Of a DNA stretch of 64,000 nt, positions 1 through 64,000 are shown piece by piece. The notes beneath the pieces were generated by a model that was not told the origin of the DNA, made no database searches, and saw nothing but the letters and a program-made list of their open reading frames with translations. Origin of the DNA: Trichoplax sp. H2 (Eukaryota); contig NOWV01000167.1 in NCBI GenBank assembly GCA_003344405.1, positions 1 to 64,000 of the forward strand. Reading direction: 5' to 3'. Both the position numbers and the translations under genes were made by a program. Each line of letters begins with the position of its first letter. Within the stretch, counting starts at the first letter, position 1.

Positions 1-515
1 TAATAATTATTTAAGAATAACACGATAGACTAGAATTTGGCCAATCTGTAAGAAGATTGTAACATGATATCCTTATTTCGCGTATTATCATTAACTATCA
101 GTAAATTCGAGCGTATACCGAAAGTTGAAAGTTCTGTTATAGTAGCATTATGATATTTATGCCATTACTTATACTCTTAAACTTTAATTAGTGAATAGGT
201 AGCATAAATACTGCCTATGTTAATAATTGGATGCAGAGATTTCATAGGAAGGTTATTACAAGGTTGTAGTAGTCAATGATGGAAATTATGTCGAGTTTCC
301 GATATTTAAGTCCAACCACAATAGTAAGAGAGGGCAATATGACAGTATTAAAACTTACAAGTAGTAATACTAATAAGATTAATAATTATAATTTGGCATT
401 TTCAAAAGAAGCCTTTTGTAATGTTATTCAACAGGTATTAAACAAACGAGGATATTTCGGTAATTTTTTCTATTTATAAATCAATTTACGATAGCAGATG
501 TTCTAATTACACAGA

Positions 516-1066
516 TGTCACAATTTCACTTCTGCGACAAGGTAACGTACAGTAAAAGTTTATAAGTAGCTACTGACTTAAACGCCCTTTTACTTAACGT
601 TAAACACACACAGCAAAAGACTGTAAAGATGAAGCTTTTATTAGCAAAGATACATCTACAACTTTTTACCACCCTCTCAACTCAAATATTCCCGTTTATA
701 TAGGAACCGTCTAATTTGTAAACAACAACATTATTATTATTATACCTTACTAGGAGAATCATCTCGAACTAAGATGCTCCTTACATAGCTTTTCTATCAG
801 TAAATATTTTAAATCTCTTACTCATACTTAATCTTAATCTAAGCTCGTAGGTTGTCTAATTAAACTATCATCAGCTAGAACTTGAATCATCCTACTGCTA
901 TCTATCACACAATAACAATCAATATCAAATATATAATGAACTATTACAAACAACATCCACGTTAAGGCATTACTTATCTTACCTAGCACTACAAATATGG
1001 ATATTCTCCATACTAGCTACTACTGTACTTATTAAACTATCCTAATGACAAGGCAACATCGTAACA
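516..1066. mobile_element. Solo LTR-like insertion (551 bp)
   Basis: Begins TGTCACA and ends GTAACA. Flanked by 5-bp direct repeat ACAGA (511-515, 1067-1071). The empty site with a single ACAGA is present in the duplicate at about 13947-13951. Confidence 0.85.
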
Positions 1067-1122
1067 ACAGAAAATATAGGTATCGCTAGTATTCGGAAGA
1101 CATCGGATCGTTTAAACGTCAT

Positions 1123-2052
1123 TGTGACGGAGCTCGCTCCGAAATGAATAATATTTTGATCTAATACGTGTAATAATGGTTATTATGGAGGTTGCCGATC
1201 TCGACAATAACCTAGTTCTTAATTATCGTAGTAATATACAGCGTAGATATTGTGTTAGCAATTAAAATGTCAAGCTGTGAAGATTATTATGTTAGTTAAT
1301 AAGGTGCTAATTAATAATCTTAATTAGTGGCAAGTATTAAGTAGCACTCACTCGATCTAGTCGGATCTATAGAAAGCCTGTATTGCATAGTATATAATTT
1401 AATGTGAAAGATTAGCACCGGACTTATTTGTGTGACACATGAAACTGTATATAAGCTTGATTATTACTTTTTAATCTCAGTTCCACTGAGGCTAACGTAG
1501 AGTACACTAGTGTAATAATATCTTCTTTAAGTAGCGTAAAGTATTTTAAGGTAGACGATGATAGAAGGTATAAAGGATTTTATTGAGATACAAGTTATAG
1601 GCTAACAATGATATAGTTGTTATAGATAAGGTATTTGAGATAGCAGGAACGTAGGAACTAACTAACGAGTTAGCTTACAAGGGTATTTATAGGTTTTAGA
1701 TGAGATTGAGATAATGTCTTTATATGTATAGCATGTCGTCCATATGTCGTCATGATGTCGTATGTTATGAATGTAATGCAATACAGTACTTAAATGGTAT
1801 ATGATAAGTATTCGTATATTAGGATATTACTATGCTAGGCATCTTCTATATAAGATCATAATGTTACAACTAGTACAAGCGTAAACGGGCTAGTAATAAA
1901 GATATTTATTAACCTAAACCTATCGTTTGGCTCGATTACTATAGTATAGGAATAAGTTAGTTTTCCCTTACTGAGGACCTCCGGAGTTAGTCGGAGAACC
2001 ATAAGAATAGATAGACTAGTTTAGGTACGATCACGAAAGCTGTTTTGTGACA
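1123..2052. mobile_element. Solo LTR-like insertion (930 bp)
   Basis: TGTGAC...GTGACA ends with 5-bp TSD GTCAT (1118-1122, 2053-2057). Empty site AAACGTCATTATATC lies at about 13994-14008. The reverse-complement end TGTCACAA matches the start of the 516 element. Confidence 0.85.
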
Positions 2053-2513
2053 GTCATTATATCATATGCACGTATGCATCATTATTAGTGGTTTAAAGTA
2101 TATTAAAAATCTACAATATTATAATAGAGACGAATGCAGCCTTATCTGATCATTGACCTATACATATTCATGGTCAAGTTATTGGAAAAATAATAAAAAT
2201 ATAGTTATGCAGTATTAATTGCATTTACCTTGCTATAATAGAATCAGAATTAGATAGATAGTAGGGAGACAGATAATGCAATTTATTAATGATAATTATA
2301 CATGTATAATTGGCAATTACGGTATGCAAGATCAGGTAATTACTAATAGGAAGATATTTGCTTAATATAACTTATTACAACTCCTTGCATCCACGACAAT
2401 CAAATTACAGTTTATACTCTTGAAGTAGCTAACCTTTATCTGGTTGCAATTCTAGCCTTCATTCATTTACAACAGTCCGACATTAAATTTAGTCCAATAT
2501 CTTTGATTAAATC

Positions 2514-4785
2514 ATGGCCATGTTTTCGTCTACAATACTCAACAGTTTGTTCCACGTATCTCGAAGTGCAGTTACATACTCTTCTTCCAACTTAATTCGT
2601 CGCCCATATTGGCCATCTCTTAAGCTATATTATTCGATATAAGTTGAAAATCGAGTTCAAGATAAACTAATATCTGTAACATGGGACGATGGTAAAACTA
2701 CAAATTATCCCCATATCTATCTTCGCGATAATTGTTGTTGTTCGTCTTGCTTCGATCCTCAAACTCAACAACGTTCTATCTCGAATGCTGTATATCACAA
2801 CTATGCTAATGCAACAATAAAGACAGCCCGAGTAGACGATAAAAACGATAAATTATACTTAGAATGGATAAACGATGGCGAACATACAACTAGTAATTTT
2901 GAATTAGATTGGTTAAAAGCTCATCGATCTATCACTTATGATGATATTGAAGTTAATCCAGTTACCAAACAGCTATGGGGTAGCGAAATGAAAAACAATT
3001 TACCACAATTCGATTATAATAAAATATTAAATGACGATTCAGAATTACATCGATGGGTGCGTTGTATGTTAAAAGTAGGCATTTCATTGCTCGTCGGTTT
3101 GCCAGAAGACATCGGTCAAGTCAAAAAGTTCGTCAATAGGGTAGCATATCTTCGCAGGACATGCTATGGGTAGGCATAATAAACATGAATTACTTGTAAT
3201 TCATATAAAATAAATGATGTTAGTTTTCTCAGTGATCTCGAAAATAAATTCACGTCTAAACATTTTTATCTTAATCGTCAATACGATATGACAATCTCTT
3301 TACTAAATTCCAAAAGTGTGCGTGCAGATTAAAATCTAATGCTGATATATTTTTTATCTATAAAAGTAGATACAGTTAATTGATTAATTCTGCTTATTCA
3401 ATTTATAGATCTACGTTCAAAATACATACTGATAAAGGTGATGATCTAACGACTATTGCCTATAAAAATGGAGGACTAGCTATGCACACTGATCTTGTGT
3501 ATTATGAAAGCGTTCCAGGGGTAATATCAGATTACCTGCAATAATTGTTTCCATATTCGTTAACGTACTATGAATATTAAAATAATATTAACGAAATCAA
3601 GTAGTATCAGAATTTCTTTCAAGACTGATTTCTGATCTTAGTAGATATACTACTGTAGAAGCTGTTGTGAGTAAAAGTATGAGAAATTTTTCCAGTATCC
3701 ATTTAAGCAAATAATCTAACAGTTTTACTTGTCAGCTTATACAGTAATGTGTACTGCACTCACCTTGATTAAGTATGTCTTAAACGACGTAGTCCTATTA
3801 TAGCAAATATGTTATTTGATTTTATAATGATTCGAAGTAAGTAGAAATTGAAGTTAAATTTGTATCTGCATGTGTGTAAGATAATTGTTGTTAACCCATC
3901 TAACGCGTGTGTGAAATTTAGAAAAGTTATTGCAGAATTCTAATATAAATATCGTCAATAATTAATTCTTAATATTAGCGACAAGATCTCTGTTTACCAA
4001 AAAATTTCGTTATTAACTAAATAGATTATCGCAGATTCTTGTCTGAACTAAGAAAATATTATTATGGATTTTTATAAATTAGATCCTTTTACTGCACTGT
4101 TTAAGACCAGCTAAACAGGGAGGTGAAAATCAAGTCGCTGACGGATTCAAGGCTGCTGAACAATTAAAGGCCAGTCATCCTGAATATTTTGATATACTTA
4201 CAAAATATGCCATCCGATATCAAGATGAAGGAACAGATGTCGGTCTTTCCAATTTCAATCAGATAGCTTATCATCCCGTTATAAGGTATCAACATTAAAT
4301 TATGCAATTACTAAATTATTATCCCATAGTTGTCTGTATTGTATACTTATTATAGGCTAAGTTATGTCGAGATAAACAATTTTACTTTGAATGATTTCTA
4401 ATGCATTAAAATGGCCATATTATACCAAATTTATCAATTAATTTTTTCTATATTATGTAGATTGAACTATAATGGAGACATCAAACAGATTGCCTATGCT
4501 GATCATGCACGATGCTCAAAACTAATTGCACCTAGTGATAAAGTTTTAAGCTTTTATAACGCTATGACTCAGTTTCTGCAATACGCATACGATCCCGCTA
4601 ATATGGTGCAATTTAAGTTACAATCTGGATGTATGATAGCCCTTGATAATTATCGAATCATGCATGGTAGAACAGGTTTCGAAGAATCTGCGGACAGCAT
4701 TCGGTTTATTGAAGGTGGATATGTCGATTGGGATGAAGCACTGTCTCGAATGCGCGTGATAGAGAAAGAACTCGCAATTAATTAA
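2514..4785 (+). pseudogene. BBOX1: BBOX1-like gamma-butyrobetaine dioxygenase copy A, single nonsense codon; exons 2514-3169, 3409-3520, 4083-4285, 4461-4785
   Basis: Motifs LRDNCCCSSC (Zn site), AMHTD, LLHC, GGENQVADGF, DNYRIMHGR and GGYVDWD; GT-AG introns in phase. In-frame TAA at 2640-2642 where paralogs have CAA (Gln). Confidence 0.85.
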
Positions 4786-5944
4786 ACTTATCCAACCGTT
4801 TACTTTAATCTGTTAACTTTGATAGATGCTTGTAGATTCGACATACTATCAAATTTAAAGTGTAGTACAATGAGCTATTTGCCTATTTCCTTGCTTTTGA
4901 AACTTTGATGTGCTGAAAAGCTTACTGTATGACTGCTGGTAACTTCATAGAAGATTTACTTTTGATATTAATGGAAACAAGTGTTTCATTTTATCTTATC
5001 GTATTTTCTAGTATAAATGTAGCTCATTACAGTAAGCATACAGTACTTCTTCAATACAATTCAAATAACTAATGGCAAATTCAACTGGTACTAAGGTAAC
5101 TTTGACGTCAAAGCTGAATATGATACAAATCCGAGTTTTAAATTAGATTTATAGGGTTAATTAGCTACAGAATGAAACTGAATTGTGAACTTTTTTAAAT
5201 AGAATATTATCGAATAAGGGTATTTTAACAAGTACATTCTTAATTTCTCTGTTGGTGTTACTTATAATAAACAAATTATTTCTTCTACATTGTGATGCAA
5301 TTGTGTAACAATTGTGATATTGTTCAAGGGTAGTCCAGATTAGGTCGGTAACTAATATCAGTATGACATGATAAAAATTTTGACCTGGGTAAGATTAGTT
5401 ACTGACTTAAAATATAAGCTCAGTGCTGAATTATATTAATGTTATCATGGCTAATTACCCGACGGTTATCTCCAATTTGTATTTAAAACAGGTTATAGCA
5501 AAAGCTAATCTATAGCTATTTACACTATACTCCAAACCTAGTAAGGCATACTACAAACTTGCTGCATAGTGCCATACTCATAATTCATTATCAATCAATA
5601 TTGTAACGGAATTGGACATTTTTACTAAGATCTATTGTACGGTATACATTTAAGATAAATGCAAATTAATGACTACGGTATATTGTTAATTATAAATATC
5701 GATCATCAGGAGCTTATGTACGTACGTATATTGAATAAAATTGTTTTATATATATTCAATCTAATTTGTTTTTCTTCACATTGATTGATCATCTTGTTTA
5801 ATCATCTGGGCCGCCATTACTATAATAAAAGTGTTAAAATTTCTTCAGTTAGTAGATTTAGTTGTTTTATCAGATTTCATTCGTTTTGTACCCAATTTGT
5901 ATTAGAATTTTCTCTTGTAAGTAAAACGAGATTCTTTTAATAGC

Positions 5945-6270
5945 ACTGAAACAATAAGGACAGCGAAAGAGGAAAAAATTGATGAATAAACGATGGAGAA
6001 CTTACGACAATTGCCGGTATAAGTAGATGCTACAATTATCGGTGTGTTGAATAGATCGCATATATGTGTTTAAAAGTGACAATAATTGGCATACTTCTGA
6101 TTTATATTTTTATTTGGCAATCTCATTTTTTTAGCTATCAATTGTCTCTAATAAATTATGTAGTGTATTCCCTGTGGAAATCTATTCTAGGTTATACTCT
6201 TATCGGCTTATTATTTTTTCATTACCTGATACGGTTACTTATTAGGGATAGCAAAATTAAAATATTAATT
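5945..6270 (+). pseudogene. Heavily decayed BBOX exon-1 remnant
   Basis: AACAATAAGGACAGC and ATAAACGATGGAGAACTTAC match exon 1 of copy A (AACAATAAAGACAGC; ATAAACGATGGCGAACATAC). Similarity is patchy only. Confidence 0.45.
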
Positions 6271-7399
6271 CATTGGACAGGGCCATGTAACCATCTACAT
6301 CATTAGAAGAAGTGAATTGATATATACTTGATACATTACTGTTTATTGTAGTATACGAGTATATGGATTTATATTTGAAGTTTAGCTTACTGCCATTGTG
6401 CGATAAAGTTGAGAAGAAACCAATAGCTTTTATGAGAATTTTTTAATATTTTTACCATATCTGTATAGCACTTATTAACCCTTACAGTAAAACCTGGAAT
6501 ACTATTAAAAACTGGATACAAAATAAATTAATCCAATTAAGCAACGAAACCTACTAACTGAAAATTTTTAAATTTAGAAAACTTTATTACAGTAATAGCG
6601 ACGCAGATGACTAACGGCATAATCACTATATCACGCTAAAGAAAATAAATCCTGAATGAATGAATATAGCATTATTACTGATTGCTATCACCTCCTATTA
6701 CCTTATTACATGATTCTATGTATTCTGATCGGTTGGTGTACGGTACTAGTTCTGTTATATATCAGATCAATATACGCCTGGGTAGACAAGACTTTGGGAG
6801 AATTAATAAAGGTAGATATTGATGTGGAAGCATAGCTGCTAGTCTCATTCCAGTTATCTGAGAGTTTTAACCCATTTATACGCTATCAATCTATTATACG
6901 TATATAGAACAATTTTATTCGCATTATAAGCAAAAGTTCGTCGTGTACGCTACAAATACGCTACATAACAGTACTCTCTTGACAAAAGCTAGAGTACAGT
7001 GTTGTATCTGCTTGAAGTTGCTAGTGCCAACTACTACTTTCGTCTTGGCCGAGTGTTACCCTTCTTGATTGCTATCATGAAGACAAACGTCACAACTTTG
7101 AGCTACTTTAACTTTTACTGCAAAATAATACGTTCTATACTGTTGCTACTCGTATAAACTGTAAACATGATCTATAACGAAGAATCATTCCCAATTACAA
7201 GCTAATCTCACAAATGTATCAGTCTAGCCTATACAGCATAGGTATAAATGCACCACGAAGTTTAATCTACTCTACTATCACGGCACTTAATTGCATGGTG
7301 ACAATTGTTGACACTAATTTGCAATTAATCTTTAATGTATAGGCGAGATCATTTAGTTTATTAGTTTTAATAACTAGACTCTTTTAATTTTAGTCTTAT

Positions 7400-8469
7400 A
7401 GCTGAACACCCGATTGTTCCGTAATTGCATTGCCTAATAATGAATTACGAGATAAGTAACTAAGTTATTGAATCTATTTGAAGAATAAGTTGCAAGTTTA
7501 AAATCACGATCTTATTATTATCTTATTATTATTATTATTAGTATTAGAGCATGAATACAATTTAAAAACTTAAGCTATTCGAAATATTGCAATATATACT
7601 TTTATTATTAAATCAAATGTATCAACCAATATTATTACAATGTTGAGTTATTCCGCTTTGGCTAACTGAAATTATCAGAAAAATATGTTATAAATTTATA
7701 GGATATGATTACAATAGAAAAATTTAAAAGTGATGTAACACGTGTAAAGGTGTCACGGCATCATTCACCATACTGAGTTAGATTAATTAATTAACTATTT
7801 TCATTTATTAGAAATTGAGATGTTTATATGGCAGTGGATTGTGTTGCGGTGTTTGTTAGTAGGGTAATAAATCATAGTTGAGAAATCTCCTGTGTGAGGT
7901 TCAGAGTAAATAACAAATATCTGAGAAAGTATATAAAGCCTTAGATAATGTCATGTATATGGAGAGATATAGAATAAACTGTATTAATAGTTGGTTATCT
8001 TAGTAAAATTCTTTGTCTCATTTACTGGTGTAAACGGTTAAGCCAGGATCGACCACAGAAGCGTAGTTTCTAACCTCACGAAGTTAGTGATCCTTGACGG
8101 AAAAATAATTCTAGGAATCGCTGATTTAGTGTGAGGGCTTAACCGTACTTAGTAAAAGGTTTATGTAGTTTTAATAGAGAAGATTCAGTATCACAAACGT
8201 GGTTGCGACAAAAGGTTGCACTGTATTAATGTTCTACTATGAATCTACATAAAGACATAGATTATCATACAGTTTAAGACGCAACCTGGAATCTTGATTT
8301 CTATCGATAATTTTCGTGTCTTGCATGATAGGACAGCTTTTGATGTGTCTCCAGATAATTTCAGGCATTCAGAAAGTGTGCATATTGATTAGTATGCAGC
8401 AACATCTTACATGAGAGTATTGGAGAAGCAGCTTGACATAAAGTAAATTATAAAACTCCTAACATTTAG
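7400..8469 (+). pseudogene. Truncated BBOX paralog: end of exon 3, intron 3 and internally deleted exon 4
   Basis: Aligns by eye to 11988-12701 including the intron. Contains DNFRVLHDRTAF and ends CCTAACATTTAG. Has stop codons, a deletion and an LTR insertion. Confidence 0.85.
7751..8210. mobile_element. Solo LTR-like insertion (460 bp) in BBOX remnant intron
   Basis: TGTCAC...GCGACA ends with TSD AAAGG (7746-7750, 8211-8215). Absent from the homologous intron at about 12300-12330. Confidence 0.85.
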
Positions 8470-8519
8470 TTTATCAGTTTTAATGACCAGAATAGTGTGT
8501 TGAGTAAGCATTAATAAAT

Positions 8520-8930
8520 CCATGCAACTTGCGAGATTTGCAGATTGGATAGCATATCTTCGCAAGACATGTTATGAATAAGTCAAGCTAAATATGACCA
8601 TTCGTGATTAATTAAGTAGTATTATTAGTCTATAGTAAATGATGATAGAGTTACAATTCTTCTGAAAGTAAAATTACGCCTAAAATATCCATTTAACCGC
8701 TAAATACGGCGATATGTATAGCAACTCATGGATAAATTTTAAATCTACGAATACACGCAATTTTCGATCTCCAAATCAAAGGTATTATTAACTACCTAAT
8801 TTATCCATTACGTTTATAGCTCATCATTTTAAGTGCATACCAAAGGCGACGATGTTACAACTATTGCCTACAAAAGTAGAGAACTAGCTATGCATAATGA
8901 TCAGGTGTATTACGCTAACTTTCCAGAATA
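8520..8930 (+). pseudogene. BBOX remnant: end of exon 1, intron 1 and exon 2
   Basis: AGCATATCTTCGCAAGACATGTTAT and AAAGGCGACGATGTTACAACTATTGCCTACAAA...GCTATGCATAATGAT match copy A 3143-3520. Both splice donors are mutated and HTD has become HND. Confidence 0.75.
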
Positions 8931-10238
8931 ATAACAAATTATATTAATAATTGCTATCATTTTCGTTTAACTAATACGGAACTAATTGAATAATATTTGA
9001 GCACCGATTCAAACAATAATTTCTACGCCATATTTATTATTTAATTAAAATACTTCACTCCTGTAGATATGTAATTCTTAAGTAATGTAATTTTAACACA
9101 GTAAATAAGTTACTTAATCAAGATTTAAAGTAGATTTTAAAATCTAACTATACCATTGTATGCTAAAATCGAGGGGTTGTAGTAAATCTACTTATAATAA
9201 AGTTTTTTCATACAGTGATGGAGCTATTTAGATTCCTACATCCTCGTATAACGTACTGGTACTGCGTGTACTGTAAGATACTAAAGTGTTATTGCAAGAT
9301 TTTACCAGGGATATGATCAATTAATTTTAACATTAACATTAAGATCTTCCAGTTTATCACATGCCACTGTTAACTGTAATCGATTATAGTAGAATAATGC
9401 CTGATCAATACTATTATGGACTTTATAAATTAGATGGTTCTGCAACATTGCATTCGAGCGGTCAAATAAGGATGCGATCGTCAATGCATCACATAAAATA
9501 CTGTACACTGTTTCATCATGGCAGCCATCACCTACAATTACTCTATTAAGTGCAGTGGAATACTCTACAGGAAGTCACATCACGCTTTACTTTATGTTAC
9601 AATTACCTTTTTAAAGCTTATCACTATTGTAATTATCTGAAATTAATAAAATTGATATGGACAGTGGGTACTTGCACCGTACTGAAAATCTATATTCTAA
9701 TATTACTACTGCTAATAATTATATAACGAAATTTATAAGCAAATGCATTCGGTAACAAAAGTAAGAATAGCGAGAACAGAGTCCGACTCAGCTGTGTACC
9801 GGTATCCTCATAGGAATACAACTTATCATTTATTGGCGACAAAGCACGGCTAAGTGTGTAAGGTCAGCTATATACGAATCCATATCCGTAGTACCCCAAC
9901 TACTTTAATTAAGCATACAGAATATATTGTGTGGACAATAAAGTTACTAAATTATATTGTTTATGAATCACATTGCATCTAATTATGTATTGTAGATATA
10001 GTCTTTACAAACAATAATTTACTTTGTGGATAAGCAACATAATTCATGACAATCATTACAATCCCACTTTTTCTGTAAATTATTAAAAACACGGATGTCA
10101 AGTAAAAGTCGTTCTTCTATATTTCACTTTTCGCTATCAGTTAGTCTCGTCAACATTCTAACTCTTTGTTTATTACAAGATTAATAGTTGTATCGAGTAC
10201 TCACACTTCGATATCAAAGATTAACGTAAGTAATTATC

Positions 10239-12701
10239 ATGGTCTCTTTCTCAGTAATTAACAGTCTGCTGTCTCGACGTGCGGTTAAATATTCCTCTTC
10301 GATCGTACTTCGACGCCCATATTGGTTATCGTCTAAATTGTATTATTCTATACAAGTCGAAAATCGAGTTCAAGATAAGTTAGTATCTGTAAAGTGGGGT
10401 GATGGTAAAATTACAGATTATCCTCATGTTTATCTTCGCGATAATTGTTGATGTCCGCCTTGTTTCGATCCTCAAGCGCAACAACGTATCATCTCGAATC
10501 CTATCTATCATAACTACGCTAATGCAACAGTAAAGACAGCTTGTATGAACGAGAATAAGGATAAATTACATCTAGAATGGATAAACGACGGCGAGCATAC
10601 GTCTAGTGTGTTTGAATTAGATTGGTTAAAAGCTCATCGATTTACTGGGGATGACGAAAAGGATGTACATCCAATTAAAAGACAGTTATGGGGTAGCGAA
10701 ATACAACACGACATACCGCAATTCGATTTTGATCGGATCTTAAACGATAAATCAGAATTGTATGGATGGCTACGATGTGTAATGGAAAGGGGTATTGCGC
10801 TAATAGTCGGCTTACCTAAAAGAGTCGGTCAAGTAGAGAAAGTTGCAGCAAAAATAGGTCATCTTCGCGAAACGGTTTATGGGTAAGAATGAATACAACT
10901 AGCGTTATCTATATAGTATAAAATTGACAAAAGAAGATTCTGTTTACTTCTATACGCTGTATTATTATAAAATTCGCATTTGCTGTGTTACAAATAGCAT
11001 GCTATTTTTCATTTTAATGCTCAACACATTTTCGTAGTTCATAATATAGCTACCTACGTATACGTAATACGTATGTATTTGATAAATTACTAAACCGTAT
11101 CATTCCAATCTTTAGATACACCTTTCATAACCAAAGTAAAGGTGACCAAGCAACAACTCTTGCCTATAGAAGCGGGGGGCTAGCATTGCATACTGATTAT
11201 ACCTATTACGACAACATTCCTGGGGTAACCATAATTTATAAAGAATTCTTACTTTTTGCCTGCCTTGATAATACGAATGTGAATATTAGTTTCTCTACAT
11301 TCTTTATCAATATTACGCTAGAATTATTCTTGAATCAATAAACTTATCTGTAAGAGACAGATTTGAGCATGATTTATTAGAGTGAGTACAGTAGAAAATG
11401 CACGAAAATTTAAACGTATTTGTGTTTAAATCAAGTAATAGCGAAACTTGACCTAAGCGATATCGCATTCCACGCCTATGTTAGAAAAAAAATTATTGAT
11501 ATTCGCATACAGGCATTATTTAGTGCTTTTGCAGAATTGATCTGACATCGTACTCTGTATATGTGGTGGCGTCATAATGACTGATATTTTATTTACGCTT
11601 TCAAGATAAAATCACGTAAAAATCATGTAATAACTAATTAAGAATTGAACTACTAAGTGACTATACTCTTAATTAGAAAAGGAATTAATATCAGCTTCTT
11701 AACTTGTAAATCGACTTATAGCTTAGTTATTGATTAATTACTGATAGGTATATCGACTAACTTGTATCTTGCTAGCGTTAACTAGCTATTTATTGATTTG
11801 TATGAAATAGATATTCATGCTCCATTGTATAACAGCAGCTAATGAAGGAGGCGAGAGCCAATTTACGGATGGATTTAAAGCTGTTGAGCAATTGAGGGCC
11901 AGCCATCCTAAATATTTTAAAACGTTGACAGAATTTTCTGTTCATCACAAAGATATTGGTACTGACTCTTATAATTTTAATCTTATGGCTAAACACCCAA
12001 TTATCCGGTAATTGCATTGTCTAACAATGAATCATGATATAAGGAACTAGTTATTGAATTAACTTGATAAATAAGTTGCAAGTTTAAAATTATGATCTTT
12101 CTGTACTAGTGCCTAAATACGATATTAAAACTTAAGCTATTCGATATATCACAAAGTATATTTTATTCTTAAATCAGATTTATTAGCCAATAGTATTGCA
12201 CAGCTGAGTTATTCTGCTTTGGCTCACTGAAATTATCTAGAATATTTTATAAAAGTAACTTATTGGATATGATTATAATAGAAAAGTTTAAAAGTGATCT
12301 AATACGTATAAAGATTATATTGTATTAATATTCTGCTATGAATCTACATAAATATATAGATTAAATGAAAATGGAGACCTTAACAAATTTGTTATGCTGA
12401 TCATGCTCGAACTTCAAGAATAGATGTGCCTCATTATAAATTGACAGACTTTTATAATGCTATGACGCAATTTTTAAGATATGCTTACAGTCCGGCTAAT
12501 ATTATACAATTTAAGCTACAACCTGGAACCTTGGTTTCTGTCGATAATTTTCGTGTTTTGCATGGTAGAACGGCTTTTAATGTGTCTCCAGATAATTTTA
12601 GGCATACTGAAGGTGGACACGCTGATTGGGATGGAGCAACATCTTGTATGAGAGTACTAGAGAAAGAACTTAACATAGATTATAGAAGTCCTAACATTTA
12701 G
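10239..12701 (+). pseudogene. BBOX1: BBOX1-like copy B, disabled; exons 10239-10882, 11116-11224, 11811-12007, 12360-12701
   Basis: Full exon set with ALHTDY and DNFRVLHGR. In-frame TGA at 10449-10451 and a 1-nt deletion at about 12382 (CTTAACAAATTTGT vs expected CTT AAA CAA ATT TGT) that shifts the frame. Confidence 0.85.
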
Positions 12702-13436
12702 TTTGTTAGCTTTAATAGCTAGAATAGAGTGTTGTTTGGGTATTAATAACTCTATATGGATTCTAACTTAATATTATAAGATTATTCATGATTTCTTGCT
12801 ATTTAAAACTTTTAAATCCTAGGTTGTCAAGTATATTTTATCGATCGGAAGTAGATTTTTAGTAAAATTTTTTATTAAAATATCTGGTTTAGCTTAACGC
12901 ATACGTTATGTACTTATTACGATAAGCACGGTTTAATTCAACGGTATCGGCTATTTGCTAACATTAATAGTTATATGATTGGTATAATCTCTAAGTTATA
13001 TATGTTTGTCAGCGCTACTAGATTTACTTTATTTTTCTATCGAGGTATGCAACACATTTTTGTTATAATAGCAGATGATGTTTGAAACCGTTTTACTAAT
13101 TAATAGTAATTTCGGTGTTATTAGGCAATGTATGTTTTTTCTATCGTCAGTTCACTATATCTATCAGATTTGTTGAATGCTTCTATACGATGTAGAAATA
13201 CACGATTGACTGTGATGATATTTTTGTTATTAATAAAATTATATAAACTAGATAGATTAATTGCATTATATTCCTACGCTTCGTTCGGAGTTAATTCGAA
13301 TCTAAGATAAATCAAAGCAACTTCTATGATTTGATTATATGCTTTATTTATTATTTATATAATACATCGCATTCGTAAGAATTTATACAATTATTGCTGT
13401 AGCATTAATCGGAAAATTATAGAAAGAAAATTAATT

Positions 13437-14344
13437 TAATAATTATTTAAGAATAACACGATAGACTAGAATTTGGCCAATCTGTAAGAAGATTATAACA
13501 TGATATCCTTATTTCGCGTATTATCATTAACTATCAGTAAATTCGAGCATATACCGAAAGTTGAAAGTTCTGTTATAGTAGCATTATGATATTTATGCCA
13601 TTACTTATACTCTTAAACTTTAATTAGTGAATAGGTAGCATAAATACTGCCTATGTTAATAATTGGATGCAGAGATTTCATAGGAAGGTTATTACAAGGT
13701 TGTAGTAGTCAATGATGGAAATTATGTCGAGTTTCCGATATTTAAGTCCAACCACAATAGTAAGAGAGGGCAATATGACAGTATTAAAACTTACAAGTAG
13801 TAATACTAATAAGATTAATAATTATAATTTGGCATTTTCAAAAGAAGCCTTTTGTAATGTTATTCAACAGGTATTAAACAAACGAGGATATTTCGGTAAT
13901 TTTTTTCTATTTATAAATCAATTTGCGATAGCAGATGTTCTAATTACACAGAAAAAATAGGTATCGCTAGTATTGGAAGATATCGGATCGTTTAAACGTC
14001 ATTATATCATATGCACGTATGCATCATTATTAGTGGTTTAAAGTATATTAAAAATCTACGATAGTATAATAGAGAAGAATGCAGCCTTATCTGATCCTTG
14101 ACCTATACATATTCATGGTCAAGTTATTGGAAAAATAATAAAAATATAGTTATGCTGTATTAATTGCATTTACCTTGCTATAATAGAATTAGCGTTAGAT
14201 AGATAGTAGGGAGACAGATAAAATGCAATTTATTAATGATAATTATATATGTATAATTGGCAATTACGGTATGCAAGATCAGGTAATTACTAATAGGAAG
14301 ATATTTGCTTAATATAACTTATTACAACTCCTAGCATCCTCGAC
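13437..14344. repeat. Segmental duplication copy B (empty-site version of 1-2395)
   Basis: Near-identical to 1-2395 minus the two LTR insertions. Confidence 0.95.
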
Positions 14345-15344
14345 TATTTTATACTTCATTTTTGATTTAACGATATCAGTATTCTGAAAACAATGGCTTA
14401 CTCCGTAATTTCATTGTAAATAAAATTTGAGCTAATTATGACCAAGACGATCAGTGACTATTATTCTCTACTTTCATTGATAGGGATCTAGCTTAGGTAT
14501 TATAGAAATTGTACTTTAATTTCTTTACCCAACTAATATTCACACTAGCAGTAATAGATGACGAAAATAACACTAACTGTAGGTTTACTAACAGAATTCC
14601 ACGATTCGTGAGTTATGTGAACGATCAGCATGGTTTTTACTATGTAGAAATATGGAAAAATATTGATGTGATAACGCCTCTACTTCTGTATCGTATACTG
14701 TATTCTACCCTTTGGTACTACTTCATAGCGAATGATAATATCCTTTCACGCATAGCTTTTGATATTCGAATAGCTATTACCTTTATGATGGTACGAACCT
14801 GAGATATGGTTGTATATTCATTTACTGACTCTAATTGCAATTTGAGTAATAGACACTGGGAGAATTTTTGCTATGCCATATTAGAAGCGCTGGAACATAA
14901 AAAGCTACGGATGAAACAGCAGCGTGCGGTAATCGTCTTCACAATAAATGGTATGGTGGAATGATGAATGTTTATTAATAATTAGATTTATTCCTGATAA
15001 ATGACATCAATTCGCTGCCACATGTTTATGATGAAACTTGGTTTAAATCGTATAAATCGGTAATATTATCTTTATGCAGGTTGATTGCGCCAAAAAAAGT
15101 CGCCATTTATATATATGTTACGGCCAACATATATATATACGCTTTACAACGTCAATTGTCACCCCCTTCTTTTCAACTTTGCGCTGTAACTGCTGTACAG
15201 TACAGTACATACTTTCTGTACATAAATATATATGACACATATACGCATGAGCTATCACATATAATAACATTAGCTAAAAATTTTCATTTTATCTATTTGT
15301 TATACCTTAAAGCTGCCACTACAGTCGATTCTACGGAAGTAACA

Positions 15345-18300
15345 ATGAGTTCGTTACTAAGATCAAGGAATTTCAATTTGGTAAAAATGCACATTTGCAA
15401 TACATCAAGCTCACTTATAAACCAATATAAGTTACCATTTCTTCCAAAGGTATGCTATTCGGTGCAAGTTAAAAATGATTTAAAACAAAAATGCGTCAAT
15501 TTAACTTGGGAGGATGGTATAACGACACGATATCCTCATCTATATTTACGAGATCACTGTCGCTGTTCAGCATGCTACGATTCTATCTCAGAACAACGTT
15601 TCTTATTCAATTGTATCTATGACAATTACAAAGACAAGATTGCCAAAGAGGTTCGCATCTGTGATAAGGGTGAAAGGCTACAAATTGATTGGTATGAGGA
15701 TGAAAAGCATCCTTATTCTGAATTTAAATTAGATTGGCTCAGGAAATATCGCTTCTCGACGGAAGAAGATGAAATGGTAGCTAGCAATATCTACCATCGT
15801 GATCGGCAAATATGGGGTAGCGAGATGCTAAATAAGATACCCCGATACGATTTCTATGCATTATTGCAAGATAAATTGGAATTATATCGATGGTTACGCT
15901 CTCTAATTAAGATTGGAATTACTATCCTTGACAATGTACCCGAAAAGCCAGGTCAAATGCATAAACTTGCCGATCGAGTTTCGTTTCTAAAATTAACCAC
16001 ATACGGGTAAGATTGATTTGTATTTTGCTTTCTACTTTGCCTATCTCCATGAGATAATGACAACTGGATGGACTTATATAGACTGCTAATATACTTGCCA
16101 ACAATTTACCGTGCTATTACAAATCGAGGCTTGTAATGAAGAATTAAAATGACAACTAATCACTCTGGGCTTACCGTTAGATTTGTTCTCCCAGATATCT
16201 GCCTACGCTACTACTATAAATACTGACGATTCTTCCATCGTCAGTAGGCCACAGTAAATCACTCGTGTGTCGTAAACAAAAATTGAATCCGCGCTTTAAA
16301 GAGTTAGACAATTTATAGAACAGTTACAAAATCGTTAGTTTTATTATTAGCACAAAGATGATATTATAAAACTGTATATAAAGTCATAGTGTAATGAAAT
16401 GAAAAGTGTAGAGATCAAGCTACAAAACTTTAACAAACTTTGATTCTACTGTCGTTGCACTCCGGTCGACTTAACGAAACTTTGACACTAAATAAAAATT
16501 GGGAAAATAATCGAACAACAATTTATTACAAAACAAGAATGGAGAGAAGTGTAAACCGAACAACCTTACAAATACTTAGCTTTAAGTATTAATAAAATAA
16601 GTGACAGACTTCAAAAACTGTCAACGGCCAAACAACCTTTCAAAAACAAGAACGTTTTAATTTACGACAATTCGACCCCGAAGGCCTTTTAAATTCAACA
16701 AGTTCTTCAAAAGAATCTTCTTCTACTCTCCCTCTCGAATTTTCTAATTGCACTATCATTTATAGGCTTCATAGAGCCGCCAGAGGTATTTAAAACTAAA
16801 TATTTACTAACCAATCGCTCTTAAGAACCGTTTTAGAAAACTACTTTGCACCATTTAAAAAAAAAAATCATTCAAAGTTCAGACACAATTTACCCTATGA
16901 TTCCCTTACAAAACACTATAAAACCAACAAGTTAGCTATAAAAAAATACGTCAAACTTCACTTGTAACATAATTTCTATCATTCATACGTTCTAAAAGTC
17001 TAAAAACCAACCTTTAAACATCAAGATTTAGTCATAAAAATAACGGTCTAACTACTTAACAATCAACACAACCTCTGCCAATTTCCATCTTATTTTCTAC
17101 TTTCCTCACTAAACTTCGCTTCCTAATGTGACTTTCATGTCCCGTCATAAAATTCCAAAGTTTCAAATTCATATTAAAAGTTTAAATTTCAAAAATCAAC
17201 TCTTACGATATTTTTCGTAAACAAACATCCAAAAATTAAAACAGGAAAATTATATCGGACATAAATCCGTCCGGTTCCGGAATCCGAATCCGAAAAATCC
17301 GGATTTTATAAAGATCACAGTAATCGCTTATCAAAAAAATTTATATGACTATTACGACTACTTTTCTGATATTAGTATCGCTGAATATTGACAGTTGATG
17401 TTTTAGCGTCAGGATGTACGGTAACTGTACGATTATAGACTACATTACAGTCCTTTATTGTCATGACTTTATTGTCATGTTATAAGTCCCCTTTCCCTAG
17501 GGATAGGGTTTTGTTACTAAGTCAAATTCAGTTATAATTTGAATAGACGATCAAACGCCCTTTCTTTAGATCAGGCAATTGCTCCAGGGCTACTTCTATA
17601 GTAATCTATATGATACCGTGTAAAGTAATGAAGAAGAAAAGATGGCGACATGATGATTTGGCAGGGTAAAATCTAAAAACACTATCACTTTCTAGGTATT
17701 TTTTATAGTAAAATAATACTAGTTACATACTAAAAGCTATAAGGGACTCTACTTTTAGTCCTTTACTACAATAGATAGCGGTAATATCCGCAAATATTGA
17801 AAGGTCTTATCCAAGAAAGTCAGATAAGTAATCATCCAAGAAAGGCACTTTGCGGATAATGTAGTATATTTAGGAATAATTCTGATGTTCTGGTAGGGTA
17901 GTATTAAGGAGATGAAATGATTTTTAGATGAGAGATCCTGCTAGTAATACTGCTACAGATACGCTAGCGGTTAGGATCTTCTGGCAATAAGTTTTGAGTC
18001 CATTCTATCAATCCGGCTAATTTAAACCCAATATTTAAAAATCTGTTAATGTAGTAAAGTGAAGTTTGTAATTGTAGGTTAAGACTAAAGCAATCCATCA
18101 CCTTTGAATAAAATTAATTAAGTTATAAATGACTCAGGCTACTAGTTTTATTTATTATTTATACGAGTATCAACGTAGATAATTAATTGATTTACCGTCC
18201 TAATTTAATTTATCAAGGCCCACATTTCAAGTTGAAAGTAGATCTGTTGCTAGTAATGTCGCATTTACCAACGCTGGTCTGGCAATGCATACCGATCTTG

Positions 18301-19095
18301 CATTTATAACCTATGTTCCTGGAGTAAGTTTTCGAAATCTAATAAATTAATTAACGAATTTTTTTTCAATCAAATTTTTTTAATACAGAATGATAATAAT
18401 TTTGCCATACGATAATTTTTATTTAAATAAACTAGGTACAAATGCTGCATTGCATCTCAAAGGCCGGTCAAGGCGGTGAAAGTCGATTTGTTGACGGCTT
18501 TCGAGCTGCTACTCAATTAAAGGAAAAATATCCTGAAGCATTCAATCTACTAGTTAAATATCCAATCCGATACTATGATGTCGGAAAGGATTATATTACT
18601 TTTAATCAGTTGACACAACATCCAATTATCAGGTATAGGATATCTAAGCGTATTTTTTAATAACCAAGAAGGCAATGGATAGATTCTTATTTTAAAATAT
18701 CGATACTAAAGAGAATTTAGATCTTTGAAACTTATTTTGTATGTTGCATTAGATTACATGATAATGGAGAGCTAAAGCAAATCGTTTATGCTGACCATCC
18801 ACGAAGTCCGTTAATGGGTGTTCCACAGAATAAAGTCATCGATCTTTACGATGCTATGAGTAAATTTTTAGAATGTGTTTATGATCCATCCAATATGATA
18901 TATACCTTGTTGGAATCGGGCAGCATGATGGTTCTTGATAATTTTAGAGTGATGCATGGAAGAGCCTCTTATGAAGTCAAACCAGGAAGTTGTCGGCACT
19001 TGGAAGGTGGTTACCTTGACTGGGACGAGGTCACATCACGTATGCGTGTCCTTGAACGAGAACTCAACATTGATTACACTTCAGCAATAGTTTAA
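15345..19095 (+). CDS. BBOX1: Gamma-butyrobetaine dioxygenase-like (Fe/2OG), intact copy C; exons 15345-16006, 18218-18323, 18436-18632, 18753-19095
   Basis: Motifs LRDHCRCSAC, SNVAFTNAGLAMHTD, VQMLHC, GGESRFVDGF, DNFRVMHGR and LEGGYLDWD; uninterrupted frame across GT-AG introns. Confidence 0.9.
16132..16328 (+). mobile_element. Short LTR-like dispersed repeat in BBOX copy C intron 1 (relative at 56564-56760)
   Basis: TGTAA...TTACA ends; TATAAA followed by hairpin TACTGACGAT-n6-ATCGTCAGTA (16221-16246). No clean TSD seen. Confidence 0.5.
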
Positions 19096-20598
19096 GCTAA
19101 CAAGTAAAACAAATTCTAGTAAATGGCTACGATATCATTCTCAATTTCCTTTCCTTTTTAAAATTTCGATGATGGATGCGCATTATCATAGCAATATCTT
19201 CCTGATTGCTTTAGCGTATAATTTGAGATCAATGAAAGTACAAATCGTAAATCAACTTCATACCTTGCTGGAAGTTTGGTAAACCTTTTGTCGAATAATT
19301 TTGGCATTTTTTGTTGTATACTATGGGCAGCAAATGGTCAGCTCAACGTGTTGATCAACGTATATGTTATGTAATCTTACAAAATCTGAAAATAATGCAG
19401 TTAAAATTTTAGAATGAAATGCTTGACTTTATTTCTTTGTCGAGGTACACAATTTACAACGATTGCTTATGAACGTATTATCATTCAGTGAACGAAATTT
19501 ATGCAGCATTTCCGTCTGGAGTTACTTTTGCAATCACTATTAACGGTCCATTATAGTCATCATCATATCCTACAGTAATGCGTTACTTCTTCATCTCAGC
19601 ATCACAATCTTTGTATTAATTAGTCCGTAGCACAACATATCACTTATAAATAGCAACTGTTAGAGCATTAATGATGTTATGATGATCTATGTTACACATA
19701 TCTATCGTTCCTAAGAATTGTTCGATTTAAATATAATATTATAATGGTCTTTCACCATTGGCTTTTAGTGGTTTGATTTTGAAAACATTTTAGAATGATA
19801 CGGATATTAGTCTCAAGTTTTTAAGTTGGCAATCATTTTTTATCAATAATTAATTTATTTAACTTGAAGCATTTTACTATATTTGAAGGATAATCAAGTT
19901 ATGTATTCTTTTGTCTCTGGTGGTTGATCTTAACTTATTTCTTTTTGATCTTGAAAAGCTTTCATGTGTTTCATGCGTGTCAAGTAGTAAATTACTTCAT
20001 TAGCTTCAAGGTTGTATAATTTTGGCTATCGATTATACTAAAATTACCCTAATATGCGTAGGTTGATTGATAGTTTAAAATTCAATCATTAGCAGTTTAA
20101 TGACGAGCATGCAAAGATGGTAGAAAAATTAACAGAGTTTACTGATATTCGATACAGTAGAAGTTTACATATCATTTCTGTACACCTGAAATGCTACATG
20201 CGGCTATCAATCACAACCGGTAGTTCCTTCAGTGCTCGTTAAGCCTGGGTGCATCGAGTAGTCTATGTCGTCAACATAGTTACAATATTCCATTTTTATT
20301 TCTTTAATAATTTATCAATTTTATATCAATGCATAGTTAAACAACTGTAATTTGCCCTAAAATTGAACTTTCCATTGAAAGACAATTACTTCTTATAGAT
20401 GCAAAACTGTAGGAAACAACTAATGCAATCATAAGATACATAATTTACAAGATTAGTTATAAATGTATCTACGTAGCACGTAAGCTATCTCATAATGGCA
20501 CTTGAGTGACTATATGGCTTCGTATTGTCTTGAGTGGCAAATGAATAAGGACAAGTTTCGTCTTTAGCACAATCTATAGTAATAGTAGAGTTCGTCGA

Positions 20599-22130
<1,532 letters not shown>

Positions 22131-23099
22131 TATCTAAAATCCATTTCAAATGATTGAATTACAAATTGGCTCTATACCTTATCGCATCATCATCGCTAAC
22201 TTACGACACTAGTAGAAGACATGGATTTTAAAATTTAAATTGTACAACCTATTGCGGTTGGATAGTGAGGAACTTGTTCTTTGCGAGCAAACTTGTCCAA
22301 TTTCAAAGCTCACCAAGATTTCCAATGTAGAAATTCTTCAAGCTGCTGCAAGGCATCAAAATGAAGTTATCACGTTTACAGGCTAGTTTTAGTACCGAGT
22401 AAGTAATGCGTTACTTACTGTACTCTGATTTCCCAGCTACTGTATTACACCGTACAGCATATTCAATTCCCTTTTCAAGGCTCTACAGTCCTTTGCATCC
22501 AGTACAATACTGTACTGTACAGTATGATACTGTACGGTGGCCCAATCGGGATAGCTTACAGTACAGCGCAGAATTAGTACTGTACGGTACAGATTCTATT
22601 CTGTAAAGTTGTCCCTTTTGGCCCAGTGTACAGTACTGTACACTGAGTGTACAGTACAGTGTAGTACTGTACGCCTGTACGGTACTGTATGATCATTGAT
22701 CACCCGATTAAGCGGCATCGGGTAAAATCGGGTTCGGTTCACAACTGCCGTTGCTATGCTAATACAGTACTCTATACGGTACGGCACCAGCCAGGGTCCT
22801 TTGTCGGGCACCCGATTAAACAGCATCGGGTATAATCGGGTTCGGTTCAGAAAATACTACAATAAACTGCTGTCGCTATGCTACGGATTACGTTGTTGGA
22901 ATATTACAAACTGCCGTCGCTTTGCCGACTGATTATGTTCTTAGAATATTATTATACAATAAATCTTCAAAGGCGACTCAGCCTTGCATCGCTATGCTGA
23001 CGGGTTACGTTGTTATAATATTACAAACTCTCGTTACTTTACCGACGAATTATGTTCTATAGGCGTTAATTGCGATAGGAAATTGTCCGCTACATCAGG

Positions 23100-23303
23100 T
23101 GACGGTGATGAGAAAATGCCAAATTAAGGACCCCGGTACGAGCTCATGGATAAGCGTCACTTGTCTACGGTATATAAGACGAGTTATGTATGTCCTAGAA
23201 CAGTTCTGTTACCAGCCTCTCTGTGTGTGATTCTTGTGAATAAGCCGAATAAAAATTTTGATACTTTTCAAAGTGTAAAGACGAATCACTGAGTTTCCAT
23301 TCA
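23100..23303 (+). mobile_element. Possible short LTR-like segment (allelic copy at about 24039-24242)
   Basis: TG start, TATATAAG, AATAAA and CATTCA end occur in LTR order; no TSD found. Confidence 0.25.
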
Positions 23304-23589
23304 TTAAGGAAAACAGTACTGTGCTGTACAATGTACAGTACAGTACATAGTCTAGTACAGTACTGTCCTACCATTTTTACTACAGTACTACAGTATACTG
23401 TACTGTACACTGTACACTGTACTGTACAATATGTAACATAATGAATTATCATATCAAACGTACTGTATAGCTCCGAACCTAGTCACACATACATTCACCA
23501 ACAGTGTACGAAGAATTAGAAGGAAAGTGTACAGCAGATGAATAAATAAATGCCTCTGTATATGCTGAGNNNNNNNNNNNNNNNNNNNN

Positions 23590-24960
23590 GTCCAATTTCA
23601 AAGCTCACCAAGATTTCCAATGTAGAAATTCTTCAAGCTGCTGCCAGGCATCAAAATGAAGTTATCACGTTTACAGGCTAGTTTTAGTACCGAATCAGTA
23701 ATGCGTTACTTACTGTACTCTGATTTCCCAGCTACTGTTTCACACCGTACAGTACAGCATATTCAATTCCCTTTTCAAGGCTCTACAGTCTACAGTCCTT
23801 TGCATCCAGCACCGTCCAGTACAATACTGTACCGTGGCCCAAACGGGATAGCTTTACAGCGCAGAATCAGTACAGTACAGTACAGTATACACTGTACAGT
23901 ACTGTACACTGTACACTGTACAGTACAGTTCGTCGACGTCCGATCTGACAACGAACGTACAGTACATACCGAACGTCCAAAATCGAACGTCCGTTGGACG
24001 TCCAATCGCTCGACGTCTACAGCACTAGATACATCAGGTGACGGTGATGAGAAAATGCCAAATTAAGGACCCTGGTACGAGCTCATGGATAAGCGTCACT
24101 TGTCTACGGTATATAAGATGAGTTATGTATGTCCTAGAACAGTTCTGTTACTAGCCTCTCTGTGTGTGATTCTTGTGAATAAGCCGAATAAAAATTTTGA
24201 TACTTTTCAAAGTGTAAAGACGAATCACTGAGTTTCCATTCATTAAGGAAAACAGTACTGTACTGTACTGTACTGTGCTGTTGTACAATGTACAGTACAG
24301 TACTGTACATAGTCTAGTACAGTACAGTACATACAGTACTGTACTGTACGGTCCTACCATTTTTACTACAGTACTACACTGTACTGTACACTGTACAATA
24401 TGTAACATAATGAATTATCATATCAAACGTACTGTATAGCTCTGAACCTAGTCACACATACATTCACTAACAGTGTACGAAGAATTAGAAGGAAAGTGTA
24501 CAGTAGATGAATAAATAAATGCCTCTGTATATGCTGAGTACGCTCAGTCTGCTGTATACTTCAACCTCAACTTTCCTCTGAGTCTTCTTTTGCTTTTTCT
24601 ATCTCTAAGCTATCTTCACATGATTGGCAAATTACCGCTTTTTGTGTCACACACTGCTCATGTACTGTACACTGTACACTGTACAGTGTACAGTACAGTA
24701 AAGCCAGCTTCAGATACTAGTACTGTACTGTACATATTAATATACTGTACAGTACAGTACTGTACTGTACAGTATCTCATCCTCTACTTACAGTACAGTA
24801 CAGGACAGGACAGTACTGTATAGGAAGCATCCTATGCCAGTTTACCATCCGGTAACATTATACAGAACAACTAACTACAGCTGTAACTACAGACAATGCT
24901 GTACACAGTGTAGCCTACAGTACTCGCTACTCCGTCTTAGGAAAAGTACTGTGCACTGTA
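23590..24960. other. Probable alternative haplotype contig placed between two 20-N gaps
   Basis: Duplicates 22295-23569 and 24981-25504. The flanking contigs overlap each other identically (23421-23569 = 24981-25128), while this contig carries different SNPs. Confidence 0.85.
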
Positions 24961-25958
24961 NNNNNNNNNNNNNNNNNNNNACTGTACAATATGTAACATA
25001 ATGAATTATCATATCAAACGTACTGTATAGCTCCGAACCTAGTCACACATACATTCACCAACAGTGTACGAAGAATTAGAAGGAAAGTGTACAGCAGATG
25101 AATAAATAAATGCCTCTGTATATGCTGAGTACGCTCAGTCTGCTGTATACTTCAACCTCAACTTTCCTCTGAGTCTTCTTTTGCTTTTTCTATCTCTAAG
25201 CTATCTTCACATGATTGGCAAATTACCGCTTGTTGTGTCACACACTGCTCATGTACAGTACAGTACAGTAAAGCCAGCTTCAGATACTAGTACTGTACAT
25301 ATTAATACAGTATATCTCATCCTCTACGTACAGTACAGTACAGGACAGGACAGTGCTGTACTGTATAGGAAGCATCCTATGCCAGTTTACCATCCAGTAA
25401 CATTATACAGAACAACTAACTACAGCTGTAGCTACAGACAATGCTGTACACAGTGTATCCTACAGTACTCACTACTCCGTCTTAGGAAAAGTACTGTGCA
25501 CTGTACACTGTACCGTGGACACTCGGCTACTCCACTGCTTTTTGCATAGTTCTCATAGTAAATATTGAATTGAGTGTATCCCTGCCCCAAGCTGGTCTCT
25601 AACTCTATACAAAACATGTTATATATATTTAATTTTAGTTGAGTCATACTCGCCATGTTGTTACTTAGCACTTTTGAACTGTTTGCACTCGCAGATACGC
25701 CTGTGCCTTGTGGTACTACTGTACTCTAATCGAATGAGTTAGTAGAGTACGCACCAAAGTCCCTAACTGGCTGTAACTTCTTGAAATCTTGGCAATCACA
25801 CCGGCATTCATTTGTTAAATCTCTTCCATACAGAGCTAGAACAAGAACACAATATACAGTAACACTGTGCCCATTAGAGAATTTCATTTTTGAAGCAATA
25901 ATAAATACAAGTGAATTGAGTTGATATCATACCAAGCACAAAACATTCAGCAATCATC

Positions 25959-26757
25959 ATGTCAGGCAGCCCCGCAATGAAATTAGTCCAAAGCCTAGTA
26001 GAAAGAAGAGGAATACTTATGTTTTCTAAAACCTATTGCGGTTTTTGTACAAAGGTCAAGAGGATCTTTCAAAACATTGGCGTGCATGATGCGGAAATTC
26101 TAGAATTAGACGAGCGAGATGATGGAGACGAAATTCAAGTAGGAGCTTGAGCCAATTAAACAACTTGAATAGACTATATATCAATATTCTGTTAGGGTTA
26201 GGCTTAGGGTAGTGTAGGTACTAGGTATACTGTTACGCATGTTACGATGTATTGTATCAGCAATTAGCAAATCATACTATCCTTCATGTTAATCCAGAAT
26301 TATTTTGCAACATAAAAGTCCATGATCATGACTGACAGCTACGATACTCTATTCACTGCTTAGATAAACTTGCTCATTATAGTGGTTGTGGTCGTAAAGT
26401 AGTTTCATAACGATTGATACCACCGCTATTACTACAAAACTGTACTAAGTTCAAATTACCGCTTGCATACAATTAAACTCCAATTCAATTGTGTAATAAT
26501 TAAAGTGCGTTGCCAAAAATATGTTCAACGTAAAATACCGTCGATAGACCAGTGCATTCGCATACACACTCCAGATGCTCTCGTTTAAAATGGTCTTGAT
26601 TGGATATTTTTTCTAGAGCGCTCTATTACAATTAACAAAACAGCGGACGGTGCCTAATATCTTCATTGGTGGAAAACACATCGGTGGTTGTTCCGATATT
26701 GAGAAGATGCATGCAAATGGCAAGTTGATTTCGTTAATTCAAGCTGCTAGAAGTTAA
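25959..26757 (+). CDS. GLRX: Dithiol glutaredoxin, 106 aa; exons 25959-26138, 26617-26757
   Basis: Motifs FSKTYCGFC, ELDERDDGDEIQ|SALLQLTKQRTVPNIFIGGKHIGGCSD. Confidence 0.93.
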
Positions 26758-27644
26758 GTGGATGAAAAGATCTCGAAAGGACTACGGCATTTTTCTTGAG
26801 TTATTGCAACTGTCATTCATTGGTGTATTCCAGATTATACATGATAATAGTGCAATTAAACTTGGTTTAATGACACGGAGCTTTTTATTGGTTGTTTTAT
26901 GCATTACCCATGCTACACCTGTTCGAGGTCTGGACTAATAAGTATTATTTCTTAGTAGAAGACTGTGACGTGTTCTTAAGTTGTAAATTGTAGTGCTTTA
27001 ATTTAAGGAATTTTGCAAATACTAATCAATACACATACGCGTGCCTTCATCCAGCGAACTAACGATCTGAAATAATGATCTTGTGTAATACCTATGAACA
27101 TCTCATTAGTAAACATGGCAACTAAGAAATTTTCGGATTGCCACCTAGCGATACCATTTTAAATTGATCTATCATCGCTATTTTATTGTTACTTAGCCTA
27201 AGCAATACATGATGGCAGGCATGTCAGCGTGATAATCTATTGCGGTCTTTTGCTATTTAATGGCTACTGTTGACAATAAATATAATACATTCTTATATTT
27301 TGGTGTGATGTACCCTGTAAATGACTGATGCATTATTGATCTTGCAGCAATTTACGACCTTAAAGATGCAAGCTATCTCTAAATAGAATGATGCTGAAGT
27401 AGGCATGTAAATTTTATAGTGTACGAATGTTTTGTACGCTTTTAGAATGCAACCAGTATATCAGTTTAATAAAGTGTAAGAAGTTAGGACAAGGTACCAT
27501 CTCATTCTTAGAGTTTAACTAAACTCGTAGTAACTGTAGTTATTGAATAGCAGTTGGAACCTATAGTCATTTACAAATTGCTGACGATTTTCGAGTCATG
27601 CAACTAAGCAAAATAGTAAATGTAAATTCAGAGATGTAGTTAGC

Positions 27645-28511
27645 CTACAGCTTAATACCATATTCCTTTAACATATACTGTAAAAGTAGGTCATCTTGCT
27701 CTGCTTCAGTGAGATCTCCATGGTAACCCTAAAGTAAAAGAGCACGTCAATAATTATAATAATTGAGACGTAAGGCAATTTTTGAAAAATCTGTGCTGCT
27801 TTCTAACATATAAATATACAATAATGATCTACTACGCATTACGAATTTACGTACTAGCTTTCTGATTCTGTCTTGATATATATGATACAATATAATTGCT
27901 GCAGCAACGGAAACATTATAACTCTCTACGAAACCAACCATACTGATGCGAAAGACGTTGTCGACTAAATTCATTGCTTCTTTAGAGATACCTTCCTGCT
28001 CTGAGCCAAGTACAACGGCTGTTTTATTAGAAAAGTCGAAAGAATCCAAAGTTTTCGTTTTATTTTCAGAGCTTGTTGCAAGAATTTTGTAGCCACATGA
28101 CTTCAGTTGAGAGATACATTCTTCAGTTGATTTCCAAGACTCAATATCAATCCATTTCATTGCTCCTGCATCAGTCCTTCCGCATGTCTTCAATCGGTAT
28201 AAAGGGCTGGGTATTCTATGTGCAGTTTGAAAACCTAAAGCATCCATTGTTCTGTATATAGCTTGTTCGTTACCTTCATTTGTAATCCCTTCCAAGACAA
28301 CAGCAATACTTCTTGTTCTATTTTTTACAGCATTTGTCATTTTATCAAGTCTTTCTTTCGTGAAAGCACAAGTAAGTTTCTGTAATAACTCTTTATTGTA
28401 AGATGCATTATTAGTCAGTGTGCCAAAATCCTCAATTGTAGATTTAGAAGTTACAACAGTCAGCATATCTTTGGCCTTCGTATATCGCCTCCATAGGCTA
28501 AAATAACTCAT
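27645..28511 (-). CDS. trmH: SpoU/TrmH-family tRNA (Gm18) 2'-O-methyltransferase, bacterial-type; exons 28511-27855, 27728-27645
   Basis: Motifs RTRSIAVVLE..N..AIYRTMDALG, GAMKWIDI, AVVLGSEQEGIS and ISMVGFVESYNVSVAAAI; spliced tail GYHGDLTEAEQ. Start codon uncertain. Confidence 0.85.
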
Positions 28512-29679
28512 ATTTTCGTTGGGACTGCAAGGTATCCTTGACTTTCTGATTATCAAATTTAAATGCAAGTGATAAATGTATGTATACAAGCTTCGTATTG
28601 AAGCATCGTACAAAGTTTATCACCAATTTTTCTTAAAAGCCAGGTATGTAAGTCCAATCAACAAGTGCTATATGCGAGATTTACAATTCAGTTATTAGTA
28701 CCTAAAGAGTGTTAATACATCGAAAGAAAGCATTAAGCTTTACACAATTCCTCGTTCCATTTTGCATTGTTTATTAAAGAATAGGCTAAATAAAAATTTT
28801 TATCTTAATGTAACATAAGAATTGCAATTCCATCAATTATAGTGTAAAACTATACTATAAAGTGTGTGATACGATATTAATATTACGGTGATTTCGAAGC
28901 CTTTTTGGGTCTAAAATAAGCCGTCGACGAGCTAGTATAAGTGATACGAATGATCTTGAAGGATCATGTGAACGTAATGAATTCACCATTATACTGTACA
29001 TGTAATATGATTACATCAATGCTATTTGGAAGGCACTGATTCAAGCAAACTCATGAAGATGCAAAGCGGGACGAAGTTAGCAAATTGCAGCTCAGAATAT
29101 GCAAAAGTGACATACTGTACACTACTCGTAAAACGAAGAATAGTCAAGTAAAATATTTATGCTATCATCAATCATGGAGTACCGACTAAAGAAAGAAATT
29201 TTCATATTTATTACTTGTTGTGGAGTGGTTTGAATGCTCCGTTGCTGTTTTTCACTTTAAAGAGCACACTGCGTTGCAGCTGGAGAGTAGTCAGTACAGA
29301 GAAGAAATTGCAGCGGTCATTCCATTCGTTCATTCCAATTTAATGAATGCTGGTGCATTCTGCGTTTGTGCCTCGCTAGTATGCGTAACCGTAAGGGTAC
29401 TGTACTACTGTATGGGTACTATACCATGGACTACTCGACATACCCTTGCATCAGGAGCAACTAACAGTCCATGATTATACTAGTGTAAACAACTAAAAAT
29501 GATGCAGTTCTGTTGATAGATGATTTGATCGTAATAAATTGACAATTTTCGACATTGTGTTACTAACTTAATTCTACAATAATCAAAGCTTAAATTATTT
29601 ATAAATAATACGCGTGCATGCAGTATCAAATCACATGAATAGAGTCCAAAGTTACACTGATAATTAATTTAAATTATAA

Positions 29680-30018
29680 CGAGTGTACCCGTACGTAATA
29701 CCGTACGCTGAGCTTTAACGTGTAACACTTACTATTCTACGTATTTTCGCATTTTGATTAATAACATGCAGTAGTCTTACCTTACATTCAGAGTTGTTAG
29801 AAGTTAAATACTTCGTTGTAAACAATATTTGATTGTTTTCTCTTGTATACTGTAATTCTACGGGGGCCTGCACGAACTCGTGATAAAGCTATATACAGCT
29901 GACCATGCGAAAATATTGGAATTTTGAAGTGTAAACCAATTTTTGTCAAGGTTTGACATTGTGATTTGTTGATCGTTATGGCAAAAGCCAGTCCGATCGG
30001 GAGCTGTAGCCTACTCAT
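29680..30018 (-). mobile_element. Helitron 3' remnant (PIF1-like helicase C-terminus plus terminal hairpin)
   Basis: LAFAITINKSQCQTL, FSHGQLYIALSRV and NIVYNEVF are Helitron helicase C-terminal motifs. Hairpin CGTACG-n6-CGTACG at 29690-29707, then CTCG/T (degenerate CTRR/T) at about 29679-29683. The 5' end was not located. Confidence 0.8.
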
Positions 30019-31586
30019 TCGAAATATATGCGGGCAGTGTTTATAATTGGGGCAATGTACCTAGTTTATAGCATATTTAATTCGAGTAAAGTTTTTGATC
30101 ATTTTGTTTGCAATTATTACAAATATTTTGCATGTATTTACATCACACTAACTTTATTTTAGTTTTTTATCGTGTGAGTTAGCAATCCGGAGGATTTTCC
30201 GGATGATTTAATTTTAATCACTATATTTGCATTACATCTGCGTATTTAGTTTGTGCTCATATCATATTGTAATTAATTACTTTTTGTTTTTCCTATATAT
30301 TGTACTGCAAAAATTTACTGTACGCAATTACTGGTCCGCTCCGAAATTCAAAATACATCAATTACTGCAATGATCTAATTCAAAGTACCGTAAATTATGC
30401 CATTAAAATCCGTATGACCGCATGTATTTGAAACGTCTCTACGAATTTAGGTCAATTTCTTGTAATTAACAGTACAATGCTGATTCGATTTTGCAATGCA
30501 TTCTTTGCAAAATTTCGCACATGAATATAATTACACGTGTGAAAGTCAAACATTGGAAATGATTAAGTTAACATGAGTGAAGACTACGGGAAACTTTGCT
30601 GGCACATCTTCGTGTTGACTAAAATAGAATTGTACCACAAATATCTATCTGCAATTTTAGTTTCAACACGAAATATCTATTAGATGGCATGAATAATACT
30701 ATTACTTCATCCATAGTAATTGATTTAATGACCTTTAATCAGCGGGACACATGCAAAATCGTTTCACGTGCAAGCCTACTAAAACTAACCTGTTATTATT
30801 ATCTATCTTTTGTGTATCAATAGGCTACCATTCTGAAATACTTTCACATCAGTTTGTACTGTAGCAATAGAATCTACATTCATACAATACGTACATAAAC
30901 GTGCATGAATGTGTAATGTATATATAGGCATTTGTTTATCCGCTACAAACCTAGTCATAATGTAGTAAATGTTTAAATGTTGTATTTTAATTCAATTTTT
31001 ATTACACCTCCAGCCTTTTTAGGAAGTTAAAAAAAAAAAAAGCGTAACGCTAAACATAAACCGTTGCAAATTATGTTTCTGATTCACTTCCAAGCACTGC
31101 CCATGCAAACTAATCATTAACGAGATTTAAGCAGCTTGTTACCTAAATTATTGTAATATTGCTAAGTGTAAATAAGAGGTGTGATTCTATCATATTGTTA
31201 AATACGAGCACATTGACGGAGTAAGAATTCTACGTGATACACCTCAAGGTTATTATTTGCAGTACGCTGGATCGTAGCTAATAGATTTTTGCATTTGTTT
31301 TTGGAGTATAATATAAAAGTCAGAGGTTATAGACTTACGTAGTGGTCTACCAAAATCTGTAACCAATAATAATTCATTATAGATAATTATAATAGCTCAT
31401 TATCACAAATTACTAAATACTCGTACAGAGTATATTGTAGTAAATATGATGCTACAGCGATGGTTGGGCATAAAGCAGTTAGTCGGATAGTCTGATATAA
31501 TACTCCACAAGATTGATACCTGGCTATCGAACTTTTAACATAGCTAGCTATTCATGTTAGTTCTGATGACGAGAATAAATGAGTTA

Positions 31587-32737
31587 TTAGTTAGCAAAAA
31601 CTGAATTTCCAATAGCTATAGGACCTAAACGATCTATTGCTGTGTTAATGCCAAATAATGGGCTGTTTTTCTGTCTGGGATCAGCTGATTTGCGATATGT
31701 TCTCATACTTATTAGCGGTTCTCGAGCTACATCCCGGACGCCAGTATTCGGGTCGACAGTTGTTAGCAGGCATCTTTCGCAGTTTTTTACTTTACGAAAT
31801 GTGGTATCGTTAATATGATAGTATTTGTAATGGTCTTCTACATGCGGCTCTTCAGCTATGAAAAGGTGGAGAATAACACTGTTAAACCGAGCTACGCATC
31901 GTTTATGACTTATTGCTATCGTAAAAGTGAATAGACAATACTGTTGACAACTGCTGAAAATAGAGTTAAAGGTAGAGAACAAGATGGATGATACGACATA
32001 TTGCAATCTTAACGCAACTCATTACTGCACTGTAGCCAGCATCATAAACACTTACTTTCTACAATAATATTTGGTCTAAAACTTTGCATGGAGATTTGGC
32101 GGGATGATTTTGTATTTAAAACATCCAAAGACGCAGTAAAAGTCAAATGATATGGAGTCAAATCGGCAAATGCACACTGATCATTGCTTTGACCGTCCAC
32201 ACCCCAAATAGAATCATCCTTGACGTAACGGTTAGGTGTGGTATCAGGCTTAAAGAGCAACTTGAGATTAGACTTGTTCAAATATTTGGAGAACCAATCT
32301 CCGATTTCTTTGCCACAGTCGAAAGCTGTAATATTTGTTCTCCATATTTTGATCTCTTTGCTGGTAGCTCCTTCAGCCACTTCCAAAGGTACCGCAACAG
32401 GAGGCATATCAGGTGCTGTCAATTTTAACTGTCCATCCTCAATTGAAGGTTGTACAAGTGCTAGCGTCGGTTCACTGCGTAGAGTTAGAAATAAATCGTT
32501 CTCATCGATAATAATCCAACGTCTGTCCCACTTAAAACCGTCAATGTTGCAATCGGCCGCGTCGAGTTTGATACCAGCACAAGACTTGATCGGATAGATG
32601 TATAACTGTTTGACGCGTCCAATTAATTTTTGAGAAGATTTGCGAATGGTTCTATATATCAAGTATGTGGCAATCAAAGCCGCTGCTGTGATTGTTACAG
32701 TGGTTATTATTGTTGATGAATCGCGATCGCCAGCCAT
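31587..32737 (-). CDS. MTARC: Mitochondrial amidoxime-reducing component (MOSC domain); exons 32737-32056, 31855-31587
   Basis: N-terminal hydrophobic anchor; motifs IYPIKSC, DRRW, FRPNI, CERC and PLFGIN; phase-1 GT-AG intron. Confidence 0.93.
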
Positions 32738-32877
32738 GGTGTATTAATTTTTAGTTTATCTTCTGTAGTTCCGGAGTTAAGTTAGAAAGAAAGAAGGAAA
32801 AATGATGGCTAGGTAATGCTGTGGGGTGGACAAATTGTCTCCTTTAATTACAGATTAGAGATTCGCCGGTCTTGTTC

Positions 32878-33840
32878 AATACTGGTACAGTACAGTATTC
32901 TGCCACTCTGTACTGTACAGTACGATATTGGTACAGTACTGTACAGTACTGTACAGTGTACTGTACTGTACAGTACAGTACAATTCCGTACAAAGAGTAC
33001 AGTACCTACTGTACTGTACACTGTAGCAAAATCTCCTAGTTTTTGATTACTTTCACGACTACTCTCAATTGCTTTCGTTCAAGATCAACGGTGGCGAAAG
33101 ATGATTACATAACCACAAAACGCCATCAGTTAGCATACCTTATGGCTAGTTAATATATAAGATATTGAACCTTTTCTGTATCTCTTTCTATGACTTTTTA
33201 TACTATACTGTACTGCACATTGTACAATCGTGCTATACTGTGTACAGTAATGCTGTAGTAGTCGATGACTAAACGCGTTTGCATGGGATTTGTTCATATA
33301 NNNNNNNNNNNNNNNNNNNNGGTGTATTAATTTTTAGTTTATCTTCTGTAGTTCTGGAGCTAAGTTAGAAAGAAAGAAGGAAAAATGATGGCTAGGTGAT
33401 GCTGAGGGGTGGACAAATTGTCTCCTTTAATTACAGATTAGAGATTCGCCGGTCTTGTTCAATACTCGTACAGTACAGTACAGTACGATACTGGTACAGT
33501 ACAGTACAATTCCGTACAAAGAGTACAGTACCTACTGTACTGTACACTGTAGCAAAATCTCCTAGTTTTTGATTACTTTCATGACTACTCTCAATTGCTT
33601 TCGTTCAAGATCAACGGTGGCGAAAGATGATTACATAACCACAAAACGCCATCAGTTAGCATACCTTATGGCTAGTTAATATATAAGATATTGAACCTTT
33701 TCTGTATCTCTTTCTATGACTTTTTATACTATACTGTACTGCACATTGTACAATCGTGCTATACTGTGTACAGTAATGCTGTAGTAGTCGATGACTAAAC
33801 GCGTTTGCATGGGATTTGTTCATATAGTACTGCATCAACA
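32878..33840. repeat. CAGTA/CTGTA arrays upstream of mARC; two allele-like copies (32738-33300, 33321-33826) around a gap
   Basis: Duplicated flanks differ mainly in the number of pentamer units. Confidence 0.9.
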
Positions 33841-35061
33841 GAGACTGACATGCTCAATTGCTTATCTACCGTAGTCTAACTTCTTCCGTTAAGTAGTCCT
33901 TAGATTCATACTGTAAAGGATTATATACTTATGATAATTATATAAGCACTTGTTGTGCCCCAGATCGAGATCCATATTATTGCAATACAATATTTCACAT
34001 TACTACGTTGAATAGGTATAGATGCTACTAGTAGATGAATGTAATTTAGTGACAGCAAAACAGATTTTCATCTCTTCACAATAATTTGGAAGAGAATAAG
34101 CATCGTAACGTATTTTGATGACTTAGTACGTACTATACTGTATATTCGCGATTCAGTAAGCGTAAATGGATCAAAACGGGTTAAGAAATTTTAGTTGCAT
34201 GATAGTACAGTGCAAGCATATTGGAAGTATTCTTTGTAGTTAAAATAGATAATCCTAGCTTTATTATTACTATTTAAATTTAATTTTTGTCGCGCTAAAC
34301 ATGATATACGAGCGTCCAGCTATTGAACAGTTCATACGATGATCACTATGACAATCATCTCAATGATTTTTCAAATTGGCTTAATTCTTGGAGTGTTCAT
34401 TATGGTACTGCGACCAACAATAATACGTAATATTCAAGCTGGTGGTGCTTCAAACCAGCTCTATAAAAGATTATTAGCTTAAGGGTACTTCACAATCCTG
34501 AATCTGGCATCTCTATATCTTGAATCAATGCTTGTAAACTTTAGTTAGAACACCAGAGGCGATTTATTTTTTATATTTCTATTCGAAAGCATACGGTAGA
34601 TTGGCAGCCAATTATACCTTAGCAATATAAGTACGCCGTAGACTATGAGAAAAAATCGGTAATCATCTAGTAGTTTATGACAACGCACTTTGATGAATGT
34701 ATAAATAAAATAACATAATCATAGACAAAGCAGCACTAGATTACACTATATACACTACTATGCAAAATGATTCATTCTGCATAGTAGTGTTATTTATTTA
34801 CTTGTGATTCAAGCATAACGAAGTACAGTCTTGTACTTTGTAATGCACATAGTACAGTATCATAAGTATTATTTACAGCATAGAAATATATCGCAACAAA
34901 GTTGGGAACATTCGCACTCACACTATAGTTATACTTTTGTACTTATATTACACAGTCTGGTATAATACAATAAGAAGAAATTTTCCAGTTTTACATAACA
35001 AGCTAGGCATCATTATGATAATTAATTGATGAATTACTGTATACGTGTATTATGAAGCGGA

Positions 35062-35421
35062 TTACTTTTTTCGATGGCGTTCCGCAGCTTCGTACAATGC
35101 ATGTTTATCTTTCAGCACTGTATTTTCAACCTCTTGCTGATGACTCCGAGAAGGTCGCCATTTACCTTTTGTTCTTGGCTTAGTTTCGTTGTTACCTGAT
35201 CGATAAGCTTGGGGGTAATTTGGATTGTTATGATTGCGTTGACTGGATAACTCGGAGCGCTGATGATGCCGGTAATGATATCTGTCTTGTCGCGGATTTA
35301 ACCAAGATTTGACGATGGGTTGAAATTGATGGCATCTTTTGTTTTCATTTTCTACATAGCCAGTATCGCTCTGCTTGTCGTATCGATCTTTGAATAACGT
35401 CTCGTAATCGGGACTTTCCAT
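35062..35421 (-). CDS. RAMAC: RNMT-activating mini protein (RAM/FAM103A1)-like, 119 aa
   Basis: YETLFKDRY...GY...KR...PIVKSW resembles the RAM N-terminal FEEMFASRF...PPIVEEW, followed by an N/R/Q/Y/P-rich tail. Lies divergent from ubinuclein. Confidence 0.7.
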   Translation of the reverse strand: MESPDYETLFKDRYDKQSDTGYVENENKRCHQFQPIVKSWLNPRQDRYHYRHHQRSELSSQRNHNNPNYPQAYRSGNNETKPRTKGKWRPSRSHQQEVENTVLKDKHALYEAAERHRKK

Positions 35422-35589
35422 TGGACTAACTGTAAGCTCGCTTATTGAATGTTTAATTGATATGACTAATGATTGTCGAGCAGTATTTCAATGCAGCTAT
35501 GATATTTGGCTGAATTCAAATTCAAATTGCAATTATGACTAGGAAGGAGAAAGTTGCAAGCCATCAACTCACAGACAGTGCCAAACTGT

Positions 35590-36740
35590 CAGTATACAGT
35601 ACTGTACTGTACACTTGTACAGTACCCTACACTACACTACAGTACAGTACAGTACTGTACATTACCGTGCATTGTGGTTCACACAGTACTGTACTGTACA
35701 CTGTACTGTACAGTACGTTCACCACAATATTATCCACTGTAGGATACAGTGGATAGTACTGTATCGTGGTCGGTGGGCTACAGTACTATCCACTGTGTTG
35801 TACAGTGTGCGTACTGTACAGTACTGCTAGGTGACATGAGCTACAGTACTGTACAGTACTGTACAGTACGTCCAGTACAGTACTATCCACTGTACTGGAC
35901 AGTACTGTGCAAAACCCAGCTGACTGCTAATTTGGAGCACCATCGCGTACAGTAGAACGTTCGATTACCGATGACCAGTACAGTTGAAATGACCAGTAGA
36001 GAAAGTCAGCCTCAACATCGCTANNNNNNNNNNNNNNNNNNNNGCTTATTGAATGTTTAATTGATATGACTAATGATCGTCGAGTAGTATTTCAATGCAG
36101 CTATGATATTTGGCTGAATTCAAATTCAAATTGCAATTATGACTAGGAAGGAGAAAGCTGCAAGCCATCAACTCACAGACAGTGCCAAACTGTCAGTATA
36201 CAGTACTGTAAAGTACGCTACACTACAGTACAGTACTGTACCGTACAGTACATTACTGTGCATTGTGGTTCATACTGTACAGTACAGTACTGTAAGGTGA
36301 CGTGAGCTACAGTACATACTGTACTGTAAGTTCATCACAATACTATCCACTGTATTCTACAGTGGATAGTATCGTGGTAGGTGGGCTACAGTACTGTACA
36401 CCCAGTATAGTACTATCCACTGTGTTGTACAGTGTGCGTACTGTACTGCTAGGTGACATGAGCTACAGTACGTCCAGTACAGTACTATCCACTGTACTGG
36501 ACAGTACTGTGCAAAACCCAGCTGGCTGCTAATTTGGAGCACCATCGCGTACAGTAGAACGTTCGATTACCGATGACCAGTACAGTTGAAATGACCAGTA
36601 GAGAAAGTCAGCCTCAACATCGCTAGTCAACTCTTTCCAGTGTTGTCCGGTAGTCACTGTCAGTACACTGTGTACTGTTAAAGTGTACAGTGTACAGTGT
36701 ACAGTACAGGACGCCAAACTGTACACTGAGTACTGTAGGC
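35590..36740. repeat. CAGTA/CTGTA arrays between divergent RAMAC-like and ubinuclein; allele-like copies 35440-36023 and 36044-36625
   Basis: Dense pentamer runs and inverted repeats, with duplicated sequence on both sides of the gap. Confidence 0.92.
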
Positions 36741-36916
36741 TCAAATGCAAAGGCCGCGCCAACTCAAAAGCCCCTTGTTACGTGATAGTGGTGTATTAGT
36801 GAATCAAGGCTGATTGGAACAGTGGATAAAATTACGTGGCCATTAGTGGATGGAATATTGCAGCAATTTTCATTTATAGAATTGCATCAAGTACTGCTGT
36901 CATTTCATTCATCAAG

Positions 36917-39900
36917 ATGAGTAAAAAAAGTACACCTTCACCTTTACTGGAAATGACAAACACAAATGGCAAACGATCGGCTACCAATCATGATCGCAGC
37001 AACAAGAAAAGGCGCACAGTGCGAGTTAACTTAACGTTAGCTTCTGGTCATAGTCAGGAATACAGTGAATTTTCATATCCTACTTTGTTAGGCTATATTG
37101 AGGTATAGTATTTCAATATTTTATCTATCCTTGCATAGGAAATTAGGATAATCAATGAGTGTGGAATAATAAGATAGTTCAACTAGGGTAGGGTATGCCA
37201 TAGACCTCTACGACGCCTATGGTACTGTAATTGCGCCTGTTTTGTACTTATTATTCTTGTCATTTCAAGCCAAAACGACAATACAGTACCAACAGTTTGC
37301 CAACATCAGGATAAAATAATGATAATAGAAGTGGATAGCACAGTCACTGAAATAAGGTATCCATCTCCTTCCTACTTATGACTCTTGTCTTTTGCTTATC
37401 ATGTCTTCCCAATTTGCATAACTTGTCGGATGATGTGCCAAATAGGTAAAATATCAGTGTTCTGCTTTCTTTCTTCATTCATCCAATCACTACAAGGCCA
37501 CTAGTAAAACACCACTTCGTTGTCATGGAGAATGATATCATAGGGCTACTGCCGTCACAAATTGCAATCTTACATGTTGTCGTTGTGAAACAACAACGAA
37601 TCTCGATAATAGCGTCGATACTACAAAATCAAAAATGACGCCATTTAAAACAGATTTTGGGCAATATTTTCTTTCCATTGTTTATTATTTTAATTCATTC
37701 AATAAAGTTAACATGAATTCCTGAATATTGCAAAGACTTGCTATATACAGTACAGCTGAGCAGTATCAAATTTACTTTTAGGCTACACTAGGGTTCACCA
37801 AAAATACATTATATCGAATCCAATCTTTGTACATCTGTTTGTAAAAGTAACATCTGTGTATACTCTCATTGAATTTTAGGAAGCTGAAGCTGAAATGGAA
37901 GAAGTCAATTCCCCATCATCAAATGATGTACCTGCTTTTAAAAATCATTACGAAAAGATAGCAGAGCAAATTGAGAAGAAGCTGGTAGGAACGACTGCAT
38001 AGTAATAATTGTGGTACCGTAATCGCTTGATTTCTACATTACTTGCTGTTCATTGTCAATCATAGCAATGATACGCACCGCTAGGCAACACTGGATACCG
38101 ACCACTTAAGGCAGTAATTATAGCTATGCAGCTTACTGTCGTCATCATTTGCCCTCCTAGAACATGTCAGGAACTGCAACGTCGCTGTCGTTAATTTTAG
38201 CCAGTGATTTCTTTTCACATACATATCTCACCAAATGGTTTCACGGTCAACGTATTTATAATTGAGTAGCAGTAGTCACGGACTATTCAATAAAAAAAGT
38301 GAATAGTCCATGCAGTAGTCAACTAACTCTATCATGCTAATTACTGTAAATAGATATAAAGAGGAATAATGTCCAATGCTAATTTAGATTTCGTTATCGT
38401 TGTACCCAAAAGTTACAGATAGATTTTCAACCTTTTCGGATTTACTTTACTTTATTGTAAACTAGGGTAGCATGATGGAATAAACTATGCAATACCTACG
38501 CTATCCTAGATATAAGTGATGAAAAATACTTCATTCTTTCTCCCCGTTGTCTACTACGTGTCATTCAATGAGCTCTTTTCTACAGCTAATAGTGTATTAT
38601 CGGTAGTCTATTCCGCATTGCAATTATATTTCTCTCTATCCTCTCCTGATAGTCAATATTCTATGCTCTATCATTTTCATTAGTACTCTTATAAATTAAT
38701 AACCTAGAATAACACTACCCGTAGTGGATACATTTACATTCACTTAATTTAAGCGTAGCTCGTAAATCTTTAGTGTTAAAAATACTGCCATTCCCATATT
38801 AATCCAGTAATTGATAACTGCAATCCTACAACATCAATTATTATACTCTTAATCATAATTATGCTACATTCCAATACAACACAAAGTCAATGAGTTTATA
38901 ACTAAATAAGAGTGTAACTGCACTATTAATGCCCTTCACATTTCGTAAAGTTCATGATTAAAGTGAGCCATGATAGTACGTTAGACATCTGCTAAGACAC
39001 TACCAAAATTGAAAAAAAAAGGTCTTTTACTGTATTGATCACAGTTTACGATAAGTAAAAACGCCATTGAAGATGTATACTGTATATCCTTATAGATTTT
39101 ATAACGTCGTTCCAATGATAAATTATACCCGTATTTCATACGCACAAACAATGATGTATATTGAAAATGGTGTTTAAATATCTTGTATCTACACTATCGG
39201 ATTTCAATTTTGCAGACGTCGACACACGACAGGACGAAACATAGGACGAAGGCCAAGGTACCTAATAACATTAGTGACTTTTTCAGTAATCATGGAACTG
39301 TACATTACTAAGCAAAGTAGCTTTTATATCCATATAAATCTGCGAATAATGATGAAGCTAGTGTTTTTTATGAACTGCCAATGACATAATAACCTCATGT
39401 AATGATGTAAATGTCAATTCTAATGCATTAGTAGATTAACTAAATTATGTTCTTATTTACTTTACTGAAACAACATCAAATTTGTAAAGAAAGCTTATGT
39501 CTTATCATACTGAAGAATTCTGTTATAACATTCGCTTAAAAAGTAACTTACTTTCACAGATCTAAAGTCTCTTTTGATCAAACCAGATCAAATAGCAAAT
39601 AGTCAGCATCTGTAAACTAAAATTTGAGTGCAATTTATTCGTATTTTTCATCTAAAATTTTTAGTGTTTGTTTATGCTGTAGGATCACGTCGCATATCGA
39701 GCGCATGGTTACGATGCCAATGACACTTTTATTGACGATAACCAACATGTTAGTTAAAATGATAAGACTGTATATTTTTCTGTTCCTTAACTTTTCGCAG
39801 TAAGCAAATTGGTTGTATTCCCTCCAGTTGATATTTCCAGCCACAATGACTCTATAGTTGCTTGGTAGCTAGTATTGAGCCACATGCGTCTGAGATCATT

Positions 39901-42900
39901 CTCAGTATAAAAGTAATAGATTCATCGCTGTATGCTCATTAGTAAAAGTGATATGTAGCAATAATAAATTTTGATAGAACTGATGATTAACTATATTTAC
40001 AGAATATATCGTTTATCTCAATACTTGTCATACGGGAATATCTGTACTGTTGTGAATTGAATTATAGACATGTTCTTATTCATTTATGTTATTAACTGAA
40101 TAATTTCATTTTTAGTGTGACGAAAATATTCCTAATAACGTAACCTTTAAATATGGTGGATTTTACATCAATTCTAATGAAGTGGAATATCGGCGATTAA
40201 ATGATAGGTAATTTAACATACTTTCATGTAACTTTTCTTCTGCATATTATTTAAATTATTTCAACTTTACACTTATAACGAATATTAATTATCTTATGCA
40301 CTTATTATATTTATATACTGTTTGGTATTTACTGAGGTCAACACCATATCTAACTCTCTTAGTATAACAACACAAATTAATGAACTACTTTCTCATTATA
40401 GTGATGACGAATTCGTTAAAGTATCGAAAAAGAAGGTCAGCGTGATTTAGGTGTTACTATTACGTAAAATTTGCCTGGCGTTTGAAATATCTCTGTAATT
40501 ACAGATTTCAAAGAAACTCCTTAAGAAAAAGAAAAAGGATAAGACCGCTAAAGAAAAAACAAAGTTTGTACTCTAAACTATACATATGTAATTAAAAATT
40601 GCAGTCACACCCTCATCACTGAAACTAATCGGAAACTTTGTTACCTATCAAGATCGAAACCTAAATCAAAAGATTCGAAGTCTAATGCTGAGAAAGTTAA
40701 AAGACCACGTAAAGTTAGCGATAAACCTAAGGAAAAATTGAAAAAGAGCCCTACTAAAGTGAAAAAGGAACCCGTTGGTCCGTATGATTGCTTCTAGACA
40801 TATTTCCGGTATAACATAAAATCTAATGCTAACATATTTGTTAATAGATAAGATTAATCCACAAACAACCTTGCCGAAAGATTTACCGATGGAAATTATA
40901 GAGATGGTTAATCAAATAGTTGAGGTTCGTAATTTATTAGCCTTTTAGAATTTATTAATTTGCCGTACATTTCCATCCTATTATATCGATTGAAGATGAA
41001 TAACTTGGGCACAAATTACTACAAAGTTATAATGTTATATGAAATAGTTGAGATTACATAAATGAATTTTACAGTGCATCATTATCGCATTAGATGCGAA
41101 GATGTTTGACGCTAATTTAATCTCTACATAGATTGGTGGTAGTTTGAAGGACAAAGAGAATTTTGAAGATAGTCGAGCTCAAGAAATTCTCAATAAGTAT
41201 GCAAAATGCGAAACGATTGTATTCGGATACTTTTAGCATCATGATCTCGTAAATCAAATCAGTTGCTCATCGTCTTAATAATATTACCTTTACAATCGAT
41301 AGATTAGCGTCAAAATTTCGTTACTCAAATGTTTGTAGGAAAATGCGCGAGGTAAATGATATTGGATCGTTAGATGAAGAAAGTTTTCGAGATTACGGCT
41401 TTATTATAATCTTTTATTTTCTTAGAATGTCTGTATTTATTTAAAACATCACCTTCCCGGTTGTAAGAAGCCAGTTCGTTCAGTAATAATCAAAATGATG
41501 TTGAACGAAATTGTAAGTTTTTAGTGTTTAAAGACTGAATTTTGGTGATCAGATGTATATGGGTTATTATTATTATTATTATAGACTGATTATTCCTAAT
41601 TATGGGTTATTGTAGAAGGATGATCTAAATGCACGGATGAATGAATTAAAGGAAGGTAATCCTTGATTTTGAGAAATACGTTTGTTGTAGCGTTGGATGT
41701 GAAACTTGGAGCTAGACTAAGGATTTCTCGATTAAATTACCATGCCAGTAAACAATAAATGTCTTCCAAGTAACTAAAATTTTTTCTCCCTTATTCCTTT
41801 AGAAATCGACAAATGCATGGAATCACAGCAAAAAAATTATGATAAGATGGTTTCTCAGTTAGAAAGGCGAGCAAAAATCTGAATTAATTATGGAAATATT
41901 ATTTATTGACTTTACTTTCATGATAACTACATTTTTCGTATAATCACGAAACATTGGAAAGTAGTTGTCAACCGCCTACTAAAGCAGAAGTAAGTTTCGT
42001 ATAAATTTGTGGAAGGGTATTTGCAATATTAGTTGACAAAATATGATATTCATTGTGGATAGCATAGTCACGGTGTGTCTAATTAAATATTATTCGTTTA
42101 CAGACAGGGGATAATAAGGAAAATTCAGATGATAGTGATATGAACGACCACACTGAAAAAGAAGTAATGGATTAATGTACTGTGTATTTCCCAAATTGTT
42201 GTAATGTGAATTTTTATGTAATGGATATATGGACAATACCTAACAATTGCCACGGTCTTTTGATGCTGAGTAATTTATAATAGCGATTTTTTAATTTATC
42301 GTTGGTCAGCTTATTGATAGTAATCAACTTGTGTTTGAAGTATTTCAGGATAATTCATCTGTATTTGCGATGCATTTTCTGCTATAACATAACGTTGCAG
42401 TAATAGCTATATAGTTACAGGACATAAAGTATTAAATTTTTTGATATAGAAGTCTAAGGAAGATCAAGAGAAGCAAGATAAAAAGCGCCTTCCGAGAAAA
42501 TCTTTCCAATGGAACGAAACGTTACGGTACTAACCAAATTTTGTCTAGCTGTGCATGAGTGATTTTAATAATCCCAACCACGATATTTATACTTAATGCC
42601 ACCTTACTTGAAAATATACGTCGTGATGTTTATAGCCAGCTGCTGGAAAAAATTGTAATACTGAAGGAAGAATTCACTAAATTGTCATCCAATCGAGTTA
42701 GTCTTTCTGATAATTGGTTAACGGAGTTAAAGGTAACAGCGGCGATTGTTTTTACAGAGCTGATGCTTTGAAAGTCTTTCACACTCGTATTCTAAAATCC
42801 CTTTACCATTTTAGCTCTTTTTCGACAAAGAAGTAAAAACACTGTGGCCTAAAGGATGGATGAATAAAGGGTAAAATATAATTGCAATAGTTGTAACGAT

Positions 42901-43689
42901 TACATATGTTTTTCCAATAATTATAATAAATATTTTCTGTATTTCGCCGAAGGGATGTACTAAGGGAAGTTAAGCATCTTGTCCACTTGCCGAAATCTGA
43001 AAAGTAATGATATTTTTTGTTGAATTACTATCAACAAGCTATTTTATATTAATCTTCTCATTTCAGTAGTTTCAACATTTCTTTTTAAATTTTCTGTTAC
43101 AGATCAAAAATTGGTCAAGGTATTCCTTAACGGTTTTACAAATCACCACTATGTTCACATGAGTGACATCTTATTGTATTGATATAATCCTTGGGAAAAG
43201 ATAGTGTATAATAATTAAGATTAACTCAATTTGACCGGCATTAAAGAGTATTAAAATTTGTATTGTATAGGTCGCAAAAAGAAGGAATCTTCAAGTAAAG
43301 GCGGGAAATCAAAGGTATGGATAAAAATGATGGAAAATAATTTTTGAGATTGTATTAAGCAATGGACGTGATAGCTGGCATTTAATTATTGAAAACTGAT
43401 AAAGTTGAACACCTGATACTGTCAGCTTTCTTGATTGTGACTTTCTTTTGTTTTCCTTAGCAAATTAGTAAACGATGGGATTCACACTCACAAGCGACCT
43501 CAAGCACTCCTATTAAGGAATCAAGTGAAGGTACTATCTCACAATATATTCTTTCAAGTTACTATTAGTATATCCATACTCCTTTTGCAGAAAATATGTC
43601 GGTAATCGGACATCTGTTGCATTAATATTTTAGGTGAGGTCGCCTCGCCAGCAAAAGTACCAATGTTTGGAAATACTCCGCTGATATAA
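36917..43689 (+). CDS. UBN1: Ubinuclein (HIRA complex subunit), about 20 small exons
   Basis: TVRVNLTL..EFSYPTLL (exon 36917-37102); HUN domain GYDANDTFIDD (39683-39748) and KYGGFYINS (40116-40207); LPKDLP; LPRKSFQWNETLR; FFDKEVKTLWPKGWMNK; in-phase last exon ends in TAA at 43689. Confidence 0.9.
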
Positions 43690-46335
43690 CGTACTCTAGA
43701 TTAGATTAGGAAATATTAACTTACGATTATTATAAAATTCCTTGAACAAACATTCCCCTTTCTTTTGATTATTTGTATTATTTTTATTAACAATTATACT
43801 CAACTGAGATAATTTAGATTCCTCTGATTATCAATCAGTATTGGTAGGCGCCTGGTAGCAAGTGTACAATTGTTACCATTATTGGCATAACTTTTTACAG
43901 TATTAACTGTGAAATCAGCGGAATCACGTAAACTTATGTTATTGAAACCATCGTTCGCATGTATTATAATTAATTATGATACTCGTAAATAGACATATAC
44001 AGGAAACTATTGAGAGTAGTCACATGCAGAAATAGTAGACCCCTTTAGATTTGAGATCATGTAAATTCTTTTATTTATATTAACAGTTAGTTTGATCTAT
44101 ACTGTATATAAATTTTTTACATCGTACATGTTACGCTACTTTGTAGCGTTACGGCACTAGGATATAATATGTGTGTCATGTATTTTTACGGAGAAACTAG
44201 AAATATCGGTAGTGTACTGATCTGCATGGCTGCAGTCCATTGTAAATTTCTCTATGCTTAGTTCTTGTGTGAAGACATTTGATTGTAATTCATAAAGCTG
44301 TAAGCCATAAATTCGTACTTATAGCGAAAAAAATTTTGAAAGTTAGGAATACTATATTCGAGTAACATGATAATATGCGGATTGTAAAGTTATTACAAAT
44401 AAGCTTATTGGATGTAGTATCTGCAATATGTGAACTGCGATTCCAGATTACTTACATTGTTACTGCAAGCACAAAATAAAGCGTATGATTTTGGCGTATT
44501 CAGTAATAGACTTGCTGTTGTTAGGTAAGACCTAATAAAATCTATATGTTACAAGTGAATGTAAGTATAATTCGTACAGGAGGCCTCCTGATAAACGTAT
44601 AAAATTATTGGTAAGTACGTTAGTATGAGCGTTTGTCACATGTTGGTTTATGATAGATTAAAACCCAACGGAAGTTCAATTCTAGTCACCCGGTAAGGGT
44701 AAATTGCTACTATTTCCCATTTATACGATAACAGTAATTTCTAATTAGTATACTGTCATCAACTATACATACAACGTGCTGCGTTAATGATAGATTGCAA
44801 TTCTCCTCATTAACTAGCAGGCAACAGAACGATTTCAAAATTATTTTCTATTCTTGTTACCTTAATTCTTTGTACATAAGCTTAGCAAATATCATAGGAG
44901 TATAGATTTTTCCCCCCTTTTATAGATCGTGCTTTAAAGTTTGTACGGTATAATAGTTCTTAGATATTATTCATGCAGAATCCGGCTGAGGTAGAGAGTC
45001 AAGTACGTTTTTGCGATTGTCATGATTTCAATTAATTAAAAGTGGGTAAGTGCCTTGATCGTGTGGCAACATTTTGCAGAAACCACTGCAAGATGTCGAA
45101 TAGTCTGCTGACTACTAAAGTAATGGTGGATTATAGTCATTATAATGAAATGGTGCAATGGTACTATTATCTAACTCACTCTGCGGTATCATTGATAAAG
45201 TAGCGATTTAATTAAGGTGTGCTATTCTGCCAAGATTACGAAGAGATAGCTTAAAGCAACGAATGTGCAACATATTTTAGCTGACAAATTATTTGCAGAA
45301 TATGAGCTTCTTATTGTCTGGAATGTATAATGATTGACATTAATAAACTTCTAAATATAATCGTAGATACCTATTATATACTTTTCACGGTACGTACTAT
45401 CGTAAAATATTAAATATTAAATGACTAAATTTAGCGAATTTAACATCTCTATATATGGGGATTAGAATTGATTATTTACCGTAGGAATAATTGAAGTTAT
45501 AATGTGTGACAGTAAAATTATATGCAACACTGCAATGAAATTGTTATATATTAATTGATTACAGTACAAGCTCTTGTGGCTGCAATTCTGACTAAAGAGT
45601 AGAGGTACTAAATGGATTCTATGAATGGATGTACAGTACTTTACTGTAATTCGACTGTGTAAAATTAGTCAGTAGATGTCCATATCCATAAGTATTGTTG
45701 TACTGTAAGATGATTCATCAATGATAGCTGCTGTTGAAGGGTATATTAAGCCTAGCAGATAGTAGAATAAAATCAGTTCTCTAGTTGTGTAATGTAGAAG
45801 AGAAGGTGACTGAGCTCTTGTTAGTAGTCAAGGGATACTGAATCTCGAAGACTAGAAATTTAGAGATTTGTTTTCGAGTAAACCTTGTCACAAAGCTGGT
45901 TTAATGTAATACTTTTAAGAACTAGATGAGATAAATTTGATATTAGTTTTGAAGGATTTGGCCTATGGGTCTTGAATAATTAGCTGGCTAATTAGATAGG
46001 AAATAAATCGGACTAGTTGAAGGCTGAGATAGAGGAAATTAGCCTGCAGCACTAATCAAGATCTTAGAGAAAGGGTAGTTAGTTCAATCAACCGTAGAGC
46101 AAATCGATATAATCCCTCAGAAGATTGCCCAGATAATCATCTATTTGGGCGAGTAATGATTTTTTATAAATTGTATGGGTTGGATTATTATTTCGTCTTT
46201 ATCATTATCGTTTCAACACCACGAATTGTCTTGCTTAATTCAACTTTTTATTTATAACTTATAGTTAGATCTGATCTAAGATAATATTGAAACCATGGCT
46301 AATTTTAGCCTGCAGTATACATGTCAAAGAATGAT

Positions 46336-48849
46336 TTAATTGAAAAATACTCTGCGCGCATTAAGTGGTTGAGCTGGACGGAAGTTATTAACCATCAAAA
46401 CGCCAGGATCGATAGCATCTCCAGTGTAAACTTGAGTTCTTAATTTGTTAAGCTGAGAAATCGAAGAGTTAAAGTAGGTAAATAGAGTATTTTATGATAT
46501 AGTTAAACTAGGCTAGAAATACTTTGTATTTATAATCACATAGATGTAACAAATAATTATGAGTGGTGCCTAATTCTAATTGAAATTCGATATATTGTAC
46601 TTAAGAAAAGACAGCTAAAGTTTAAAAATAATCTTGATGACTAGTAGAGTACGCTGCCTTTTTCATTATAGTTAATTCAGCCTAATAATTTACATTAAAA
46701 TTAAACATGGATAGAATTTCATACCTGAGCATCAGTTGCGTGGATATGATTATTAAGAACAACCCATGTAACAGATTCATCACAAGTTGGTGTAGTTAAA
46801 GAACCAGCGTAAGTGGCATAGTATTGATGATGGGGCATTAATTTAGAGACATCAAAATTTGCGATGTAATGGGTATCACCTAAAGATTTTGTGATAAATA
46901 CATACTGAAAGGATTAGCATTAAAGTGGTGAAATAATGCCAAATGAAATATTGTCAAAGAATTTTAAGATTTTTTTCACTTAGAGCAGCAAAGATAATTA
47001 CATAATAGTTAGGGATTACATAGAAAAATTTTAATCGACATACCAGCATATTTAACGTATTGGGCGTTGTTTGCAATCTTATCGAATTCGTTATGATGTT
47101 TAGCATGGAGCTAATTAGAGAAATGGTTTTAAATAATTAATTATGGAACAAGATAGGAGACATTTACAATGGTAAAATTAGCCTAACAACGGCTCAAATC
47201 GGGTTCTATTTTGCGGTAATGATTACTAATACTAAAGTATCGCACAATTGCCGTTATTATATGAATCATGGAAAATTAAGCAAATCCTATTGACCATTTC
47301 TTAATCTAAATTAGATCAACAAGATGCATACTGTGTGACAAAGCATTAATTTTAGAGTGGTATAGCAATATTTTGCTTAACACATAGATGGTCAACTAAT
47401 AATAACATACATCAACAAGACCACCAATAACAGCGAGGCCATTGGCATTATCAGCGGCATCAGTAATGCTAAGGTACATGTCACTATTATAAAAGACAAA
47501 ATGGACCTAAAATTTTCAAAAAAGTAAGACTTCACTTAGATAAAAAATGGCATATTTCTGCTAGTTATTAATTTAAATAATTATATTGATTATCAACAGC
47601 CATTTTTGGAATGAGTTTAAATTTTTATATGATGGTAGTTGAGATTTTCAACCTCACCTCTGCAGCGAAAGCACGACCATTAAGACGATGTTCTGATCCT
47701 TTAGTAGCGTCCGAACCGAAATGCACGTGGAATTGTCCAAGTCTATAGTTGTAGCTGAATGGTCCACCAGTAACAGAGTAAGAAAAAGTAGGATCTAAGG
47801 TACATTGGACAGCATGACCAGTATTGATTAAAGTACAGCCACCAGAAGGGGTGCCAGTAAATACTAAAGGAGACATGTTCGGGATGTGAATCATGTTAGC
47901 AGTTACAATATCGATAGGTGATTGTTTCTTGCCGCCGCATAATTTGAAATCGTTAGCCCATGAAAGAGGATCAACTAATATGATAAAAATCAAAATTAGG
48001 AACGAAGGCTGTGATGAAGTTAACTCAGTATAATATAATTGAGGTAAATAAATGTGACTGCAAATATCCTTAGATTATACTTTCTTCCAAATCTGATGAC
48101 TACTAGACTTTATCTTTAACTACTGGTTCTCGTTCAGTAATGGATATCATATCGTGGTTGATATTATTAGATGAAAACAATGCTAAAAGGTAATAATAGA
48201 ATAAAATTGGACTGCATATACTACTTCATAACCGCTATTGTTAAAACCAATTTGTCAATTCAGTAAATTAACTAGATATTGCGCATATTAATTATATGCG
48301 CATCAGAATATGAATCGCATAAGAAAGTGATTCACAAATGCAAATGACCAATTTGAATTATTCTGTACTGTAGCTATGAACTATTCCATGTCTATGTTAG
48401 GTAATAGGATTACATAATGTCGATCATTCATTAATTAAAGACTGCTAGAAAAAAATAATGACTACCGATAATTGTAATTAGTCATTTCATAGATATATAT
48501 GTACGCGTATAAGGAAAATTTTTGCATACTGGTCGTTTTATTTCTGTATTTTTATTCATTTTATACCGAGGTGTGAAGCAAAACGTATATGTTAGCAAAA
48601 TAGAATTAAGATTAAATCAAGTTTTTACTTCCGTGGCCGCCGTATCCCCAAGTGCTAGCGCTTGCGTCTAAAATAATTATAAAAAAAGACTTTTACAAGA
48701 AAGAAATATCAAATTATAGGTCATTTTTTGCTTTATCTACAGCTGCAATTTCAAATTAGAACTACTTTGAAACATATTAAATTGAATGCATTTAATTTAC
48801 CAGCAACAAGACAAATTAAAATAATTCCAGAAAAGATTTTAGCAATCAT
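46336..48849 (-). CDS. Secreted alpha-carbonic anhydrase; exons 48849-48801, 48667-48629, 47974-47658, 47506-47411, 47110-47044, about 46879-46725, 46452-46336
   Basis: Signal peptide MIAKIFSGIILICLVA; motifs WGY, CGGKKQSPIDI, QFHVHFG, GSEH, EVHFV, YAGSLTTPTCDESVTW and NNFRPAQPLN. No TM or GPI tail. Confidence 0.95.
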
Positions 48850-48949
48850 GATGACAATTTTACAACTGAGAGAAGTGATGATAATAGTGTCACAAATTCA
48901 CAGCAATCCAGTGCGTGTGGTAAGCGAAAAATTTCGTTTCTGCGAGCCT

Positions 48950-48956
48950 ATTTATA
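48950..48956 (-). promoter_or_regulatory. Candidate TATA box of carbonic anhydrase
   Basis: CTATAAATAGG on the minus strand, about 100 bp upstream of the ATG. Confidence 0.5.
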
Positions 48957-51900
48957 GAGTTACACTGGCAATGGGGCGGAGATAGCTTAAGTAAACAAAT
49001 AGGGTCGAAGTCACAAGGCGAAAGAAGTGCTAGCATTAATTAATTAATCAAGGATTGTTTCCACCTGAATTTCTGCTTGCATAGTTGAATTGATAATATA
49101 ATTAGGCATGATTTGGAATTATTTCGTTCGTCATCAACATATTTCTATGTCATTATACACATTTATTATTTATATTGATTTATTATCGGGTAATCAAGGA
49201 TATGCCATGGTTATTAACTGGCAGAAAGTGAATATATCTTAAGTGAATTAGTATTTTACTAGTAATAACATTAGATATGAAGGTGAAATGATAGTTGCGA
49301 CATTGTCTATTCCATAATACTCAATCACTACGTATAAACGAATTTGTTACAATGTATGCCCACTATGAAATGCATCGAGATCAACGTGAATAGATCAGAT
49401 ATCACCCTGTTTCTGCTATTTTTTGATAAGACAAAAAATATTATTAGCGAAAATAGTCCGGTAACTGTACTAATGAAAACAGATTGGATAGATAAGAATT
49501 AAGTGTGCCTTAGTTTGATAAGGGAGATAATAACCCTTAAAACTACGAGATTAAAAATGTAGGAATCGAACGAGTATAACAGGCGAGATAGGTAATAAGA
49601 TTTTAGTTGAATAAAAAGATTGATATGAAGAGTTTAGAAACTGAATATGAGAGATTGACAGCATCGAATATTTACAGTATATGATTAATAAAGAGTAACA
49701 CATCGATTGGATAGATTTTGTTACTTTCAACATATTGTAGAGAAACATCATAGTATTGATTATTACGGCAGATTGCATATTAGCCTATTCAATAATGTAG
49801 TATCAATCCTTTTTTATCAGCTTGATAACTCCTGTATCTTTCGATGAGCATAGAGGACAGGTAGTACAGCTATCCAGTCATACTTTGTTCTCGAAAGTAA
49901 AGCTCTAACAGAATGGAAAAGGTGCTACAATATAATATAGGATTCACGAATTATTGTTATTCATTAATTATTACTCTTAACAAGAATTTCATAATCCAAG
50001 CAGCCGTCGATTATGGTAATCTTTAGTTTCATTAAATGAATCGATTTTGTTCTTTGTTAATCTTGCGATCGAATAAATTAACTAAGACACGTGGGTAAAC
50101 ATCATTAATTGGTGAAATCCGATAGTATTGGTGACATTTGATTAATTTTATACTCTATCATGTTCTGGACAGAATAGAAATTGTTTTCTATCTCACGCAA
50201 TATTATTGTCACTGGCTATCACGTAGACCATTAAAAATTTTTCATATCCGAATAATTTTAAATTATCTTCTTAATTAGTCATTAATTAATTATTACTCAA
50301 TACACGGCTTTAACTTAGCCGGTATTGAAAGTTATGGGGTATGACTCCGATCCGATCCGATCCGTCGATCGCTTGTTATTGCTATAATGACCAGTCTAGT
50401 TCCATTTTACTTATACTATTACAGTTGGTTAGCAAAGTTCGTTGCTATTACATCATTTATGTTATTCATTGTAATCATTTTTATCATTATAAGGTATGAA
50501 TAGGTAATAATTGTTTACGTAGATGCGGCTACAGCGACGTAATTTTATCGGCAATTTACATTATAATAAGAATTCATAAACGGACAACTTCAGTATGGAT
50601 GTGATACTATTATACTATAATTAATTAAATCTTTAAAATGGAATTACTATAAATTCAAAAATATTAGAACGAAAGATGCAGAGAGATCGATAAATTAGCG
50701 TATTATAGGGATTGATGCAACTCACGGTTTTATTGGATTAAGTTGATTATTAATTTACAAAATTGTAATCATTAATGTAGTAATTTGATGCTCAGGAGCG
50801 AAAGTTATTTCGAAAGTTAACGATTATTAAAGCTTATCATGGACGAGCGATATTTAATATGGTTTTAATCATTACGTTATGGGTTTGCATATCAAGGCCA
50901 ATTAGTAGTTAATATCATATTCATGTATGTATGTTGGTAGTCTACTCTTAGTCGCTTTGTAAATAAGTGAAATGTCAATTATGGCAACTTCCTCCTACAG
51001 CTAGGTATCACTGTAAGCATAATCATGCGAAGCGAAGTATTTTATGCTGTAACTGCAATTTTCCGGTCATCAGAAAGTGAATTCAACTGAAGCAATCCTG
51101 TTGCCATATATTCAATCCAAAATGATCGAAAATACGCTTTCTGAATTAAACGGATTTAAAGCTAATTAGTTATATATATATATATATAAAGTGCGTTCAT
51201 CAATTTATCTATCAATCAAACTATGTTAAGGAGTATTATGTAAGGATCACGAGATTACCACTGTAAGCTGTAGACAATGCTATATGGGAAGGATCATTGC
51301 TGTAGATTAGAAAACCTAATTATTTAATTTTCCCACATCTGTCTTAGTATTGTTTTCTGAAAACTATTATTTTACGAAATACATTAGTTGATATCATTGC
51401 TTGAATGTTATTTCACTTAAAGTCAGAAGACTTTAAAAGAAAAAAATCTTAAAATTGATAAGAGACCTATAATAGTCGCGGATGTATGTAATCCGAAAGA
51501 CAATCGTTTAAATTACTTTAATTTACAGTAGAACTACTTCACAGATTATCCGTACATTTAATGGGTTATATTATATTTTCCTTTATATGTAAGTTATCAA
51601 TATATAACAGCGAGATGTAGCACTTAGTGTGATATACATTACTTCATGTCTACTATGCTTATAAACGCTACCTCCGATGAAGCCTTAATTGATTTAAAAT
51701 TAAAAATTATTATTGTCACCATAAAATAGTAACTGTGATCATTAATCTTACAAGTAGCAAACGCTCTTTTTTATTTCAATTTCATACAAGCTATGATATC
51801 GCAAAGCTAGAAATGAATCTTAAATCTAAATTAAACGTGATAACATTTTACTACTGATGACCGATAAATAGTTGGACTATGGACGCGTCAGTGATGGTCA

Positions 51901-54900
51901 TTGTAAATCTATAAAGGATAAAGTTGTTTTTTGTTAGTTATTCATTTCGAATTTTGAATTTAGTAATTACATAATTAGAAAGGACTTTGATATTATTATT
52001 GACGTATTTTTTTAATTGGTTAATGTTTACTTAGTTATTATCTACTGTTTCTTAATCATTAATTATTTCTTTACGCTTACTAACGGGTGATAGGCAGACG
52101 AATTTAACGGGAGGATTGACTATTTATTGCTATACTTATCGCCTGGGAAAGTAAAAATATGCTACGTGTTTTTTTCTGATCCACCTTGTATTACTTAATT
52201 AGATAACAATGTAAGTTAATTGTATGCTTATTTTAAATTAATCTGTTAGTGAGATTAAAGGTAATAGAAATTGATCGTTTCGCAGTCTGGCTGAATGATT
52301 TAGTTTAATCATTATAGTCCAGATCGAATGAGGCCTTGTTTTAGTGAACCTCTGTTGCTGTATATCAGTTAAGTAGTGAGATTAGATTTTTTCTTATTCA
52401 AAACTTATTTCGATACCAATCCGGGGTTAAATTCCTAATACATCTCATCAATATTATGCTCTAGACCCTTAAAATAATGTAAAAGCTATTATTAAAGATA
52501 ATTGAACAGTTATTGTCGTTACTGAAATCCTTTTGTACTCAACATGATCCACTTATAAAAATGTCATTATTTTCAAGCAGTATTTCGTGTTTTAGCTTTG
52601 TAGGAGATCATTTATTAATTACCATTTGGTGCTATCTTAGGTTGTAAATTCTCTGTTCTATTGTTATGAACATTATCTTTCGGTTAGCTATGTAATGAGA
52701 TTAGTATATTATCATTTCTATTTACATTTGGCTTCTGTAAGTTAAGACGAGTAATAGGGTAGTAAGAGTATATTTGAAGATTGTTGATATTATACTTCCT
52801 TTAATTATTAATTTGATTACGAGCAGCAATTTTTCAGTTAAGATACTTATATTTCATCTTTGCTTCAGTATATATTAGCTTTAATTGTTATTGTATTTAT
52901 AGGATTTAAACTGTTGTTACTAATTGATTTTGTATTTATCAAAGTAATTGCAATCAATTAATGCAGCATTGACATTTTAGACTCTAATTCTAGAATGAGG
53001 ATCATCTAACTACTGAGCTCTAGTATACGTATGCTCATATTATTTTTATCATGCTTAGAAGCTATGATTAACTATAAATTGGTTCACATATGTTATCTAA
53101 TAGGCAGTCATTATTAGATTAACTGATATTAAATTTAAAAGATGATATTTTATAGTAGATACAATTGTAGTCCAGCTGATAAATGAAGTACAGACTTGTA
53201 GCAAGTTTATTCTTTTAATCCTGTATCATATGTGTCAGTGGTACAGATCAGTACAAAAAACTTTCACGTACAAGTTCCATTGAAATATTTCCATGCTACA
53301 GGAATTATTTTTCCGTCATTATTTCGAACCAAATTGAAGTTTGCAGATCATTTGCAAAATTTGTCATTATATTTGTGAAATTATCAGATCCTTCTGATTA
53401 GTTGTTATAAATTTATTACATTTGTAACGATTGTAAACGTATTACTATTCTAATTGATCTAAACATATAACTATTTTGCCAACCCAATGGTATTATCAAT
53501 GCGATAATGAATAATATTTATTTTCAGGTAGCCTGAAGTTGTTAATGAAGTTTTTGATATGCATATTATATTGGATAAAATTAAAAGAAAGTCTAAGGTT
53601 CAAGATAAGAGTCCGTTCGCATTACATTATTTTTGACTTGTTTTGTTTGATTGGCATTCTCATTTATTGATAAATATTTTTCATTGGTCAAATAGGTCGC
53701 GACCTGTTTATAAGATGATTCAGCACAGTTCTAAAACCCATCGGTTAATTTGACAGTTTTAGTCTTATTAACATAATATTTGCACAGTCATGACTTCATA
53801 AGTCATTGGGTTCGAAGTTCTACATCAGATGCTGTCCTCGTGAATTCAATTTGTTGACTGTTGATTAAGTCAATGTGCCGGCAGTTAAATCAATAGCGTT
53901 CATGTATACGTTTTATCAGCATAATTATTGATTCATCTGCTCTAACATTCTTAGAATTAAATTCGACGCCCATCATCAGGCTAATAGGTTATTATTGTTA
54001 TTAGATAATAGACAACAAGATGATTGTTATTACTCATACAGATAAAGAGATTAGCTTAGATAAGGCACAATTATTCCGATGACTTATACTCGTGCGTGTA
54101 TCCATCTAAGTAATGGTATGCACAAAAATTAGACAGGAAACTCAATAGAATGCTATAATCGGTTTATATACGTAACATTATTCCTGGAAGTAAATTAACG
54201 CCTGGAATTTTACCTTATTAGATTTAGTTTTTTGTTGAAGTGGATGGATTAATGGTCAGATTAATAATTAATGAGATGAAAGTTTTATTTGCGTGGGAGG
54301 CAACGGACCAAGATAGATAGAATAACATTTGCACACAGCCTTCTCATGCGGATTCTTTTCTTCCTGGAATATTTTTTAAAATTTTCGTAATCTGATCATT
54401 TCTCGTACTTTTATTACTTAACAATTAGCAATATTGTCAAGGTGGGTAATCTGAAACAGTAGCCAGTTCAAAAGAAATTTATATATTATTATGTTGATTG
54501 CCTATTGCGATCAGGTGAATTTTAACGACGGATATTACTAAAGTAATCGATATTAACAGTTATTTTTTCTATTATTTTATTTAAGAAATGTTGAGCATCC
54601 ATGTTATATGCATTGCAAGATAAAGTAGTAACAATTCTCTTCTAGTTATTAACAAACACGCTAGTCTAACTTTATTTGATTACGTGTACGATATACTCGT
54701 ATTTTCATTTGATTCTTTTCTTCATGTGCAGATGATATCATGTGAATTATGTGTTTTACATAAACGAGCAAGCAATAAGGGTTGCTGCAATGGCATGCTT
54801 ATTTTCGAGAGTACATCAACGGACAAACATTACTGTTGTATTTATGGAATGTTGTATGGCACTAGTATCAAAAGCTCTTTTTGATGTTTAATTGTTTGAT

Positions 54901-56563
54901 TATGGGTAGACAGCGATTGTGTCTTGCAGGTCATTATTTCGCGAAACTATTAATGCATTAAGAATGAACTCGTGACCCTATGTTGACATAAGCAGAGAAC
55001 TACTCATTTTGCTTGATAATTGTCATCAATAGGATGAGCATAGCTGTGGTAAAATCCAGCTAAGAAAACAGAAAAACATTCAATAGAGTTTAGCATGTGT
55101 TCGGGATAGTTTATTGACTGGGTGTAGACGTACTGTGGTTGAAAAATCGTCTTTAATGCCTAAGTTAAAGTTGTACGGTAATGTTAGAGAATGTATGCTT
55201 TTATATTTCTGTGCATTCATCAATGAAGGCAATGATCTAACACGATGCTGATTGATGTTGATTGAAAGTTTCGAATCTGATAATTACTATACGCGATGTG
55301 TTTTAGTAGTATTGCCGCTTTATATATGTGTAAAGGAAGGTACAAATGCAAAGTACATTTATTATTTTTTGCAGTATAAGAAGTATTCCTTTAGTATAGA
55401 TGTATATGCGTATTTATTTCCCACTAGATACGATAGGTAACGTTCAAAAAGATAGAATGTGAAATCTGTCGTCGATATTTTTGTAGCATAAAGTTCAGTT
55501 ATTATTCAGTTATGTAACGATTTTAATTTGAAAATATTCTGGAAATTACATGTAATGCGTGATGTAGATCTGTAAATACAAGAACTATTAGATAATACAG
55601 ACGCGAATAGAATTATCTTTCACTAACCAAATTAAATACTGTTACATATGTGATCGAGAGGAGTACCTTTAGGAGCAGTGTAGTTATTTGGAAGCCTAAA
55701 ATCTGGCAATGACTGCACTTAATGTTGGATAGGTTCTGTCGTACTCAATTTAACATTGCTTCCTGACTTTTATACACATAAAGAAATGGAAAGCAGTTTG
55801 CATTTCTGTATAAATTACTTTCGTTATGTTGTGTACTGCTTTAAGCCTATGATATGAAGATGCGAAAACTGTACCTTAAAAATATACGCGTTTGTAGTTA
55901 GCAATACAGTACTATGCTTACGGCCCAATATTTTATCAACTTGTCATTTTGTCTATACTGCAGCACTGATGTTGTTTCATAATATTTCTCGACAAACATG
56001 CCAGGCATAGCCGCAGTTCAAAATATGAGCTGTGATCTTTATAATGATTCGTTGAAGTACCGTAAGAATTTCACCATTGGATCCCCTTTCACCATTAAAG
56101 TACAATTTCGCTGCAGATTGCATTAGTATTAAGATGTAATCCTTCATAAACCGCAAAAAAGTTTGTTTAAAAATTCTCGGAATTAGTTGCTAAATATTTA
56201 GGAAGTTACTCTATGAAGTTATTTTACGATAAGGTAGTTGTTGATTTACAACGATCAAGGGTATTATTATTTTTGTATCCAATAGAGAAATACGCATCGA
56301 TGAGCCATCGTCAAAAAAGTAAACAGATGTGAGTAATTCGGAGGGGAGTAGGGGCAGGTGGCTTTAATTTGATAGGTGAACACCGAAAATCTTGCTTGAT
56401 TTTACTAAGAATTGACAGATATGTTTGGATAAATGTATTGAAGCTATATAGCCGTTTCAGCGGTATTTCTGGATATGTCATAGGGAAATGAGTGGATCTG
56501 ATGTCCATATTATACCAGTATGTGGTAGTGTATTTTAAAAAGCAATTATTATAAATCGAAATT

Positions 56564-56760
56564 TGTAACAAGGAAAAAATTAAAACTATTACAGAAATTA
56601 CCCTATGAGTCTAGTCTGTCAGGTTTGTCTTCCCTGACATTACCCTACAGTACGACTGTAAGTACTGACGATTGAGATCGTCAGAAGGAACAGTAAGACA
56701 ACTTGTTTCTCTTAGACAAACTGAACGTAAACTTTATAGAAAAAGTCATTCAATTTATAG
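56564..56760 (+). mobile_element. LTR-like dispersed repeat related to 16132-16328
   Basis: Shares the TGTAA start, TTTGT..TCCC, the CTGACGAT/ATCGTCAG hairpin, ACAGTAA and CAATTTATAG in the same order. Confidence 0.5.
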
Positions 56761-57548
56761 TAGATCGAGATATAAAGATGAATTCTATTAAAGGTACCAG
56801 TGCTTGGATACTATTATAAAATATGCATAACGTCATAGATAGCGGTATGTTATCTGACGAAAATAAGATCAGTATTTTGTAGAAAAAGTACATGTATCTA
56901 TATTGGTATATTATATATAATTAATTAATGTATAATTATATATATACAGTATATATATATTGATATGCTTTATGTCAGAATACGATCCTATTGGATTCAT
57001 GTGCTTCAAGTTGTGTCGTCCTTAATAGATAGCATGCTTTTGAGGTGTATCGCTTTTGTCCTAGTGTCAATTTTGAACAGGAAATGGATTCAAAATGCTA
57101 ATAGAACATGTCTGTAATAGAGTGGATCAATGCTACTAGGAAACTGCGGTCACTGCTATGAAAGAAGAGTGGTCTTGTTTGGCTTCCTTTGCGGCTACTT
57201 ATCAATACGATCTACCAGATTGGAAATGTTTAAGGGATACTTCTTTTAGCTCAGGTTATTTACTCATGCCAATTCGCTCATTATTGATCATGATATCTAT
57301 CCCTTGACTCGTCTCTTACGTTGTTTTTTGCAGATATGGTTCTATTTCGTGCTGTAGGAACTGAGCAAATGGGTTATCCTTCCTGGCGTACACGTACCCG
57401 CATCCAGTATCTGAAAATGAGGAAAATCTGTCCGTCTGTTATGTAGGATAGAAATGCTATAGCATAGCAAACGTCTTTTCAGTGCGCCAAGTAGAATGCA
57501 TTCTATTGCCAATTTTTTCTTCATGGAAAGCGGGCTAAGCTATTGGTA

Positions 57549-58012
57549 TATATAGAATTAATATCAGGGATCAGAGATATTTGAAGAGCAAATTCCTCTT
57601 GCTATCTATCTGGCGTTTTGTTCAGCGCGCTATTCGCCATGGTAGCTCTCTTGGTACAGTACTGTACTGTAGTCCGTCGTATATACAGTACAGTATATAT
57701 GACAATAACAAATCATACAGTATATACAGTACTGTAAGTCGGATATGTAGAATTAATATCAGGGATCAGAGATATCCGTCTGGCGTTTTGTTCAGCGCGA
57801 CTTTCGCCATGGTAGCTCTCTTAGTACAGTACTGTAGTCCGTCGTATGCATAGATGACAATAACAAATCATATATAAGTCGTATATATAGAATTAATATC
57901 AGAGATCAGAGATATTTGAAGAGCCAATTCCTCTTGCTATCCGGATGCCTGGCGTTTTGTTCAGCGCAACTTTGGCCATAGTAACTTTCTTGGTGCACTA
58001 CTGTAGTCCGTG
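57549..58012. repeat. Three-copy tandem repeat (units start at about 57549, 57744 and 57883) with pentamer insertions
   Basis: Recurring TAGAATTAATATCAG.GATCAGAGATAT...TGGCGTTTTGTTCAGCGC...CTGTAGTCCGT. Confidence 0.9.
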
Positions 58013-58130
58013 TGGTACAGTACTAAGATCAGAAAGAGACTGTAGCTTAGAATACAGTACTGTACTGTACTGTACTGTACAGTACGCTGTACCCGATTAG
58101 AAGTACTGTACAGTCTGTACTATATCCATT
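58010..58130. repeat. CAGTA/CTGTA array upstream of neurobeachin
   Basis: TACAGTACTGTACTGTACTGTACTGTACAGTA at about 58053-58084. Confidence 0.9.
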
Positions 58131-58395
58131 GTGGCGTTGTGCATGTACCACGTCGTACGTACGTCGCATAGTATGTAGTGTATCATGAACGACGCACGTA
58201 CGCACCATGAAATTGAGGCCGACCGGGCTTACAGCGCTGTAGGAAAATCGAAAACCAGCAAATACCCTTCTACAGTGTATTCTATGCTTTATTGTAGCTG
58301 TTTGTGCACTAAACTTCGTTGCGTATGGATGTCGTGACGGACGGATCAGAGCACCAGTGGGGAACATCTTGCAGGTAAATCGACAGTATGATTCC

Positions 58396-58649
58396 ACCAG
58401 CTGGTCCCAGCGCCAGTGACGGTCATCCGCAGTGCACTTGACTTCAACATGTACAGTCACACCTAGAGTTAGACACACACACCAGCTGATCCCAGTGCCA
58501 GTAAAGTTCATCTGCACTTGACTTCAACATGTACAGTCACACCTAGAGTTAGACACACACACCAGCTGATCCCAGTGCAAGTGACGGTCATCCGCAGCGC
58601 ACTTCACTTCAACATGTACTGTCACATCTAGAGGCTACACACACACAGC
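58396..58649. repeat. Three-copy 80-85 bp tandem repeat
   Basis: ACCAGCTG.TCCCAG...CACTTGACTTCAACATGTACAGTCACACCTAGAGTTAGACACACAC at 58396, 58481 and 58561. Confidence 0.93.
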
Positions 58650-58765
58650 GACGATTGGGCCAATCACAAGACTGAAGGTGACGTGTGTACTAGTGTCAGC
58701 GGAAAGAAAACACGATCGGCCAGTGCGGTCATCCCCTTCCAGTTGCTTTTGTTGGCAAATGCAAA

Positions 58766-61700
58766 ATGGCGAGCTCGTCTAAGAAGAGTAATATCGATTA
58801 TTCCGCTTCCTCGCCTCTTACCTTATCCATGGAATCATCGATCTTAAGACAGCAATCGCTATCCGATGAAGATCAATTCAATCAGTCTGCTTCATCGTTG
58901 ATAACCAACGATAAGACAAGGCAATCGTTGGAGTCGTTATTACTCATGATTCCGAAAGTCTCCACCGGTCAATTATCCCATCAAAAAATGATTGATGGCA
59001 TCTTTAGCCTTGTAAGTATATTATTTTTCACCAGGATATTTTACTATTTGCTTTATCTCTCTTTTCAATGGCAAGGGATCATCATTGTCGGCAATAGATT
59101 CCATTTGTAGTTCAATGTGATACAACATGGCTAGCGATCATCATTAGCTCCATCCACTTGCAATACATAAGAGCATCGTCATCGCTTGTAGTCATCCTTT
59201 TCGTCATCAATGGACAAGAGGATCATGGCTGCATCTTGACATACAGTAGAATCGTATTGTCGATAATGGACGATGAAGAGAGTTGAAATGAAAAGTATAT
59301 AGTACTGTAATGCATAAGGGTAGAAGCAATATTAGTCCATGCTCTATTATTGGCTTTGCCGTCTGAGTCAAAAGTACTTTGAAGTGGCTTAAAGTCCGCT
59401 TTCAATTTTAGCGATTATCATTCTGTAGAACAGGATCAGTACAATCGTGCCACTGGTAGTGCTAAACGATAGGATAACAAAAGTGTTTCATTAGTGCTCT
59501 ATCAATTTTAGCGATTGTCATTCTGTAGAACAGGATCAGTACAATCGTGCCACTGGTAGTGCTAAACGATAGGATAACAAAAGTGTTTAGTCAGTGCTCT
59601 ATCATTGCATTTTTTTGGCCAGATTGCTAGACTTATGCAATAGTCTTAATATTTATACAGTGAGGATCAATGGATATAGAATTGAATTGCAATGATTTCC
59701 CTTCCATACAACTACATCATCTGAATGGTTAGATCGCTAATCCAATATCGTCTTGAGGATAGTCTTTCAATGCTATTCCTGTTATAATCAGATATCACTT
59801 TCTTGCAATGACATCATTGACTGTACACTTGAAGTTGTTCTATCGTGAATGGAAAGCACTCTACTATCCAACTTGTACATGCATAGACTGTCCATCGATG
59901 AGTAATATCTTGGCATAACCACCATTCCATTGGACAGTCAATGGCTCCAATGGATGATATCAACGACGAGTCGATATTCTCCATTCACATGGATACTCGT
60001 CCTCACAAGCAAGATCAAGTGGTTATAAATTTCATTGTGGAACCATGTACACTAGATAGTCAACTACAGTAGAACTACATGACAACATGATTGAATAAAC
60101 TCATTTTTATTGGACAAAGGACATTGGCTTACTAACCAGGCAGTATCATTGAATTCGAATGCCATCACAGTTGTTGGTATAGCATTGATCGTAACCTGGA
60201 GTTCTAATCCATGAATTAGATCATGATTATCGCTGATCATCCATCAACCAACATCATCTTCGATATCCATTTTACGACGATATTCTCCTATGCCATCGTT
60301 ACTGAACAAGTACCACGATTACCCATGTGTAATCTTGTAGTATAGCGTCTTCATGCACATGTTACCACCATGGTGATATGCAATCACGAGACTTTAAACA
60401 GTCGACATAGACGTACAGTAAATGCAATCACCGACTTGTTCAAGTAAAAATCCTCCCCTTCTTATCCCTTAAAAAATGGATCTTGACACGTTCTGATCCA
60501 CTGCTATGGAATCTTATCCCCTATATTTTATTCACTGTAATGGTTAGCACAAGTGTACAATCGATCTTAACCATGAAATCCAATCTGGCCCTACACTTAT
60601 AACAGCAATAACAATATTGAACATCATCTGGTACTCTGCAATTGCCAACATGTACAATAAGAAGAAAAACCTACATACACTCGATACTGTTTCAATCAGT
60701 TGTTTCCTTGCTCATACGTACAACAGATTACACTCTAGGTTTCAATATAGTTATCCAACTGGCTTTCCATCGATGATTAACAAAACTGTAGTATTTACCC
60801 ATATTTAATCATTCATTGATGAACTTCCGAATGAGATCAAGTACACCGATGACCAATATCTGAGCAAGAATAGAAATGCTATCGAAGGTAATTGCCATTG
60901 CAGGGAAAATAGCAAATCTTGGAGGTTTAAAAAAGCATGATTATAGAGCGTAAAATGCCTATTTTCATACCATCTAGAAAGCACAACAGCGATGCTACGT
61001 AACATACGAAAAGAATTTGTATCGTTGATATCAAAGGTGTAGTCATTTACTTGCATCATCCCATCTTTATATGATCCCCAAAAAATAAACTGCCTTTTCT
61101 ATGTAGTAGTTGGATGAGTAACAGCGATATTTCCAAGTTGGTTAATTGATAATCAATTGGACTCTGTGTTGAAGATGGCAAACCTATCAAAATTTTAAGA
61201 TCTGCATATAATAATGGACTTGACGAAGATAGAATGTATCAATAAGATATTCATCGATTCTGGTAGAATGTCTACAAGCAACCGATAGATTCAGCATTGG
61301 TATCGGCTTTTTTATATAGCGTATGATGTTGATTGACGAGGAGATGATCCATTGATCACAGCACGTTGGTAGCTTGGGCAATTATGCTATCATTTATTCT
61401 AGATTGCAACTGTATTGAATACGGCAAATATGAGCACTTAATATAACATGGCAGCTAAGCGAGAAGAATAGTAATTTTGACAGAAGTAGACATCTTGAAA
61501 AAGATTTCAGTTATTTACTGTCCAAATGATGACAATCCGTACGATATACCTTTTAGACCTATATCGTTTAGTAACGGGTATATATCATCACAGCTTTGGG
61601 CTTGAATGATGAGTCAGTGATAGGACTTGCTTACAAAAATGGCTGCTATACTTTATCGTGTCGCTTTAAATGATGCCATCATTAAAGATGATGTGGCCTC

Positions 61701-64000
61701 TTAACTCTTTCATTGATTGGATTCAGTATGATATAGGCAATAGAGCAACTTAATTCTAGTGAAAGGTTATAAAATGGATTAACTAGACATCGTGATTCTT
61801 AGTAGAGTATCAATCTCTCGTAAAAAGGGTTATCAAACAGTCCATATACATTATGACATTGAAATACTTGTTCATAGTTGATCATGGATAATCTTGACAA
61901 ATCGAATTTGTTCAGAAATGATATCAAAATGATAAAACATGCATAATTCTAGGATAACAACTAGCGGTCAAATAAATTAGTTATTTCTCCACCTATAGAT
62001 TATTGGTGATCAACAATTTGATGCTAAAAATGCAAGAATACAAAGTCATCATGGCATATTACTATTTCTTGAACTGTTAGATAAATGCTTGGATGCTTTA
62101 AAGGTGCGGGTATATTATTGATTTTTGAAAAATTATAAATATAAGAAATAGAGTGTTTTAGCCAAAATGAAATCATAGTTTTTCTGATTTGTTTCATCAA
62201 CATTCTTAGGCAACTTTATGGAGTACGCTAACTGCCATTTTGAAAAACAACATTCATAACTTACAGTTATGTTCTAGAAACAATCTTATTAAACAAGCAA
62301 TTTATCGATTAAGAGACGCAAACCGTCATGTCGAAGGTTGGTGTAGCATCATATAAAATTTTACAATTATTTTTTGTAAAAATGTCATTGTTGCTGTGCT
62401 ACCGACATAAATTGTACTATTAGCTGTATTAGTCAACGATAGAGACGATCTTGTTCTATTTTTTTACTTACTATAGATGCAATACTGGAACTTATTGTAG
62501 TGCTAGCACGCCATAGTATCAGTGTCAAAGAACTGAAATCATTGATGGCTGCATTGAAGGGAGAAAACAGTACTTGGGTTAGTTGATACCAACTTTTCTA
62601 ACTACCCTTTACAACTCTATTTCCCTGATAAATTAATTGAGAATATTATAACTTGGATACGTAAATGTAATTGTATATTAACGTAAGTTATTGTTTTACT
62701 CATTTTAATCTTATTTGTAGCCTAAATATTCTGTAAAGTTGTTAGCTGCGATGCGTCAAATCATTAATCGCGATCAGACAGATGCTAGTGTCTTTTTTAA
62801 TTTTTCAGGAAGACGAGGTGGGGTAAGTAAAATGTTATCAAGTTGAGCTGTCTATCAACGATTTGACGATCGATCATCATTAGCTAACAGTAAAACAATT
62901 TCGAACATGTAGACTATTGCCTTACCACCAATTCGGAAATGGCCAACACAAACAGGATTTTCGATAGTAACATGGTTTCGTCTCGATCCGCTAGTCAATA
63001 GTGGGTCTACCAAAGATTTATCTCCTTATTTATATTGGTAGGAAGAATTGCCTAATACTGCTGGTTTGCATTAAGCTGTTATTGCAAAGAGCATCTTCAC
63101 TTATGTTATATTTTTTTGCTTTTACGTCTGTAAAGCTTTCAAAATGGCAAGGGTATAGGCTACAGTGCCTATTTTGTAGAGTCAAATCTTATGATAGAAA
63201 CGATTACGAAACCAAAGAGGAAAGGCTACAGTCATGTTGTTAATCATAAGTTCCGTTCAAGAAAAGTAATATTGGATAGAGGATAGATGAATACGTTTTC
63301 TTTTATACGCATATTGTATTGATATACATTAAGTTCATTTATTTTTATTCAATTTAGTGGTATATGGTTGGAATTGTGTATATATATAACCGATTTAGAC
63401 GCAGTGAACTGCATTGTTACGTTAATGGTCAAGAAGTTTCACACGATGATGTATCCATAGTTTCTTGCGATGAGGTAAAAATTTCGTTGACATCAATATG
63501 TCAGAACTTATAATCTACTCGTCTTACTACAGTCTCAACAGCTTTGTAATTGTCATCGTACGTAGTTTATTTACTTATGGTCTACTGCAGTTATAGTCAT
63601 TTATACCTGTCATTTATTTCGTGTTATGATCCAGCCATTTCATAAGTGTTTCATCGGATCTTGTCCGCAAGCCCTGCCTTCTACCGTATTTTCTGGCCAA
63701 ATGGGGTCATTCTATACATTTATCGAGGCGTTGTCAAATGATACAATGGCAGCGATATATTACTTGGGCCCAGATTATAGGGTATAAAGTGATTTCATCT
63801 TATAAAATCATTTTCTATCATTATAAATGTAAATACTACAGTTTTATAAATATTTACAATCCACGTAGTGTCAGTTCAAGCATGGATTTGAGACTGATGT
63901 ACCACTCTCCGCATCTCAGGAAAAGGTAAAATTTTAATATTTTACTACTTACAATACCAAGCTAAAATAAGTCAATTCTTATTCTGTTGAAATTCTTTGT
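58766..64000 (+). CDS. NBEA: Neurobeachin/LRBA-family BEACH protein, 5' part (continues beyond the window); exon 1 is 58766-59011, next exon starts at 61999
   Basis: LWSTLTAILKNNIHNLQLC, VLARHSISVKELK, FFNFSG, IALPPIRKWPTQTGFSIVTWFRLDP, PYLY, FSGQMG and AIYYLGPDY match the NBEA/LRBA N-terminal region. Confidence 0.9.
59402..59604. repeat. Two-copy 100-bp tandem duplication in neurobeachin intron 1
   Basis: TCAATTTTAGCGATT.TCATTCTGTAGAACAGG...GTGCTCTATCA at 59402 and 59502. Confidence 0.95.

Follow-up and report, generated by a model that had tools for sequence, protein, structure and literature searches.

Arrays of CAGTA and CTGTA units in a 64-kb stretch of Trichoplax sp. H2 DNA (64,000 nucleotides, the whole stretch analyzed and hereafter the window) have units in random orientation, the new point of this study, and differ by many units between probable alleles; this calls for a process beyond textbook slippage. 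The presence of the arrays is itself ordinary: they are the already published, promoter-associated (ACAGT)n microsatellite of Trichoplax, and an earlier sequence-only reading of this DNA had rightly allowed that the pentamer might be catalogued. According to the available part of the survey by Wang, Zhang, Meyer and Bao (2010, Biol Direct 5:18, PMC2871265), which counted perfect repeats and considered a possible factor binding site, ACAGT makes up 78% of 7,233 pentanucleotide repeats in Trichoplax adhaerens, and 54% of those repeats lie within 1 kb upstream of genes. That part of the survey mentions neither mixed orientation nor allelic hypervariability, and the word "footprint" is absent from its text. 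The window arrays belong to this repeat by their tandem ACAGT units, with perfect runs above 12 bp, their host and their location no more than about 1-5 kb upstream of predicted genes. Repeating ACAGT is also associated with chromatin insulation in T. adhaerens, as stated in the available part of the Chimaera paper (PMC12817080). Array formation bears on placozoan promoter evolution, because the repeat is the commonest microsatellite of the genome, sits at promoters and is linked to insulation.

Heptamer units in four clusters

The arrays are built from a near-palindromic heptamer, TACWGTA, whose neighboring copies overlap by TA. This heptamer was counted 221 times in the window, compared to 16.9 expected under a first-order and 68.2 under a third-order Markov model, and arrays of it occupy four intergenic or promoter clusters, with 73 heptamers inside the span 22410-25520. 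Fifty perfect period-5 runs reach at least 12 bp, and 44 arrays contain at least two units (CAG 65, CTG 55, CACTG 12, CAGTG 5, CGG 2, CCG 1), which bears out the earlier parse of 22410-25520 into mixed CAG-TA and CTG-TA units with rarer CAGTG, CACTG, CCG and CGG units. The parse alone is undiagnostic since every (ACAGT)n repeat reads as TA followed by (CAGTA)n, and the similar numbers of CAG and CTG are uninformative, as TACAGTA on one strand reads TACTGTA on the other. At a GTAC-to-GTAC spacing of 5 (n = 107) the middle base is A in 57 cases, T in 46, G in 3 and C in 1; at a spacing of 7 the middles are ACT (9), AGT (4), AAT (2) and GCT (1).

Gene models in the window were inferred from ORFs and Pfam only; a SpoU-type ORF is, across 76% of its length, 100% identical to a protein named for Trichoplax sp. 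H2. The first cluster (22.4-25.5 kb) lies upstream of a predicted glutaredoxin exon (25920-26147, plus strand; Pfam PF00462, E = 1.6e-07; ATG near 25959) and ends about 450 bp before it. The second (32885-33551) consists of two allele-like copies split by an N gap (33301-33320), and its arrays at 32885-33025 are about 150 bp upstream of the start of a predicted MOSC gene (exon 32045-32743, minus strand). Two allele-like copies split by an N gap (36024-36043) also form the third cluster (35595-36709), which contains the motif TATCCACTGT, present in 9 exact copies that all fall within 35.7-36.8 kb. The fourth (57520-58114) is a tandem triplication of about 170 bp followed by arrays at 58053-58114.

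Array differences between probable alleles

The first cluster is assembled in three contigs. Contig A (22295-23569), with which haplotype 1 of this intergenic, array-rich locus opens, ends at an N gap, and contig B (23590-24960), the probable haplotype 2 allele, is bordered by N gaps at 23570-23589 and 24961-24980. In self-BLAST, 22295-22592 and 23091-23569 of contig A match 23590-23885 (88%) and 24030-24538 (89%) of contig B, and contig C (24981-25505), the continuation of haplotype 1, matches 24390-24960 at 88.6%. Because the last 149 bases of contig A (23421-23569) are 100% identical to 24981-25129, contig B is, judging from these alignments, most likely a second allele of one locus rather than a paralog. 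What had been read as homologous copies, each adjoining an N gap, are therefore most likely two alleles that the assembly failed to merge.

Mixed arrays of haplotype 1 lie at 22508-22689 (22508-22524, 22578-22589, 22627-22663 and 22678-22689), at 23332-23428 (with two adjacent CACTG 7-bp units at 23396-23426) and at 25252-25513 (25252-25270, 25328-25343 and 25493-25513, together with a single TACAGTA at 25303-25309). Haplotype 2 has a composite array at 23868-23929, consisting of (CAG)3 and CACTG CAG CTG CACTG CACTG CAG, and further arrays at 24252-24397 (24252-24276, 24289-24349 and 24375-24397) and 24663-24803, the last including a six-unit array (24743-24774) that is a perfect 32-bp palindrome. 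Both sites singled out previously, with six units and one unit, were thus quoted correctly. Between the allele-like copies the arrays are far more variable than their flanks: substitutions in the non-array flanks amount to 1.6% (23 of 1449 aligned bases) with indels essentially absent, whereas the arrays differ by blocks of 5-37 bp, and paired alleles hold 32 and 40, 17 and 10, and 23 and 19 heptamers.

Public runs were matched to 23590-24960 alone and all consisted of contigs, so that read starts, strands and rare insertions are invisible in them; one uncovered bin (24280-24325) has no meaning. Both length states of the contig B locus are present among the contigs, and the arrays at 24611-24818 have at least three length states among four runs (21 gaps in records 7 and 30, 10 in record 15 and 31 in record 23). 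A contig of 149 nt identical to 23761-23909, with a mixed array inside, was found in three independent runs. Thousands of array-bearing contigs from elsewhere swamp the run matches and mask the exact site of a 10-bp difference.

The two alleles further contain unrelated inserts (22593-23075 and 23886-24029), which could indicate that the arrays spread with non-autonomous transposons, either as their cargo or as their end repeats, the Mutator-type elements of placozoan promoters being one example. Mutator insertions whose inverted ends contain a motif are described for these promoters in the available part of Kim et al. 2025 (PMC12221973). Further points on this side are a haplotype 2 segment enclosed by perfectly complementary 20-nt arms, (CAGTA)4 at 23868-23887 and (TACTG)4 at 24256-24275, and a stretch within it (23958-24049) at ~40-57 times the summed contig depth of neighboring unique bins in four runs, although depth summed over contigs does not measure copy number. 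However, no target duplication is visible around the arms, arrays also occur without such segments (e.g., 32885-33025 and 58053-58084), and ACGG rather than ACAGT is the motif assigned to the transposon in the part of the Chimaera paper at hand (PMC12817080). We hold this origin of the arrays to be most improbable.

Random unit orientation

Neighboring units in the 44 window arrays share orientation in 39 pairs and differ in 31, which is close to the permutation mean of 35.1 ± 4.3 same-orientation pairs, and agreement at lags 2 to 5 is near 0.5. The near-random order of freely mixed units noted earlier is thereby borne out statistically. As a control, 114 metagenome loci (L001-L114) were chosen only for having five or more TACWGTA units. 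Orientation is shared in 1491 of their 1541 neighbor pairs (50 different) and 97 of the 114 loci are pure; a few (L066, L058, L059, L056 and L092) are mixed as in the window. Under the same selection rule the window gives 24 same and 22 different pairs, or 12 and 14 when a single haplotype is used (Fisher p = 5e-14).

Slippage would make each new unit a copy of the adjacent one and keep arrays uniform, which is not what the window arrays look like, and a simple slippage repeat is ruled out here because unit orientation is random. Point mutation cannot flip the middle base either, since G or C occupies it in just 4 of 107 cases. The previous statement that the arrays are not a slippage microsatellite is therefore supported, both by these pair counts (24/22 against 1491/50) and by inserts that lack a local match, as described below.

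Indel spectrum

Alignments of alleles and paralogs yielded 17 clean gaps. Whole units following a TA account for five of these, so the earlier generalization that copies differ by whole units after TA describes a minority; six are tandem copies, either perfect or with a single mismatch, and nine (4, 13, 15, 17, 19, 20, 21, 24 and 37 bp) are neither of unit form nor tandem copies. The same alignments contain non-unit changes, namely duplications of 7 bp (TCTACAG), 3 bp (TGT) and, in imperfect form, 10 bp, as well as a 4-bp difference. Far from nearly all indels being tandem, then, tandem copies make up 6/17, and units are present in one copy and absent from another at otherwise bare TA sites, although these differences are unpolarized. 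Within the triplication at 57.5-58.0 kb the copies differ in CWGTA units at TA-rich tracts, copy 1 having 2 + 3 units there and copy 2 none. This triplication provides the sole polarizable case, in which the gained unit is a CTG beside a CTG. The ancestral ATTAA-TA-TA state proposed for the six-unit and one-unit sites is possible, but several alignments are equally good, e.g., a 25-bp indel plus a TA indel.

Among the 12 inserts of several units that distinguish alleles or paralogs, none finds a better match in its neighborhood, in direct or inverted form, than do versions with randomized middle bases (mean z -0.21), a test that is weak because any 3-unit pattern recurs by chance. Identical rare 7-bp units stand side by side more often than expected (4 observed, 0.74 expected; p = 0.0035).

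Transposon footprints as a possible source of units

In the earlier reading, repeated rounds of Tc1/mariner insertion and excision built the arrays, each round leaving a 5-bp CWGTA scar and with it a new TA target, so that scars stack. Under such a model the element would have CAG...CTG ends, the central A or T would come from repair of an A:A or T:T mismatch, and new targets could also be GTAC if that context is preferred. We consider this very unlikely as the source of the units, even though several observations agree with it. The canonical Sleeping Beauty footprints are TACAGTA and TACTGTA in the available part of PMC6943129, as the sequence-only reading had it. Random orientation, unlike that of ordinary ACAGT arrays, is in keeping with independent scars, as are a middle base of A or T in 103/107 cases, multi-unit inserts that are not local copies, the units in TA-rich tracts of one triplication copy and not the other, and a TACAGTA unit (position 56945) embedded in the (TA)n tract 56937-56960. 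Two of the 17 clean gaps are footprint-like with no tandem template (unpolarized). Single units do have the exact scar form, but so has any ACAGT repeat.

Against this stands first the lack of a convincing source. Pfam detected a transposase domain in none of the 55 window ORFs of at least 75 aa, and no TA-flanked CAGT...ACTG element with non-array ends was found outside the clusters in the 64-kb window; the 25 non-array candidates all lie inside clusters, and the best of them is built from a local motif. This MITE candidate (35745-35894, 146 bp, with 16/16 inverted ends and TA on both sides) was rejected, its ends being the local TATCCACTGT plus array units. No allele or paralog pair in the window has an element at an array TA, and no TA-targeting CAG...CTG family with a DDE/D transposase was seen there. 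Pfam detected no transposase in eight mixed-array metagenome loci, where 40 of 56 ORFs of at least 90 aa were scanned and the 16 ORFs running through arrays were left out. Loose ends in the four public runs gave no common element end (consensus agreement 0.36-0.43; rare insertions are invisible in these contigs).

At the genome level, published censuses find almost no transposons. The available part of Wang 2010 (PMC2871265) puts them at 0.13% of the Trichoplax genome and lists 11 degenerate Mariner/Tc1 fragments that lack inverted ends, none active; in a published census, only 12 ORFs reach the Pfam cut-offs for transposon enzymes (reverse transcriptase, integrase or transposase). Three of the 11 fragments have Tc1 best hits in the published tables. 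With these fragments, with tandem copies at 6/17 and with units present or absent at bare TA sites, the footprint idea survives the refuting conditions set in the earlier reading. Extrapolation from the 221 units in 64 kb to the whole genome nevertheless gives a number of fixed events on the order of 10^5, and source elements should still be recognizable because the unit differences arose within a flank divergence of 1.6%. We know of no Tc1-rich genome that shows such arrays.

The arrays themselves also fit poorly. Sequence continues past the terminal TA at 51 of 88 array ends, compared to 18.7% expected, and among 100 perfect-run ends just 31 begin with TA. Regarding gain of single units, orientation is independent of neighbors, and two of the gaps and the TA-tract differences conform to it, whereas 9/17 gaps do not (all unpolarized); the 3-, 4- and 7-bp non-unit indels and the adjacency of identical rare units count against scars as well. 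A search for literature on footprint-to-array stacking returned just Sleeping Beauty methods papers and unrelated catfish "footprints". With no transposase and no credible element in the window, five unit-form gaps in 17 and more than half of array ends off-frame, stacked Tc1/mariner footprints were not demonstrated as the mechanism. That scrambled ACAGT arrays at placozoan promoters document TA-targeted cut-and-paste across the genome, as fossils or as an ongoing product, by a Tc1-like element or a tamed Tc1-like transposase at TA-CAG junctions, appears decidedly improbable; if true, scars would have bred new targets, and the promoter motif most common in an animal would be the work of a near-vanished transposon.

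Isolated heptamers and possible selection for a binding site

Outside the clusters, isolated TACWGTA occurs 61 times compared to 13.5-20.5 expected (3 to 4.5 times over-represented), in some cases within plain TA tracts that adjoin no array. GTAC was tried and rejected as the core motif, as GTACW has an observed/expected ratio of ~1. These isolated sites, some of them in plain TA tracts, are less easily explained by local copying, and their enrichment around a TACWGTA core would suit transposon scars. It would also suit selection, with TACWGTA as a putative site of a dimeric factor with an A or T center, arrays and isolated sites being kept by promoter selection, and length changes reflecting ordinary slippage and deletion in a pre-existing mixed array. 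The modest enrichment of G before or C after isolated sites (37 of 122 flanks, 18.7% expected), the position of arrays at promoters and the ACAGT-insulation association (available part of PMC12817080) are consistent with such selection. Block duplications can in principle yield any A/T pattern, and locus L066 is indeed a higher-order repeat of ~55 bp of mixed units. Selection of this kind nevertheless accounts for where arrays persist and not for the origin of random orientation; exact arrays are not conserved, as alleles differ greatly in unit number, and the placozoan literature at hand (parts of PMC2871265, PMC12817080 and PMC12221973) names no binding factor. As a full explanation we regard it as unlikely.

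A proposed origin by local replication and repair

The explanation we favor, and to which we would give about an even chance, is that transposon traffic plays no part and that the changes in the arrays stem from errors of replication and break repair made locally at a self-complementary repeat. All positions of the unit except the middle W are self-complementary, and a free 3' end could therefore re-pair in several ways, making both same-W and complementary-W copies possible. In-register re-pairing with the same strand would add a copy with W unchanged, while fold-back or opposite-strand pairing via GTAC/TA microhomology may, in Trichoplax, add a copy with the complementary W. Many short events of both kinds would produce hypervariable arrays with scrambled orientation; deletions at microhomologies and small duplications of non-unit form may contribute further, and selection or open chromatin probably retains the arrays at promoters.

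Counted in favor of local repair were the varied local instability, the tandem gaps, the adjacent rare units, the polarized CTG-by-CTG gain and the multiple array length states in public runs, along with the fact that a transposon is neither needed nor seen. Counted against it were the lack of palindromic excess and of local templates, in two tests whose power is low in a region so densely filled with units. The summed hairpin energy of 24 arrays was -115.3, compared to -123.8 ± 7.5 for orientation-shuffled arrays, so no palindrome excess was found. A hairpin-correction model was not supported, since shuffling the orientations leaves self-complementarity no lower than in the actual arrays.

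Comparison with known systems

Mutator-type ends share the promoter niche, and the window does have repeated, allele-specific segments between arrays, but their motif is of ACGG type (PMC12817080) and the available part of PMC12221973 does not label ACAGT arrays as such elements. Taken singly, a window unit is letter-for-letter like a Sleeping Beauty/Tc1 footprint, A/T center included; those footprints, however, are single scars at former element sites, whereas the window has arrays of 3-9 units at promoters. Template switching at quasi-palindromes and polymerase-theta fold-back priming generate short inverted or direct templated insertions at microhomologies. To our knowledge, neither has been documented for the ACAGT repeat or for Trichoplax; the events in the window may be of the same kind, although excess palindromy and local templates were undetected there. 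Closest are the (ACAGT)n repeats of T. adhaerens, with which the window arrays have organism group, pentamer and upstream-of-gene position in common. The ordinary (ACAGT)n microsatellites of the 114 metagenome contigs likewise share the pentamer and the TA + (CAGTA)n parse, yet 97 of the 114 keep to one orientation, whereas the Trichoplax window arrays are mixed.

Period-5 arrays and unit orientation

Inspection of the sequence showed that period-5 repeats of the form TA(CAGTA/CTGTA)n crowd the region 22410-25520, as the sequence-only reading had claimed; both sites that it quoted match exactly, and its six-unit array is a perfect 32-bp palindrome. The heptamer TACWGTA (neighbouring units overlap by TA) occurs 221 times in the window against 16.9 (first-order Markov) or 68.2 (third-order) expected, and GTACWGTAC 103 times against 0.6 to 5.7. 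The heptamers form four clusters (22.4-25.5, 32.9-33.6, 35.6-36.7 and 57.6-58.1 kb), with arrays lying upstream of two genes, ~150 bp from the start of a MOSC gene and ahead of a glutaredoxin exon. Where successive GTACs were spaced by 5 (107 cases), the central base was A in 57, T in 46, G in 3 and C in 1, and this near-absence of G or C argues that point mutation is not what flips units; the 7-bp variants carried ACT (9) or AGT (4). The excess palindromy that hairpin correction would leave was not detected in the hairpin energy of the arrays (-115.3 versus -123.8 ± 7.5 shuffled).

The parse as TA followed by (CAGTA)n is not diagnostic because any (ACAGT)n repeat yields it, and equal CAG and CTG counts are trivial since TACAGTA and TACTGTA are reverse complements. 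Unit order was more informative. Adjacent canonical units had the same orientation in 39 pairs and different orientations in 31 (permutation mean 35.1 ± 4.3 same), and orientation autocorrelation fell from 0.59 at lag 1 (p = 0.08) to ~0.5 for lags 2 to 5. As a control, metagenome contigs were scanned for unbroken runs of five TACWGTA units in which W could be A or T, which gave 114 loci, 97 of them pure, with 1491 same and 50 different neighbour pairs. By the same rule the window held 24 same and 22 different pairs (12 and 14 in a single haplotype; Fisher p = 5e-14), which supports the earlier claim that simple slippage does not account for the arrays. Maintenance of the arrays by selection on a palindromic binding site, which we regard as unlikely, would account for their location but leaves unit orientation unexplained.

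Orientation-mixed arrays like those of the window also occur on metagenome contigs L066 (1199-1530), L058, L059, L056 and L092. L066, one ORF of which has a cyclin domain, carries three to four copies of a ~55-bp mixed block, and the arrays of two paralogous units on L059 differ.

Allele-like copies

Self-BLAST showed that each duplicated stretch adjoins a 20-N gap and that 23421-23569 and 24981-25129 are 100% identical. Judged from sequence, contigs A (22295-23569) and C (24981-25505) would most simply represent one haplotype and contig B (23590-24960) the unmerged other allele; the same probably holds at the gaps at 33301 and 36024. Non-array flanks differ at 23 of 1449 aligned bases (1.6%) with essentially no indels. 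Public contigs show both length states of the arrays plus a third: compared with contig B, three were identical, two had 21 gaps, one had 10 and one 31.

As these copies are probable alleles, their alignments serve as a small haplotype comparison of the kind that the sequence-only reading had called for. The sequence-only reading had stated that copies differ by whole units added after a TA. Such unit-form gaps were present but made up only 5 of the 17 clean gaps, while 9 were neither unit-form nor tandem, and the alignments also contain non-unit changes of 3, 4, 7 and 10 bp.

Inserts, repeats and genes around the arrays

The allele-like copies differ at one place by unrelated sequences, namely 22593-23075 (~480 bp), inside which direct repeats of 44 and 59 nt occur, and 23886-24029 (~140 bp), rich in ACGTCC-type words. 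In four runs, the summed contig depth of the shorter insert was ~40-57x that of its unique neighbours, a depth that does not equal copy number. Both inserts may be pieces of non-autonomous transposons, such as the Mutator insertions that part of Kim 2025 (PMC12221973) describes at placozoan promoters. That the arrays themselves are borne by such elements would agree with those promoter insertions and with allele-specific, repeated segments between arrays, but appears very improbable, the motif assigned to the promoter Mutator element being ACGG instead of ACAGT in the relevant portion of PMC12817080.

The segment 24030-24243, adjoining the arrays, looks like a low-copy dispersed repeat: its summed contig depth was raised 3- to 8-fold (again not a copy number), and it is matched, at 13-18 differences, by longer contigs from other places. 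The word TATCCACTGT has nine exact copies in both orientations, four per allele-like copy plus one, all at 35731-36828 in one promoter cluster and none elsewhere in the window. At 57520-58010, a ~170-bp unit is tandemly triplicated (~87% identity) with a short array at the end of every copy, copy 2 lacking a 30-bp internal piece. Just downstream of this fourth cluster, in a region of ~42% GC, lie an 80-bp unit in three tandem copies (58395-58647) and a 100-bp unit in two (59402-59604).

Three tandem gamma-butyrobetaine-hydroxylase-like genes (GBBH_N and TauD) occupy 1-19100, where near-identity (1-515 with 13437-13952 at 99%; 2053-2397 with 13998-14344 at 96%) suggests either a very recent duplication or a further assembly duplicate. 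On the minus strand, 27750-28616 is a single-exon ORF for a SpoU/TrmH-type methyltransferase; it has placozoan-like matches at 63-64% identity and next relatives at up to ~43%, the named ones bacterial, and may be an old gene transfer.

Mechanism of array change

The sequence-only reading had proposed each CWGTA unit to be a Tc1/mariner excision scar at TA, with scars stacking. The canonical Sleeping Beauty footprint does equal the array unit in the consulted portion of PMC6943129, isolated heptamers are enriched beyond the clusters (61 versus 13.5-20.5 expected) around a TACWGTA rather than GTAC core, a single unit sits within a (TA)n tract at 56945, and TA-rich tracts of the 57520-58010 triplication hold 2 + 3 units in copy 1 and zero in copy 2. 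Two of the 17 clean gaps were unit-form without a tandem template, and inserted blocks were not copies of local sequence.

Against this, most gaps departed from whole units, array ends ran past the terminal TA with C in 51 of 88 cases (18.7% expected; p = 4e-16), only 31 of 100 perfect-run ends began on TA, adjacent identical rare 7-bp units numbered 4 versus 0.74 expected (p = 0.0035), and in the sole polarisable case the gained unit copied its neighbour. No transposase domain was found in the window's 55 ORFs, and every one of its 25 TA-CAGT...ACTG-TA pairs whose arms are not array sequence lay within clusters, the best being built from a local motif. Stacked scars would also require around 10^5 events to have been fixed genome-wide (our extrapolation from the window's 221 units in 64 kb) and tens per locus during a flank divergence of only 1.6%, so source elements should still be visible. 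The mechanism is unproven and, on the transposon censuses, improbable.

We prefer, at roughly an even chance, that local replication and break repair reshape the arrays. In this scheme, a 3' end would re-pair at the self-complementary GTAC/TA junction, whether in direct register or by folding back; between them the two modes would add units of either orientation, and microhomology deletions would accompany unit gains. Local repair fits the mixed indel spectrum and needs no transposon; its signatures, excess palindromy and local templates, were not detected in the window's arrays and inserts, where saturation with units gives both tests low power.

Comparison with known repeats

Two independent censuses, each here in excerpt, report almost no transposons: Wang et al. 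2010 (PMC2871265) gives 0.13% of the genome, rare MITEs and 11 Mariner/Tc1 fragments without inverted ends, none active, and Kamm 2018 gives 12 ORFs above Pfam thresholds for transposon enzymes (reverse transcriptase, integrase, transposase) and describes H1 and H2 as highly polymorphic and sharing alleles. The genome's listed transposon fragments include three that are Tc1-like, a point in favour of excision scars. The word 'footprint' is absent from Wang et al., and a literature search on footprints building arrays found no paper proposing it.

The excerpted Wang et al. text also assigns 78% of 7,233 Trichoplax pentanucleotide repeats to ACAGT and places 54% no more than 1 kb upstream of genes. 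Sharing this pentamer and upstream position, the arrays are the already known Trichoplax (ACAGT)n repeat; one ORF of the window has 100% identity with a Trichoplax sp. H2 protein. Part of a 2026 paper (PMC12817080) associates chromatin insulation in T. adhaerens with repeating ACAGT. TACGGTA (15 times versus 3-7 expected) and TACCGTA (8 versus 3-4) also occur, at 22773-22787 and elsewhere, and the 'repeating ACGG' insulation motif reported for T. adhaerens might be a G-centred sibling of the ACAGT pentamer.
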